From NCBI RefSeq assembly GCF_902713615.1, contig NC_052156.1:29167287-29231286 (forward strand): a stretch of DNA of 64,000 nt, read 5' to 3'. Both the position numbers and the translations under genes were made by a program. Under the pieces are notes generated by a model. It saw nothing but the letters and a program-made list of their open reading frames with translations, was not told the origin of the DNA and ran no database searches. Numbering within the stretch: position 1 is the first letter of the stretch; every line of letters begins with the position of its first letter. Source of the DNA: Scyliorhinus canicula. Lineage: Eukaryota. This document shows positions 1 to 64,000 of this stretch, piece by piece.

Positions 1-163
1 GCGGGTTAAGTGCATTGGCCATGCTAAATTGCCCTTAGTGTCCAAAAAGGTTAGTGGGTTATGGGGATAGGGTGGAGGTGTGCACTTAAGTACGGTGCTC
101 CTTCCAAGCACTGGTGCAGACTCGATGGGCCGAATAGCCTCCTTCTGTACTGTAGATTCTATG
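1..163 (+). mobile_element. HE1-like V-SINE 3' half
   Basis: ggccatgctaaattgccc V-domain end and CR1-type tail. Confidence 0.85.
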
Positions 164-1068
164 AACTGAAGGATATAATTGAGATAACGGGGACATGGCT
201 GCAGGGTGACCAGGGATGGAAACTGAATGTCCTGGGGTATTCAGTATTTAGGAAGGACAGACAAAAAGCAAAAGGCGGTGGAGTCGCACTGCTAGTTAAA
301 GGGGAAATTAATGTAATGGTGAGGAAGGATATTAGCTCTGACAATGTGGAATCAGTATGGGTAGAGCTGAGAAACATCAAGGGGCAAAAAATGATAGTGG
401 ACGTCACATATGGACCCACAAACTGCAGTGGCGACTTGGGAATGGCATTAAGCAGGAAATTAGAGATGCATGCGATAAAGGAACATCTGTAATTATGGGT
501 GATTTTATCTGTATATAGATTGGGCTAATCAAATTAGCCACAATACAGTAGAGGAGGAATTCCTGGATGTTTTATGGGATGATTTTCTGGACCAATATGT
601 TGAGGAACCAACTAGAGAACCCGCCATCCCAGGCTAGGTATTATGTAATGAGAATGGAATCATTGGCAATCTAGTTGTGCGGGACCCCTTCAGGATAAGC
701 AATCATAATTTTTCATCAAGGTGGAGTGAAGTAGTTGATTCTGCGACTAGGGTCCTGAATCTTAATAAAGAAACTATGATGATATGAACCATGAGTTGCC
801 TTTGATGGATTGGGGAATGTTACTTAAAGGGTTGACAGTGGAAAGGCAATGGCAAACATTCAAGGAGTGGGCATGGAGGAACTGTAACAATTGTTTATTC
901 CTGTCTGGCACAAAAGTAAAACGGGAAAGATGGCCAATCCATGGCTTACAAGGGAAATTAGATATAGTATTCGATCCGATGAGAAGCATGCAAATTGGCC
1001 AAGAAAGACAACAAGTCTGAGGATTGGGAGCAGTTTAGAATTCAGCAAAGAAGAAACAAGGGATTGAT
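164..1068 (+). mobile_element. CR1 LINE ORF2 endonuclease fragment
   Basis: DIIEITGTWL..GYSVFRKDR..KGGGVALLVK..ESVWVELR APE motifs; frameshifted. Confidence 0.88.
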
Positions 1069-1342
1069 GGGCAGTACAGTAGCATAGTGGTTAGCACAGT
1101 TGCTTCACAGTGCCAGGGTGCCAGGTTCGATTCCAGGCTTGGGTCAGTGTGTGGAGTCTGCACGTGCACCCCATGTGTGTGTGGGTTTCCTCCGGGTGCT
1201 CCAATTTCCTCCCACAGTCCAAAAGATGTGCAGGTTAGATGGATTGGCCATTCTCAATTGCCCTTAGTGTCTAAAAAGGTTAGGTTGGGTTATGGGAATA
1301 AAGGGGATAGGGTGGAGGCATGGGGCTTGGGTAGGGTGCTCT
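1069..1342 (+). mobile_element. HE1-like V-SINE
   Basis: Pol III A box TAGCATAGTGG, B box GGTTCGATTCC, V-domain. Confidence 0.9.
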
Positions 1343-2012
1343 TTTGGAGCGGAGCTCCTTCATCAGGTGAACTGCGCTCCGAAAGCTAGTGATTCGAAAC
1401 AAACTTGTTGGACTTTAACCTGGTGTTAGAACAAAGAACAAAGGAAAGTACAGCACAGGAACAGGCCCTTCGGCACTCCAAGCCTGTGCTGACCATGCTG
1501 CCTGTCTAAAGTAAAATTTTCTGGATCCGTATCCCTCTATTCCCATACTATTCATGTATCCCTCTATTCCCATCCTATTCATGTATTTGTCAAGATTCCC
1601 CTTAAATGTCACCATCGTCCCTGCTTCCATCACCTCCTCCGGCAGCGAGTTCCAGGCACCCACCACCCTCTGTGCAACAAAACTTGCCTCGTACATCTCT
1701 TCCAAACCTTGCCCCTCGCACCTTAAACTTATGCCCCCTAGTAATTGACCCCTAACTCTAATCTGATTATCCACTCTGTCTATGCCCCTCATAATTTTGT
1801 AGACCTCTAATAGGTCGCCCCTCAACCTCTGTCGTTCCAGTGAGAACAAACCGACTTTATTCAACCGCTCCTCATAGCTAATGCCCTCCATACCAGGCAA
1901 CATCCTGGTAAATCTCTTCTGCACCCTCTCTAAAGCCTCCACATCCTTCTGGTAGTGTTGTAAGACTTCTTACTGTGCCCACCCCAGTCCAACACCGGCA
2001 TCTCCATATCAT
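1342..2012 (+). mobile_element. Penelope-like terminal repeat with 5' inversion, split by CR1
   Basis: 1372-1427 plus 1960-2012 match the reverse complement of 2820-2925; 1342-1370 is an inverted hammerhead 5' half. Confidence 0.75.
1428..1959 (-). mobile_element. CR1 (HER1-like) LINE 3' end inserted into a Penelope repeat
   Basis: ALERVQKRFTRMLPGM..YEERL..LFSLE..RLRGDL..WNSLP; short-repeat tail; gtgtt duplicated at the borders. Confidence 0.92.
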
Positions 2013-2486
2013 GATCATAATGAATGACGGAGCGGGCTCGAAGGGCCAAATGGCCTCCGCCTGCTCCTATTTTCTATGTTTCTAACAGTACCTCATCCTC
2101 CCATTGGGCACTTTTCAGCCTTTTGATCTCAACACTAAATTCAACAGCTTCAGACCTTGATCGCTCTGCTCCATTTTCATTTTCCTCCCAATCCCCTCCA
2201 TCACGGGTCATTTGTAACTTGTTTTGCTTTCATGCACAACATTCTGTTACCATACCTTTATACCACTATTAGCACCAACTTTAGTCTTTAACACTACCAT
2301 TAACACTCCTTTTATCTTGTGTCCATTACATTTTGTCAATCTCTTCTGAGCTCTCACCTTTCCCTGACCTTTTATTTTGCTCCACCTTCTCCACTCCCTC
2401 TAGAATGATATAATCAATCACATTTCTGCCCCTCCTCAGCTCTGAAGAGTCAAGGAGTCTTAACCTTAACTCTGTTTCTCTCTCAG

Positions 2487-2712
2487 GATGGTGCGTGGCA
2501 CAGTGGTTAGCACTGCAGCCTACGGCACTGAGGCCTCAGGTTCGAATCCCGTCCCTGGGTCACTTACATGTGGAGTTTGCCCATTCTCCCCATGTCTGCG
2601 TGGGTTTCACCCCCACAACCCAAAGATGTGCAAGTTAGGTGGATTGGCCATGCTAAATTGCCCCTTAATTGGAGAAAAAAATAACTGGGTACTCTAAATT
2701 TGTTTTTTAAAA
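2487..2712 (+). mobile_element. Short V-SINE variant with A-rich gggtactctaaattt tail
   Basis: A/B boxes, shortened V-domain; other copies at 15302-15528, 32574-32795, 54293-54521. Confidence 0.85.
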
Positions 2713-2817
2713 ACTGTTTCTCTCTCCACATAAGCTGCCAGTCCAGCTGAGTGTTTGCCAGCATTTTCTGCTTTTATTTCAGAAAGCCACCCCTTGTCCA
2801 AAGTCGATCTGAATCTT

Positions 2818-3212
2818 GATGTGGAGATGCCGGCGTTGGACTGGGGTGAGCACAGTAAGAAGTCTTACAACACCAGATTAAAGTCGAACATGTTTGTTTC
2901 AAACACTAGCTTTCGGAGCACTGCTCCTTCCTCAGGTGAATGAAGAGGTATGTTCCAGAAACATATATCCAGACAAATTCAAAGATGCCAGACGATGATT
3001 AGAATGTGAGCATTTGCAGGTAATTAAGTCTTTACGGGTGCAGAGATAGGGGTAACCCCAGGTTAAATAGGTGTGAATTGTCTCAAGCCAGGACAGTTGG
3101 TAGGATTTCGCAAGCCCAGATGGTGGGGGATGAATGTAATGCGACATGAATCCCAGGTCCCGGTTGAGGCCACACTCATGTGTGCGCAACTTGGCTATAA
3201 GTTTCTGCTCAA
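2818..3212 (-). mobile_element. Penelope-like element 3' fragment (GIY-YIG C-terminus plus pLTR)
   Basis: QKLIAKLRTHECGLNRDLGF followed by a hammerhead-containing repeat. Confidence 0.85.
2904..2938 (-). ncRNA. Minimal type I hammerhead ribozyme motif
   Basis: CAC-CUGAGGA-AGGAGC(AGU)GCUCC-GAAA-GC-UA-GUG: catalytic core, helix II, palindromic AGCU helix III, CAC/GUG helix I. Confidence 0.75.
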
Positions 3213-3899
3213 CTTACATTTGTCAGCATTGATGAGGGGAGCTACAGACCATTTTCAGATGGAGCCTAAAGTTACGCTGATTGCAAGGAAGGCATGAAAC
3301 CAGGTAGCTTCCAATCTTTGTGAACAGTTCAGCACCGAGGAGCATTGACCAATGTAGGTTATGCATTGTTAAAAAAGACCAGCGATAGCCTGCTGAGGTG
3401 CAACCGCAGCGTAAGTGTTGAAATCAGATATTCTGGGCTAGTTCAGTCCAACTATAGTGTGACGACATATACTGGGGAAAACAGTAAATCCAGCCCCTGG
3501 TTTTATGACTGTTTTCAGATTTCCTGCATCTGCAGCGTTGTGTTTATTGAATAATCTGTTTCTCAAAACTCCCCAATCTTTGACCTATGATGCATGTGTT
3601 TGGCATGTTTGAACAGAATCATGTGCTCTTTTTCCGTGGGATGATGTCGCAATGCCATGGGCCCAATTATTGTTTTTTTTATTTAAAAAGGAGCAAAATG
3701 CAGCTCAGGGGAATCTGAAAGAAAACCCGAGAATGCCGAAAAAAAACTCAGCAAGTCTGGCAGCATCAGTGGAGAGAGAAACATCCAACATTGTGGAGTG
3801 GCAGGAGATTGTGGTGATAATTAAAAGCGGTGTAACATGCTTGTATTAATCATGGACTGCACATGCTGCCAGATATTAATCAGAAATAAAAACTTATCC

Positions 3900-4450
3900 C
3901 TGCGTGCCCACTCACTTTACTAACTTATTAAAACACAAAATAAGGATAATCTATTCTCTCTTTAAACGTGAGGTGACATCTGTTCCTTAATTCTCCAGGG
4001 TCTGTTTGATGAAGCCGAATGGTTCAATGCAAGATCACAATGGTGGAGCTGATTGAAAGCCACAAGCAAGTTAATCATTTGTCGATATAAATTGAAATAT
4101 TTAATGATTACAGTGTGCTTGGGTGGGAGGCTTTGCGCCATTTCCGTGAGACTAGTTAAAAAAAGGCAAGCCTTCAGCACTTTCGGGAAATAGGCGACAT
4201 CGTGATCCCGTAACAAGGAATGGGAGAGAGAGAGAGAGAGGGGGAGGGGGTGCTGGATGAATGGGCAGAATTCCAGTCACTCGCGTGTGTGCAACAGGCA
4301 GTTAGTTACATCCGCGGAAACTGACACTTGTGTTCTCACAAGCATGCTCCCCCGCGTTTAATTATTTATCACAACCATTTCCGCCTGCGGGGGAAAAAAA
4401 AAAGCTGTTGAGCACTGACAAAAATGACCTTCCCTCCTCCCCCTCTTCCT
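3900..4450 (-). promoter_or_regulatory. Possible promoter / non-coding first exon (CpG-retaining unique sequence)
   Basis: Many CpGs with no recognisable repeat, GA tract, GTGAGT donor-like site on minus at 3910-3915. Confidence 0.3.
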
Positions 4451-4818
4451 GGTGTTGAGTCATGTTGGGTTACAATTCCACCAGCGCCTCTTATTCACAT
4501 CAGTTTACACAGCGAATGCTTGGCAGCCTGACATCACCAGGGAGATGACCACCCAATACCACTTTATACCCAGTCACCGCACGTCCAGCCTGGCAGCAGG
4601 AGGTGGCCGATTAAAGAACTGGACCTTTTGCACCGTTTCTCAAAGCCTAGCCTAAGGGCACTGAGGCTAATGTGTGTTACCCTGCTACGGCCGCAGCTGG
4701 AATCAGCTAACTTTTTGTAATCCTTATATATAATATACTTTCACAGGACAGAGCTGATGGTAAATCCAAAAATTCTCCCTCCATGGGCTTCAATCGAATT
4801 AACCCAGCATTCAGCTAC

Positions 4819-5132
4819 TGATGCGACCATCAATTCACTCAAAGACACCAGTAGAAGCAAACCAAGGTTTTAATCAGCTGAGAACAGAGAACTGCCTGCA
4901 ACTATTACAATACCGTGGACTGCCTACAGGTCAACTGCTCTTTCTACTTCCTTTCAAGGGGGAGGAACCATGGGCGGAGCCTGTACATGCCCCAACATAC
5001 CCCCTGTGGGTGAAGCCACACAATGGCCCATAGGTGGAGCCCACAAGGTCAACAACACAACATAGCTGTAACACAATGGCAGAACATGATACTAATACAC
5101 TGGTGAATAGCTAGTACTATTCATTCACCACA
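4819..5132 (-). repeat. 3' LTR of Gypsy family A
   Basis: Direct repeat of 9220-9532, roughly 20+ differences by eye; adjacent to the PPT. Confidence 0.95.
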
Positions 5133-5176
5133 TTCACCCCCTGTTAAAAAAATGAGGTCCGGCGGGGGTGACGGGC

Positions 5177-8100
5177 TCATAAGTTCAGCAGGTCTGGCGC
5201 AAGGATTGTGCGCTGCGATCCCCGAAGCTCTGGTGTTGTTGTTGGTCTGGGTGTCGGGCTCATCCGTGCTGGCATCGGAAGTGGGGCCGGTGCGGGCACA
5301 GGCCTGGACTCTGGGAGCATCTCTTCTGGAGCTTCATTCCTATGGACCGGTGTGGCGGGCGGGAGGGAGCGCGGGAGCCATGTCGGGGCGGGGGCGCTGG
5401 ACATGGTAGGTTGGGTGGGATATAGTGGGGAGGCTGAGGTGGTGGTGGTGGAGCCTGCGGGCGCTAGGTTCGAGGGAGACGGTATCTTGTCGGCCATCGG
5501 GGTGTTCAACATAAGCATCCTGGGGGTTGGAGTGCACGAGCTGGACCCTCTCTACCAGAGGGTCGGTCATATGGCTCCTGATGTGTTTTCTGAGGAGGAC
5601 TGGTCCCGTTGTCTTCAGTCAGGATGGAAGCGAGGCCCCTGAAGGTAGCTCCCCTAGAAAAGCAAACAAGCGCTCATGAGGAGTCTCGTTCGTGACCATG
5701 CAAATGAGGGACCTGATAAGAGTGGAGCGCATCAGGGAGGATCTCCTGCCAGTGAGAAACTGGCAGATTCCTGGACCGCAGGGTCAGTAGGACGGTCTTC
5801 CAGACCGTCGCGTTCTCCCTCTCCACCTGCCCGTTTCCCCTGGGGTTGTAACTGGTAGTCCTGCTCGAGGCGATGCCCTTACTGAGCAGGTACTGACGCA
5901 GTTCATTGCTCATGAACGACGAGCCCTGGTCGCTGTGGACATAACTGGGGAAACCAAACAGGGTGAAGACACTATGCAGGGCTCTAATGACAGTGGATGA
6001 GGTCATATCGGGGCAGGGGATTGCAAATGGAAAGCGGGAGAACTCATCTATGATGTTGAGGAAATACGTATTGCGGTTATTGGAGGGGAGGGGCCCTTTG
6101 AAATCGATACTGAGGTGTTCAAAGGGCCGGGATGCCTTTACCAGGTGGGCCTTAGCCAGTCGATAGAAGTGCGGTTTACACTCCGCACAGATTTGGCAGT
6201 CCCTGGTCATAGCCCTGACCTCCTCGGTGGAGTAGGGCAGGTTGCGGGCCTTGATATAATGGACGAGCCGGGTGGCAGAGGTAATCGTGGATAGCCCGTA
6301 GTCGGTCACCTTGCGCGCTGGCGCATGTGCCGTGGGACAGGGCATCTGAGGGCTTGTTGAGCTTCCCAGGACGATATACTATATCGTAGTTATAGGTGGA
6401 GAGTTCGATCCTCCACCTCAAGATCTTATCGTTCTTGATTTTGCCACCCTGCGTATTGTCGAACATGAAGGCTACCAATCGTTGGTTGGTGACGAGGGTA
6501 AACCTCCTACCCACGAGGTAGTGCCTCCAGGGCCGCACGGCTTCCACGATGGCTTGGGCTTCTTTTTCGACCGAGGAGTGTTGAATTTCAGAGGTGGTGA
6601 GGGTGCGCGAAAAGAACGCTACCGGTCTGCCTGCTTGGTTGAGGGTGGCAGTGAGAGTGACCTCTGATGCGTCGCTCTCCACCTGGAAGGGGCAGACTCG
6701 TCCACCGCGCGCATCTCAGCTTTGGCGATGTCCTGCTTGATGCAGCTGAAGGCCTGGCGAGCCTCAGTTGCCAGTGGAAAGCTGGTGGCCTTGATTAGTG
6801 GCCACCACTAATCTTGGGCGGGCGGGCTTTGTCTGCATAATTGGGGACGCACTGGGCGTAATATGAAAAGAACCCAAGGCACCTCTTCAGGGCCTTGGGA
6901 CAGTGAGGGAGAGAGAGTTGCAGGAGGGGGCATATACGGTCAGGGTCGGGCCCTAGGACCCCGTTCTCCACGACGTAGCTGAGGGTGGCTAGTCTGGTTG
7001 TGTGGAAAATGCATTTCTCCTTGTTGTAGGTGAGATTGAGGGTTTGGGCGGTTTGGAGAAATTGGTGGAGGTTGGCGTCGTGGTCCTGCTGATCATGGCC
7101 GCATATGGTGACATTGTCCAAGTACGGAAATGTGGCCCGCAGTCCGTACTGGTCCACCATTTGGTCCATTGCTCTTTAGAACACCGAAACCCCATTCTTG
7201 ACGCCAAAGGGAACCCGGAGGAAATGGAAAAGGCGGCCGTCTGCCTCAAAAGCCGTGTAGTGGCGGTCCGCCGGGCGGATTGTGAGCCGGTGGTATGCAG
7301 ACTTCAGATCCACCGTGGAGAACACCCGGTAGTGTGCGATCTGATTCACCATGTTTGCAATCCGGGGAAGGGGGTACGCATCGAGTTGCGTATACCGGTT
7401 AATGGTTTGGCTGTAATCAACCACCATCCGGAACTTTTCCCCGGTCTTGACGACGACCACCTGAGCTCTCCAGGGGATATTGATGGCCTCGATGACACCC
7501 CCCTGCAAGAGACTCTGGACCTCGGACCTAATGAACGTCCTGTCCTGCATGCTATACCGCCTGCTTCTGGTGGCGACTGGCTTGTAGTCGGCGGTGAGGT
7601 TTGAGAAGAGAGGGGGAAGGTCGACTTTTAGGGTCTCGAGGCTGCATATGGTGAGTGGGGCAGGGGCCCCCCTGAACCTCAGGTTACATTGGAAGTCGAG
7701 TCCCAATAGGAGAGGAGCGCAGAGGTCTGAGAGCACATATAATTTAAAGTTAGCGTACTCAGGGTTGCTAGGGTTGTAGTAGTGCAGCCTTGGATTTGCA
7801 CCGAGTGCGACCCAGAGGCGAGGGAGATGGTTTGTTGCGCCGGGAAAATTGTAAGCAGCGTCTTACCATGTCCGGGTGAATGAAGCTCTCTGTGCTCTCG
7901 GAGTCGAAGAGGCAAGGCGTCTCGTGCCCGTTAACCCGGACGGCCATCGTGGAGCTCCGGAGGTGCTTGGGCCACGACTGGTCCAGGGTGACCGCGCTGA
8001 GCTGCGGGTAGCCGGCGGCGTGGTCGGAAGTGCTGGGACGGCCCCGCGATGACTGTCCATATTGATCATGCGCGTCAAGCGGCGTAGCAGATGGCGGCCA

Positions 8101-9196
8101 AGATGGTGGCCCCCATTGGTCGAGCGTGGCGGGCGGTGAGGAAAATGGCATCCAAGATGGTGGCCCCCATGGATCACACGTGGCCGGCCGCGTGGCGGAG
8201 GATGGCCAAGATGGCGGCCCCCATTTGTCGAGCGTGGCGGGCAGTGAGGAAGATGGCGGCCCCCATGGATCGCACGTGGCCGGCCGGGTGGGGGAGGATG
8301 GCCAAGATGGCAGCCCCCATGCGTCGCACGTGCTGCGAGGGCAGGAAGATGGCCACCCCCACTGATAGCACGAGGCTGATGACGTGTCTGCAGGGGGCGG
8401 AGTCGGCAGACACGCTGCCACACTGCGGGGTCTGCTGGCCTGTGAGTCTGAGGATCGGGCCTGTGAGTTCAAGTTCTTAGACCTGGCCAGGCAACTTTTG
8501 GCGAAATGTCCTTTTTTCCGCAGCTGCTGCAGTTCATGTTGGGGGCCGGGCAGTGCTGTCGGGGGTGTTGAGACTGGCCGCAAAAATAGCAGGGTAGCCC
8601 CCCCATGATGGGCGGGTGGCCGCGCGGCGCAGGCCTGGGGTAGTCTTTGGTCGGGGGCCCACGAAGGGGTCGGTGGTCAGCCTGGAATGCAGTAAGGCTC
8701 TGAAACGCAGCCACCAGAGAGGTGGCTAACGTTACCGTGTTGTCCAGGTCCTGGGCCCCCTTTTCGAGCAGGTGCTGTCTCACATAATTCGACTGGACTC
8801 CCGCCACGTAGGCGTCTCGGACGGTGAGTTCCATGTGCTGAATGGCCGTAATGGCCTGGTAATTACAGTTGCGTGCGAGGGCTTTGAGGTCACGTAGGTA
8901 GTCATCTAGCGACTCCCCGGGGCGCTGGCGGCATAGACCTCATTCACGGGCCGTACGTAGAGGCGTTCGAGCGTCGCGAGGGCGTCTGCGTATGAGGAGG
9001 CCTCGTCGAGCTGAACAGAAATGCGATGGCTCACCCGTGTGTGGAGGAGGCTCAGCTTCTGTTCATCAGTGACGGAAGGCGTGGAAGCGGCAGCGAGATA
9101 GGCCTTGAAGCATCAAAGCCAGTCCGAAAATTTTTATTTCACCTCCGCAGCCTGAGGATCGAGTTGCAGTCGATCAGGTTTGAGGGCTGATTCCAT
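5177..9196 (-). pseudogene. Disrupted gag-pol of Gypsy family A
   Basis: ORF fragments 8469-8834 (gag), 7768-8583 (linker/PR), 7176-7736 and 6795-7169 (RT, FPYLDNVTIC), 6176-6682 (RNase H), 5674-6345 (IN core), 5177-5570 (IN C-terminus); early stop after MESALKPDRLQLDPQAAEVK. Confidence 0.93.
8088..8360 (-). repeat. In-frame minisatellite (~54-bp units) encoding xDxWGPPSW repeats in the gag-PR linker of family A
   Basis: AAGATGG cores recur at ~8100, 8154, 8208, 8250, 8304, 8346. Confidence 0.9.
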
Positions 9197-9219
9197 AGTT
9201 GTCTTTAAGCTGATTAAAT

Positions 9220-9532
9220 TGATGCGACCATCAATTCACTCAAAGACACGAGTAGAAGCAAACCGAGGTTTTAATCAGCTTAGAACAGAGCCTACCTGCG
9301 ACTAGTACAATACTGTGGACCGCCTACAGGTCAACTGCTCTTTATACTTCCTTTCAAGGGGGAGGAGCCATGGGTGGAGCCTGTACATGCACCAACATAT
9401 CCCCTTGTGGGTGAAGCCACACAATAGCCCATAGGTGGAGCCCACAAGGTCAACAACACAACATAGCTGTAACACAATGGCAGAACATGATGCTAATACA
9501 CTGGTGAATTACTAGTACTTACTTTAACCACA
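9220..9532 (-). repeat. 5' LTR of Gypsy family A
   Basis: TATAAA on minus at 9341-9346, ATTAAA at 9270-9275; gag ATG follows a 23-nt leader. Confidence 0.95.
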
Positions 9533-9931
9533 GCTACTTCAATGAATTTGAGACAATTGTAGATTTTGTTTGGTTGATTTGAAAACACCCAGAGGCGATT
9601 ACAGGTTAGTGTGAGATGAAGAAGACCCCTTTGCCCCTATTTCCAAGAATGTCTCGCAAATCTTTCATCTGCTGATCTACTTGACACTCTTCCAAAATAA
9701 AGAAAGCCAATTCAAATATCGGAGCAAATAAAATTACTGTCGGGAAAGTGGGACCTTTGCAGAAGGCTAGCCCCTTAGTCTTCTATAAAGGATCTATCCA
9801 TTCTTAAAGGATGTTTCCTATCTGAGACCGTCTACACTGGTGGCAGCTCATATCAAGTAACAAAAACATTTTTGGTTCCCATTATTAAATGAGAGGAAAC
9901 TGGCATTGTTCACAGTTGTGAATTTCCCCCT

Positions 9932-10212
9932 TGATGTGACCATCAATTCACTAGACACGTGATTGGAAGTAAACTGTGGTTTTAATAGTCTTACAACTAA
10001 GCCAGCCTGCGACCAGAGGAACCGAGAGCAGGCTTACAGCTGCAGTGCTTTATACTTCCGGTTAGTGGGAGGAGCCATGGGCGGAGCCCAGTACAAACTC
10101 ATCATCTCCCCCTATGGGCGGAGCCGTGCAACGGCTCACATACAGGGCCCACAAGGACACAATACATGCAAGGCAATACAGTGTGAATTACGATGGCATA
10201 TAATTCATCACA
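9932..10212 (-). mobile_element. Solo LTR of a related Gypsy family
   Basis: TGATGTGACCATCAATTCAC...TCACA termini homologous to the family A LTR; TSD CCCCT at 9927-9931 and 10213-10217. Confidence 0.9.
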
Positions 10213-12049
10213 CCCCTTCCATTCCCAACAATTCAGTTTCCACTTGCAATTATAGTTTGATGAAATTACAGTCTACTTTTGGTCCATGCATTCAAATCTA
10301 TTGAGAATTGCCTTGGCATTGCCATTCACTTTTAGTAATAGCCATTTATCCCCATCCAGCAAGGCTGAATTGAGCTCGGTTTCCAAAGGAGAAATCCCAC
10401 TATTTTAACCTAATGAACGCCCGACCTTATAGTTACCAATTTTCTTGAAGTCTGAAGGTTGCAAAAAAAGGGCCGCCATTTCTTTTCAGTGAATATTAAC
10501 AACTGAAAACTGGAAATCGATTTGTGGCAATTATTTTTTATCCTCCTGCTTCCTGGCTGTACAAACAATATCTTGTGCTGGCTGTAATTATAGTCAGAAA
10601 AATCTACCTTTGAAGCTTTTACTGTTGCAACTATTTTCCTCTTGTAGGCAGTTAATAAATTGTTAATGACTTTGTGACATGAGCAATGCTTACAAGAATA
10701 GATTTAAATTGGATTAGGTTAAATGTCCAATCAAAACTGACCAAGCATCTATAGAAAGTGGAGGTCTTGTGATGTATTGGTAGCATTCCCAATTCTGGGC
10801 CAGAAACTCTGGGTTTAAGTCTGACTTCAAGAACTTGGTGGCCACGGAAGGTGTGTTCACAATGTGGCCAAACACGTAGCTCATCAACCTACAAATCCTT
10901 CCAATATGCCTGATGTCAAGTGCCAAGCAGAAAGAGAGTTTCCTGGCCAGCCATAATTTAGAAGACAATAGTGAACCACTGCAATTCTTTGCCAAGCCTA
11001 ATCATGGACCAATCTAATGGAAATTCATGGTCAGCGATGCCCTCATAAGGCGTGGTAGCTGGAGGGGGAGGAGGAACTATAGGAAATTCCAGCAAGCACA
11101 TGCAGCAGTGTTTTCTATAGTCTTAACACCTAGTTTACAGGATCTGACATGATATTAAAAAACACACCAAGCTGTTGGTTGAAACCTTTTAATAAATTAG
11201 CTGGTGCAAAACATTTTTAGCAATGTGTAATTTCAATCAGATATTCAACTTTGTTAACAACAAATGCCACTATAAAGGTCCCTAGCAATTATCTCAGTTG
11301 GGGGTAACTTCAACCCTCTCATAACTAAATTGCATGTTTTTAATTAAAAGTAGTTGCTTTTACTTCAATTGCATCTGTTTATGACCTGTTCAATGAGGTT
11401 TTTAATACACATGCCACCCGCCCCCAAAACATGAGTTGAAATACTATAAACGTGTCAAGTATCAAATTGATATTAAGTGCCAAAATTATCAGTTGTTGTG
11501 TAATACAAGTTCTCAAAATACAGATAGGAAATGACAGGGTCAAAACATTTCTTTGTAAAATCTGTGTCAAGACCTGGGTGTTTCCCTTTATATTTTTCAC
11601 AGCTACATAACAGACGTAACTCACAGATTTGATACTTTTAATACTAAGTTTGGAAATGATTCATTTGTATGCTATTGGATTGATGAGCTAACGTGTTTAC
11701 TAAAAGATATATGGCAATGATCCCATTCTTATTGAGTCACAGACTGTAAAGCAGTGGATTCCTGGATTATTCAAACCCTGTAATTTCCTAATGCTGCATT
11801 GAGTCAATCTTTAAGTTAAATACAACACATTCCTAATAAGCTTGCCAAGTGTTATTGCACCTGGATCAGAATTTCTCCAAACTACAGATTAAAAATTGGC
11901 AATCTATAAATTTAGTTTCATATCACTCACTCACCTTTCTTGAACCAAGTTTTAAACAAAAACTATTTTACACAAAGGTAATTAGACATTTAAATTACAC
12001 TGCTGATTGATTCATCTTGTGTACTAAGCGTGAAGGATCAGATAATTGG

Positions 12050-12400
12050 GAATATAGAATCAAACAGAAAGTGGCCATTCGGCATGTCAAGCCTGTGGCA
12101 GCCCTATGCAATTCGGCTGGTCCTACTCTTCTTTCCTGTAGCCGTGCGATTTTCTTTTCTTTTCAGTTCTTTATCCAATTCCCTTTTGAAAGCCATGATT
12201 GAATCTGCCTCCACCACATTCTCAGGAAGTGCATTCAAAATGTTTCCTCCAAATCCTAAGGATTTGCCTTTGATTCTTTTGCCAATCACTTTAAATCTGC
12301 ATCCTCTGGGCCTCAACCCTTCCCCCAATGGATACAGTTTCTCTCTGTTTAGACCCCTCATGATTTTGAACACTTCCATCAAATCTCAATCTTTTCTTAC
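12050..12400 (-). mobile_element. CR1 3' fragment
   Basis: MEVFKIMRG..NALPENVVEADSIMAFKRELD. Confidence 0.8.
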
Positions 12401-13624
12401 GAAAGGGGAAATATTTTACACTGGGATGAAGATTTGATATTTGGTTATTTTACATGGGTCAGGAATTTCCTACAAATAGAAACAGGCAGTGGTTTTGTAC
12501 ACTGGATTACTGTCCTTCAATCAGCGTCTTTATGTGGGAGTTGATTGGACAAAGATTTTACAATAAGTCAAATCCACTTTTTCAGAACTAAATTTCTTCA
12601 CAAACCAATAAATTTTAGTAATTAGAGATATTCTGTGTTTCATTTACAAGGAATTGAGCCAATCCTGGACAAAAAAAAGTCTGAATTTACATACGGCAAG
12701 CAGTAGGTACAGGCCACAAAGTGATTTTATGCAGGAAATGCGGACAACAAATTCTCTGAATTAGGGTACTTATCCGAATTTGCTTTCAAGTTGTGTATAT
12801 GGTGAGTTAGCTGGTCCTTTCTCATATGTTTTTCAGATGAGCAACATATATGCTTAGATTTGTCTTCCACATAATGGAAGTGTTGTATTAGTAGACTTTG
12901 ACAGGGCAGGCAAATACAATTGCCTCATCTATCCATCTGCTCGGGTGCACATTTCAGTAAATTAGGCTGACAGTAGCTCAAAGGGTAGAGTTTCTCTTCT
13001 AAAATAATGGATCTAATAAAATGAATGTAGGACAGTTGCAAAAACTACATTTGTTATGAAAAGCTATAAATTCTACTTATGCTTGGAATGCATCTGAATC
13101 CCTATCACTGCTATTTTAATAACACATTGCAAGTGAAAAAATACTTACATTAGGTTGGAAACCCTATCCCTCCTATTTTTATTCTTTCCCTTCTTGTTCA
13201 GGCCTCGTCAGTTTTCCATCTTGCATAACTGAGAGAGTAAGTGATTCTGTTACTTTACTCATCAGTGAGCCACCAGAAGTTGTGCAGTAGCATCTCATAA
13301 GAGGCCTGCCTTTGCTTCCAACAGACATATGGACAGGACTGGGAAATCATGTGAGGGGAATATGACTGGTATTCCTCCATTTTGTGAGGCAGAGACTGTT
13401 ACTGTCTCGAATGCCATTCATCAATGCCCCACCTCTGTCTATTTTTGAGTATTAGTTTGACGTGGGACACAACTACACCTTTTTGTCCAACTATTTCTAG
13501 CTGGCCTGTGTTAACAGTACTAGCTGAAGCGGCTTACCATTGCTTTTGCCATTGTACACAGCCTGTTGTGGAGAGATTTGGATATGAAGGACTCAGGTAT
13601 CAGTATTATTTGAAAATAATAAAA

Positions 13625-16600
13625 CCATTTTTTTTTAAAATTGAGTTTTTGGTATATAAAACAAATATAAATATGAACAAACAATAGGAGATGAAGAGAA
13701 AAAAACAAAATTAAAAAGTAAAACAAACTATTTACACATAGATCGGCTTCAACTATTTACATTCATCCAACAGTTTCTTTTCTTTTTGCTCCTTATAGTA
13801 TTTGCAGTGATGATTGTGGTCCCCTACGTTTCGCTGCCCACCGGGTTTTCTCAACTTTTTTTCCCCTTTGGTTCAGGTTGTTGCACATTCAACCCCCCCC
13901 CCCCCCCCCCAAAACCGGGTCTCATGCTTCTCCTGTTGGGCTACCACCACTGGGCTGGTTGAATATTTATTTGGTGGGAATGAGAGTGCTGCCCTGGCTA
14001 GGGCCCGGAGGAAGGTCCCTCTGCAGGAGTTCCCCTCCATAAGCACCCACTCGGTTCCTTTATCTACCCCTTTACTCTCTCCGCAGTCGCTGCCCAGTAG
14101 TAAATTGTAGGTTTGGGATGGCTAGGACACCCATGGATCTCGTTCTCTGCAGTACTCTCTTTAGGATCTTTGCATTGTTCCGACCCCACACAAACGCCAT
14201 AACCAGTTTGTCCGATGAATTGAAAACGGCCATGTGAATGTAGATCGGGATGGATCTAAACATAGAACATCGAAAAATACAGCACAGAAGAGGCCCTTCA
14301 GCCCACGATATTGTGCCAAACTTTTGTCCGAGATTAAGAACAAATTAATCTACACCCCATCATTCTACCGTAATCCATGTACCTATCCAATAGCCGCTTG
14401 AAGGTCCCTAATGTTTCCGACTCAACTACTTCCACAGGCAGTGCATTCCACGTTCGCTGCTAGCTTTCTTTAATATTGTATTTCCTCTTCAGGAGAGGAA
14501 CCTACGCAGTCCGTTAATTTTGATTGTTTAAATCCTCCACGCCAGTAAGAGTGGGAGTGTGTCCCATCTCTGCAGGTCCTTTTTTACTTCCTCTGTCAGG
14601 CTGGTCAGGTTCCACTTGTGGATCCTGTCCAATCATGAGCAATTTGGATTCCCAGGTAACAGAATTTATGTCGGACCTGTTTAAACAGCAGCCCCTCCAG
14701 CTCAAGAAAGCTTCAAACTCTTTCAAGAGCGCCATGATTCCTTCCATGCTGTTTTGCGGGTCCGAGATGTAGAGGAGCAGGTCATCCGCATAGACCAAGG
14801 CTCTGTGCTCTCTGTCTCCTCTCTGGATCCCGTTCCAATTCTTTGCTGGCCCAAGCGCGATCGCTAGTGGTTCGATCACTGGGGCGAACAGCAGCGGTGA
14901 TAACGGGCACTCCTGCCTTGTGCCTCTGTGCAGCTAGAAGTAGCTAGAGCTGGTGGTATTTGTCCGTACCCTCGCCGTGGGAACGTTGTACAGGATTTTC
15001 ACCGGGCGGTGAACCCTGTTCCTAGCCCAAACTGCTCCGTACCTCTATGGGGTACTTCCACTCTACTCTGTCGAAGGCCTTTTCAGCTTCCAGGGAGACG
15101 ATCACCTCAGGTGTTCTCTCCCCAGATGGGGCCTTGATCATGTTGAGCAGACACCTGATGTTCGATGTTAACGGACTACCCTTGACAAAGCCAGTCTGTT
15201 CTTCTGTTATGACCTCTGGTACACAGTCTTCCAGCCTTTTGGCTAGGATCGTGGCCAGTATTTTTGTGTCTGCGTTTAGCAGCGAGATGGGTCTTAGTCT
15301 TCTTTTTTTTAAATTTAGAGTACCCAATTAATTTTTTCCAATTAAGGGGCAATTTAGCCTGTTCAATCCACCTACCTTGCACATCTTTGGGTTGTGGGGG
15401 CGAAACCCCCGCAAACACGGGGAGAATGTGCAAACTCCACACGGACAGTGACCCAGAGCCGGGATCGATCCTGGGACCTCAGCGCCGTGAGACCGCAGTG
15501 CTAACCCACTGAGCCACCGTGCTGCCCCGTCTTTGTCTTTTTTAGGTATCAGCGAGATTGAGGCTTGTACTAGCTTAGGCGGCAGGGTGCCCCTCGCCAG
15601 CAAGTCTGTGAACATCTCCCACAAGTGTGGGGCCAGTGCTATCGCGAATGTTTTGCGGAAGTCCGCCGGGAAACCATCCGGTCCAGGCGCCTTCCCCACC
15701 TGCATGGAGATAATACTCTCCATGACCTCTCCCAGTTCTAACAGTGCTTACAGGCTCCGTATCCTGACTGGCATGACCAGTCCATCAAGGGACAGCATTA
15801 TCCCCGAGCCTCCCGCTGGGGGCTCCAAGGTGCACAGCCCCTGGTAGAAGGGCTAAAATGCCTTGTTGACGTTATCCGGCTCCGTTATTAATTTGCCTTT
15901 GCTCTCCCTAATCTGGGCTATTTCCCTCGTGGCTGTCTGCCTTCTCGGCTAGTGGGCCAGCAGGCGGCTAGCCTTGTCTCCGTGTTCATAAGGGCCCCCT
16001 TGTCTGGCGGAACTGGAATCTCACACCATTTCTGTACAGCTCAGCCTTCACTTTATTAAATTCAGCTCGGCGCTTGACCTTGTCAGCCCCAGTGTCCCGA
16101 TAAATGCGGATCTTGTGACCTTCCCAGCTACAGCTTTTGCATTGTCTGGCCCAACGCAGGATTCTTTCCCGGTTCTGGTACCATTGCATCTTTGCAATTA
16201 TCACCCTCGGCTGTTCCTGGCTTTGGGCTTTGGTCGAAGCAACCGGCATGCTGTCGATTTCTGGTGGGTTGGGGAAGCTGTCCCTTCCCACCAGATTGCC
16301 CAGCTTTTGGGCCACATAGTCTGTGGGGTTCCTACCTTCGATCCACTCCAGTAGGCCCATGATTCATAGGTTTTGCTGCCTTGACCGGTTCCCTGGTCCT
16401 CAAATTTTCAGCTCAGGTTCCCTTGTGTCGCGACCAGCCTTGCCGCCTCCTTTTTCAGGGCGACAATCCGGTCGCCCTGGTCAGTTGCTGCCCTCTCCAG
16501 TTCTTTAACTGTTTCCTCCTGGGCTTTCAGTCGCTTTTCGGTATTGTCCAGAAGCACCTGCATGGTCGCCGGAGCTTTGGTCACCGCAACCTTCACTGCA

Positions 16601-16990
16601 GCTTGTATCTTTGATTTTGTTTCTTCTTGATGGTCCCTCAATTCTCCTGCGAGAAACATCCTACAACCACCCCCTGGTATGGGGGGGTTTCTCGTGTGGT
16701 GGGTTGGTCCCTCTCGGTGTGGTGAAGTCTGCGTTTCACCGCCTCGTGCGCGGCTGGTTCAGTTGTTTGCCGTTTCTCCAGGCTTTTTTCACTCCTGCTC
16801 TCCACTCGTCCTCTGGACTGGCTGTTGTTTGGCATCTTTTCCTCCTTCTGTACTTTGTTAGTGGTGTGGGCATGATTTGTGTTGTTTGTGGGTGTTTTTC
16901 GGGCAAAAAAATTCCTATTTCTCAGGTTTGAGGGAAGAGAGCCACCTGATGTGCAACTTCTCAGCACATCCCCGTCACCGGCAGTCCATT
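13625..16990 (-). mobile_element. L1/Tx1-clade LINE with 5'UTR and ORF1, internally deleted ORF2
   Basis: ORF1 GRNPTDYV..PRVIIAKM..KIRIYRD (15986-16659) joins directly to mid-ORF2; KAPGPDGF, RPISLLNAD, EKAFDRVEW, YADDLLLY; poly(A) end at ~13625; nested CR1 tail 14262-14450 and SINE 15302-15528. Confidence 0.9.
15302..15528 (-). mobile_element. Short V-SINE variant nested in L1
   Basis: As 2487-2712. Confidence 0.88.
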
Positions 16991-17134
16991 TGAACATAAT
17001 TTTAAATGAAAGCATTTTGCTTCTTTAAGAATTTGGATATAAGAAAAAAAAACCTTAAAGTTTGAGGGAATTCCTACATACAAAGGAAACTTCAAAACAC
17101 TGCAATACTTTAGTTGCCAATGGAATGAATAACT

Positions 17135-17391
17135 AATAATAATAATAATCTTTATTCGTGTCACAAGTGGGCTTACATTACACTGCAATGAAGTTGCTGT
17201 GAAAATCCCCGTGGCCACACTACAGCGCCTGTTCGGGTACACAGAGGGAGAATTCAGAATTCACCTAACTCACATCTTTCAGGACTTGTGGAAGGAAACC
17301 AACGCAGACACGGAGAGAACATGCAGACTCCGTGGACAGTACGGGAATCGAACCCAGGTCTCTGGCACTGTGAAGCAATAGTGTGCTGCCC
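17135..17391 (-). mobile_element. V-SINE variant with cacagtaacttcattgcagtg..(ATT)n tail
   Basis: Same tail as 19020-19678, 36700-37000, 42975-43092. Confidence 0.8.
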
Positions 17392-19136
17392 ATTTGTGTT
17401 TATGGATGCTGTATAAGAAAACCGCGCCTTTAAATTTTACTTGCATCTGATTCAGAACTCCAGGTGTTTCATCTGTTACATAATTTGAAGTATTGGCTTT
17501 GATTTCTTAAGTGTGATTTGACAATAGCCACTCACTTGCTACGGTGTGAGATGGAATGAAAAGTTTGGTGCAATCTGAATCTTTGATCAGCATGAACACA
17601 TAGATCTGAATTATTCCAGTTTGGATCGCTTTGAATTTAGACGCAATCTAGAATCTACTCCCGACTAAAGGATGATCGAGAAACAACTTGTTCCATAATT
17701 GAATTCAAGGTGATTGAAACTTTCAGGAATGTAAAAGCCATCTATTTGAAAAGGGAAATTAAGATTCATTTTCCATTTTTATTCCCGGATAATGATTCCA
17801 CATATATTTAGTTTCATCCAGTGCTATTATGAATGTAACAGACCTCCTTAGTGGGGGAAGGGCATCAGAAAAAGTTGTTACATTTGTGCACTCATAAAAG
17901 CCTTTATTATATGTGTGCTCTTAAGTGAATAACAAGCTTATAGAGAACTTATTCTTTCGAGTTGAATGGAGTCATCCTTATTTTAATAATCCTCAAACTT
18001 ATTTTTACTTGACATTGCTGGGAACATCCTCACCCATATAATTACTGGATATGTCTGAGGATTTGCTTAAACCACTTGGTGTTCAATTTCAGGGCTGTAC
18101 ACAAGACAGGGTGGAAGAGCCAAAACTCGTCAAACAAGGCTAGTTTGGCAGAACTCATACAGGCTCTGTCAGGACCAGCCCCATATACAAAGTATTGTTC
18201 TTGCAAATTTCAAGAAAAAAAACTGCACAAAATTCACCTTCGCTTGCTTCTACAGCCATTAAATTGCTATTTACAGTTTGAGCTTTTTTAAATGAAATAG
18301 CTAATTCAGGTTAATACAGAACAACATAAAATCAATTTACCAGAGAAAAGTTAATCTCAGAATGTTTTGCATTTGCATACTGATGCTACCTAATGTTCCC
18401 ACTACAGTATTTGGGAACACATTATTGAAAGTTAGTGCATTGGAGGCATTTAGTGGCAGTAAAAAGGTACTGCAAGAACTTTTGAATTTTAACTTGTATT
18501 GTGGGAATCTTAACTTTTGATTCAATGATCCTCAGTTTTCTTCATCACACACATATTTTCCCTCAAGGTCAATTTTCCAACCTCCATAACACTGTCTGTC
18601 TCTACCGTTACTTCCACCAGTACCCTGGTCCCATCCCTATAGGTTTGGCTTCTCCATTGCTCTCCCCAACAGGCCTCCTTGTCTCAAACCATCCAAAATT
18701 ACAGCTCATTCAAATTACCAAATTCACACCATTACCTGGAAAACGTTCCATACTGTCACCAATGTTTTAATAGCTCTGGTGTCATAGGAAATCAACTTCA
18801 AGATTCTCATCTTTGATTCAACTTTCTCCATGGCCTTCCCCTATCCTACCTCATCAATCTCCTTCAATCTCATTTCCTGCTCTTCTCAATGCCAAGTTAC
18901 TTCTGGTCAGTCTCTTCGATACTGCTCTTTACTACTTATGCTTCTCTCCTCTAGAAGTTGATCTCTATCTTCTTACTTTGCTTTCAAAAACCTAAACATT
19001 TATGATCTGAGCATCTACCTGCACCAGCACAGTGGTTAGCACTATTGCTTCACAGCGCCAGGGTTCCAGGTTTGATTCCTGGCTTGGGTCACTGTCTGTG
19101 CGGAGTCTGCACGTTCTCCCCGTGTGTGCGTGGATT

Positions 19137-19331
19137 TGAAAATGAAATGAAATGAATGAAAATGAAATGAAAATCGCTTGTCACGAGTAGGCTTCAAATG
19201 AAGTTACTGTGAAAAGCCCCTAGTCGCCACATTCCGGCGTCTGTTCGGGGAGGCTGTTACGGGAATCGAACCGTGCTGCTGGCTTGCCTTGGTCTGCTTT
19301 CAAAGCCAGCGATTAGCCCAGTGAGCTAAAC
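19137..19331 (-). mobile_element. tRNA-derived SINE lacking the V-domain, (CATTT)n tail
   Basis: A box TAGCTCACTGGG, B box GGTTCGATTCC; shares gtggcgactaggggcttttcacagtaacttcat with the host SINE tail. Confidence 0.8.
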
Positions 19332-19493
19332 ATTTCCTCCGGGTGCTCCAATTTCCTCCCACAAGTCCCGAAAGACGTGCTTGTTAGGTGGATTGGACAT
19401 TCTGAATTCTCCCTCTTGTGTTCCCGAAGGAGATGCCGGAGTGTGGTGACTAGGGGCTTTGCACAGTAACTTCATTGCAGTGTTAATGTAAGC

Positions 19494-19639
19494 ATAGGGA
19501 AAAGAGCTAACATTGAGAGTCCAGATGATCCATTGTCAAAGCTCTTTTCTCTCCCTACAGATGCTGCCAGACCTGCTGAGATTTTCCAGCATTTTCTCTT
19601 TGATTTCAGATTCCAGCATCCACAGTAATTTGCTTTTAT
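19494..19639 (+). mobile_element. Short Penelope-like insertion (second family) with 5' inversion
   Basis: TSD TTAATGTAAGC at 19483-19493 and 19640-19650; cagatgctgccagacctgctgag motif shared with 22330-22550 and 42145-42265. Confidence 0.75.
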
Positions 19640-21354
19640 TTAATGTAAGCCTACTTGTGACAATAAAAGATTATTATCGAACCTGAGTATCTACTGAGGC
19701 CAGCAATTAACCACAGGGAAAAGATGACATTTCTTCCCAGACTGTTAAGCCAAATAAAACCTCAGACTATGAATCCAACTGCACCAACTTCTACTGTTTA
19801 ACTCTGACCAGTTGCCTTCCATGGGTGACACATCCACAGTCCCATGAGGACAAGTCATCAGTGTGTTCCATACAGTATATGAGAATCCGTCTACCCTCAG
19901 AGTCTTTTATTGTGTTTTTAAACACAGATTTATGCAATTGTCTTTATTAACTGCTTTTGATGGAATATACTCTATATATTCATTACACTGTAGGAATAAA
20001 GAAGTTCATGAGCTCTATTCTCTTGTTGAGATGAGGATGGGGCACAGGTGAGACGGGTTTGATAAGGTGGTTGGTAGAGGAGAAAAGACAAAAGGAGTTA
20101 TATTTTCTCTCCTGGATGATCCATTCTGGGTGTCTTTGGTACAGATTGAAGCCCACTAGCACCTAATGTTGTCCTCGTTACAGCGAATGAAGAATGGGAA
20201 AACCAATTGTGCATCAGATGTGCTTAAACTTGCAGCTCGCCAGCATTCATTCCCTTTTCATCACTTATGCTGTAGCACTTCCTCTAAAACACACTAATGA
20301 CATTCTTATGAACTTAAAACTTTTTTTTTGTCAAGATAATCACAATTCTTTTAAAGCGACTTACAAGAAACTGCTCCCTATGAATCACTATTCTGACACA
20401 CTGACTGAGGTATACTATCATCTGAAACTTCTCCCATTTGTCTATAAATTATTGCTAGACTTATCCAGAAAGCTAAACAAACAAAATTACACTGTTTGCC
20501 AACCTGTTTTCAGACTTACCTTCCACCCAGTAATAGGTGTAATTACTACTAAAATATGCATTATGTTTACCTGTATTCACATACCATTCAACCTCACATC
20601 TGTAATTCTCCCTGTGGCACATTCCAAACTTCAGCCCTGTTATTTGGTCGAGGGCTTCTGCTGGACAAAAGGCACATCTTTCATTTGAAGTTCCCATATG
20701 GGTGTCTTTATGGGCTCAAGACCTTGGCACAAGTTGCCTGTGCCCTTCTCGGAAAGGGGCAGTTATTATGACATCTTAATTTCCTAGAAATTTTGATACA
20801 CAGTTTGTAATTTTGCCAATTGATTGAACCCCTTTTTCATTGTTTCTTAATATTGGAGTGCATCAAAAATAACCGTATGGAATTCATTTCTATCTGAGTA
20901 GATTTCTTAGTGGCCTATGATTCCACCCATCATAGTGGCTAGTAAATTTCCACAGCTCTTTGTACATTTATTGACATGTTGGTGAATGCACTATTTAACA
21001 GGATTCTCCATTTTTTAATCTTCAGGTTAGTAGCGGCTGTAAAAAATTGTGCGTTCAACATAGGTAGCTCCGTCAGGATCTTAATTTCTCGTATTTTTCT
21101 AAACATTAAATGGTTCACAAAGTTAGGTGATAATGTTTTAATGGAAGAACATTACACCGCCTTGTGTAGAATTACTCTTCACTAAACTGGAGCTGTGTTG
21201 AAGAATATGAAATCTAACTGCTCCAAATAAACATACTGAGGTCAAGCAGAGTTTAATTGCTGCTGGTAAAGGATGATTACAAGTGCATTCCAAACCGTAA
21301 ATTTTCAGATTCAAGTCAGAAACAACCTACATTAAATAACAGCTTTGTTTTAAA

Positions 21355-21670
21355 AATCTCTACAGTGCAGGAGGCCATTTGGCCCATCGGCTCTTCACCA
21401 ACCTTCCGAAAGAGCACTCTACCTAGGCCCACTACCCTACCCTAATCCTGTCACCCACCTAACTGTTGGACACTAAGGAGCAATTTATCATGGTCCATGC
21501 AGCTAAGCCCCACATCCTTGGACTGGGTAGGAGGAAATCGGAGCACACGGAGGAAACCCACAGACACTAGGAGTGTGTGCAACCTCCACAGTCACTCAAA
21601 GTCAGAATCAAACCCAGGTCCCTGGCGCTGTGAGGCAGCAGTGCAAACCACTGTGTCACAGTGCCACCTC
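21355..21670 (-). mobile_element. HE1-like V-SINE, diverged
   Basis: V-domain plus CR1-type tail. Confidence 0.8.
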
Positions 21671-22329
21671 ATACCTTAAAGAGAGATGCAGTATCTCAAC
21701 AATTTTAAGCAGGTTAGAAATGTAAATAACTTAGTCATTATGGGCCTTGCAGTGTCGTGTTTGGCAGCTTTCTAATAGACACTACAATACAAACTACAAT
21801 GCCAAACAAATCCAAAAGGTAAACTGGTTGCGAAACAGTGTATAGTAAAATACCAGCATATTTATTTTAATGATTTCTAAGGCAGCAAACCCACTGAAGT
21901 CTACCCTTCAGGCAATATTAATCCAGATTTCCATGCAATTATGCATCACTATAAATGATATAGCCTTTAAATTGTACAATTTGCAAGAATACTAGTAGAA
22001 TCTTGGATTCCCAAAACACTGGTAAAAATCCCAGAAAAAATGGATTCAACTTGAATACATTTTATAGATTTGCTTTTGGCTGCCACTTCTAAACACTGCC
22101 ACCAAAAGGAATCTGGTGGTACGTTCAACTGAAAAGCACTACATGTTGATGTAAAAGCTTGGAAATATTACAAGATATTCATAACACAAGCTTAATAATA
22201 TATCTGATATTTATAGAAATACATTTTGGTCAATTAATAACTTTCCTTTTGGTGGAGGGAGAAGAAATGAAACAAGCAACATCTCTTTGGAAATACTCAT
22301 TAACAAGGTTGGCTTATTAGTAGTTAAAT

Positions 22330-22552
22330 AAGAGCAAAATACAGCGGATGATGGAAATCTGAAATAAAAACAGGAAGTGCTGGCAATACCCAGCAGGTCT
22401 TGTATCATCTGTGAAGGGAGAAAGAGAGTTAACGTCTCAAGTTGAATACTACTTCTCCTGAAGAAGAATCATATTTTACTCAAAACGTTAACTGTTTTTC
22501 TCTCTCTCATGCCAAACCTGCTGAGTTTTTCCAGCACTTTCTGTTTTCATTA
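22330..22552. mobile_element. Inverted pair of Penelope-like terminal repeats with a decayed hammerhead
   Basis: Left and right arms are diverged reverse complements; ctgaagaag..tcaaaacgtt core near 22458-22490. Confidence 0.65.
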
Positions 22553-23427
22553 TGGTTTATTAGTAGTGCCTAGTGGGGGTCTCCTGTAATCCGGGTTCAA
22601 CAAAGGGAAGCAAAATTTACAAGTATAATAAGCAGCTCACTAAATTTTAGTAATATTCCTGCACATAAATTTTGGGGGCTTTTGCCAAGCTGCAGCCAAG
22701 CTCTATGGATTTGAGTTAGTTTAATAGTAAAAGAAAATGCGCACTTCTTTATCAGGCAACAGAAGTTCTATCAATTGATATTTTTCATTAGGTTGAAGAC
22801 TTTCATACGGTGATGGTTTGCTACAAGTATGTGACAAGTGACTGGCAAAAAATTCATTTGAACAATGCAGAAATCATGACCTTTTGTAAGGATAAACTAT
22901 TGTTACTGGTTATATGCAGTCAATACAGTATCTAGTGTAATTCAATGCATTTCAAACTTTGTATTAACTCGGTAAACCATGACCCCAAGGTAAATTTGGG
23001 TTTAAACCATCTGTTCAAAGTGAATGATTCTACTGTGAAATGCTAATTCACTTTATCTGAAAGGCAATCAATCTAAATAAATACAAGAGTTTTAAATTAT
23101 TGCTGTTGCTTAGCAAAAGGTTTCAGTTTCAAACACTGTACCTCATAATGACAATTATTACTATACAATTCTTTTGTCATTTGCACCAGAACCTGTTTTG
23201 CTAAGTAAACTTGAGCTTTAAGAAGCTGTATGCCCCACCTTTCCTCAGCGTCCGTGGGTGAATTGATCACATGGTGTGGCACTAAGCATGGAATTAGGGA
23301 AGGTCATGATTTGATCCCCGGGTCCCTCCTGGTTTTCTCCTCCCCTTCCACTCAAATCAGAACCAGTGTGTCTAAACAGTGCACAAAAATAAAAGTATCA
23401 AATAAAATGAAAAGTAGTGTTGATACG

Positions 23428-23713
23428 TGATGAACCATCAATCGAACGCGAGACAAGTTGCTGTACAAAAGTTAGGCTTTAATAAGCTAGAAGTTAGCCC
23501 TGCGGTCGACTACAGTAAATAGACGACCGCCGGGCGTTCTGGTTATTTATACCTCGCTCTGGAGGCGGGGTTAACTCAGCCTCACGACCAATCGGAGAGC
23601 CATCACATGACTGGTCTCAACCAATCGGTTGAGAGGCACATGACCGACCAGGGCCAATGGTAAGCCAGTGTTCTGCACCAATGGCAGACAGCTACGCAAA
23701 TCATACCACCACA
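23428..23713 (-). repeat. 3' LTR of Gypsy family B
   Basis: Direct repeat of 27986-28271, adjacent to the PPT. Confidence 0.96.
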
Positions 23714-23899
23714 TTCACCCCTTGCGGAGAAGCCGGGGGGGTAATCAACGAGAGCCGGGGGGGAGGGGGGGAGGTTGGGAGAACTGGTGGTATGAGTAGC
23801 AGCCAGAGAAGGGAGAAAAAAATGTTTTGGCTTCCCACTGGCCCAGACAATTAACAATAGTACAAAATGTCCCAACAAGGTCCATGGAGTTGTTGTAAA

Positions 23900-26800
23900 T
23901 TAAATAGACTCGATCAGTCTTTTCGTGGCCCGTGACGTCCTGGCAGACCGCCGCAGTGGAGTTGGTGACGTTGGTTCAGCCGATGGTGGTGGTTCCGCTG
24001 ACGTCCTGGAGTCCGGGAGCGATGGTCCTTGAACAGTCTCCGTCACCCAGGCTGGCGGTGGAGACGCCATGGATGGGGAAGGGGTGGCCAGGGTGGGGCG
24101 CTGGGGGAAAAAAAAAACAGGGGGGGGGGGCTCTGTGGCGAAGGGGGGGGGGGGGGGAGGAGGCCGCACAACAGCGGGTGCCAGGTCCCGGAGGGAGACC
24201 GTGTCCTACCGACCGTCGGGGTACTCCACATACGCATACTGCGGGTTAGCGTGGAGTAACTGGACTTGTTCAACCAACGGGTCGGACCTGTGCGCCTGCA
24301 CATGCTTCCGGAGCAAGATGGGTCCAGGGGCGGCCAGCCACGTCGGGAGAGGGGATCCGGAGGATGACTTCCTGGGGAAAACAAGACGACGTACATGAGG
24401 TGTCTGATTTGTTGCGGTACAGAGGAGTGAGCGGATAGAATGTAGGGCATCGGGGATCACCTCTTGCCATCGGGAAATAGGGAGATCTCTGGACCGGAGG
24501 GCCAGTAGTATGGTCTTCCAGATGGTACCATTCTCCCGCTCGACCTGTCCGTTACCCCGAGGGTTATAGCTGGTCGTCCTGCTAGAGGCAATGCCCCTGT
24601 TGAGCAGGAATTGACTCAGTTCATCGCTCATAAATGAGGACCCCCGATCGCTATGTATGTATGCAGGGTAGCCGAACAGGGAGAAGATGGAGAGGAGGGC
24701 CTTAACGACGGTCGATGTGGTCATGTCGGGGCAGGGAATGGCGAAGGGGAAGCGGGACTATTCGTCGATTACCGGCAGGAAGTAAATGTTGCGGTTGCTA
24801 GAGGGAAGGGGCCCTTTGAAGTCAATGCTGAGACGTTCGAAGGGGCGGGATGCTTTGATCAGATGTGCGCGCTCAGGGCGGTAGAAGTGTGGTTTGCACT
24901 CTGCGCAGATGTGGCAGTCACGGGTTACTGTCCTGACTTCCTCGATGGAGAAAGGCAGGTTGCGGGCCTTAATGAAATGGTAGAAACGGGTCACCCCTGG
25001 ATGGCAGAGGTCAGCGTGGAGGCGGTCTATCTGCGTGCTGGCGCAGGTACCGCGGGACAGGGCATCAGGAGGCTAATTGAGCTTCCCAGGACGATACAAG
25101 ATCTCATAGTTGTACGTGGACAACTCGATCCGCCACCGTAAGCTCTGTCATTCTTAATCTTGCCCCTTTGTGCATTATCAAACATGAAGGCTACTGACCG
25201 TTGGTCTGTGAGGAGGGTAAACCTCCTGCCAGCCAAATAGTGCCTCCAATGTCGCACAGCTTCGACAATGGCCTGGGCTTCCTTTTCCACAGAGGGGTGG
25301 TGGAGTTCGGAAGCCTGGAGGGTTCTGGAGAAGAAGGCCACAGGTCTGCCCGCTTGGTTCAGGGTGGCCGCCAGAGCTACTTCTGATGCGTCGCTCTCGA
25401 CCTGAAAGGGGAGGGACTCGTTGATGGCACGCATCGTGGCCTTTGCGATGTCCGCTTTGATGCGGCTAAAGGCCTGGCAGACCTCTGTCGACGGCGGGAA
25501 GGTCGTGGTTTGAATGAGGGGACGGGCCTTGTCAGCGTAATTGGGAACCCATTGGGCATAGTAAGCGTAGAAACCCAGGCAGCGTTTGAGGGATTTGAGG
25601 GTATTGGGAAGAGGGAGTTCCATCAGGGGGCGCATGCGTTCGGGGTCGGGGCCTATCACTCCGTTACGCACTACGTAGCCGAGGATGGCTAGACGGTCGG
25701 TGCTAAACACGCACTTATCCTTACTGTATGTGAGGTTAAGGAGTTTTGCGGTTTAGAGGCATTTCCGGAGGTTGGCGTCATGGTCCTGCTGGTCGTGGCC
25801 GCAGATGGTGACATTATCGAGATACGGTAAGGTAGCCCGTAATCCGTACTTGTCGACCATTCGGTCCATCTCCCGTTGGAAGACCGAGACCCCATTTGTG
25901 ACACCAAATGGAACCCTAAGGAAGTGGTAGAGGCGCCCATCAGCCTCGAACGCGGTGTACTTGCGGTCACTCGCGCGGAGGGGGAGCTGGTGATAAGCGG
26001 ACTTAAGGTCCACAGTGGAGAAGACCTTGTATTTCGCTATATCATTTACCATGGCGGAAATACGGGGCGAGGATACACGTCCAGTTGCATAAACCGGTTG
26101 ATGTTCTGGCTATAGTCGATGACCATCAGGTTTTTCTCCCCAGTCCGGACCACCAGCACTTGGGCTCGCCAGGGACTGTTGCTGCCCTCGATGACCCCTT
26201 CCTTCAGCAACCTCTGGACCTCGGACCTGATGAAGGTCCGGTCCTGGGCGCTGTACCGCCTGCTCCGTGTCGTGACGGGTTTGCAATCGGGGGTGAGATT
26301 AGCAAACAAGGAGGGGGGGTCCACTTTGAGGGACGCGAGGCTGCAGACAGTGAGGGGGGGTATAGGGCCGCCGAATTGAAAGGTCAGGCTCTGCAGGTTG
26401 CACTGGAAGTCCAGTCCTAGGAGTGCCGGTGCGTAAAGGTCAGGGAGGACAAGGACTTTGTAATTTTTTAAAACCTTCCCTTGGACCGTGAGGTCCGCGA
26501 TGCAGCTAACCCGATTTTGTGTTTTACAGGATGGACAGGGAGCGCGCAGCGTCTTACCATGGCAGGGTGAACAAAGCTTTCCGTGCTCCCAGAGTCCAGC
26601 AGGCAGCCCGTCTCGTGGCCGTTGAGGTGGATCAGCGTTGTTGTTTTGGCGAGCGTGCGTGGCCGTGACTGGTCGAGTTGAATGGTCGCGAGCCGTGGAG
26701 AAGAACCATCGTCGCAGTTGTCGTCGGCCGAGTAGTAGCTGGCAGAATCTTGCGTGCCAGTCCAGGAAGGTGGTGCCCAGTACCCGCACGTGGAGTCGGG

Positions 26801-27961
26801 GCCCCAAGATGGAGGCGCCCAGGACCCGCACGTGGAGTCGGCGCCCCAAGATGGCGGCGCCCAGGACCCGCACGTAGAGTCGGCGCCCCAAGATGGCGGC
26901 GCACGCGGGGCCCTCGTGGTTGTGGGGGACGGGGTTAGCGGTGCCGGCGGGCCGACCGGAGCGGCTGAGAGCGGGGGCAGAGAGGCGCGCAGGCCAGGCG
27001 TAGGGGCCGGGGGCAGCGAGGAGAGAGTTGCGCGGTGCGCTGGGAGGGCCCGGAGGAGGGGGAGGCGTGCAGGCCGGGCGCAGGGGTCCGGGGGGGGGGG
27101 GGGGGGGGGGGGAAAGAGATTGGCGCTGCGTACTGGAAGGGCCAGCAAGGGCCCGGAGTGGGGGATCCCCGGTCGCTGTGCGGTGCAGCAGCGACCAATT
27201 TGGCCTGGCAGACGGATGAAAAGTGGCCCTTCTTCCCGCAGCTCTTACAGAGGGCGGAGCGGGCCGGGCAGCGCGGGCGAGGGTGTTTCGCGAACCCACA
27301 GAAATAGCAGCAGGGCCCCGTGGACTTGTCGGGGCGTCCCGCGGCGCAGGCCTGAGGGAGGTCGGGAGCGGCGGATGGCGGTGGGGAAGCGTGCCAGGAG
27401 GTCCAGGGTGCTGCAGCGCGGCTGGGGGCATAGGCTCGGGCGTTTAAATCAGCGACCTCCAGGGAGGTGGAGAGAGTCCGTGCCTCAGTTAGGCTGAGGT
27501 CGTCTTTCTCCAGCATCCGCTGGCGGATAGCGGCAGACTGCATCCCAGCCATGTAAGCATTTCTAATCTCTTCTGATCTCTAATCAGAAGTTCCATGTGC
27601 TCCGTGGCTGAAACTTCCTCCCCAGGACAGCGAGGGCCTGGTAAAATTGGTCTAATGACTCACCGGGGAGCTGTCGTCTGGTAGCCAGCAGATGTCGGGC
27701 GAATACTCTGTTGACCAGTTTAAGAAACTGTCCATTCAGCTTAAGCATGGCCGCATCGTAATCTTTTTCCTCCCTGATCAGCGCGTAGGCTGCTGTGCCC
27801 ACGCTGGAGTGGAGGATGTGAAGCTTCTGTGCCATGGTGGGGGGGCTATTTGCGGACGCCAGGTATCCCTCGACACATGCCAGCCAATGTTGAAAGATTT
27901 CTGAAGCGTTCTGAGTTTGCGGGCTGATGCGGAGGCATTCGGGCTTGAACCGGAGCTCCAT
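23900..27961 (-). pseudogene. Disrupted gag-pol of Gypsy family B
   Basis: ORF fragments 27584-27967, 26935-27552, 26468-27148, part of 26046-27431, 25753-26052, 25027-25710, 24758-24994, 24206-24724, 23900-24169. Confidence 0.94.
26770..26905 (-). repeat. In-frame 42-bp tandem repeat x3 encoding CGSWAPPSWGADST in family B
   Basis: CAAGATGG(A/C)GGC at 26805, 26847, 26889. Confidence 0.92.
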
Positions 27962-27985
27962 CTTCAAAATTCTAGCTTATTAAAT

Positions 27986-28271
27986 TGATGAACCATCAAT
28001 CGAACGCGAGACGAGTTGCTGTACAAAAGTTAGGCTTTAATAAGCTAGAAGTTAGCCCTGCGGTCGACTACAGTAAATGGACGACCGCCGGGTGTTCTGG
28101 TTATTTATACCTCGCTCTGGAGGCGGGGTTAACTCAGCCTCTCGACCAATCGGAGAGCCGTCACATGATTGGTCTCAACCAATCGGTCAAGAGGCACATG
28201 ACCGACCAGGGCCAATGGTAAGCCAGTGTTCTGCACCAATGGCAGACAGCTATGCAAATCATACCACCACA
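27986..28271 (-). repeat. 5' LTR of Gypsy family B
   Basis: TATAAA on minus 28104-28109, GC box, multiple CCAAT boxes, ATTAAA at 28036-28041. Confidence 0.96.
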
Positions 28272-28320
28272 ATATGGAACTCACTGAAACAGAAATAATT
28301 AAATCTTATTTTCCAGTGAT

Positions 28321-28362
28321 TCAGACACAAAACGTACGACTCACGTAACCTGAAGCTTTATT
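28321..28362 (-). terminator. Probable TAMM41 poly(A) signal AATAAA with GU-rich downstream element
   Basis: tttatt at 28357-28362 (AATAAA on minus), ~445 nt after the stop; followed on minus by GTCGTACGTTTTGTGTCTG. Confidence 0.55.
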
Positions 28363-28805
28363 ATGATGTCACCATATTGGTTAATGGATGTGCCTTAAGA
28401 GATGGTTAAATAACAATATGATCTAAATATGGACTCCCATTGGTTGAGTTCGCTGTTAAGTAGAGCATGTGCCTCATTTGGATCTGTGGATATCAGAACG
28501 GTTTCCATGATTGGATCCCAATTAACCCACTGATTACTAAATATTTATCGCTTGCAAAATTTGCATATTTATAAAGTTCTTTAAAAGCTGAACATTGCAA
28601 AACATAAACAGTACTTGTGTTGATAAAATATTTACCAGTAAAATTCTTTTGAAAATATGTTGAGCTATTATTAATGATAGTGAATTGGAGACATTATAAA
28701 GATGCATTTAATAATTTATAAAGTATGCCAGCCATTGATGAAAAACTCACAGCTTGTGTGCTTCATTAAAAAAAATGTATTTTCCAAATATAATTTAAAT
28801 AATAG

Positions 28806-28894
28806 TTAACAAAAATGTTCAGAAGATTTTCTTCTCCATCCTCTCCACATTTTATGCAGTTTCTTCGTGCTGTAGGTAACTGTTTTTCGCATAC
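28806..28894 (-). CDS. TAMM41: TAMM41 last coding exon
   Basis: (G)MRKTVTYSTKKLHKMWRGWRRKSSEHFC-TAA; tttag acceptor; the six exons sum to 708 nt in one open frame. Confidence 0.93.
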
Positions 28895-29046
28895 CTAAAT
28901 ACACATGAAACATTACATGAGACACTGCTTAAACCTCTAAAATTGCCAATGGCATTTTAGCTGAATGTAATCAATATAATAGTGGAAAATTATTTAGTTA
29001 TAGGAAGAAAACAAAACAAAACAAAACAAAAAAAAAAAAAACTTAC

Positions 29047-29109
29047 CAGCAGTAAGAATTCCTTTCGCACTTTGGGTAAGACTGGAGGATTTTACGATAC
29101 CAGATACAC
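29047..29109 (-). CDS. TAMM41: TAMM41 penultimate exon, 63 nt
   Basis: (S)VSGIVKSSSLTQSAKGILTA(G), homologous to the mammalian LSAIVRPSSIRQSTKGIFTAG segment; poly-T tract plus GAG acceptor, gtaagt donor; phase 1/1. Confidence 0.92.
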
Positions 29110-29669
29110 CTCGCATTTGGAGAAAAAAAAAACCAAAGCTATTATTCTAATTTGTAAGGAATTAACATATGCTATAAAAGTCCCAAATATATTTTAAAAT
29201 ACTATTTTTAACAGTTAAGACTCAAATTTGGAAGTGCTGCTTGGAAAAGATAATGCATGTAAATTAAACTGGCCTTGGAGTATCAGTCTCAAATCTAGGG
29301 GCGCTCTCCCACAATTGTCCTCCAGCTGTTGTTACTGTTTTGCTCACAATTTTGCGTTCAAACTCCCTCCCCGGCAAGTACACGAGCAAAGGTATTTACA
29401 ACAAAAGCAGCAGAACCTGGACTTTTGCATTAGCCAGTTTACAATGGGCTGTACAGGTTTAGTTTATTAAATGATGAAGAAGGGGATGTCTGACAAAATG
29501 CAACGTTGCTCATTTACAGTGCCTAAATGCAGCTTTGTGGCCATTATTCCCCATATCAAACTTCGGTGTGGTACCAATGTTCTCTAACTTCCATTAGTTG
29601 TGCACAGTCCTTTTGCCTACCACACAAATTAATAAAGTCAATAATGTGGTATGTGAATCTCAGCAATTG

Positions 29670-29988
29670 CTTTTGTTTATTGTCACGTGTACCAGGGTAC
29701 AGTGAAAAGTATTTTTCTGCGAGCTGCTCAACAGATCATTAAGTACATGGGAAGAAAAGGGAATAAAAGAAAATACAGAATAGGGCAACACAAGATACAC
29801 AACGTAACTACATAACACCGGCATCGGGTGAAGCATACAGGGGTGTAGTGTTAATCAGGTCAGTCCATAAGAAGGTCATTTAGGAGTCTGGTAACAGCGG
29901 GGAAGAAGCTGTTCGTGCGTGTTTTCAGACTTTTGTACACCTACCCGATGGAAGAAGTTGGACGAGTGAGTAGGCCGGGTGGGAGGGG
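29670..29988 (-). mobile_element. Rex1/Babar 3' end, same family as 44845-46087
   Basis: Near-identical 3'UTR sequence. Confidence 0.85.
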
Positions 29989-30659
29989 CGCACAGTGCCT
30001 GTGCAACGGCAGTTATGTAAGCCATTCATCCCAATGACTGGCGAATCATATCAAACAGCTGGTCTCTGGCTGTTTTCAATAGGCAGAGTATTAATTATAC
30101 CAATCTGTGCTTTCAAAACTCAGCATCTAATGCTAAATGTGATTCTGCAATTGGACAGCACTTAATGAACAATCTCGAGTGTGCTAAGAATTACACTAAA
30201 AAACAATTTTAGATTATCAGTTGGGTTTGCAATTTTGCTATCTTGAAGGCCCCAATCTTGATATCAAGGTGTTCAGTGGAAGAGAGGCAATCGATTTCTA
30301 AAGTGGTCGACTGAATATAAGTAGCCCACCTATGTTTTGGATAGGTTGCATGGCATATCAAATCAAAGCTTCGATCATATATATCCCAGCTTCATCAGAT
30401 GGAATGTGTGTTTCTTGGATAGAGATCACATGTTAGTTGCATGTTGCTGGATGAGATTGATAATTAGTAGACGCTTGACGGCAGTTAGCATCTCAATGTT
30501 GAGTCGCGGGATGCAGAGTGCAGATCCGATCATGAGGGATCTAAAGGAATTCATACTGCTGGCTGTCTAAGAGATGGTGATACCAGGATATTTGAAGCCT
30601 GAGTTTGCTGAATTTGGTTTGCTTGTAGGATCACTGGTTCTCTGGGTTATACCGGGTAC

Positions 30660-31100
30660 TGACGGATGGCGTGACATCAACCCAAGCCTGCTGCTACACA
30701 AGGACCTTACCAGACCACCTGCTGCTCACCTCCCATCATACCAGCCCATCGGTACCAGGAATAACAATAGAGGCCATGTGGCACAGGAATGGAACCAACA
30801 TGCCACCATTAGAAAACACTTCATCACAGATCCCACAGCCCGCCCACCCACTTTCAACCTGCCACACCAACACTGTACACTACTTAACTATACCCACCCT
30901 GGCTAAAGCCTTTGTGCAGCCAACCAGCACAAGTGGGCCTCGTAGGGAACCTGGACTGCATCTGTGATGCACCCCAATCAATGACTCATATCATTGAAGA
31001 CTGCCCCCTAACAAAATTCAGCGGAGATCGCAGAGGGCTCCATTCATCCACTGCGGATGCTATTGCCTGGCCTGGTGATTACTGCACACATTAAAAGAAA
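30660..31100 (+). mobile_element. Vingi/Ingi-like LINE 3' fragment
   Basis: PTFNLP..LLN, then CICDAPQSMTHIIEDCPLTKF..LH..ADAIAW C-terminal motif. Confidence 0.6.
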
Positions 31101-32573
31101 ATAGAGGGGTGGCCTTGCCAGATGCCAGCATTCGAGAGCCGCACATTTCCTCCGGAGGATATTGAAAGGGATGAATTTGAAGAAGCTGAGGCTGCCGGGG
31201 AAGAGTCTATAGCACCAACCAGGCAGGTCAGATTTACATACTGGGCACCCATTCCACCAGATTCCACGAGGAGGATGACAAGTTATAGTCAGCATCCTCT
31301 TTGACAAGTGCCCTCCATCATGAGTCCACATGAACACCAGCATTGCAATCCCTCTCATTGCAACTCTGCACTTTAATCGGAGAGTGAGTGCTTACCCATT
31401 TGGCTAACCATTGTCCTGTTTCTTTGAAGGATGACAAAACCGTGGGAATATGTGTCCTTGTTGAAATGAGGACCAACCTGGAGGAGAGCATCCCAGCATC
31501 ACACATCAGATGACACGGCCTCTTCTTGTGACTCTGCAGCATGCCAGCCATCATGGTAGCCTAGTAGAGGCAGGTGTTTCTCCTTAGTGGACTTATAGCA
31601 GTATACCTTCACTCTGACAAGTTCCTCAAGGAGATCCATCGCAACAATGTGAGTACGCATTCTGTGCCACCGTGCTTGTGAAAATGAAAGGTCATACTTG
31701 GGGGCCAAGGCAGAGGATGTCATGCAGGTCTCACTCCATTTTGACATCGCCCGTCCTTTGTGCCATCTTCTCCTCCACCACATTCACATCTGGCACGCTC
31801 AGTTAGGGATGCAGGCGTGCATTCATTCTGAACTTTCCATGAATCTGGACCACCCAAGGATCACAAATTTCAAATGGCCAGTTTGCCCTTACAATTAGCC
31901 CTGACCCTTGCCAACTGTAAAATGCTACGGCATGAAGTACTCAAGATATTGTTTTGTTGATAACAAAGATAAATCTTCAGATTCATTATATCCTCATTTG
32001 CATTCCATTGCTGCCCTCAACATTTTCAAAAGCTACTATCAGCACTTCCGGAGCATGCTTCAAGGCTCCATGGACTGCAACATATGGATATACCATAACC
32101 GACCTCAACGAGCGTATAGGTGAGAGGATGCTCCTCAGAATGGCTCAACTCTGTATCCTTACATCCAGAGCCTTGTGGCTGCAATGCGGACAACCATAAG
32201 GTGTTAAGGCCTCCGAGGGGCAGAGCTCCGGCACTAGGTTTAAAGGTGCTCACACTGATTGCTATGCTTAGCAAACGTACACTCAGAGAGTCGGCAATGT
32301 GCAAGTGTGTGCACGAGCAAAGAGTAAAAATATTGGAAATCTTGCTGGATGACAATGAGTAAATGGAGTTTCAGGATCATGATCCTTCTCCATGGATAAT
32401 AGGCCTTCACTGTACATTAATGCAGATAAAACGGGTCAATACCTTAGCCTCAGTCTTAAACAGCCAAGAATGAACATGACATGAACCAGCCCACCATGTG
32501 AATGAGGTTCCGTACACAATCAGACTTGATATATAGGACGATGTATCACTGGTGTTCAAAGTCACCATGGTGA

Positions 32574-32795
32574 GGGCAGCATGGTGGAACAGTGGCTAGC
32601 ATTGCTGCCTGCGGCACCGAGGACCCGGGTTCAAATCCTGGCCCTGGGTCACTGTCCATGTGGAGTTTGCACGTTCTCCCCGTATCTGCGTAGCTTTCAC
32701 CCCCCATATCCCAAAGTTGTGGAGGTGGATTGGCCACGCTAAATTGCCCCTCAATTCGAAAAAATAATTGGGTACTCTAAATTTATTTTTAAAAA
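32574..32795 (+). mobile_element. Short V-SINE variant
   Basis: As 2487-2712. Confidence 0.85.
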
Positions 32796-32879
32796 TCATG
32801 GCAGCACATGCTGTGGGGACATGGAAGGTAACAATATCCACCAGACACACATGGGGCCGGATCCTCCAATTCAGAGTGT

Positions 32880-35800
32880 TTTTTTATAAATGTTTTTTAT
32901 TGAGTTTTTGAACAAAGTATATTTGCCGTTATGTACAGAGGGGCAGCACGGTAGCATTGTGGATAGCACAACTGCTTCACAGTTCCTGGGTCCCAGGTTC
33001 GATTCCGGCTTGGGTCGCTGTCTGTGCAGAGTCTGCACGTTCTCCCCGTGTGTGCGTGGGTTTCCTCTGGGTGCTCCGGTTTCCTCCCACAGTCCAAAGA
33101 TGTGCAGGTTAGGTGGATTGGCCATGATAAATTGCCCTTAGTGTTGGGTGGGGTTACTGGGTTATGGGGATAGGGTGGTGGTGTTGACCTTGGGTAGGGT
33201 GCTCTTTCCAAGAGCCGGTGCAGACTCGATGGGCTGAATGGCCTCGTTCTGCACTGCAAATTCAATATGATATATGTATATATAGAAGAGAGAGAGAGAG
33301 AAGGGCACACACAAACATATCACAAAAAAAAAGTAATAATAAGAAATATAAAATCAAATCAAGTAACTGATAAGGTATTATACACCAATTCAAAAGCAGC
33401 AACTCTGTACACTTGGCAAAATTATTTACAACACACCAGCAGGCATCTGTTTGGGGGGCGGGTGTATACATTTGGGTGCCGGAGAAACAATTACAGAGGG
33501 CAACACTCGAATGGGTCTGGTGTTGGTGTTGTCACTTGCTTCTCACGGACGGATTTCGCTGCCGTTGTCGTCTCGCGCTCACCTCCGCTTCAGCCGTTCC
33601 TCCCGTATTCTCCTTTTTCTCTGTTCCTGTGTTTGCCAAGTTTGTTATCGTTTCCCTGCCTCCCCACCTACCTGGTTCTCCTCTATTGTTCCCCCCCCTT
33701 CTATCTCTCATGCTTTGGCTACTTTCCCCTGATTCTTGGCTACCTGGCTATTCTTCTGCTTGTTCGTTGGCCACAAACAGGCCCCGAAACAATTGGGTGA
33801 ATGGCTCCCACGTTCTGTGAAAGCCGTCATCTGACCCTCGGATGGCAAATTTGATTTTCTCCATTTGGAGAGATTCCGAGAGGTCGGATAGCCAGTCTGC
33901 AGCTTTGGGTGGTGCTGCTGACCACCAGTCGAACAGGATTCTGCGGCGGGCAATCAGGGAGGCAAAGGCAAGGGTGCCCGCCCTCCTCCCCTGGAATAGA
34001 TTTGGCTGGTCTGAAACCCCGAAGACCGCCACTTTTTGGGCATGGCTCCACCCTCACCCCCACCACTTTGGACATTGTCTCGAAGAAGGCTATCCAGTAC
34101 CCCGCAAGTCTAGGGCAAGACCAGAACATGTGGGTGTAGTTGGCCGGGCCTCCTTGACACTGTTCACATCTATCCTCCACCTCCGGGGAGAACCTACTCG
34201 TACGGGTTCTTGTTAAGTCGGCTTTATGTACCACTTTTAGTTGCATCAGGCTGGGCCTTGCGCAAGTGGAGGTGGAGTTGACCCTATGCAGTGCTTCGCT
34301 CCAGAGTCCCCACCCTATTTCAATCCCCAGGCCCTCCTCCCATTTCTTTCTTGTTCCCTCCAGTACGGTGTCGGCCCTTTCTACCAGTCAGTCATACACG
34401 GCGCTACAGTTTCCTTTATCTAGGATGCTTGCGCCCGGTAACTCTTCCAGTAATGTCTGTCGTGGCGGTTGTGGATATGTCTCTGTCTCCTTTTGTAGGA
34501 AGTTTTTGAGTTGCAGGTACCTTAGCTCATTCCCCCTGACTAGCTGGAATTTTTCCGTCAGTTCGTCCAGTGTTGCGATCCTGCCGTCCGTGTATAGGTC
34601 CCTGACTCAGTGTCCCTCCATCCTGTCCCCACCTTTTGAAAGTGGTGTCAAGTCAGTGCTGGTGTGAACCTATGGTTGCTGCAGATGGGATCTTTGTCCG
34701 ACATTTTAGTCAGGCCAAATTGCTGCCGTAGTTGGTTCCAGGACTGGAGGGTAGCTATCACCACCAGGCTGCTGGGGTGTTTTTTGAGTGGGGATAGGAG
34801 TGCTGACCTCCGGAGGGAGGTCCCCATGCAGGAGGCCTCTTCCGTGCGCACCCATTCGGCTTCTGGCTCCTTGATCCATCCCCTTATTCGCTCGGCCGTC
34901 GCCGCCCAGTGGTAGAATTGTAGGTTTGGGAGGGCTAGACCCCCCCCGGATTTTGTTTTTGTAGGATCTTCTTCGGGATCCTAGCATTCTTCCCCCCCAC
35001 CCCCATACGAACACCATGATTAGTTTGCCCAGCGCTTTGAAAAAGGCCTTGGGGATGTAGATCGGGATGGATCTAAGTAGGAAGAGGGCAGCACGTTCAT
35101 TTTGATCGTCTGGACTCTCCCCACGAGGGAGAGTGGGAGTGTGTTCCATCTTTGCAGGTCCTTTTTTATTTCCTCTGTCAGACTGGTGAGGTTCCATTTG
35201 TGGATCCCTTTCCAGTCATGGGCCATTTGGATCCCCATGAATTTGTATCGGGCTTGTTTAAACGGCAGTCCCGTTAGTGCTGCCCCCCTACTTGCGGGTG
35301 TACTGGGAAGATCTCGCTTTTGCTCATGTTGAGTTTGTAGCCCGAGAAGGCGCCAAGCTCTTTCAGGAGCACGATGATTCCGTCCATGCTGTTTTGTGGG
35401 TCCGGAATGTAGAGGAGCAGGTCATCTGCATAGAGTGAGACTCTGTGCTCTCTGCCACCCCTTTGGATCCCCCTCCAGCTTTTTGCTGCTCTGAGCGCAA
35501 TTGCTAGTGGCTCGATCGCTAGAGCAAACAGCAGCGGGGACAGTGGGCATCCTTGTCTGGTGCACCTATGCAACTGGAAGTATCGGGAGTTGGTGTTGGT
35601 TGCCCGTACGCTCACCATGGGTGCGCTATATAGGAGTTTTACCCAGGAGGTGAATCCTGTTCCAAGCCCGAACCACTCCAGTACCTCTATGAGGTATTTC
35701 CATTTGACTCTGTCGAAGGCCTTTTCTGCGTCTAGGTAGACGATCATCTCTGGTGTTCTCTCCCCGGACGGGATCATTATCACGTTCAGCAGGCACCTGA

Positions 35801-36605
35801 TGTTTGAAGTAAGCTGTCTACCTTTGACAAAGCCCGTCTGGTCCTCTGCGACCACCTCAGGTACACAGTCTTCTAGCCTTTTGACTAGAATTTTGGCATC
35901 TGCATTCAGCAGTGAGATGGGTATGTTTGACCCACATTCCGTTGGATCTTTATTTTTCTTAGATATCAGCGAGATTGAGGCCTGTGCTAGCGTGGGTGGC
36001 AGAGTGCCACGAGCCAGCAAGTCTCTCGCAGGTGACCATCTCTTGCAGGTACGGGGCCAGTGCTGTCGCAAATTTTTTGTAGAAGTCCGCCGGGAGCCCG
36101 TCTAGTCCCGGCGCCTTCCCTGCTTGCATGGAGCTAATGCTGTCCATGATCTCTCTCAGTACTAGTGGTGCTTCCAGGCCCCGTTTTCTGCCCTCCCCCA
36201 CGACTGGTATGTCCAGTTCATCAAGCAACCATTTCATCCCGGACTCCCACCTTGGGGGCTCTGAGGTGTACAGCCCTTGGTAAAAGGCCCTGAAGGCTTT
36301 GTTGATCTTTTCTGGTTCTGTTTCTAATGTGCCTCTGGTATCCCTGATTTGTGCAATTTCTCTGGTGGCTGCCTGCTTTCTCAGCTGGTGTGCCAACAGG
36401 CAGCTGGCTTTGTCTCCGTGTTCGTACAGGGTCCCAAGTGCCAGGAGCTCTACGGTCGGGGCCTCAGAGTATTTACGGTCTATCTCCAGTATGGAGTCGA
36501 CCAGTTGCTGCTCAGCCGCCCTTTCCTCCCTATCCCTTCGCGCTTTGAAAGCGATGATTTCCCCTCTTAGTACGGCCTTAGAACATGGAGGGTGAGACCT
36601 CCTCT
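32880..36605 (-). mobile_element. 5'-truncated L1/Tx1-clade LINE
   Basis: RT QGCPLSPLLF and YADDLLLY; C-terminal CEQC..HMFWSC; 3' UTR with AATAAA and A-rich end; SINE nested at 32940-33268. Confidence 0.92.
32940..33268 (+). mobile_element. Full-length HE1-like V-SINE
   Basis: A/B boxes, V-domain, CR1-type tail. Confidence 0.9.
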
Positions 36606-36699
36606 CCGACCCAGGGCACAGGTTTAAAGTTGGCTGTCAGTGGCATGCGCAGCTGCATGGTTGCCTTGCAAGCTGCAGTAATGGTGTTGCATTCCATAT

Positions 36700-37000
36700 A
36701 ATAATATTTATTGTCACAAGTAGGCTTACATTAACACTGCAATGAAGTTACTGTGAAAAGCCCGTAGTTGTCACATTCCGTCGCCTGTTCGGGTACACAG
36801 AGGGAGAATTCAGAATGTCCAATTCACCCAACAGCACATCTTTCAGGACTTGTGGGAGGAAACCGGAGCATCCGGAAGAAACCCACGCAGATACGGGGAG
36901 AACGTGCAGACTCCGCACAGACAGTGACCCAAGCCGGGAATCGAACCTGGGACCCTGGCACTGTGAGCAACAGTGCTGCTACCCACTGTGCTACGATGCT
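36700..37000 (-). mobile_element. V-SINE variant
   Basis: As 17135-17391. Confidence 0.85.
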
Positions 37001-37519
37001 GCACTCCCCCCCCCCCCACCCCCATAGCACTCCTCCTGGCCACACCCCACTACTCCCCCCAGCCCTGGGAGAAGACCCCCAGGCCAACGGCACGACTGTC
37101 GGCGAAGTATGGCGGTGCTGGACTATGTCTGTACATCCTCTCTATCTCAGCAGCCACCACACCAGGTGCACGATTTGTGAGAGCACACGTGGACCGCGCT
37201 GTTGTGAACTCGACCCGTCGGAGGCGGAGACTGCGGGTAGGCCCACTAATGATATGCAAATGGTGTTGCAACTACGCGTGGCGTGTGTCGCTTTGAAGCC
37301 GTTTTGAGGGAGGCGGAGCATCGTGATTCAGTGTTGGGAGCTATTTTCTGCCCGATCGCACGCCCCGATTTTGGCGTTGGTTAACGGAGAATCCGTCCAT
37401 GGTTTTGACATATGCAGTAAGTGAAAGGAGGGACCATGGTGTCACACATTCTGCTCATCATAAAGAGGAGACATATACAAAATGGATGCGATTCTATTTA
37501 CATGGTTGACAATTATATA

Positions 37520-40500
37520 CATGTGGTTCTTGGGCACTCCCTCAGGGTCGAGGATAACTTGCTTCCACTCCAGGGGAGGTGGGTTCAGCTTGGCTGAATA
37601 CTCCAATCCTGGAACCACAGACTCTGCCACTGGTTTGGCAGGTGGTGTTTGATGAGGTGTGTGGGTGGGCCCTCTGGTTTCTGCACTCTCCGCTGTTTAC
37701 GCTTGGCCTCTCTGTGACACGCGAGATGATTGGCGCCTTCGTGGATGTTTTTTCTGTAGTTTCTGTAAGAGAATTCCCACGTGTCGGTGAGGATGTTGCA
37801 CTTATATAGGGAGGCTTTCAGAGTGTCCTTAACGCGTTTCCTCTGTCCCCCTCGTAATCACTGGCCATTGCAGAGCTCAAAGGAGAGCACTTGTTTTGGG
37901 AGTCTTGTGTTGGGAATTTGGAGCCTTGGTTCAATGGGTGTCTCCTCACGGGGCTATATTAGTGTCTTCTGTTTATTTTTCGTTTCGTATTACTATTTAC
38001 TCACTGGGGCTGGAGAGGTAGCTTAATTGGTTGATTCGTGTGGTGAGAAGGGTCCGGACAATGAGGCGACAGTCTGATCGGCACCAGGGGCGGGAGCTGC
38101 CGGGGTCAGCTGACTCTCGGGAGCGTAGTGGGGGGTGAGCAAGTGCTCAGTTGGTGCTTGGCTGGGGGTCTTGGGTCATGGGGCTGTTGGGGGGGGGGGG
38201 GGGGGGGGATGCTGCTTTGCTTACAGAGGAGGTATCAATTTCGGGGCACCAATCGAGGGTCGGGGGCTCAAGGAAGCGAAGGCCGCAGGCTCGAGGTTGG
38301 CCAAAAAAAGGCGATGGCTAGTCGGGGGGGGGGGGGGGGGGGGGGGGGGGGACCCCCCCTTCCCGGCTGATCACGTGGAATGTGAGGGGTTTGAATGGGG
38401 TCAAAAGAGCGCGCGTGTTTGCGCATTTAAAGGGGTTAAAGGCAGGTGTAGCAATGCTTCAGGAGACACCTTTAAAGCTTGCAGATCACACGAGATTTGG
38501 AAATGGATGGGTAGGCCAGGTGTTCCATTCAGGGCTGGATTCGAAGACCAGGGGGGTAGCAATTCTGATCAGTAAAGGTGTGGCATTCAAGGCTGGGAGA
38601 ATTGTGGCAGATAACGGGGACAGGTATATAATGGTGAGTGGAAAGTTGGAGTGGGCCCGGGCAGTGTTTGTGAACGTCTACGCTCCGAATTGGGATGATG
38701 TGGAATTAACGAGACGCATGCTAGGCAAAATCCCGGACTTAGAGTCACACAACCTGATCATGGAGGGAGACTTTAACAGTCATTGACCCCGAGCTGGACC
38801 GGTCGAAGTCCAGGACAGGGAAGCGACTGGCAGCGGCTAAGGAACTGAAGGGTTTTATGGAGCAGATCGGGGGTGGGGATCCATGGAGGCTCGCGCGGCC
38901 GAGAGCGAAAGAGTTCTCTTTTTTCTCCCACGTTCATAAGGTTTATTCCCGCATAGACTTCTTTGTCTTGAGCAGGGCGTTAATCCCAAAAGTGGCGGGA
39001 ACGGAATACTCAGCAATCACAGTCTCGGACTGTGCTCCGCACTGGGTGGACCTGCGGCTTAGTGAGGAGAGAGGGCAGTGCCCATTCTGGAGACTGGATG
39101 TAGGGCTGCTGGCGGACGAAGAGTTTGCGGGCGGATTAGCAGGAACATCCAGGATTACCTGGAAACAAACGATACGGGTGAGGTAGCAGCAGCAACGGTC
39201 TGGGAGGCTCTGAAGGCAGTTGTCAGAGGGGAGCTCATCTGAATTCGATCCCATAGGGAAAGAGAAAAAGAGCAGAGAGGGAGACTGGTGGAGGAGATAC
39301 TCCGAGTGGACAGGAGATATGCGGAGGCCCCTGAGGCGGGGCTACTGAGGGAGCGACGGAGTCTGCAGGCGGAGTTTGAACTGCTGACCACAGGGAAAGC
39401 GGTAGCACAGCTGAGGAAGGCAAGGGGGGCAGTCTGAGTACGGGGAGAAAACGAGTAGAATGCTGGCACACCAACTGCGAAAGAGGGAGGCGGCCAGGAA
39501 AATTGGGGAAGTAAAGAATAAGGAGGAAACATGGTCCTGGATCAGGTTGGGGGGGGGGAGCGGAAGGGATGAGGCAATTTTTGGACCAGTTGAGGTTCCC
39601 AAAGATGGAAGAGGACCTGGTGGAGGGGCTGGGGGCCCCAATTGAATTGGAGGAGATTGTCAAAGGTATAGAGGGCATGCAATCGGGTAAAGCCCTGGGC
39701 CGGACGGGTACCAGGTAGAACTCTATAAGAAATTTTCGGAAATATTGAACCCACACCTGATGAGGATCTCCAATGAGGGTAGAGAGAAAGGAACCCTCCC
39801 CCCAACAATGTCACAGGCCTTGATCTCACTCATTCTTAAACAAGGGAAGGACCCGGAACAATGCGGGTCATACAGACCGATTGCAAGTGTATAAACCACT
39901 GAGGTCGGGGTACTTCGAGCTTCACCGGGGAACGAGGCAGGGGTGTCCCCTCTCCCCGTTACTATTTGCCCTAGCTATAGAACCGTTACTATGGCGCTGA
40001 GAGCCTCGAGGAACTGGCGGGGGTGACATCCGGTCTCACTATACGCTGATGATTAGCTCCTGTACATTTTGGACCCTGTGGAGGGGATGGGGGAGGTTCT
40101 GCGGATCCTGAGGGATTTTGGTAGTTTTTCAGGGTACAAACTGAACATGGGAAAGAGCGAGTTGTTTGTGATCCTGGCCAAGGGGCAGGAGGAGAGACTG
40201 AAAGAGCTGCCGCTCAGGATGGTAGAGAAAAGTTTTCGTTACCTGGCTATACAGGTGGTCAGGAAATGGGATGCTCGGCATGGGCTCAACCTGACCCGGT
40301 TGGTGGAGCAAATGGAAGGGGACTTTAAAAGGTGGGATATGCTCCTGCTGTCACTGGCAGGGAGGGTGCAGAGCGTGAAAGTGACCGTCCCCACAGATTT
40401 TTGTTTGTCTTTCAGTGCCTCTCCATCTTAATCCCGAAGGCCTTTTTAAAGCTGGTGAGTAGGATCATTTTGGGCTTTATGTGGGCGAATAAGACCCTGC

Positions 40501-42130
40501 GAGTAAGATCACTGTTGGAGCGCAGTCGGAGGGCCGGGGTTGTGGGGGGGGGGGGGGGGGGGGGGTTGGCGCTGGGCGGCCAATATAGCTATGATTAGGA
40601 AGTGGGCGATGGGGGGCGGGGGGGCGTAGGAGCAGCTGGAAGCAGAGTCATGTGAAGGTACTAGTCTGAGAGCTTTGATAACGGCTCCTTTGCCGTTCTC
40701 GTCGACCCGTTACTCCACAAGTCCGGTGGTGGTGGTGACACTGAGGATCTGGGGACAGTGGAGGTGGTACAAGAAGGTGGAGGGAGCGTCGGTCTGGACC
40801 CCGATATGTAACAACCACAGGTTTGTCCCGGGTAGGATGGATGGTGTGTTCCAGAGCTGGCAGAGGGCAGGCATCAGAAGGATGGGAGATCTGTTCATAG
40901 ACGGAAGCTTTCCCAGTTTGAAGGCGCTAGAGGACAAATTTAATCTGCCGTCAGGAAATGCCTTTAAATATCTGCGAGTACGAGCCTTCCTGAAATAAAC
41001 CGGTAGTGGCCTTTCCGACGCTGCCGCTACTGAGGATACAGGACAGGGTGGTCTCTGGCACCTGGGTGGGGGAGGGGAAAGTGTCGGATATCTACCAGGA
41101 ACTACAGGAGGCGGAGGAAACCCCGGTGGAGGAGCTCAAGGGAAAGTGGGAGGAAGAGCTAGGTGAGGAGCTGGAAGCGGGACTGTGGGCAGAGGTCCTG
41201 GAGAGGGTTAATTCCTCCTCATCATGTGCCAGGCTCAGTCTAATTCAATTTAAGGTGGTCCACCGGCACACATGACGGCGGCGAGAAAGAGCAAGTTTTT
41301 TGGGGTAGAAGACAGTTGTTTGAGGTGCAAGGGCAGCCCTGCAAACCATGTCCACATGTTTTGGGCATGTCCGGAGCTTCGAGAGTTCTGGCAAAGGTTC
41401 GCGAGGGCAATGTCCAAGGTGCTTAACACACAAGTCCATGGATAGCGATCTTTGGAGTGTCAGAAGACCCAGGAGTTCAGGGAGTGAAAGAGGCCGACGT
41501 CTTGGCCTTTGCCTCCCTAGTAGCCCGGAGACGGATTTTATTAATGTGGAGGGACTCGAGGTCCCCGAGTATAGAGACTTGGGTTAATGACATGGCTGGG
41601 TTTCTCAGCCTCGAGAAAATAAAGTTTGCCTTAAGAGGGTCTATGCTAGGGTTCTCTTGGAGGTGGCAGCCGTTCGTCGACTTTCTCGGGGTAAATTAAA
41701 ATGTCAGCAGCAATCTGTGGGGGGGGTGAGTGCTTCATTGGGATGGTGTGGGAAGATTGAGTCACGTGGGGTAATGTCTATTTAATTGTTATTGTATATT
41801 CTCTTTTGAGAATGTTCACTCTATTTTGTTATTACTGTTTTATTATGAAAAATTCTGCAAAACCTAATAAAAATATTTTTTAAAAAAAAGAGATGGTGGT
41901 GAGTAGCATATTGCGGGATGGTGTTGAGAGCACTTGCATCGAAGGCTATGTTTTGGTTGAGGAGGTCTTCAAAGTGCTCTCTCCACTGGGCATTGACTGC
42001 CTCTCTCTCTGTCGAGTGCTTCTCCATTTTTGGCTCAGTGGGGTGGGTTCCTGGGTACTCGGACTGTAGATGATTTTAATTGCGCTGAAGATGCCGTGTG
42101 CCTTGTATATTGCAAATTTCACTTGCCAAC
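37520..42130 (-). mobile_element. RTE-clade LINE remnant split by the L1 at 37925-41890
   Basis: QWREHFEDLLN (41890-42027) and RGGQRKRVKDTLKASL (~37800-37855). Confidence 0.7.
37925..41890 (+). mobile_element. L1/Tx1-clade LINE ORF2, degenerate
   Basis: LITWNVRGLN..LQET endonuclease start, YSRIDFF, RT fragments, C-terminal zinc knuckle, AATAAA plus A-tail at 41866-41889. Confidence 0.92.
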
Positions 42131-42144
42131 TGTTTTACGTCCAA

Positions 42145-42265
42145 AAACGAGGGTTATCTGGACTCAAAACGTTTGCTCTCGCTACAGATGCTGCCAGACC
42201 TGCTGAGATTTTCCAGCATTTTCTTTTTGGTTTCAGAATCCAGCATCCGCAGTAATTTGCTTTCA
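42145..42265 (+). mobile_element. Penelope-like terminal repeat fragment
   Basis: Same family as 19494-19639. Confidence 0.65.
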
Positions 42266-43262
42266 AACAGTTTTACATCCCTGACACTGAAATCATTGGT
42301 TTTGTCCAATTGGACATTTCCAACTCGAACCCGAGATTAACTTTGGGCTCCAAAGGTCCAAAAGGCTGCTTAATCAATCTGAGGATTTCACATCCATGTA
42401 CCATCCCACCTATCGAAACACATCCGCTGATCTGGTAGCGCTGTATTAATACTGAATTCAGCTTGAAAGAAATATGATAAATCTTATTCCCCATGTCAAC
42501 ATACAAATTCAAAATAAATGTCCGAAATCAGACAATACACTCGTTTACTGTACGTCGGCGGTGCACATTTGTCAGGCATCATCTCATTTTGAAATTGATT
42601 GAGTAAAGTATTTCAATGCACACGGGAAAATATAATGGGCAGGATTCTCCGGCTGCACCTGCCCGGCGACCTCAAATTCCTGTCTGTGGGTGTTCTTGTG
42701 GCGGCGGGGCGGAAGTAACAGGCCCAATGAGTTGGATTGGGAGATAACGGTGACACTCGTCAAACTCTGAAGTCACAGCCGACCTGTATGGCGGGAAATT
42801 CGAGACTCAGGCTGCACCCACTGACCAGGCAAGCTGCAGTACTACTGTTATAGTCACAATCTAAATGGGATTCATTCTCATTTAAAAATACACCTCTCCC
42901 CCAATTCTTACCTTTTCTTTCATAAAGTGCATGCAACTTGAACTGCATCAGGCAGTACTAGATAATTGAGACAATCTGAATTCTCGGTGTACCTGAACAG
43001 ACACCAGAGTGTGGCAACTAGGAGCTTTTCACAGTAACTTCATTTGCAGTGTTAATGTAAGCCTACTTGTGACAGTAAAGATTATTATTATAAGCGTTCC
43101 TCCACGTCAAAAGACCTCATGCTGGCTATCATTATTGAGATGTCCCCATTGTAATACCGCCTTCTACAAAACGCACGCTCTAAACAGAACAGAACCAGAT
43201 CTATATGTAATGCTGTCTTGATCCCACTGCCATTCCAAATATTAAATTTCATAATGAAACAT

Positions 43263-43444
43263 GGGCTGGAATTCTCTGGTCATCAGGATTCTCTTTTCCC
43301 GCTGGCAGCACAACCCCACTGGTAGGTTTCCCGGCATCAATGGGAAATCCCATTGACAAGCGGCGGGAAGACAGAATCCCGCCGCTAGCGAACTGCTCGC
43401 TGCCGAGAAACACACGGCTTGCTGGGAACCGGATCTTCCAGCCC
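43263..43444. mobile_element. MITE with GGGCTGGAA..TTCCAGCCC terminal inverted repeats
   Basis: TIRs visible directly; related GGGC(G/A)GGATTCTC ends at 32853, 42637, 52389 and the reverse complement at ~37385-37397 and 58960-58974. Confidence 0.7.
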
Positions 43445-43699
43445 ATTGTATTTGTGTATTAGCTAGGTATTAAATTTAACCTTACAAATATGCACTTTCT
43501 TTTGTGAAAAGGATCAGTTTAGGGTAGCAAAAATTTACCCAGAGAGAAAATGGAAAAAAAGGTCAGGTGACCTTTGGGGATCATTTTTGGCGACCCATTT
43601 TTTAACAGCCGCGACCGACCTGTGGGTCGTAACCATCACTTTGAAAAACACTGCGCTGGACGGCACCAGGCAGTTTTGGTCTCCAACTGTGGGGCAAGT

Positions 43700-46600
43700 G
43701 TGCCTCCCTTGGCATGTGCAGCTGGAAGTGATGGGGCCACAAGCAGGGGGGATTGGGGTCTGCTGGACACTCCCCGAGTTACCTGCTTGGGTGGCACTCG
43801 AAATGTCCTGCTGCTGGTCTCCCTCTCTATGGGTGCCTGGTTCCTGGCTGACTCCTTAAGAGACAGCTGGGGTGACATACAGTTGACTCGACCTCCTCTT
43901 GCCACCAATGGATCCCACCAATGCCTTCATTGATAAAGTGCAGCTCCTGACGCAGTGAAAGTACTATGTCCAGGACCAAGGTCTCCATGGTGGCCACTAT
44001 CCTACCAGTGTTGAGGTCTGTGTGTTGGCATGCTGGCACTATTACTTCAGACTGAACACGGATTGACTCCCCTATCGTATATTGCAATCTGTGGAAAGCA
44101 GCTGACAACCCTTCCTGACACTGGTTGAAGCTCCCCCAACTGATTTAGAACCGAGCCTGGAGGCTTGTCATCAGACTTGGACTCAGTAGAATCGTGGCCT
44201 CCAGCAATCCTCCGAGTGCCAGAGACCACAGATATCCTTGCCTCTGCATGCTGTGGACCAAATTGTGTGCTGTACACACCCGATTGTGAATGTGAGGTTA
44301 TTCTAGAACTAAGTCCAGCAGTATGTCTCTGTGCTGGTAGTGTGGGTGAGCACTGTGACAGATCTTCAACAGTGCTCTTCTCTGCTTCCTCATCTGAAGT
44401 GGTGTAAGGCTGGATGTGATGCCTGGCTGATTGATGCCACTGGGCACTTTCCAGAGATGTCTCGGAAAGAAAGTAGAGATAACTTAAGCATGGCAAGCAA
44501 CTGGAAGATAGAATAATAGGCTCACAGTATTGTTATCTGAGGGATGAGCTGGTGCAGGGTTCACACTTGGGTGTGCGCCGCCGATCTCACCATCACCATA
44601 TGCACGACCATCCTTACTGGCTGGTGCAATGGCATGTTCCTCATATGGAGTGAGGGCCTTAATTTCGGTCACTTCACTCCCATTCTGGGACCTCTCCTAT
44701 TGTGCGCGCGCTTGTCCTTAGAACATAGGGGGCTGAGGGGTGACTTGATTGAGGTGTACAAAATTATGAGGGACCTAGATACACAGGGGAGACTTGTCTC
44801 CCCTAGCGGGGAGGTCAATTTCCAGGGAGCACAAATTTAAGGATTGGTTTGGATTTGTTTATTGTCACGTGTACCGAGGTACAGTGAAAAGTATTTTTCT
44901 GCGAGTAGCTCAACAGATCATTAAGTACATGGGAAGAAAAGGGAATAAAAGAAAATACATACTAGGGCAACACAAGATATACAATGTAACTACATAAGCA
45001 CTGGCATCAGATGAAGCATACAGGGTGTAGTGTTAATGAGGTCAGTCCATAAGAGGGTCATTTAGGAGTCTGGTGACAGTGGGGAAGAAGTTGTTTTTGA
45101 GTCTATTTATGCTTGTTCTCAGACTTCTGTATCTCCTGCCCGGTGGAAGAAGTTGGAAGAGTGAGTGAGCCGGGTGGGAGGGATCTTTGATTATGCTGCC
45201 CGCTTTCCCCAGGCAGTGGGAGGTGTAGATGGAGTCAATGGATGGGAGGCAGGTTCGTGTGATGGACTGGCGGTATTCACGACTCTCTGAAGTTTCTTGC
45301 GGTCCTGGGCCGAGCAGTTGCCATACCAGGCTGTGATGCAGCCCGATAGGATGCTTTCTATGGTGCATCTGTAAAAGTTGGTAAGAGTTAATCTGGACAA
45401 GCCAAATTTCCTTAGTTTCCTGAGGAAGTATAGGTGCTGTTATGCTTTCTTGTTGGTAGCGTCAACTTGGATGGACCAGGACAGATTTTTGGAGATGTGC
45501 ACCCCGAGGAATTTGAAACTGCTAACCATCTCCACCTCGGCCCCGTTGATGCTGACAGGGGTGGACAGTACTTTGCTTCCTGAGGTCAATGACCAGTTCT
45601 TTAGTTTTGCTGGCATTGAATGAGAGATTGTTGTCGCTACACCACTCCACTAGGTTCTCTATCTCCCTCCTGTATTCTGACTCGTCGTTATTCGAGATCC
45701 GGCCCACTATGGTCGTATCGTCAGCAAACTTGTAGATGAAGTTGGAACCACGTTTTGCCACGCAGTCGTGTGTGTACAGGGAGTAGAGTAGGGGGCTAAG
45801 TACGCAGCCTTGCGGGGCCCCGGTATTGAGGACTATTGTGGAGGAGGTGTTGTTGTTCGTACTTACTGATTGTGGTCTGTTGGTCAGAAAATCGAGGAAC
45901 CAGTTGCAGAGTGGGGAGTCAAGTCCTAGGTTTTGGAGCTTTGATATGAGCTTGGTTGGGATTATGGTGTTGAAGATGGAGCTGTAGTCAATAAATAGGA
46001 GTCTGATGTAGGAGTCCTTGTTTTCGAGATGCTCCAGGGATGAGTATAGGGCCAGGGAAATGGCGTCTGATGTGGACCGGTTGCAATGGTGATTGGTAGA
46101 AGGATTAATGGGGAAATTAGGAAAACTATTTTTACCCAGAGGGTAGTAAATGTCTGGAATTTGCTGCCTGAATTGTTGGCAGAAACTCACAACTCATGGT
46201 GCCTGGATCTGCATCCGAAATGCTGTGACCTGCAACGCAACAGACCGCGTGCTGGAAGGTGGGATTAGAATGGGCGACAAGTCCCTTTAGCTGGTGCTGG
46301 CACAATGGGGTGAATGGCCTCTTTGTGCTGTAACTTTTCTTTGGTTCTATAAAGACAAATGGAGAGTGTGTGAGCAGGACACACGCCAAGGGCAGATGCC
46401 TGACTTGTGTGCATGGTGAGTGGAGCAGTGCACGGGATGAGGATGCGATCAACACAGGATATGAGGCCAGATGGAGATGTGAACTGTGTGTGAGAGAGTG
46501 AGTAGTGATGTCCCTTGAGCTGGCAGTGTGTGAGATCCCTGTGGAGTGTCATCCTGCGAATGCCTGATGGTCTTATGGATGTGTGAGTGGAGAGTGATGA

Positions 46601-47095
46601 GATTGTTGACTTCCTCTGCCAGAATTGATGAGATCATCCATCTTCCTCATTCACTAGATTGCAGACCTTTTCTGTCTTTATGGTTGCACTGACCTCGGAA
46701 TGGGCCGCCTCAAAAACTGGGTTGGTGGCATTGGTTGACCTCCATTACTGGGTGACAGCACATCCTGTCAGGTGGCCCAGCGAAGTGTCATTAAATTTGG
46801 GAGCAGTACACTTCTTATCTTTCAGAGTCATGTCTTCCCTGGGCTGAAGACATTGAGAAGGTTGTGTGGAGGTGCAGTTTAAATATGGCGCCTGGCAGAA
46901 AGAACCACTGAGGTCACAGTGGGGAAGCCAAATCAGAGGCCACCCACCCTGATCCGACGTGTTTCCTGTTGGTGCTTAATTAACAAGGCAGGAAGTGGAC
47001 AATATGGCGCGTGTTGTCCATTCTGCACAGCAGGAAAATGCCGCTCTTCCCACCCACCACTGTACTTAGAACACAGATGGGAAAATCTCACCCTG
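43700..47095 (-). mobile_element. Degenerate PIF/Harbinger-like DNA transposon with nested LINEs
   Basis: APKF-type Myb/SANT-like remnant near 46650-46830; terminus ggaaaatctcaccc resembles the gggcgggattctcc TIR family. Confidence 0.45.
44845..46087 (-). mobile_element. Rex1/Babar-clade LINE 3' portion nested in a CR1 fragment
   Basis: [48 protein letters not shown]; gattggt duplicated at the borders; CR1 pieces at 44717-44842 and 46088-46345. Confidence 0.85.
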
Positions 47096-48769
47096 TAATG
47101 TACTTATGTCACGTATTTTTTACAAATTATATAAATAAAAGTAGATCACCTTTTGAAAACAAAAAGTCTGCCAGGACCTACCCAACGGTGGCTTCTGACA
47201 CTATAGTCAGCCTAGTCCTGAGGGTGCAGAAAGCTGTCTTGCTAGTATCCATAAAATTTGGGGCAAATGAAACTTGAACTTTCAATACACTTACATGCAA
47301 ATGCCTGAAAGCATGTGACATTTTATGGCAAAGTTCAATGCTCATCATCCTTAAAGGAATGTGGTAATAACAGATTATTTCAAGCTTACTTTCAGCGTGG
47401 CTAGTTCAGGATGTTTAAAAAAACATTACCATGCAGTGAAACTCATAATGAATAGTCTTTTACATATGTTGAGAATTCCAGACATGGTAATCCCTTTGAA
47501 TAGACGTCTTACTGCATTTTGATGACATCGCTGCTAATAAGATTTCATAATACACATGCATCATAAACACCCCACCAAAACGTCTGCTTTTTAAAAAAAG
47601 TAAATTGTTACTCGAGGCTCGAGTTCCATAATGTGATTTGCCAGTGAATCAAGTTACAACCTGAATTTCCAACTTAAATTTTGTTTACACTTAATCAGGA
47701 TTTTGCTGATGTACCGTCAAATGCTTTAGAAGGCAATACAACAGCACTTAAAAGATCACACAAGAAGCTTACATTCCCACTTCCAGCTTGGATGTTAACA
47801 GAGTAAACAAAACAGTTCATGGAATGACATTTTCAAGAAAAGTTTTAGTACTAAATCCTGTTGCATTTTGAAATAATCAGAACATGTAGTCTCTCTGGGT
47901 AATTTTGTTAAGGGCTCCTTCCGGGGTGAACTGTGATGCAAGACACTTTACCATATTTCCATCAATGGAGAAGATTATTATTGGCTATGCAATGATGTTT
48001 TACAACATTAAGTTTGTCTCATTTTAAATTAAAATGTACAAATAGCTTTTAAGTATATCAAAAAGTCCCACGTCATTAAAAGTTTTACTGGAGCAAATCA
48101 AACCTCACCATGGTACAACTTGGTAGCTATATTTTTGAAACAAATCACTGGGAAGATTGAATTTCAAACATACCGGGGGGGTGGAGCTTGTAGGGGTGAC
48201 AGGAGTTTCAGTCACCGGCAGGAGGGAACTCTGCCTCATCTCTTTTTGGGAAGGCCCTCTGTATCTTGTGCCGATCAAGCACTTGACAGACCAACGGCGG
48301 ACCTGCCAGGGCCCCCAATCAGACACTGTGCCATGGAACAGGGGACCCACGCTGCATGGGTTTGCTTGCCCTGCATGGTGAGACTATGCTTGCCGCTGGG
48401 CAGTATGAAGTTCTTAAGTGGATATTAATTGCCCACTTAAGAGCCGCAATTGGTGGCTCAGTGGGAAGGCCATCCACAATTGTCCCGCCATGGAGTTAAG
48501 CGGGGTGAAAGCCAGAAGGTGGGTAGGTTAGCCACCCGCCATCCTCCCGCACGATTAAATGCCACTCTCCAAACATGCCACAAGGGAAGGGCAATTTGTA
48601 GAAAACATAAATGCAGTATCTTCCTTTTCACCAGTCTGAAAATAATTCAGAATCAGAATCTAGGTCACTAGGACTATAAAACATCAAATACCACGGCAAG
48701 GCTATAATGAAAGTTGTTCAAGTCCTCTTTATAATTCAATAAGTAAAATATCAAATCTATCACACTTAC

Positions 48770-48935
48770 TTTGCTGTATCAGTGATCCACAGTCTGGGTC
48801 CTGGGCTACCTGAAGCAAGATCTCCTCTACATCTCGATTTTTTCCTGGTTGGTCTACCAAACGAGTTATCTCTTGTTGAAGAGTTCTGGGCAAAGCCATC
48901 AGCTGATTGAACTGGCCTTCCGGGCTTTTATCAAG
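48770..48935 (-). CDS. TAMM41: TAMM41 exon, 166 nt
   Basis: LDKSPEGQFNQLMALPRTLQQEITRLVDQPGKNRDVEEILLQVAQDPDCGSLIQQ; tttttaag acceptor, gtaagt donor. Confidence 0.96.
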
Positions 48936-49042
48936 CTTAAAAATTGAACATAATTGATCATCATTGTTCAATAATAGGGTTTACATCAATTAATACTACA
49001 CAATATTGCATCCAACTTGCTTTCAAACTAAAGTGTCATTAC

Positions 49043-49188
49043 CTCTAATTTACCCAGTTGCTGCTTGTAGACCACTTGAGGGCAGTCCTGTAAAATGTTA
49101 TTGTATAGTCTTTGGAAGTTTTCCAAGTTTGCACTGACAATATTCGTTACTTTTGATCGGTCTTCCCCTATAATCATTCTAAAATCAC
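49043..49188 (-). CDS. TAMM41: TAMM41 exon, 146 nt
   Basis: (G)DFRMIIGEDRSKVTNIVSANLENFQRLYNNILQDCPQVVYKQQLGKLE; AG acceptor, gtaatg donor. Confidence 0.96.
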
Positions 49189-49742
49189 CTTGATTTAAAA
49201 GAACATTAATTCCATTACAAACAGTGTTTACACAAATTCAAACTTCAGTCTTAAATTTCTAAAGTGGCTGCTTTTGTGATAACGATATTGGAGCAACTTA
49301 TGTTTAGATTGTAGCTTTAAAAGGTAGAAAACACAAATCACCAGCTGTTTTATGGGCATTGTGCCAGGATGACTGAAAGCTTAGAAATGGGGAGTCCTGA
49401 AGCTCTTAGAAAGGTAGAGAAGCGGAGAGGTTGGTGGGAGGAGTAGCAGAGAACAGCCATTCACAAATGGTGGGGCAACGGGTTGGGGTAGAACCAGGGA
49501 GGAATGCCGCATTTTGAAAGGTATATGGGGCTGCAAGGCGCTACAGATATAAGATGGGATAAGGTCATGGAAGATGTTGTAAATGAAACAAGGGATACAA
49601 TGGATAAACAAATAAGCAAAAAAGAATTCAGCTAATGTGTGTGAATGCAATAGATTTAGTCAGAACATTTGCTTGGATTTTCAATTTCTATTCACTGAAT
49701 TAATCTCAGTGGAGTCAACTGCAATTACAAAAACAAACAAAC

Positions 49743-49893
49743 CTGAGTAGGAGAGTCCAGCAATACGAACATACAGCTCCTCCTCAGTAAATGATTCTGG
49801 TAGCATGAGAAAAGCTGTAATCACTGCACTTTTTAGATTCCTAGCCAATGCAGCTTGTAATTTGCCGTTTTCATTTTGGATTAATATCTTCAC
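49743..49893 (-). CDS. TAMM41: TAMM41 exon, 151 nt
   Basis: VKILIQNENGKLQAALARNLKSAVITAFLMLPESFTEEELYVRIAGLSYS(G); ttttcag acceptor, gtttgt donor; frame continuous with neighbouring exons. Confidence 0.97.
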
Positions 49894-49949
49894 CTGAAAA
49901 TGAACATAAATTTCAGTGATGCTGTGCTGCGCACAAGATATATCATTGA

Positions 49950-50252
49950 ATATCATAGTATCCCTACAGTGCAGAAGGAGGCCATTCGGCCCATTGAGTC
50001 TGCACCAACCATCCGAAAACGCACCCTATCTCGATCCCATCCCTGTAACCCCACAGGGGCAATTGAGCACGGTCAATCCACCTAACCTGCACATCTTTGG
50101 TCTGTGACACGAAACTGGAGCAGCTGGAGGAAGCCCATGCAGACACGGGAAGAATGTGCAAACTCCACACTCCCAGTCACCCGAGGTTATCAAACCTGGG
50201 TCGCTGGCGCTATGAGGCAGTAGTGCTAACTATTGTGCCACCGTGGCGCCCC
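49950..50252 (-). mobile_element. HE1-like V-SINE
   Basis: V-domain plus CR1-type tail, ~55 nt upstream of a TAMM41 acceptor. Confidence 0.85.
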
Positions 50253-52388
50253 TGCGTAAGTAGTCCATGAGAGGATAGCATTAGTACATGGAACCACTGT
50301 TGCGGAGTCAGATGCCCATTTTCCCGAAGAGCAAATCAATCCACGCAGTTTTTTATTCAATTGATACAAGGAAGTAGAGGCCTGGAAACAATTATCTAAT
50401 TGTTCTTTTTCATGAGGTTTATTGCACAAAGACCTCAATTATGCAAAGCAATCTATATTAAGGAGGAGATTTTAATCAAAAGCTTAGGCACGTTGGACTG
50501 AATTTTATGGTCCTTTCTGCCATCAAGATCTTCCAGTCCCGCCAATGGTGACTCCCCGTGGCAGGTTTCTCAGTGGCATGGCTGGCAAACATCACAAAAC
50601 TGACATTGACTGGACTAATGGCGAGCCGTCTGTGTCACCAAACACCACAGGGTGGGTGGGTGGGGGTGCTTGCCTGTTACTATAAGAATGCTACCATATA
50701 CTCTTATTTGTAAAGACCATTCTCGTCTATTTACAGATCTATATACATCCGAATACGCCACATTAAGTTGTACTTCTGCTTCCCACTAGATCGCTGTTAC
50801 TTAACAATGCAATATTGCATTACGTCTTGGTTACATTAGTTACATCAGTATCAGGTGCTCCCAAAGTCTTTATCTCAACTATATACATCGTTGTATCTCC
50901 CGCAAAGTTTCAGACTTCACACGGTTAGTCTCTGTGGTGCCTTAAGCAATCTCCCTAATCTGGTCCTGTTCCATTTGAGGTTGAGGATGAACTGTACTCT
51001 CTCGGTGTTCAATCAGAATGCCTTCTTCCGCCTGGATAGTTGTAGATCTTTGACTTATTTCTGGTTTCTTGTGTCTCCTTCCGGATCTGGATAATAGAAC
51101 ATAGAAAAATACAGCACAGAACAGGCCCTTCGGCCCACGATAATAAGCACCAGATTCCACTGGTTTACTTCCCAAGGCTATCAAGACTCCTTGGTTCCTT
51201 CTGATATTTCCCTGGTCCATTTCAATTCTATACGGTCTCAGTTGTAGTGTCTCTTCTATTACAATATTATCTTCTGTCAATCTCGTATCCACACTTTCTC
51301 TCCAGGCATTGACAAGTTTGGTGCACTGTGTTTGTAGTTGAAATTATAAGCTTGATTGTCTCTTTGTTGCTCCTCAACTTAGCAACTTTCTCACGATCCT
51401 CTGAGGTAATGTTAATTGTAGAATTTGTTGTAGAGCTGGAAGTTGTGTTCACTGGCGTCTGATGGCTAGAACACCGCACTTTAGCAGGGAAGTTCTGTAG
51501 TTAAGAAAGGCTAAGTTAATACCATTATTCTTTTTCATCAATTCATTGATTGTTCAAACTCCTCTTTGTGCTTCTCTTTGACTGAGGATATCTAGGTTAA
51601 CTGGTCACATGCTCAAAACTATATTCCGGCACAAAGTTATGGAACGGCTCATTAATTAACTGAGGACTCCTGTCTGACATGTCCGGGATGCCTTGTGCTG
51701 TAAGATTCTTCTTAGTGATGTAATGACTGCCTCCACCATGGTGCTATGCAGTCCACTCACTTCAAACCATCTGGAGTAGTAATCAATGACAATGATGAAA
51801 ATATTGCCTTTTAAACTTAAATAAAATTATTCCCAGGCTCTGGTTTGGCCTCAAAAGGAAACTGGAAGGCGGACGTGCCAGTGGTTTTCTCTGTCGTTGG
51901 ATATTCACTGCACACATATGGCTATTCATGATTAACTCTTCAATAGAGTGACTGATGCTTAACCACTGGGCTCTTGCTTGGCATTTTGCTATTCTAAAGT
52001 GACCCTGATGCGTTTTTTGGAGAATGTCGAGTTGAAGTGTTTCAGGGATGACTAGCCAGTCATTAAAAACTATGAAATTATGAATGATTATGAGAGGTTT
52101 CGCTGTTCTAAGTACTGGCAAAATACTGGGTTGTTAAGCGTATAATCCAGTCACCCGTTCTGGCAATAGTCTTTTATTTTGTTGCACTCATCAACCTGCT
52201 GCTGTGCTTGCTTGAATTCATGTAATCTCTTTTCTGTGGCTGGTAACTTTTTAGTAATGAGTTAACTACATGCTTCCACTTCCTCACTAAAATTTAACTC
52301 TTCAAATTTAACTCCTTCCACTGGTATTCTTGATAATGCATTGGCTATTGTCCGGTACTTCCTTTGAATGTACTCTGTCACTGAATCA

Positions 52389-52770
52389 TGGGCGGGATTC
52401 TCTGATCCTGAGGCTAAGTGTCGCCGCCGTCGCGTTTTCTCAACGGCGTCAACATGGCCTCAGGAGCAGCGATTCTGAGCCCGAAAGGGGACCAGCACGG
52501 CCCTGGAGCAACCCACGCTGCTCCAGCTGCCAATCGCCGGCGTCAGATGGGCGCCGCTGGGTCTGTGCATGCGCAGTGGGACCGGCGCCAATGCATGCAT
52601 GCGCAGTGGCTCCCTTCTCTGTGCCGGCCCCGACACAAAATGGCGTAGGGCTACAGGGGCGCAGAACAAAAGAGGCCCCCAGCCCGAGAGGCTTGCCTGC
52701 TGTTCGGTAGGCCCCAATCGCAGGCCAGGCCACAACTGGGGCCCTCCCTGGGGTCGGACCCCCATCCCCA

Positions 52771-52804
<34 letters not shown>

Positions 52805-52980
52805 ACCACCAGGCCGCCCCCACATGCATGCATGCCGGGTAAGAGCAGGTGTGAACGGCATCGGCGGGACTCGGCTCTTTTTGCGTGGCCGCACGGCCCA
52901 TCTCGGGGGGAGAATCGCCGCGCGGGCCGGGGGCGTGTGTGCGCACATAGAGCGGCCCCTGACTGGCGCGATTCTTAAAA
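52389..52980. mobile_element. GC-rich Harbinger-like non-autonomous element
   Basis: Starts GGGCGGGATTCTC; CpG-rich island inside AT-rich Gypsy remnant. Confidence 0.6.
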
Positions 52981-53085
52981 GTTAACAAGAGTAACGAGAT
53001 GTTTATAGTTGGGTTCTATTTTAATCCTTAATCACATGGCATAATCAGTGAATTTCTCATATGCCCATTAGTTGCTAATGTTTTG

Positions 53086-53403
53086 GGCAGCCCAGTAGCA
53101 TAGTGGTTAGCACTGTGGCTTCACAGCACCAGAGTCCCAGGTTCGATTCCCTGCTGGGTCACTGTGCGGAGTCTGCATGTTCTCCCAGTGTCTGTGTGGG
53201 TTTCCTCCGGGAGCTCCGGTTTCCTCCCACAGTCTAAAGACGTGCAGGTGTGGTGGATTGGCCATGCTAAATTGTCCTTAGTGTCCAAAAAAGATTAGGA
53301 GGGGTTATTGGGTTAAGGGGATAGGGTGGAAGTGAGGGCTTAAGTGGGTCAGTGCAGACTCGATGGGCCAAATGGCCTCCTTCTGCATTGTATGTTCTAG
53401 GTT
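53086..53403 (+). mobile_element. Full-length HE1-like V-SINE
   Basis: A/B boxes, V-domain, tail. Confidence 0.9.
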
Positions 53404-54292
53404 CTTTCTCAATGGTAGCATACCTCTTCTCTGTGTTCATAAGAGATCTTGAGGCATAATAAACTGGTCATCTTAGTCCATCTTTTTGAACTTTGAGCAA
53501 CACTGCGTTCAAGCCTGTAGGTGATCCTCTGCTACTACAATTATCGGCAATTTTGGAAGATAGTGTGCTAGAATTTCTGGTGAAATCAGGAGATTTTGAT
53601 CTTGCTGAAAGAATTTCCTGCATCCTTGTTCCAGCATAATTGCTGGCCTTGTCGCAACAGTTGCTGTTGCAGCTCATAATTTTCACTAGGTTTGGCAGGG
53701 ACTTGCTCACTTGACTGACCATTCCAAGGAACTTTTGTTATTTTTTTCTTTTCAGATAGCAATCCAATTCTCTTTTGAGTACCTCAATTAAACCTGCCTC
53801 CATCACCCTCTTTTTTACCAATTATTTCTTGATGCTCTTGAGCGTGAACATTTTTTCACTATTTAACCTGTCCATACACTACAGGATCTTGAATACCTCT
53901 GACAAGTTTCCTCACAGCCTACATTTATCCATGAAAAACAGTCGCACCCTCTCCAATCTATCAATCTATCATCAAAGCTCTGGTTTTTTATTCCTGGAAT
54001 CATTCTTGTGAATTGCCTCGGCACTCCCTCTAATTTTACTTTCACATTTTATTTTTATTTTAGTGTTTGAGCATGTTACTTTAGAAAGCTTCAGAACAGT
54101 TCTGGAAGTGACAATGTAAATTCCATGCTTAACCTAAATTCTGGACCTATTGCTACTTCAGTGGTTTGGCTTTTAGATTATGATCTCTATTCTACTGTCC
54201 GTGTGTTGCTTGCATCTGCAGCATCCACGATGTCACACCCTCAGCTGAATCTTCAATCTTTTACCAAAGATTTCTTTGTTTTTCATTTTAAA

Positions 54293-54521
54293 TTTTTTTT
54301 TTTTTTTTTAAAAAGAGTACCCGATTCATTTTTTCCAATTAAGGGGCAATTTAGCATGGCCAAACACCACCCTGCACATCTTTGGGTTGTGGGGGTGAAA
54401 CCCACGCAAACACGGGGAGAATGTGCAAACTCCACACGGACAGTGACCCAGAGCTGGGATCGAACCTGGGACCTAGGTGCCATGAGGCAGCAGTGCTAAC
54501 CACTGCGCCACCATGCTGCCC
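54293..54521 (-). mobile_element. Short V-SINE variant
   Basis: As 2487-2712. Confidence 0.85.
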
Positions 54522-54691
54522 TTAGATTTGTAGGTTTTTCAGGTCTGCAGTCTTCTTGGAGCTTTGAGTCTTTATGCTCTATCTATTGCCATTATATTCC
54601 ATCTCGAGTTCAGGGGCTAGATGGGATTTCCTTAGGGTTTACCTGTTGCCCTAAGAGTGTTATCTTAAGACTCTTATTCGTAAAAAACATC

Positions 54692-55670
54692 ATTGTTTAT
54701 TTTTGGATTTTTAAAAAAAACTCATTATTTTCAAACTTGTATCAAAGTAGGTTACAGCAAAAAACACCCCAGGAAACATTCTTCCTTAGCAATCAACTAT
54801 ACAGTTTGTACAGATTTTTCTCCTTTTTCACCACCCCTTCCCATCACCCACCCACCCAAGTCACCCAACCATGCTGCTACCCCCGGTGGCGATACCGACC
54901 GCCACTCCAGCAAAATTCGTCATCATGCAATCAGAGAGGCGAAGGCCAAGACATAGGCTTTACTCCTCTCCATGAGCTCCGGCTTCTCTGAAACCCCAAA
55001 TATCGCCACCAAAGGGTTCGGGTCCACTCCCTCCTCCACTATCCTGGCTAAGACTGCGAACACTCCTGCCCAGAATCTTCCCAATTTTTCACAACCTCAA
55101 AACATGTGCGCATGATTCGCTGGCCCCCGCCCACACCTCTCAAACTCATCTGCTACCCCTGAAAGAACCCACACATTCTCGCCCGAGTCATATGCACCCT
55201 GTGCACCACCTTAAACTGTATCAGGCTCATCCTTGCACAAGAGGAGGTCCCGTTTACCCTTCGCAGTGCCCACTCCATACTCCCCAATTGATCTCCATTC
55301 CCAACTCCGCTTCCCAGTTCTCCTTGATCTTCACCACCCGCTCGCCTCCCTGCTCCCCCAGCCACTTATATATATCCCCAATTTTTCCCTCCCCTTCCAC
55401 ATCCGGAAGCAGCAGTCGCTCCAGCAGGGTGTATCCCGGCAATCTAGAGAACCCCCTTCCAGACCTTTCGTGCAAAGTCCCTAACCTGTAGATACCTGAA
55501 CTCGCTACCCCTCGGCAGCTCTACCCTCTCCCTTAGCTCCTCCAGACTGGCGAACCCTTCCTCCAAATACAAATACCTCACCTTGACCAGACCCACTTCC
55601 CTCCACCTCCTGTCTACACTATTCATCCCCCCCCCCCCCCCCCCCCAGCTCAAACCCATGATTCTCGCAG
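54692..55670 (-). mobile_element. L1/Tx1 3' fragment
   Basis: SSCARMSLIQFKVVHRVHMT homologous to the other L1 copies. Confidence 0.85.
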
Positions 55671-55966
55671 CCTAAAATGTTTATTTATAGTTCTACAAAC
55701 ACCTCAGTATTCTACACGGGATTGTACTTCTGCTTTCCACCAGATCTGTCTCCATGTCATCTGACATTGCATCATAGTTACATAAGCATCTGGTCTTCCT
55801 GATATTAATCCTTTACTCTACTCTTGGACCCAATTTTAAAGATACATTTATTGCAATTGCATACAATTCACCTCCAGTAGCCTGTTGAAAGTAATTGGCA
55901 AAACTAACCCAGAGAAGATAGCCACGTACAAGTCTGAATTGGGATTAGAATTAGAACCGACGCCCG

Positions 55967-55968
<2 letters not shown>

Positions 55969-55999
<31 letters not shown>
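55969..55999. repeat. (GT)n microsatellite
   Basis: Directly visible. Confidence 0.95.
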
Positions 56000-56000
<1 letters not shown>

Positions 56001-56149
56001 TTGGAGAATCCTGCCAACTATTTGTGGCTGATATTTTATTACTGATACATTAAAAGGGTCATGCGTAGTATATAAATGAAATGTGCCAAATAGAAATTAA
56101 AACCAGAAAACTGTCAATACTTAAAGTTTTAAATTAGGTCACATTATAT

Positions 56150-56605
56150 GTCAGAGGTAGGTTCTTTACCCAGAGAGTAGTGGGGGCATGGAATGCACTG
56201 CCTGCGGTAGTAGTTGAGTCGGAAAAGTTAGGGACCTTCAAGCGGCTATTGGATAGGTACTTGGATTAGGGTAAAATAATGGAGTGTAGGTTAACTTCTT
56301 AAGGGCAGCACGGTAGCATTGTGGATAGCACAATTGCTTCACAGCTCCAGGGTCCCAAGTTCGATTTCGACTTGGGTCACTGTCTGTGTGGAGTCTGCAC
56401 ATCCTCCCCGTGACTGCGTGGGTTTCCTCCGGGTACTCCGGTTTCCTCCCACAGTCCAAAGATGTGCAGGTTGGGTGGATTGGCCATGAAAAATTGTCCA
56501 AAATTCTATGATTAACCTAGGACAAAAGTTCGGCGCAACATCGTGGGCCGAAGGGCCTGTTCTGTGCTGTATTTCTCTATCTATCTATCTATCTATCTAT
56601 CTATA
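56150..56605 (+). mobile_element. CR1 3' end with nested HE1-like SINE (56302-56511) and (CTAT)n tail
   Basis: Matches the reverse complement of 14262-14450 apart from the SINE. Confidence 0.85.
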
Positions 56606-57384
56606 TGATCCGTAATAGAATCTAAAGGTGACTTGCTGTTAAAGAACAGTCATCACAGCCCCAAGGTATCACAGCAGGAGCTCCTCAAGGAAGTAGCCTT
56701 GATTCATCATTGACTTTCCATCTCAATAGTGCGATTAATAATTCCTGGTGTTCAACTTCATTTGTACATCCTCAATACTGAAGCAACCCATGCCAGTGAT
56801 AACATCCAGACTTGAAATACCATGTGGAAGTAACATTTATGCTATAGAAGAGCTAGGTAGTAAAAAGAGAAACTCTAGCCATCTAACTTTGCATCATAGC
56901 TTGATAGTCAATGGCACCACAATTCCAGAGCTTCCAAACCACCAACAATGCAGAGCTTCCAATCGCCCACATCCCAGGGATCATCGCTGACCAGAAACCG
57001 AAATGGATCAGCCAGATAAACACTGTAGGTGGAGGCTAGTTTACAAGTGGCTTACCTCTGACCCATGGAAGCCTATCTACAAGGCTCCATGTAGAAATGT
57101 GATGGAAAACTCACCACTTGTTGGGATGTGTGCAATCTTAATAACACAAAAGGTTTCACACTATCCATGACAGAGAGAAGGGACAAAAGCAGCAATGTCA
57201 GGGGAACAACATCACCTCTGATATATATCATCCTGTCTTGGGCATACACCATCACTGAATCAATACTTTTGCATTCTTTACCTACTACCATTGTTGAATG
57301 CATTGGTTCAAGAACTACCGCCACCTTGGGACAATTTGGGATTGGATAACAACTGTGACCTTTTCAGTGCTGCCCACGTCCAGG

Positions 57385-57624
57385 TTTAATAAGGACACGA
57401 GGATTCCACACCGAGTAAAATAAAGTAACGTGGTTTTACTTACACACGGCATTTAACTGCGCGGTAGATCCCTATCGGTTCCTGTTCTGCTCGGTGCCTT
57501 ACTGGCCGACCTTTTATACAGAGGTTAATAGAGATCCACCGCCCCTTGCGGGGAAGCTCGCACTCCAGAAGGGCCAGGGGGAAGATAATAAATTCCACCC
57601 CGTAGGCCCGTGTGTGCTATTACA
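57385..57624 (-). mobile_element. Solo LTR (unrelated family), 240 bp
   Basis: TSD CCAGG at 57380-57384 and 57625-57629; termini T(T)TAATA...TATTACA; TATAAAA on minus; CpG-richer than the flanks. Confidence 0.75.
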
Positions 57625-58159
57625 CCAGGAACAATTTTTTAAAAGTTTGCAGCACCATACTGTCCAGATATAAATTCAAATTTAACAATGGATTCTGTAA
57701 AGGAATTTGTCGAACTCCTGAGTACAAGTAAGTATCTACTCAAGAGCTTTAAATAAAACAAGAATGTACTCACCCGACCTTTAGAATATCAGTAAGTAAA
57801 AATGAAAGTTCACACAAGATCATATTAGCTGCAGGATATGCATCCTTGGTCAAATTATTTTTAGCATCTTATCAACCAAGCTTGAAAGAAATGCCCAGTT
57901 ACAGAGACATATTTTTTCCAGAATGAATTTCATGGAAGTCAGCAGTACACAGCTAACAGCCTCTGTAAAACTCACTGCTTGGTTGAATTTTACACTAATA
58001 CATGTCATGTCTGGGCTATTCAGTCGAGCCTATCAAAAGTTGTGGTGATTGCAATTCTCCTGAACTCAACTCACAATGACAGTTCATGCTCCAGCAGAAA
58101 GCTGAAATGACCCCATTGAGTTCACAAAGATATGAGTTTTATATTCTCAATTTAAATCA

Positions 58160-58974
58160 GCAGCAGTGGGGTTCGCCATCGGGCAACGCCGAAATCGGGA
58201 AAGACAATTGGACAGAGAATCAGTTTTGACGCCAAAATCATGGCAGATGCCGGGCTCACGCCAAATCGCAATTCTCTGCTGCCTTGGTAGCGCCGTCAAT
58301 GTGATTCTCTGCCTCCACTGGGGGCAATTCCCGGCGGCGAGCTCCACTTGTGCTTTTAAAAATCGTGAAACAGGTGTTGTGGCTGCTGAGGGGGAGCGAG
58401 GGGATACGGAAACTGTCCAGCAGCTACACGGGGTGCTGACTGCTGTGCCGCTGACTGGGAGGCTCCTGCCAGGGCCGGGGGAAGTAGCAGGGGATGGCCA
58501 GGAGGTGGGCTGTGGGGTCAGGGTGGACGGGCACAGAACACATTTTGCTGCAGCCAGCAAGGCAGCCATGCAGCAACTGCCCACTGTGAACCTAGAGCTA
58601 CAGGTCGTATGGGTGTCTCCTCAGGTGAGCCTCCCCCCCTCCACCCCTAGGTGTCCTCTGGCCCCAACCGACCTATCAACGGGTTGGTGCACTTCAGCAC
58701 AACCAGTGCCATCTTGTTGGCTGGGATGAGTGTGTGTGGGGAGTGCAGTATGTATGCGCGGCTGGAGCTCGTCAGTCTCCTCAGTGTCAATCACGGACCT
58801 GGCGAATCCGGCACCGTTTCCCATTGAAAATGATTGTGTTCCACGTGGCGCTGGTACTAGCCCCACAACAGTCGCTGAATCGGTCCAGGTGCAATGGTAA
58901 TTTTGCCGTCATAGAAGTCCACGAACCCTGCCCCGACATCAACACTTAGTCTCTGGAAAGGAGAATCCCGCCCC
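58160..58974. mobile_element. GC-rich Harbinger-like non-autonomous element
   Basis: Ends GGAGAATCCCGCCC, the reverse complement of the TIR family. Confidence 0.6.
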
Positions 58975-59039
58975 AGATATTTCATGGCCATTCATGGAGT
59001 ATGAATTGCATCCATTTGTTTCTTCTTGCCGTAATTACA

Positions 59040-60163
59040 TTTCTGGTTCTGGTCCTGCCCCAGATTTGTGGAGTACTGGACAGCCTTCTTTGAGGCAATG
59101 TCCAAAGTGGCGGGGATGAGGGTGGAGCCATGCCTGAAGGTGATGGTCTTTGGGGTTTCAGACCAGACAGATCTATTCCCGGGGAGGAGGGCGGACGCCC
59201 TTGCCTTTGCCTCCCTGATTGCCCGCTGTAGAATCTTGTTCGGCTGGCGGTCAGCAGCACCACCCAAAGCTGCAAACTGGCTGTCCGACCTCTCGGAATC
59301 TCTCCAAATGGAGAAAATAAAATTTGCCGTTTGAGGGTCAGACGACGGCTTCCACAGAACGTGGGAGCCATTCACCCAATTGTTCCGGGACCTGTTTGTG
59401 ACCAACGAGCAAGCTGATGAATAGCCAGGTATCCATGAATCAGGGGAAAGTGCCAAGGCGTGAGAGGGAGGGAGAGGGTGGGGGGAGGAGGGGGGGGGGG
59501 GGGGGGGGGGAAGAGAGAGAGAGAGAGACAGCTAAACCGAAGGGAAAAGAAAAGTCAACCACAGGAGAAGGGGAGGGGGTAAGGAGGGGCAGAAGGGGTA
59601 AGAGGGTGGAGACAGGAAAAATATAGAGGGGAACCAGAAAAGAAGAGGGGGGGGGGGGAGGCAAGGGAATGAAAGCCGGAAGGAGAGCACAGGAAACGAT
59701 AACAAACTTGGCAAACACATGAACAGAGAGCAAGGAAAATACGGGCGAAAGATGGGACGACCGTCCGAAGTGGAGGTGAACGCGAGACGACGACGGCAGT
59801 GAAAACCGTCCGGGAGAAGCAAATAACAACACCAACACCAGATCAATTCTCGCATTGCCCTCTCTGTATTGGACATAACCAATGTAATTGCTTCTCCGGC
59901 ACCAAAATATATATGTACCTCCCCAGTTTCCTCCTGCTCCTCCCCCCCCCCCCCCCGCCCAGAATCAGGTGCCTACTTATGTGTTAAAAATAATATTTCT
60001 AACTGTACAGAGTTGCTGTTGTTGAACTAGTGCACAATATCCTACCAGTTTTCTTTTTCTTTAGTTTTCTTCTTTTCTATGTATATATATATTTTATTCT
60101 GTGTATATAACTGTAAATATACTTTGTTCTGAAACACAATAAAAAACATCTATAAAAAAAAAT
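59040..60163 (+). mobile_element. L1/Tx1 3' end, same family as 32880-36605
   Basis: LAFASLIARCRILFGWRSAAPPKAANWLSDL; shared 3'UTR; AATAAA plus A-tail. Confidence 0.9.
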
Positions 60164-61296
60164 AATCTTAAACACTTGCTTGCATAAAATGTCATCTGCC
60201 ATTATTCTGTTCACTTACATATTTTGTCACATTCATTCCTTGTTTCCTGACCTAGATCATCAGGATAATTTATCCGTGTTCAGTGTTATCTACAAATTAT
60301 GCCATTTTGCGTTGAGCTTGAGTATCGAGTTTTAATACAAATAGAAAAAGTTAAGGATTCAAACAGATCCCAGAAGTCACACTCTGCACTCTTTTATTCA
60401 ATTAGTACCAAACGAGTAGGAAGCAGCTGCTTGCTACCTCTCAGCTAATTTGTTACTTTCCCAAGTTCTGCATTTCCCAAGTTCTGCATTTCAAGCTTAT
60501 ACAACTGCCATGCATTTATATGCACTAGTCGTTCATATAGAACAATTGTGTCCAATATATCTTTGAAAGTCAAACTGCAGCATGTTGTCAGGCTTAAGAG
60601 TCCACTTGGGATGTCACTTCTTCAAAAATATAATCAAGACAGACAGCCACATATGATCACCCCTGTTCCCAAATCTACGTTGGTGGTTTTTATTAGATTA
60701 TTAGGCAGGCAGCTTCTCACATTTACTTCTTGATGATCCTAGGTTGTAGCTGCCTTATCGAAAAAAATTACATAATTTTAATGCGTTTCCAATCCCACAA
60801 GTCCACCTGGCATTGACTCATTCATGAAGAATCACAAAGTCAAACTTTTAGCGCCATTATTGATTAGGCATCAAGACCATCTATCTCTGGAGAGTTTTAT
60901 GATTTACGACCTCAAGCCTATTTATGTTCATAGACCGACAACTGGTAGCTCTAGGCGAAGTTACCAATTTTAAACATGCTACTAAAAAGGAGTCAACAAT
61001 AAAATGTCAGATGGTCTGTGTAATGACCATTGACACAGAAGCAGTATGGTAAAAAAAAAATTTAATTTGTTTAAAAGGTCTTTGGAATATGTAATTCTTT
61101 CTAAGGATGTTTGAAAAGGACTTTTAGAGTTTGCATTAGAGTAAAGGGGTCAACTGTAATTTTCTTGCATTAGAATACATTCTGGTTCACGTGACCTGGT
61201 GACTCTTGACCTGGATGCAGTACAAACAGGAAGGAAGTACAGAAAAAAGTTGAGAGACCAGACACAAAGGAGAGCTACAAGCAGAGGACCTTCTTT

Positions 61297-61497
61297 ACTC
61301 AGAGAGTAGTACGGGCGTGGAATGCCCTGCCTGCAACAGTAGTGGACTCGCCAACACTAAATGCATTCAAATGGTCATTGGATAGGCATATGGACGATAA
61401 GGGAATAGTGTAGAGGGACTTTAGAAGGGTTTCACAGGACGGTGCAACATCGTGGGCCGAAGGGCCTGTACTGCGCTGTAATGTTCTATGTTCTATG
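61297..61497 (+). mobile_element. CR1 3' end
   Basis: WNALP segment and gggccgaagggcctgt..(gttctat)n tail. Confidence 0.8.
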
Positions 61498-63247
61498 ACC
61501 TGCAGGGTGAGGCTCAGATGCAGACACAAAGAGAAATCAGCCAGAAAAATTAACCCAAACTCTTGTGAGGAGAAGAAGCAAATAACTCAGGAAGGAGTCC
61601 GTTTTTTTCTGTCTGGTAGAAAAAGAGACAGGGAATGTACAAGTTGCCAAAAACTCAAAAAGCTTTGGGAATAGCAGAAGTGCAAAAAGGTTTGGTGTTT
61701 TCCTAGAAATTACCAAACTGTGAATCGGGATATTATTGGTTAGTTGACTGAAAAAGGGTTCTAGAAAGGTACACCATCAGGGCTGTCATGACTCAAGAGA
61801 CAGAGGATTCATAGCATTGTGGGTTTTTTTTCACAAAAAAAATGCAATTTCTTTTACTTGCACAGGTTTAATAAAAAAGTGCAGCTCTGCTTCCATTTCT
61901 GTGCACTGATTTGCTCTGGCAGCTATAAACATCACTATAAAAGTCAAGTAATGGCCAGAGGTACAGAATTAGCAGCAATATTCCATTGCAATATTCTACT
62001 AACAGAAAAGCAAAAATCCATTTGGCAAGACAATATAATTTAACATTACAAAATTATTTTCCTTACAGAAAAATCTCCATTAAAAAAAAACCTACTTTTA
62101 AAATTTACATAGCACTAATGAGTCTCTCGAATGAAAGCTCTGTGCGTGGTCCTCTTCCTGCGTAGAGTTCTGTCCTCCTGGTTATAAAAAATTGTTACCA
62201 AGTGAGGCCCCCTCTAATTACCAACACCATGTGTTTGGTTTACCTTTCTGTAAAGCAGTCCACCAGAATAAGACAAAGGAGTTCTGGTCAGCAGTTCTCT
62301 TACAAAGTTCATTACCAATCTCTTTAAATGATATTCCCATCAACCCCATTCTTTAAATATCAACAGTCCCTCTATTTGACCTTCAGGGAAGGCAGCCTCT
62401 CATGGTAATGGCACAGCTGGTGATACCAGTCTGGATCAGTCAAAAGGGGATGAGCTTGTATCAAACTGCAGGTACTATCTGTTAAGACTGCTTCTCCCAC
62501 TCTGACAACGCCATTTATTGCTGTATTTTACAAGAACACCTCCACAAGAGGACAGATGCGTTTGAAAAGCAGGCAAGACTGAGATTCAAACTCCCAACCC
62601 TCGAAGGTGGAGGTAAAATGCTCAGCTGCCAGAGTAGCAGGATGTTATCAAAGAAGAAAATTACACTGATCTAAAATGAGTGTGGGAAATTACCAAAGGT
62701 GAGGGAAAGTTAAGCCTCTTGGGGAAAGTGAAGGCAGGGCGAGGCAGTCAATGCTCTCCATCCTTTTGGTTGAACTTTGCCAGCTGACTTAAACATCAGT
62801 CAGGAGCTTCACATGGTGACGACCTCCAGCGAGACTGTAGGTTTCCCATGATGCAGTTCATCATGCTGCTTAGCTGCTGGTGCATTGCAAACAGTTGACT
62901 CCCAGGGTGCTCATTCAAGTCCTCAGAGAAAAAGCGAGCAGAAAGCGTTAGCCTCAGAAACCAGGGCCGCGGAAGGAGTAATGGCAGGCAGCACAAGTCT
63001 CAACTAAATCTGATGCTAGCTTCTCATCATCGCCATTAGAGTAACTGCTGTCCTCTGTTCCATTTACTAGCTTCTCATTTTCAAATACACAATCTTCATC
63101 CAAACCAAGGGATTTTCTCTGCTGTTCATAGAAGGCAAAGACCTTTGGAGAACGGTTTGGAAGCAACTTAATTGCGCATCGTGTTTTGTTGATGATAACT
63201 GAAACTTGGAGATAAAAGCTGTTGTTGGATAGGACTCCTGACTACTA

Positions 63248-63471
63248 GTTGCCACACTCTGGTGACTGTTCAGGTACACTGAGGGAGAATTCAGAATGTC
63301 CAATTCACCTAACAGCACATCTTTCAGGACTTTGTGGGAGGAAGCCGGAGAACCCGAAGGAAACCCACGCAGACATGAGGAGAACGTGCAGAGTCCGCAC
63401 CTAGGCCAGGGATCGAACCCGGGTCCCTGGCACTGTGAGGCAACAGTGCTAAGCACTGTGCTACCGTGCCA
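63248..63471 (-). mobile_element. V-SINE variant, 3'-truncated
   Basis: As 36700-37000. Confidence 0.8.
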
Positions 63472-63556
63472 CCTACTCAACATTCCAACACAAGGGAGTA
63501 CTTCAACTAGGTTCTGGACTCAAAAGCTGCTATCGCTCAGGATGTATGTAACTTAC

Positions 63557-63649
63557 AGGTTTGTGCAGTCTTCCAGCAATGTATAGATTTTTCCAGTGAA
63601 GAAGGTCTTCAATCAGAGTTCCTGTACTGATAACTCCATATTTGATTAT
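63557..63649 (-). CDS. TAMM41: TAMM41 (mitochondrial phosphatidate cytidylyltransferase) internal exon, 93 nt
   Basis: Translates [31 protein letters not shown], matching the vertebrate TAMM41 motif; flanked by ttttcag and gtaagt; phase 0/0. Confidence 0.96.
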
Positions 63650-64000
63650 CTGAAAAAAATAAAGAGTGCTTCATGATAACTCCAGCAGATTATTCGTATG
63701 TCATTTCAATCTTAGTTGTCCTTGTGGCTTCTATTAGGATCCAGTAAGTGATCTAGTTATAGTACTTTAACACTTTGCTGAAAATACTGCACAAAATACA
63801 TAGTTTCTAATCAGATATTTAAATGTTAAACATTCATTAAGATATTTTGTTGTAAAGATTTTTTAAATGGCTATAATAAGAAATCTCTTTCTGCTTATAG
63901 TTTTTGCAACAGAATGTTTGCTGTGCTGATCTCTTCTGTATTGGCAAATTCTGATTAATTGTATCTGAAGTGAACTGCAATTTATGGGACAACATTTCAC

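Follow-up and report, generated by a model that had tools for sequence, protein, structure and literature searches.

A perfect fold-back is located at the primer-binding site (PBS) of two Ty3/gypsy LTR retrotransposons of Scyliorhinus canicula, and self-priming of these elements, in one form or another, is highly probable. The form proposed here is Tf1-like: cutting of the element's own RNA at AUUAA|A would free a capped primer some 42 nt in length, and we give this form a probability of about 0.8. The window analyzed is a stretch of 64,000 nt (GCF_902713615.1, NC_052156.1, positions 29,167,287–29,231,286, forward strand). It contains element A, element B and a solo LTR of a third family, family C, all on the minus strand.

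Element A is a decayed Ty3/gypsy LTR retrotransposon with TG...CA ends at positions 4819–9532, and is bounded by the 5-bp target site duplication (TSD) GCTAC (4814–4818 and 9533–9537). Its 5′ LTR (9220–9532) shows 92% identity to its 3′ LTR (4819–5132). A TATA box, TATAAA, is at 9341–9346, and the start of transcription is predicted near 9315 (TATA+31). The LTR tract TAAGCTGATTAAA at positions 9270–9282 is the predicted 3′ end of the self-primer and terminates in the hexamer ATTAAA (9275–9270); the 3′ LTR has one change within its tract. From the misbuilt copies described below, the cut is predicted to lie between 9271 and 9270. The 50-nt loop at 9220–9269 consists of a short part of R plus U5, displays the conserved RCC as its first bases and is the predicted template of strong-stop DNA. 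At the U5 end there is an 8-bp hairpin, AATTGATG-GTCG-CATCAATT (9217–9236), which resembles the U5-IR stem. The sequence TTTAATCAGCTTA is at the PBS position (9206–9218), with a 1-nt spacer (A at 9219) and without TGG. The gag region (8511–9196) starts with an ATG at 9196 and displays stops and frameshifts, followed by two CCHC knuckles. The pol fragments (5472–7757) are broken and are in the order RT, RNase H, integrase, and a polypurine tract (PPT), AGGGGGTGAA, at 5133–5142 precedes the 3′ LTR.

Element B, of a second family, is found at positions 23428–28271 with the TSD ATACG/ATATG. Its LTRs (27986–28271 and 23428–23713) are 97% identical. The LTR tract at 28036–28050 also has a terminal ATTAAA, with a TATA box at 28109; the PBS position (27970–27984) is a 15-bp complement of the tract, and the gag ATG is at 27961. 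Both gag and pol are broken, with the same order of RT, RNase H and integrase as in element A. The two elements are similar in size (approximately 4.7–4.8 kb), and each has short TG...CA LTRs, a 5-bp TSD and a polypurine tract. Tandem repeats of 42–54 nt are located between gag and protease, at 8048–8359 in element A and 26762–26919 in element B, and encode proline-/glycine-rich runs. The family C solo LTR is at positions 9932–10212 and has the perfect TSD CCCCT; its tract, TAAGACTATTAAA, is at 9993–9981. Other repeats in the window are two non-LTR retrotransposon copies with RT and zf-RVT matches (14699–16000 and 33827–36636, 74%–82% alike) and copies of a tRNA-type SINE family at 1068–1283, 19013–19137, 32928–33144, 53084–53297 and 56290–56506.

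The element A arm at 9218–9206 (minus strand, TTTAATCAGCTTA) is exactly complementary to 9282–9270, and thus the 13-nt stem claimed in a preliminary description of this DNA is present as described. It stops at 13 nt, with no pairing beyond. The element B stem is 15 nt in length (27970–27984 with 28036–28050) and is in matching register. The geometry in the two families was said to be identical, with a partner 50 nt from the end of LTRs that can barely be aligned, and this holds in each respect: both downstream arms begin one base (A) past the LTR end CATCA, the 50-nt distance is found in elements A and B, and alignment of the two LTRs is limited to 28 nt around their end. Perfect inverted repeats of at least 13 nt with a loop of 100 nt or less are found just twice in the 64 kb, at these two positions, and 30 block shuffles of the window gave a mean of 0.13. 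As the downstream arm lies 1 nt past the 5′ LTR end, it occupies the PBS position.

The family C solo LTR had been noted to carry TTTAAT at offset 49, which is correct (tract at 9981–9993), and from this the sequence downstream of a full-length copy's LTR had been predicted. A genome search with the solo LTR gave 41 matches, and 30 loci, chosen by LTR similarity alone, were retrieved. These comprise nine 5′ LTRs, eleven 3′ LTRs, seven solo LTRs with TSDs and three that are unclassified. All nine 5′ LTRs are followed by A-TTTAATAGTCTTA, the complement of the LTR tract, as predicted, and none of the nine displays the normal TGG that would have spoken against the prediction. The junction of an LTR end with ATTTAAT has 10,443 matches in the genome, compared to none for the reversed control. 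Among the first 30 junction loci the tract is 47–52 nt upstream in 28, and bases 7–13 change jointly on both arms; the genome patterns fixed PBS positions 1–6, so that just positions 7–13 are informative there. Patterns for the PBS variants TTTB and TTTAB gave 311 and 652 matches, respectively, and among the 652 are families with the PBS TTTATT and a tract that ends in AATAAA. The other matches to these two patterns were not accepted as new families, as they are decayed copies, flanks of solo LTRs or the opposite strand of a palindromic hairpin. No AGTAAA family is present among the PBS-variant loci seen. TGG was found at none of 84 junctions, 66 of which were selected by pattern. By sequence, then, the elements do not appear to belong to the tRNA-primed class, where the PBS starts with TGG and is complementary to the tRNA 3′ end.

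Selection on an RNA duplex had been proposed from two families, and it is well supported by covariation over 33 family-level stems, 18 from this genome and 15 from other hosts. In an alignment of 25 family representatives, 98.1% of the cells are paired and nine of the 13 pairs vary on both sides; the covariation score is 0.572 vs. 0.124 in shuffles, and controls in which the arms were slid are 24%–47% paired. The 33 stems were placed by an anchor, AAA then R-S-Y, which was chosen blind to the PBS and is present in 33 of 35 clustered families. Positions 7–13 pair at 0.92 in the 18 stems of this genome and at 0.90 in the 15 of other hosts. When partners are swapped between families the values are 0.49 and 0.53, and none of 10,000 swaps reaches the observed pairing. 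Since the 33 stems are different, a fixed tRNA cannot follow them. The fixed spacing that had also been claimed is correct within this genome (46–52 nt) but does not extend to the other hosts, where it ranges from 23 to 65 nt.

The other-host set consists of 87 loci from metagenome/MAG contigs, which are the source of every fold-back seen outside this genome. Forty-six loci were examined; three have too little upstream DNA and 11 have no gag start, which leaves 32 usable loci. The fold-back adjoins the LTR end or the gag start in 29 of these, with loops of 23–65 nt, and is absent from three; 15 of the 29 come from one assembly. The length of the inverted repeat (12–16 bp) and its register are kept across hosts in which pol is 50%–70% identical. 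Two loci (L216:4983–5001 and L224:4984–5000) display a duplex of 17–19 bp that reaches the gag start codon and may also affect translation, and another (L262:149–246) has the PBS-like tract twice, 56 nt apart, ahead of gag. Five animal-type retrotransposons (L292, L293, L295, L296 and L298) are on MAG contigs, those of L293, L295, L296 and L298 from GTDB; these bacterial MAGs most likely contain host contamination.

Among named proteins, those of sharks and rays are nearest (76%–84% identity in pol). They are followed, at 59%–67%, by relatives from corals and anemones, from a tunicate and nematodes, and from numerous contigs of marine metagenomes; there is a sea cucumber gag as well. A scan of IMG/VR found no relatives, a search for gag homologs among longer proteins gave no match, and an Rfam search gave nothing above noise. 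The ESM Atlas returned generic gag clusters. In the PDB the nearest solved RT is that of Ty3, a match that does not place the clade.

In folding models of the leader, the duplex has a pairing probability of 0.75 or more in 27 of 33 families, and each of the three test sequences forms it at minimum energy. A close competitor exists in family A, where U5 can pair with the PBS and leader as a long hairpin (9200–9250), and it is possible, by this modeling, that the hairpin and the primer duplex form a switch. A stem-loop near the PBS that is similar to U5-IR is found in the families of this genome, where the hairpin was itself the search pattern; its folding support is mixed, and is weak in other hosts. 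There is also a palindrome across the predicted start at 9290–9335, and comparable palindromes in other families (e.g. 28058–28092), with arms in U3 and R. It could fold only at the 3′ end of the RNA, just ahead of the poly(A) hexamer.

The LTR tract usually terminates in a poly(A) hexamer, which the preliminary description did not mention. The hexamers of the 33 stems are ATTAAA (15), AATAAA (8), GTTAAA (5) and others (5), and the PBS changes in step with the variant. Two families with other hexamers (L212 with GTTAAA and L214 with TTTAAA) have a separate AATAAA or ATTAAA within the loop. Overlap of the tract with the poly(A) signal thus appears to be common and not required. In most families that show a TATA box, 59–65 nt separate it from the tract downstream. 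Elements A and B have an initiator-like motif that contains or adjoins TATA+31, and this spacing is the basis for predicting that transcription starts upstream of the tract by about 30 nt. Reads from four RNA runs of the same species showed no sharp ends for the start, the poly(A) site or the cut site, and U3 is covered too. Five reads start at 9270, in one run only, while 13 start at an unrelated place. The reads span the LTR-PBS junction, and the signal in three single-end runs is mainly from the element strand if the usual strandedness is assumed.

In the proposed mechanism, transcription would start about 30 nt upstream of the tract, as suggested by the TATA/initiator spacing and by the tail ends described below. 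The tract would then anneal to the PBS and loop out approximately 50 nt, a pairing that covariation demonstrates. A single cut before the last A of the hexamer, at a position suggested by misbuilt copies, would free a 3′ end; the cutter is probably the element's RNase H, by analogy with Tf1. RT would copy the loop back to the cut to give strong-stop DNA, and this would jump to the short stretch between the hexamer and the poly(A) tail at the 3′ end of the RNA. The resulting cDNA would extend 2 nt past CA (CA|AT), which matches AA|TG at the end of the polypurine tract. With the leader as primer, a copy of it would be made during plus-strand synthesis, just as a primer copy is retained on Tf1 cDNA (PMC11042837). 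As a side effect, the duplex may conceal the 5′ LTR's poly(A) signal, and the copy in the 3′ LTR, which has no partner, would stay free. An error may also occur in which strong-stop DNA bends back to its own beginning and takes the primer as template, so that the primer is lost. The second jump would then fail and a single LTR would be integrated. A broader reading has roughly even odds. It holds that a widespread non-chromovirus lineage of animal Ty3/gypsy elements, found in sharks and rays, corals and anemones, tunicates, echinoderms and nematodes, takes as primer a capped leader from its own RNA, some 42 nt long and cut in the hexamer; that the duplex doubles as a silencer of the 5′ poly(A) site; and that relics of the intermediates are preserved in the host genome, among them solo LTRs that entered it as single LTRs and did not arise by recombination.

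Genomic copies that look like frozen intermediates of reverse transcription were found with two patterns in which LTR-A-PBS is continued by the reverse complement of the leader. The patterns, which excluded tails shorter than 22–23 nt, gave 33 and 27 matches (60 in total) and the controls none; 57 of the 60 loci were retrieved, and 20 of them have an intact upstream LTR. In 12 of the 20 the tail stops close to the predicted start, no more than 12 nt short of it and no more than 1 nt past it. One stops 24 nt short of it, and seven run past it, five by 6–14 nt and two by more than 100 nt. On account of these seven, an exact stop of every tail at the start site was rejected. The ends cluster 35–55 nt from the hexamer end, near the predicted start. 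No tail of the 20 is 23–29 nt long, where geometric nulls expect about three to five, and for the distribution of tail ends a uniform null gives 5e-10; the lengths used in these tests were partly read by hand. Many tails resume afterwards in gag or pol. For the tails that overrun by about 10 nt, copying of the R arm by fold-back was considered as an origin, but in L124 and L132 it was rejected, since these two match genuine U3 sequence.

Read in the inverse direction, the misbuilt copies display a tract-T-TGATG joint, which is the predicted junction of primer and cDNA. By itself the joint can also be formed by a template switch through the 13-nt identity. In four loci (L154, L155, L164 and L165) the U5 copy reaches the last A of the hexamer exactly and then continues in gag via a 5–8 nt match, and in L112, L118 and L133 the U5 end is by eye at this A too. 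A further 14 LTRs have the insertion TTGATG-N-A between the hexamer and U5, where N tracks the LTR end of the family itself. There are thus at least 18 U5 copies that end at the hexamer's last A, 14 of them solo-type LTRs. A search for the insertion without that A gave one genome match, which is not such an LTR, and one match in the control; a loose control pattern for the insertion was discarded as noise (152 matches vs. 42 in its control). Since Tf1 RT adds untemplated bases (PMC11042837), the extra base might likewise lack a template, which could shift the cut by one, to a point after the hexamer. All 14 insertion LTRs are without PPT and PBS, and 12 have perfect TSDs, whereas ordinary LTR matches are solo in at most 10 of 30. 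The tract-T-TGATG joint is also found in TSD-bounded inserts at 16 of the 57 loci. Among these 16 are L165, a 574-nt chimera with LTR ends on either side, and two inserts (L150 and L166) with U3 ends on both sides. Other loci stop 6–34 nt into the tract or leader, as is expected after a normal jump.

Several of these observations bear on other explanations. In the geometry described for Tf1, Tf2 and Tj1 (PMC7175516 and PMC4600332), transcription would start at or near the first base of the tract, the primer would be 12–13 nt, and the upstream TATA box and initiator would not be the working promoter for full-length RNA. This is improbable here. Three misbuilt copies (L113, L122 and L126) do end at the 5′ end of the tract, the search patterns are blind to tails shorter than 22–23 nt and the RNA reads gave no start; however the position of the TATA box, the initiator-like motif near TATA+31 and the clustering of tail ends all point to a start farther upstream. 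It is somewhat less probable still that the duplex does no more than mask the 5′ LTR's poly(A) signal, which would allow full-length RNA to be made, with priming left to another primer, a host small RNA or a protein. AATAAA or ATTAAA terminates 23 of the 33 stems, the partner is found solely behind the 5′ LTR, and the spanning of the LTR-PBS junction by RNA reads fits such masking. The partner, though, is always 1 nt past the LTR end, which is needless for occlusion. Ten of the 33 stems have another hexamer (some by decay), L212 and L214 have their separate signal within the loop, and occlusion gives no account of the U5 copies ending at the last A of the hexamer.

The primer could instead be the tract copy of the 3′ LTR, at the 3′ end of the RNA or in a second RNA, with the same cut in place of a capped 5′ leader. 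The 3′ LTR RNA contains an identical tract, and a full U3 precedes the tract-T-TGATG joint in several misbuilt copies. This U3 could come from a later jump, however. A cut in the 3′ copy at the hexamer would leave the first strand transfer with nowhere to land, and a 5′ primer agrees with tails whose limit is the predicted start; this origin is very unlikely. Maintenance of the inverted repeat at the DNA level by template switching or gene conversion, with no RNA function and with the misbuilt copies as repair products, is largely refuted and has hardly any probability left. Three copies (L113, L145 and L158) have the appearance of a simple inversion of the loop that separates the arms, a product that DNA repair could yield. 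On the other side, this process would leave the elements without any primer site, and it does not fit the conserved length and register of the repeat in hosts with such divergent pol. An event in a genomic 5′ LTR should moreover leave the PBS, which is missing from all 14 insertion LTRs.

If self-priming by the capped leader is correct, a large animal lineage joins the short list of retroelements that work without a host tRNA, with a geometry unlike that of Tf1, i.e. a long capped primer, a cut in the poly(A) signal and a very short transfer region. Such elements would escape silencing by tRNA fragments. Annotation that requires a tRNA PBS misses them, and more than 10,000 junctions are present in this genome alone. 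One structure is thereby offered for two old problems of LTR elements, the source of the primer and the ignoring of the 5′ poly(A) site. With the misbuilt copies, genome sequence by itself may serve to locate primer ends and cut sites. They also suggest that a small share of solo LTRs were born solo, which bears on the use of solo LTRs as records of recombination.

With respect to classification, the pol order PR-RT-RH-IN, the TG...CA LTRs, the PPT and the TSDs are those of Ty3/gypsy elements, and the PBS is complementary to the element's own 5′ LTR sequence, as in the Tf1/sushi group. The chromodomain, SH3_Tf2-1 and Retrotrans_gag have no Pfam match at E 0.01 in two full-length relatives (P0123 and P0110), and the chromodomain and SH3_Tf2-1 are likewise absent from the window pieces. 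Tf1 itself has a weak chromodomain. The elements would seem to work like Tf1 yet lack the domains by which chromoviruses are recognized. Twelve SH3_Tf2-1 loci were retrieved from this genome (L305–L316); the 10 of them that have an RT match (22%–33% identity) display integrase upstream of RT, as in Gmr1-type elements.

Cigr-1 elements have short LTRs, one open reading frame of about 1,200 codons and an echinoderm-like gag. The relatives found here, including one from a tunicate, have single open reading frames of approximately 1,150–1,300 aa and LTRs of about 150–310 nt, and are thus similar to Cigr-1 in the short LTRs and the single gag-pol frame of about 1,200 aa, a likeness of description only; the window copies are broken. 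Perhaps the clade is Cigr-1, which we offer as a lead only. The Mag lineage has a double CCHC gag and a 5-bp TSD, both of which are found here. Mag and CsRN1 elements are tRNA-primed, and CsRN1 has a CHCC gag and a 4-bp TSD that are not seen here. The LTR start TGTGGTG does fit the CsRN1 motif TGTGGYG (PMC3601003). The Cigr-1 clade of Ty3/gypsy, from Ciona, is also present in molluscs (PMC6238403), and the clade comparison drew in addition on PMC8220671 and PMC3670739. A search of the literature, apart from subscription papers and Repbase, turned up neither a report of self-priming for this lineage nor one of a primer with a poly(A) signal at its end; Butler 2001 or the Repbase entries may already note such cases.

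Self-priming has been described for the Tf1/sushi group, including vertebrate sushi elements and plant Tcn1 (PMC6317226, PMC4600332, PMC7175516, PMC5341516 and PMC6934838). The elements of this study resemble Tf1 and Tf2 of Schizosaccharomyces pombe, Tj1 and the Tf1/sushi group in a PBS that is complementary to the element's own LTR transcript, in the lack of a tRNA and in a primer freed by cleavage, which is predicted here (PMC7175516, PMC4600332, PMC6317226 and PMC11042837). Elements of this group also have a stem-loop at the U5 end, for which the hairpin of element A is a candidate counterpart, and can keep a primer copy on the cDNA. Self-priming has been predicted from LTR-PBS complementarity in the TAR elements Houba and Osr-1 as well (PMC6317226). 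These differ in being plant elements of the Ty1/copia superfamily, and thus the mechanism arose more than once. Compared to the Tf1/sushi group, the two full-length relatives show no chromodomain, SH3_Tf2-1 or Retrotrans_gag match, and gag has two CCHC knuckles. In Tf1 the transcript's first 11 bases are the primer (PMC7175516), whereas the tract described here is predicted to be about 30 nt inside the RNA, usually ends in a poly(A) hexamer and would be cut within that hexamer.

What the first reader, a model, noticed from the sequence alone, without database searches (positions are those of the whole stretch)
27970..28050. tRNA-independent priming architecture: the PBS position pairs with the element's own LTR (family B)
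Seen: one nt after the 5' LTR end the element-sense sequence is TTTAATAAGCTAGAA (27984-27970), with no TGG, so it is not a tRNA PBS. It is the perfect 15-nt complement of LTR positions 28050-28036 (sense TTCTAGCTTATTAAA). The 3' end of that LTR tract would pair right beside the LTR boundary, exactly where a minus-strand primer 3' end must sit. Known: Tf1/sushi-type chromoviruses self-prime from their own transcript. Inference: this is a Mag-like element (two CCHC knuckles, 5-bp TSD, no chromodomain seen). The tract lies ~30 nt downstream of the TATA-predicted start rather than at the extreme 5' end, so this may be a distinct self-priming mechanism. Novelty needs a literature and Repbase check.
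Basis: partly seen in the sequence, partly recalled or inferred. Interest (0 to 1): 0.88.

Follow-up and report, generated by a model that had tools for sequence, protein, structure and literature searches.

The report
Self-priming site in shark retrotransposon
A decayed gypsy-type retrotransposon has, where a tRNA primer site normally sits, a 15-base sequence that pairs perfectly with its own long terminal repeat. About 27 related animal elements keep this pairing through matching changes, so the whole group probably starts DNA copying from its own RNA, as yeast Tf1 does.

Summary
Element B lies on the minus strand (LTRs 27986-28271 and 23428-23713). One base after its 5' LTR sits a 15-nt tract (27984-27970) that is the exact reverse complement of LTR bases 28050-28036. 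There is no TGG.

This is not chance. A second, roughly 75%-identical element in the same window (A, 4819-9532) has the same layout with a compensatory change. I also found it in about 25 further distinct relatives from public contigs, spread over the whole RT-RNase H tree. Several of these are intact and young.

The pairing is always Watson-Crick over 11-18 nt. It starts after LTR-CA plus one or two spacer bases (one in 18 of 22 tabulated). The LTR arm usually ends in a poly(A)-like hexamer (ATTAAA or AATAAA in 13 of 24).

The best reading is Tf1-type self-priming in a group without a chromodomain and with two CCHC knuckles (Mag-like). I could not test it.

Self-priming itself is known. Its presence across this group, and the poly(A)-hexamer overlap, were not in the open literature I could search. 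Interest is moderate.

The parts
23428..28271 (-). Element B: a 4844-bp degraded Ty3/gypsy LTR retrotransposon (gag, PR, RT, RNase H, IN)
   Evidence: LTR pair 286 nt, 97% identical. Pfam hits for RVT_1, RT_RNaseH and rve on ORF pieces. Several frameshifts.
27986..28271 (-). 5' LTR of B (TGTGG...ATCA)
23428..23713 (-). 3' LTR of B, preceded by the polypurine tract AAGGGGTGAA (23714-23723)
28036..28050 (-). Proposed self-primer tract in the 5' LTR (TTCTAGCTTATTAAA). Its last six bases are the poly(A)-signal variant ATTAAA.
   Evidence: The homologous tract is conserved in relatives.
23478..23492 (-). The same tract in the 3' LTR. Under self-priming this copy templates the LTR tracts of progeny, and it probably serves as the poly(A) signal.
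27970..27984 (-). Primer-binding site (TTTAATAAGCTAGAA), the perfect complement of the LTR tract. No TGG.
27985..27985 (-). Single spacer A between the LTR-terminal CA and the primer site. An A lies in this position in 18 of the 22 tabulated elements.
   Evidence: inner flank
27984..28000 (-). U5-terminal hairpin ATTGATG-GTT-CATCAAT abutting the primer site. It is conserved in element A and is analogous in position to the U5-IR stem-loop.
28104..28109 (-). TATAAA box 59 nt upstream of the tract (64 nt in element A)
28141..28190 (-). Cluster of CCAAT-type boxes (ATTGG and CCAAT) upstream of the TATA box
   Evidence: read directly. Function is inferred.
27959..27961 (-). gag start codon, 8 nt after the primer site
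27208..27309 (-). Two intact CCHC zinc knuckles of the nucleocapsid
   Evidence: The same pair appears in the consensus of 12 relatives.
4819..9532 (-). Element A: a second, related element (internal region about 75% identical to B; LTRs 313 and 314 nt; perfect target duplication GTAGC)
9270..9282 (-). Self-primer tract of A (TAAGCTGATTAAA)
9206..9218 (-). Primer-binding site of A (TTTAATCAGCTTA), 13/13 complementary to its own LTR tract. It differs from B by a compensatory pair change.

Best explanation
The inverted repeat is the self-primer and primer-binding-site pair of an LTR retrotransposon that starts minus-strand DNA synthesis from its own RNA rather than from a tRNA.

Shown here:
- The primer-site position (LTR-CA, then a spacer A, then the site) holds a sequence perfectly complementary to a tract 50 nt before the end of the same LTR.
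- This relation is maintained by compensatory changes throughout a large group of related animal elements, including intact, recently inserted copies.

Inferred, by analogy with Tf1:
1. In the genomic RNA the R-region tract folds back onto the primer site.
2. The element's RNase H cuts the RNA just after the tract's terminal ...TAAA.
3. The freed 3'-OH is extended across the spacer A, U5 and the remainder of R.
4. This short strong-stop DNA transfers to the 3' R.
5. During plus-strand synthesis the primer RNA is copied back into DNA. This regenerates a perfectly complementary primer site in each new copy, which would explain why the pairing is strictly Watson-Crick with sharp inner ends.

In most relatives the tract ends in a poly(A)-signal hexamer. 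The same bases therefore probably signal polyadenylation in the 3' LTR, and in the 5' copy they are sequestered by pairing. This too is inference.

The copy in this window is dead.
For: - 15/15 complementarity at the exact primer-site position, with no TGG.
- Element A in the same window has 13/13 pairing, with LTR T->G matched by primer-site A->C.
- The same architecture appears in about 25 further distinct elements, with 11-18 nt perfect pairing: L001, L002-9, L010, L011, L013/36/79, L014, L016, L017, L018/20, L019, L021-24, L027, L035, L042, L043, L052/53, L075, L076, L088. L015 is an older copy of the L013 family. L028 and L083 pair with one mismatch.
- In 22 elements anchored at the inner end, all 242 pairs are Watson-Crick (by selection, since perfect arms were chosen). 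What is informative is that positions 6-9 each show 3-4 different pair types.
- Three sister pairs differ by clean double changes: L016/L018, L017/L019, and winA/winB.
- The nucleotide after the tract never pairs with the base before the primer site in any of the 22, so the proposed 3'-OH position is fixed.
- Carriers include intact young copies: L013, L016 and L018 have 1213-1238-aa ORFs and LTRs at least 99% identical, and L079 has 100% identical LTRs.
- The signature is spread over the whole RT-RNase H tree of 36 loci.
- The duplex is present in the minimum-energy fold of the tract-to-site segment in all 23 elements folded.
- The mechanism has precedent. [quoted passage not shown]
Against: - There is no biochemical evidence. 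No transcription start, poly(A) site or primer-linked cDNA is known for any member.
- The window copies are degraded.
- In the shark elements the TATA box predicts an RNA 5' end about 28-34 nt upstream of the tract, unlike Tf1.
- The three-duplex 'pretzel' of Tf1 was not demonstrated. Instead I see local hairpins inside the loop.
- The full 129-nt fold of element A prefers alternative local pairings.
- Some complementarity continues past a mismatch (19 nt in the L013 family, 18 nt in B). This is not predicted by simple copy-back of a short primer.
Confidence: 0.8

Rival explanations
1. The pairing is a structural RNA element only. It might mask the 5' copy of the poly(A) signal, or act as a packaging or dimerisation signal. 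Priming would then be done by some other, unidentified primer.
For: The tract usually ends in a poly(A)-like hexamer. Occlusion of a 5' poly(A) signal by RNA structure is known in retroviruses (my own knowledge). The duplex is predicted to be stable.
Against: - The 3' arm sits exactly where a primer 3' end must sit: one or two bases after LTR-CA in all 22 tabulated elements.
- The 8-25 nt leader holds no other candidate primer site and no TGG.
- A purely structural helix would be expected to tolerate G-U pairs and a variable register. None were seen inside the 11-18 nt perfect arms recovered for about 25 of the elements, and the inner end is invariant.
Confidence: 0.1
2. The primer is a host RNA (a tRNA half, tRNA fragment or other small RNA) whose 3' end resembles ...AAGYTGATTAAA. 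The LTR tract would then be a mimic or a coincidence.
For: Primer sites of different elements share a loose consensus (TTTAATCAACTTA-like), as they would if a common host primer were used. Half-tRNA priming is known in copia-type elements (PMC6317226).
Against: - Primer sites differ between elements at several positions, and each matches its own LTR exactly, including between sister elements in one assembly (L016 vs L018).
- No TGG or CCA-end signature is present.
- The only tRNA-like gene in the window shows no complementarity of 6 nt or more to the leader.
- Host tRNA sets of the species concerned could not be searched.
Confidence: 0.04
3. It is self-priming, but by a variant mechanism. The primer tract lies about 30 nt inside the transcript, so the primer either carries a 5' extension or is released by two cuts. 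It is a sub-case of the best explanation, not an alternative to self-priming.
For: - A TATAAA box is conserved in shark elements A and B, 59 and 64 nt upstream of the tract. CCAAT-type boxes lie further upstream in B.
- CA initiator-like dinucleotides occur about 30 nt after the TATA box in both.
- Complementarity that continues beyond the perfect core in several families shows RNA upstream of the core can matter.
Against: - The start site is only predicted.
- No TATA box is conserved at this distance in the metagenome relatives. In the shortest LTR (112 nt, L003) an initiator-like TCAGTA puts a possible +1 exactly at the first base of the tract.
- A 28-nt unpaired 5' extension copied into plus-strand strong-stop DNA would leave a 3' flap that blocks the second strand transfer (inference from the standard scheme).
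Confidence: 0.28

Closest known systems
Tf1, Tf2 and Tj1 of fission yeasts (founders of the Tf1/sushi self-priming group)
   Same: There is no tRNA primer site. [quoted passage not shown] Duplex length is similar (11 nt in Tf1, 11-18 nt here). A stem-loop next to the primer site in U5 occurs in the shark copies (PMC7175516, PMC10085805, PMC4600332).
   Different: The Tf1 group are chromoviruses, with a chromodomain on the integrase. None is detectable here or in 128 relatives. [quoted passage not shown] Here the primer's 3' end usually coincides with a poly(A)-type hexamer, and many relatives have a local RCCU...AGGY hairpin right after it. The three-duplex 'pretzel' was not shown.
Sushi-ichi and other vertebrate Tf1/sushi elements (Butler et al. 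2001, cited in PMC10085805; paper not held)
   Same: Vertebrate gypsy-type elements predicted to self-prime from their LTR.
   Different: These are chromodomain-bearing elements from a different clade. I could not read the original paper to compare primer position or sequence.
[quoted passage not shown]
   Same: Small elements (4.3-4.8 kb) with short LTRs (112-313 nt here, against a mean of 174 nt). LTR ends of the type TGTNATG...ACAACA are common among relatives. There is no chromodomain, and the host range across animals is wide: ctenophore, mussel, cockroach, nematodes and rays among named hits.
   Different: Membership was not tested against reference Mag, SURL or Jule sequences. I found no open paper that reports self-priming for this group. 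Mag elements are generally described with tRNA primer sites (my recollection, unverified).
Predicted self-priming in the plant Tcn1 (gypsy) and TAR (copia) lineages (PMC6317226)
   Same: Predicted from primer-site-to-LTR complementarity alone and characteristic of whole lineages. This shows that self-priming recurs outside Tf1.
   Different: These are plant lineages of different superfamilies or clades.

Membership tests
Self-priming LTR retrotransposons (functional class defined by Tf1) | The sequence adjoining the 5' LTR is complementary to a tract within the same LTR, instead of to a tRNA 3' end | tested here: met
   15/15 in B, 13/13 in A, and 11-18 nt in about 25 relatives
Self-priming LTR retrotransposons (functional class defined by Tf1) | The pairing is maintained by compensatory change among relatives | tested here: met
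   Positions 6-9 carry 3-4 Watson-Crick pair types each. Sister pairs L016/L018, L017/L019 and winA/winB differ by double changes.
Self-priming LTR retrotransposons (functional class defined by Tf1) | The primer is the extreme 5' end of the mRNA and is released by an RNase H cut of an RNA duplex | not testable with these tools
   No transcript or cDNA data are available. The TATA box position in the shark copies predicts a start about 28-34 nt upstream.
Self-priming LTR retrotransposons (functional class defined by Tf1) | Three-duplex 'pretzel' or U5-IR-like structure around the primer site | tested here: inconclusive
   A 7-bp hairpin abuts the primer site in A and B. In relatives the loop hairpins vary and their fold energies do not differ from shuffles.
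Tf1/sushi chromovirus clade (phylogenetic group) | Chromodomain at the integrase C-terminus | tested here: not met
   No Pfam chromo hit in C-terminal pieces of A or B, in 8 full-length relatives or in 120 listed homologues
Tf1/sushi chromovirus clade (phylogenetic group) | RT/IN phylogeny groups the element with Tf1, sushi-ichi and Tcn1 | not tested
   No reference sequences of these elements were obtainable with the tools
Mag-like (Mag C / SURL / Jule) Ty3/gypsy | Non-chromoviral gag-pol element with two CCHC knuckles, order PR-RT-RH-IN, about 4.5-5 kb, short LTRs | tested here: met
Mag-like (Mag C / SURL / Jule) Ty3/gypsy | Pol phylogeny groups the element with reference Mag, SURL and Jule | not tested
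   No reference sequences were available. The LTR end motifs only loosely fit the published Mag C consensus and also resemble the CsRn1 5' motif TGTGGYG (PMC3601003).
tRNA-primed LTR elements | TGG-initiated primer site complementary to a tRNA 3' end (or to an internal tRNA half) | tested here: not met
   No TGG lies between the LTR and the gag ATG in B. None of the 22 tabulated primer sites starts with TGG. The window's one tRNA-like gene shows no complementarity. Host tRNA sets were not searchable.

The most novel reading that the evidence does not exclude
A large, ancient, chromodomain-less (Mag-like) gypsy lineage spread across animals replicates without tRNA. It uses a self-primer whose 3' end is the element's own poly(A) hexamer. 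In the shark families that primer would lie about 30 nt inside the transcript, so it must either be excised by two cuts or act with a 5' extension. That mechanistic variant has not been described for Tf1-type elements. It would also mean self-priming is either ancestral to a much wider part of Ty3/gypsy than the Tf1/sushi chromoviruses, or evolved independently.
Probability: 0.25. Interest if true: 0.7.

Novelty: new variant of a known kind. Interest (0 to 1): 0.5.

Why it matters
Self-priming is usually presented as a hallmark of the Tf1/sushi chromoviruses, with predictions also made for some plant lineages. If a widespread non-chromoviral animal lineage uses it too, several things follow:
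- Tools that call LTR elements 'intact' by tRNA primer-site matching will systematically miss or mislabel this lineage.
- These elements would escape host defences aimed at tRNA primer sites, such as 3'-tRNA fragments.
- The evolutionary question of whether hairpin or self-priming preceded tRNA priming gains a new, well-sampled data point.
- The overlap of the primer's 3' end with the poly(A) hexamer suggests a compact way to silence the 5' poly(A) signal and define the primer with the same bases.

Tried and rejected
- **Transcription start and poly(A) site:** no transcript-derived contigs for these families were found. All contigs fetched were genomic or metagenomic.
- **Close shark or ray copies:** the nearest named proteins are from Mobula hypostoma and Hypanus sabinus, but the DNA of the Mobula locus could not be served. 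One contig look-up was never sent.
- **Reference-based clade assignment:** Mag, SURL, Jule, sushi-ichi and Tf1 sequences could not be obtained. Source names on hits were uninformative ('17.6', 'hypothetical protein').
- **Key older papers:** the Jule paper and the Levin, Lin & Levin and Wilhelm papers are not held. I did not try to fetch Butler 2001. 'Not reported' therefore means only 'not found in the open library'.
- **First scan for the primer site upstream of the protein match:** this failed because the query protein lacks the gag N-terminus. I replaced it with LTR-pair and inverted-repeat scans.
- **Rejected, chance palindrome:**
- **Rejected, tRNA priming:** no TGG, and each primer site covaries with its own LTR.
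- **Rejected, priming from the polyadenylated 3' end:** the bases 5' of the primer site are not T-rich.
- **Loci without the signature (L030, L032, L038, L040, L046, L047/48, L061, L064, L066/69):** these are degraded or 5'-truncated copies and are not counter-examples. L074 is a reversed LTR of the L013 type. L082 keeps 13 of 16 positions.

Full report
**1. The observation**

Element B lies on the minus strand. Its two 286-nt LTRs (27986-28271 and 23428-23713) are 97% identical. Read in element sense, the 5' LTR ends ...TTCATCA at 27986. A single A follows (27985), then TTTAATAAGCTAGAA (27984-27970). Eight bases later comes the gag ATG (27961-27959).

LTR bases 28050-28036 read TTCTAGCTTATTAAA, the exact reverse complement. 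The repeat finder reports 18 nt at 94%. The 15-mer occurs nowhere else in the window except in the other LTR. With up to 2 mismatches allowed, 0.14 matches are expected by chance. A fixed 15-mer finding a perfect complement in a 286-nt LTR has a probability of about 2.5e-7.

There is no TGG in the leader.
- the TATAAA box at 28109-28104;
- two intact CCHC knuckles;
- a 5-bp target duplication, CATAT/CGTAT, with one mismatch;
- no chromodomain.

The copy is dead, with several frameshifts.

**2. A second element in the same window**

Repeat analysis of the whole window revealed element A (4819-9532, minus strand). It has LTRs of 313 and 314 nt, a perfect target duplication (GTAGC), and an internal region about 75% identical to B. 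Its 5' LTR also ends ...GCATCA, followed by an A and then TTTAATCAGCTTA (9218-9206). Its LTR contains TAAGCTGATTAAA (9282-9270), which is 13/13 complementary.

Relative to B, the LTR has G where B has T, and the primer site has C where B has A. That is a compensatory change. The LTRs of A and B can be aligned. The alignment shows:
- a conserved GTATAAA box, 59 nt (B) and 64 nt (A) upstream of the tract;
- the tract itself;
- a conserved U5-terminal hairpin, ATTGATGG..CATCAAT, that abuts the primer site.

**3. Relatives elsewhere**

- A gag search led to contig L001, whose gag is 37% identical. Its LTR tract CTTTAGTGAATTAAA faces TTTAATTCACTAAAG one base after the LTR, 15/15.
- An RT-RNase H search of 1.8 billion representatives gave many full-length gag-pol proteins. 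The closest named ones are from the rays Mobula hypostoma and Hypanus sabinus, so the host is probably an elasmobranch.
- Contigs for two intact relatives show the same layout: L002-L009 with 14 nt and L010 with 13 nt.
- A profile-guided scan of metagenome contigs returned 80 loci.
- LTR-pair detection, inverted-repeat scans and inspection of permuted contigs found the signature in about 25 further distinct elements.

In these elements the perfect pairing spans 11-18 nt and the loop is 21-68 nt.

The loci without the signature are degraded, 5'-truncated or mis-oriented copies.

Carriers include intact, young elements. L013, L016 and L018 have 1213-1238-aa ORFs and LTRs at least 99% identical. 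L079 has 100% identical LTRs.

An RT-RNase H tree of 36 loci places winA and winB as sisters (100/100) inside a well-supported 15-row clade. The signature is scattered over the entire tree, so it is ancestral to the sampled group.

**4. Nature of the pairing**

I anchored 22 elements at the inner end of the duplex.
- All 242 pairs are Watson-Crick. This is by selection, because perfect arms were chosen. The informative point is that positions 6-9 each show 3-4 different pair types.
- Sister elements differ by clean double changes: L016 vs L018, L017 vs L019, and winA vs winB.
- The inner end is fixed. In all 22, the base after the tract (G or A in 18) does not pair with the base before the primer site (an A in 18).
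- The LTR arm ends in ...TAAA or ...TTAA. The last six bases are ATTAAA or AATAAA in 13 of 24 elements. The rest carry variants (GTTAAA, TTTAAA, GATAAA and others).
- About half the relatives have a small hairpin, RCCU-loop-AGGY, directly after the tract.
- The tract-to-site duplex appears in the minimum-energy fold of the tract-to-site segment in all 23 elements folded, and in the 126-nt fold of B. The 129-nt fold of A prefers alternative pairings.

**5. Mechanism**

The geometry is what a minus-strand primer requires: a 3' end positioned one or two bases from the LTR-terminal CA. The only known mechanism that produces and maintains perfect complementarity between this site and the element's own LTR is Tf1-type self-priming. 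[quoted passage not shown]

Copy-back of the primer during plus-strand strong-stop synthesis would regenerate the site each cycle. That fits the strict Watson-Crick pairing and the fixed inner edge. These steps are inferred, not shown.

Placing a poly(A) hexamer at the primer's 3' end implies three things, all inference:
- R extends only about 10-30 nt beyond the cut.
- U5 is very short.
- Pairing in the 5' copy could mask the signal.

**6.

The shark LTRs carry a conserved TATA box, and B also has CCAAT-type boxes. Together these predict an RNA start about 28-34 nt upstream of the tract.

Three points weigh against this:
- The relatives show no conserved TATA box at that spacing.
- In the 112-nt LTR of L003 an initiator-like TCAGTA places a possible +1 on the first base of the tract.
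- A long unpaired 5' extension would be copied into plus-strand strong-stop DNA and leave a 3' flap at the second transfer (my inference).

One point weighs for RNA upstream of the perfect core mattering. Complementarity resumes after one mismatch in several families: 18 nt in B, 19 nt in the L013 family, and 17 nt perfect in the older copy L015.

I put the internal-primer variant at roughly 0.25-0.3. It needs start-site mapping.

**7. Comparison with what is known**

Functionally this works like Tf1/sushi elements. Phylogenetically it does not look like one:
- No chromodomain was detected in A or B, in 8 full-length relatives, or in 120 listed homologues.
- The gag has two CCHC knuckles.
- The named hosts span ctenophore, bivalve, insect, nematode and ray.

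Size, short LTRs and the common TGTNATG...ACAACA termini fit the 'Mag C' (SURL-containing) group described in PMC3601003. I could not place the elements against reference sequences, so 'Mag-like' remains probable rather than shown.

Self-priming is also predicted for the plant Tcn1 and TAR lineages (PMC6317226). In the open library I found no report of self-priming in Mag, SURL or Jule-type elements. The Jule paper and the older Levin and Wilhelm papers I tried to fetch were not held, and I did not try to fetch the Butler 2001 sushi paper.

**8. Verdict**

This is a real, non-chance and evolutionarily maintained feature. The mechanism class is known. The new elements are the lineage, the poly(A)-hexamer overlap and possibly the primer's position in the transcript. 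I class it as a new variant of a known kind, with interest about 0.5.

Noticed in passing
window 26775-26902 (element B) and 8089-8376 (element A): Both shark elements carry tandem repeats between the zinc knuckles and the protease: period 42 with 3 copies in B, and period 54/96 in A. On the plus strand, antisense to the element, the repeat unit contains AAGATGGCGGC. From memory, that matches the YY1 binding consensus.
   Followed up: partly
window 36926-36997 (-): ARAGORN calls a tRNA-Ser(gct)-like gene. It lies inside a repeated region (D8/D18), so it may be a tRNA-derived SINE head rather than a real tRNA gene. It shows no complementarity to the primer site of B.
   Followed up: partly
window 14506-15999 vs 35088-36435; also 33022-33144, 53162-53284, 56384-56506, 29667-29815 and 44849-44997: Several other dispersed repeat families (74-93% identical copies) are present, indicating further transposable elements in the window. 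I did not characterise them.
   Followed up: no
L018 minus strand (revcomp coordinates 9600-9680) and L020 minus strand (13579-13659): A different element in the same assembly has a 12-nt perfect inverted repeat (ACAAGAGACTAT / ATAGTCTCTTGT, with the 3' arm preceded by GCAA) just upstream of a 416-aa ORF. It may be another self-priming family, one whose tract does not end in TAAA.
   Followed up: no
loop between tract and primer site in L011, L013, L014, L017, L019, L021, L023, L042, L043, L076: A small hairpin with an invariant stem, RCCU...AGGY, starts at the first base after the proposed cleavage site. It is absent or weak in the shark copies. It could be a cleavage or poly(A)-related signal.
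   Followed up: partly
L002-L009: One intact 1246-aa gag-pol element with 112-nt LTRs recurs with an identical protein in eight marine metagenome assemblies, two of them TARA Oceans records. This suggests a currently active copy in an abundant marine animal.
   Followed up: no
window 9270-9282 vs 4869-4881 (element A): The 3' LTR tract of A reads TCAGCTGATTAAA, while the 5' LTR reads TAAGCTGATTAAA. The primer site matches the 5' LTR version, so the 3' copy mutated after insertion.
   Followed up: yes

Follow-up and report, generated by a model that had tools for sequence, protein, structure and literature searches.

Results

Two decayed LTR elements and a solo LTR on one strand

The window, a 64,000-nucleotide stretch of Scyliorhinus canicula DNA (contig NC_052156.1, positions 29,167,287 to 29,231,286), carries two decayed LTR elements, here called B and A, together with a solo LTR, C. 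They lie on the minus strand of the window and represent three families, with the following parts, given in window positions.

Element B
28271-23428, minus strand: whole element, with LTRs of 286 bp
27986..28271, minus strand: 5' LTR, 286 bp, TGT...CATCA, with 9 mismatches in 286 against the 3' LTR
28104..28109, minus strand: TATA box, by its presumed function
28078, minus strand: predicted transcription start, an initiator-like A 31 nt past the TATA box, read off the sequence
28036..28050, minus strand: 15-nt LTR tract, the predicted self-primer, with a conserved AG at 28046-28045
28036..28041, minus strand: ATTAAA, probable poly(A) signal and final six bases of the predicted primer
28033..28035, minus strand: GCC directly past the predicted cut (RCC in 22/30 families)
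27985..27999, minus strand: terminal U5 hairpin TTGATG-loop-CATCAA, stacking on the predicted primer helix, a feature of the window families
27985, minus strand: unpaired spacer A
27970..27984, minus strand: primer-binding site (PBS), complement of the LTR tract, without a TGG start
23900..27961, minus strand: decayed gag-pol with two CCHC-like arrays, PR, RT, RNase H and IN, interrupted by stops and frameshifts
23714..23723, minus strand: polypurine tract (PPT)
23428..23713, minus strand: 3' LTR, with its hexamer at 23483-23478 and no complement after it; 5-bp target duplication CATAT/CGTAT

Element A
9532-4819, minus strand: whole element, with LTRs of 313 and 314 bp and 21 mismatches in 312
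9220..9532, minus strand: 5' LTR, 313 bp, with TATA at 9346; exact 5-bp target duplication GTAGC
9270..9282, minus strand: 13-nt tract, ending in ATTAAA (9275-9270)
9206..9218, minus strand: primer-binding site, complement of 9282-9270
5133..9195, minus strand: decayed internal region with gag, PR, RT, RNase H, IN and PPT
4819..5132, minus strand: 3' LTR, with its hexamer at 4874-4869

Solo LTR C
9932..10212, minus strand: solo LTR with about 71% likeness to A, from a third family, with TATA at 10054 and target duplication AGGGG
9991-9978, minus strand: AG...ATTAAA|ACC

The three insertions are of the same clade and fall within 24 kb (4819-28271), solo LTR C sitting 400 bp upstream of element A. 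A TATA-to-hexamer spacing of 68-71 nt is common to B, A and C. By eye, all three LTR families also contain an inverted repeat closing on GCAGG between TATA and tract (28092-28054, 9332-9294 and 10032-10004, minus strand), and GC-rich tandem repeats with units of 42 and 54 bp lie between Gag and protease at 26762-26919 and 8048-8359. Other features of the window are a tRNA-like short interspersed repeat with many copies (1068-1283, 2532-2683, 19013-19137, 32622-33157, 36851-36997, 53084-53297 and 56290-56506), RT fragments at 35274-36101 and 45522-46193 with no LTR in the repeat list, and a plus-strand match to the junction motif at 19748 that has no LTR context.

An earlier sequence-only reading of this locus had drawn attention to a tract in each LTR that ends in ATTAAA and whose complement follows the LTR. 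The minus-strand letters at 28041-28036 and 9275-9270 read exactly so. It had also called ATTAAA the only obvious poly(A) signal past the TATA box, and a scan for 18 hexamer variants found no other there in any of five LTRs (the 5' and 3' LTRs of B and A, and C). The complement does stand behind the 5' LTRs only, as it had said; the 3' LTRs of both elements run into target-site DNA instead. In B, the 15-nt tract 28050-28036 is the exact complement of 27984-27970, and in A the 13-nt tract 9282-9270 is the exact complement of 9218-9206, with more pairs after one mismatch. In each case the complement begins one base, an A, beyond the terminal CA of the 5' LTR. None of 20000 shuffled LTRs contained a 13-nt complement of the sequence at the PBS position, either for element B or for element A.

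The elements resemble Mag-type Ty3/gypsy retrotransposons

Both elements have the hallmarks of Ty3/gypsy retrotransposons, namely a TG...CA LTR pair, a target duplication, a PPT and the order PR-RT-RH-IN, and Pfam matches in the window show pieces of RT, RNase H and integrase arranged in gypsy order. The nearest solved structure is Ty3 Gag-Pol (E 1e-56). Among the protein matches listed, the closest is a Scyliorhinus canicula gene model at 96%; rays, a crab, sea anemones, a coral, Trichinella and Seison supply relatives at 57-80% (best 120 of 697 matches). Protein relatives were not found in viral contigs; the junction pattern has 13 matches there, which lie outside all counts given here.

Two CCHC-like arrays are present in 42/48 long relatives and one in 6/48, and two are visible in element B, which departs from the single array usual in the Tf1/sushi (chromovirus) group. 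A chromodomain was found in none of 12 proteins scanned at E values up to 0.01, nor among the 120 matches listed. Its absence alone is not decisive against a Tf1/sushi affiliation, because almost all chromoviruses have one at the integrase C-terminus but Tf1 itself is not known to. Passages of PMC2577118 give two CCHC arrays as the Mag-type state and one as usual for chromoviruses. The elements thus appear to be Mag-like Ty3/gypsy elements by a match of features, as distinct from placement in a tree against named references.

The RT catalytic motif reads YxDN, not YxDD, in both window elements (25753-26109 and 6795-7175, minus strand) and in 42/48 relatives. A DN-type RT motif is also a feature of BEL/Pao elements. 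The open full-text literature returned one unrelated paper only for YLDN together with retrotransposon.

LTR and PBS change together across the clade

We collected related loci by protein alignment, taking the best 80 of 525 confirmed metagenome loci and nine loci on genome contigs, which are probably host DNA within bacterial bins. Those nine gypsy elements (L094-L102), several of them with both LTRs, sit in contigs of bacterial species representatives and are very likely host DNA that was binned with them. From the 89 loci, a Gag start was matched in 55 and enough upstream DNA was available in 51, giving 53 elements with the two from the window. Six of these were dropped because they lacked either a CA anchor or a helix with a score of 10; by eye, three are decayed copies of kept families (L027, L059, L079), one lies on a truncated contig (L026), and two combine a PBS-like start with a damaged LTR tract (L073, L084). 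LTR ends defined by LTR pairs coincide with the CA where the alignment stops cleanly (e.g. L018, L019, L021, L047, L057, L080). The 47 kept elements form 30 families, 22 of them single-copy and the others represented by their best-paired member; median between-family RT-RNase H identity is 52%, and the family tree was built without an outgroup.

Over positions -1 to -13 of the tract in the 30 families, 379/390 pairs with the PBS are Watson-Crick and 2 are GU, while permuting the PBS among families gave a mean of 253 Watson-Crick pairs and a maximum of 280 in 5000 permutations. This pairing is kept with 29 distinct 13-mers in 30 families, and ten non-overlapping pairs of tree neighbours show 33 compensated against 7 broken differences. 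The outer edge of the helix is gradual, with pairing fading at -14 to -16 (19-20/30 families) and near background beyond. The inner edge, at A|RCC, is sharp: position +1 pairs with the one-base spacer in 0/30 families, so the helix ends at the hexamer. The tract has A at -11 and G at -10 in 25/30 families each, RCC follows it in 22/30, and a stem of at least four pairs begins at +1 in 23/30 families against 9 expected. The partner in cis lies 21-68 nt away from the tract.

A nine-copy family whose members differ by at most three positions in 102 nt offers a closer view. L018 has a tract change in both LTRs with a matching change in the PBS, and L023, of the same family, has a change in both LTRs with its PBS unchanged. 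Both are single cases, and both are as expected if the PBS is copied from the primer one cycle late.

The sequence behind the 5' LTR starts TTTA-like, not with TGG, and changes along with the LTR. Since it tracks the LTR letter by letter, it cannot be a tRNA site, and we reject tRNA priming, as no host tRNA could match a PBS that follows the LTR. A single tRNA is called in the window (36926-36997, ARAGORN, tRNA-Ser), and it lies inside a dispersed repeat.

Some features of the shark elements are not general. The U5 terminal hairpin and the TATA spacing belong to this category, a strict TATA at about -75 from the tract end being present in 3/30 families. Pyrimidine-rich stretches that end in YAG, much as a splice acceptor does, are found 26-77 nt upstream of the tract end in 7/28 non-window families (L022, L037, L045, L047, L077, L080 and L095), a count made without a control, and the tract's own AG is acceptor-like in three families. 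Such stretches may reflect an intron or trans-splicing in the LTR leader.

The hexamer at the tract end is probably the LTR poly(A) signal

AATAAA or ATTAAA stands at the tract end in 20/30 families (17 directly, 2 shifted by 1-2 bases and 1 read from the PBS). Among the 29 families whose tract ends in TAAA, AWTAAA occurs in 20 against 4.8 expected from composition, a comparison between families that share ancestry. AATAAA is also the best-conserved motif in animal Metaviridae LTRs according to passages of PMC3601003. Some hexamer is found in the loop in 6/10 families without a tract AWTAAA and in 4/20 with one (p=0.045, a post hoc test on families that are not independent); for a canonical hexamer in the loop the counts are 2/10 and 1/20 (p=0.25), and 4/10 of the variant families have no listed loop hexamer at all. 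One of the latter, L033, has a tract ending in TGAAGA with a matching PBS and is a natural control for telling the poly(A) signal and priming apart. Two families have LTRs that stop 20-23 nt past the hexamer, so that a downstream element would have little space, and U/GU is only weakly enriched past the hexamer. The hexamer is probably the poly(A) signal of the LTR.

RNA reads from four runs (271, 203, 369 and 319 reads) mapped to 27130-28330; many have 90-95% likeness, and they come from many diverged copies and both strands. A loose poly(A) end was seen in none of the 22 rows listed out of 56 for this interval, nor did the reads mapped there show a transcription start or a clear step at the predicted site. 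Presumed sense reads, by a strand convention deduced from the data, cross the hexamer into U5, and in two runs into gag, with no step. Of the RNA reads, 48 leave the LTR end into unrelated flanks. If anything, the reads represent read-through of scattered copies.

The 5' hexamer is predicted to be buried in the helix

We compared how costly it is predicted to be to open the six final bases of the tract in the two LTRs. The cost is higher in the 5' than in the 3' LTR in 22/23 elements and 13/14 families, with medians of 7.3 and 2.3 kcal/mol, respectively, at 20 C. In element B, the predicted cost rises from about 2-3 to 5-6 once 15 nt beyond the LTR have been made, which may be early enough to compete with 3'-end factors. 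In element A, the mask is predicted to be only transient, the difference between 5' and 3' LTRs being gone once 20-30 nt have been made, because an alternative U5-leader hairpin competes. This long hairpin (9250-9195, minus strand) captures the PBS and rivals the primer helix; it is possibly a conformational switch, or a result of decay.

The sequence-only reading had proposed that one duplex both masks the 5' poly(A) signal and supplies the primer. Its primer half is strongly supported by the covariation throughout the clade. Its mask half fared less evenly: the predicted burial of the 5' hexamer in 13/14 families speaks for it, and against masking as a needed function stand 10/30 families that have changed the hexamer and kept the duplex, with at least five separate changes on the tree (seven by parsimony). 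In two of these ten, L015 and L016, a canonical hexamer lies elsewhere than in the duplex. Moreover, burial follows from the primer helix itself and so is no sign of selection for masking.

Additionally, we considered other ways of silencing the 5' signal. Suppression of the U1 type finds no support here, since strong 5' splice donors show no enrichment in the sequence past the LTR (1/30 families against 17/184 background windows); passages of PMC3694450 describe strong splice donors as the route of suppression in HIV-1 and foamy viruses. With only some 40 nt between the predicted start and the hexamer, nearness to the promoter may be enough to keep the signal silent, a mechanism discussed for the HIV-1 5' poly(A) site in passages of PMC2645353. 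Occlusion by the duplex is plausible but probably secondary.

Discussion

A proposed model for self-priming

The pattern of pairing described above makes it very probable, over all the readings that include it, that these elements prime themselves. We propose that a Mag-like clade of animal Ty3/gypsy elements primes minus-strand DNA with its own RNA, as follows. A tract in the R region would pair over 13-16 nt with a site one base past the 5' LTR, and a cut at the helix edge, ...AWUAAA|RCC, would leave a 3'-OH on the final A of the hexamer, the antiparallel geometry placing the 3' end of the primer at that base. The enzyme that cuts would be the element's own RNase H, by analogy with Tf1. A self-cleaving ribozyme at A|RCC was also considered and set aside, as the 2',3'-cyclic ends that such ribozymes leave cannot prime. 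Plus-strand synthesis would then copy the primer back into the PBS, which would keep LTR and PBS in strict Watson-Crick register while both drift. With the cut at the end of the hexamer, strong-stop DNA would cover only sequence 3' of it, so that the spacer of 10-30 nt between hexamer and poly(A) site would be the sole repeat available for the first strand transfer, and the cut could hardly sit further downstream.

Our best joint explanation is that of a self-priming clade in which the hexamer is the poly(A) signal and masking is a by-product of the helix, or a back-up to promoter proximity, and not what maintains the duplex; taken as a whole, we would give it about an even chance. One point against it is that, with a start predicted some 28-34 nt before the tract in the window elements, unlike in Tf1, the model does not account for a halt of plus-strand copying at 13-16 nt. 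Going by the TATA box and the initiator-like base 28078 in B, about 28 nt of leader would precede the pairing tract in the primer. The AG conserved at -11 looks instead like an initiator or a Tf1-type start.

Alternative readings of the duplex

Masking of the 5' hexamer may be a needed second job of the duplex beside priming, which we regard as unlikely. The predicted opening costs (higher at the 5' end in 22/23 elements and 13/14 families, and climbing in B once the first 15 nt past the LTR are made), the lack of splice-donor enrichment that could offer U1-type suppression (1/30 against 17/184), the sense-oriented reads that in two runs continue past the hexamer and on to gag with no step, and the retention of the hexamer overlap in 20/30 distant families would all fit such a role. 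The same opening costs follow from the duplex with no sign of selection, though, element A is masked only transiently, and the duplex is kept in the 10/30 families that have no canonical hexamer inside it, L015 and L016 among them with the hexamer outside; promoter proximity, as discussed in passages of PMC2645353, is an alternative means to the same end. A different division of labour would keep self-priming and deny the hexamer a working role in polyadenylation, making it part of an 11-nt primer or cleavage motif, AG...TAAA|RCC, that is read by RT/RNase H, with 3' ends formed elsewhere or loosely. Conservation of the whole 11-mer (A and G at -11/-10 in 25/30 families each, RCC in 22/30), the family whose tract ends in TGAAGA, loops down to 21-24 nt with weak downstream U/GU, and reads that run through the LTR end are consistent with this. 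The alternation of AATAAA and ATTAAA (A or T at -5 in 29/30 families) is nevertheless the pattern of a poly(A) signal, the five window LTRs have no other canonical hexamer past the TATA box, and replacement hexamers tend to appear where the hexamer is lost, all of which make this motif-only role rather improbable.

Self-priming could also proceed in trans, an option that the sequence-only reading had raised as well. Either the R copy at the 3' end or short transcripts that arise by cleavage at the 5' poly(A) site would anneal to the PBS and be trimmed to the helix edge. In that case, use of the 5' signal would be intended and the signal not hidden, and the primer end would still need cutting back to the hexamer. 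This would explain why primer and poly(A) signal coincide, and it predicts the same covariation and the same lag states. Against it, the cis partner is only 21-68 nt off and is predicted to pair once made, and the hairpin directly past the tract (at least four pairs in 23/30 families against 9 expected) suggests a folded cis substrate like that of Tf1; also, no short polyadenylated RNA was seen in the four runs, whose libraries would miss such RNA. We consider a primer in trans improbable. Lastly, the duplex might be purely structural or serve poly(A) masking alone, with priming left to a host RNA such as a tRNA fragment. Retroviruses do have long-range leader pairings, and no RNA end, primer or cDNA intermediate turned up in this analysis. 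But the complement starts one base past the LTR end, where the PBS must lie, it varies by family, and GU pairs are almost absent (2/390), unlike in a helix kept merely for stability, so that we view priming by host RNA as very improbable.

Comparison with known self-priming and poly(A)-masking systems

The closest parallel to the self-priming proposed here is Tf1, in which, according to passages of PMC7175516, the initial 11 bases of RNA pair with the PBS, and RNase H cleaves between base 11 and base 12. Tf1, Tf2 and Tj1, of the Tf1/sushi group, likewise have a PBS complementary to their own R region and not to a tRNA. The Tf1 primer has 11 bases, and the conserved core found here, counted from the AG, is also 11 nt; the title of a cited paper points to the need for a U5 stem-loop. 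The elements studied here differ from the Tf1/sushi group in having no chromodomain (12/12), two CCHC arrays (42/48) and pairing over 13-16 nt, in a primer that ends on a probable poly(A) hexamer and, in the window elements, in a predicted start about 30 nt upstream of the tract.

With the Mag lineage (A/B/C clades: Mag, CFG1, Gulliver, Hydra2-1, SURL) they share two CCHC arrays, the order PR-RT-RH-IN and the lack of a chromodomain. tRNA priming is the mode known for named Mag elements. Short LTRs with a poly(A)-type hexamer and a wide metazoan spread are further likenesses, going by passages of PMC6238403 and PMC3601003. Self-priming is not described for Mag in the parts of the literature considered, and the RT motif YxDN, present in 42/48 relatives, is a further difference.

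The polyA hairpin of HIV-1 meets a similar demand, in that a hexamer in R has to be ignored in the 5' LTR and structure can mask it from CPSF (passages of PMC2645353 and PMC3694450). The HIV-1 hairpin forms at the 5' and the 3' end alike, and upstream enhancers overcome it at the latter, whereas the partner here lies outside the LTR, is present at the 5' end only and is the PBS itself. In plants, self-priming of Tcn1 gypsy and TAR copia elements has likewise been deduced from LTR-PBS complementarity, with repeated origins; passages of PMC6317226 concern other lineages and hosts and make no link to a poly(A) signal.

Self-priming is thus reported for Tf1/sushi, Tj1, Tcn1 and TAR (passages of PMC4600332 and PMC6317226). 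In the open full-text literature, we found no self-priming in Mag-like animal elements and no primer that ends on a poly(A) signal; the parts considered of PMC10886601, PMC6238403, PMC6934838, PMC8556966 and PMC2774666 contain nothing on either. A search of the same literature for the name 'Selfy' gave no match. 'Selfy' is a name for self-priming gypsy elements, and Repbase annotators have reportedly noted self-priming in some animal gypsy families.

Implications for priming and end-specific polyadenylation

At its most ambitious, our reading would join these strands into one: in a metazoan-wide Mag-like clade unrelated to Tf1/sushi, a helix of 13-16 bp, formed at the 5' end only, would first hide AAUAAA or AUUAAA from host 3'-end factors while transcription is under way and would then be cut in the particle at the last base of the hexamer to prime. 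The spacer between hexamer and poly(A) site would be the whole working R, and with the PBS re-templated in each cycle, mask and signal would co-evolve automatically. We regard this combined view as less likely than not.

Self-priming is known experimentally from fission-yeast Tf1 and has been inferred for Tf1 relatives and two plant lineages. If the elements described here prime themselves, tRNA-free priming would have arisen again and would be common in animals, in a clade whose hosts range from crustaceans and cnidarians through to rays and sharks. They would not carry the tRNA site against which 3' tRNA fragments act, and annotation that relies on the PBS would overlook them. The fixed geometry of the junction, with the primer 3' end on the hexamer, the A|RCC edge and the one-base spacer, predicts with single-base precision the cut, the poly(A) site and a working R that is very short. 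In addition, it supplies a natural and end-specific answer to how identical LTRs may use the 3' poly(A) site only, and natural variants with the signal inside or outside the helix could serve as controls for the choice between 5' and 3' poly(A) sites.
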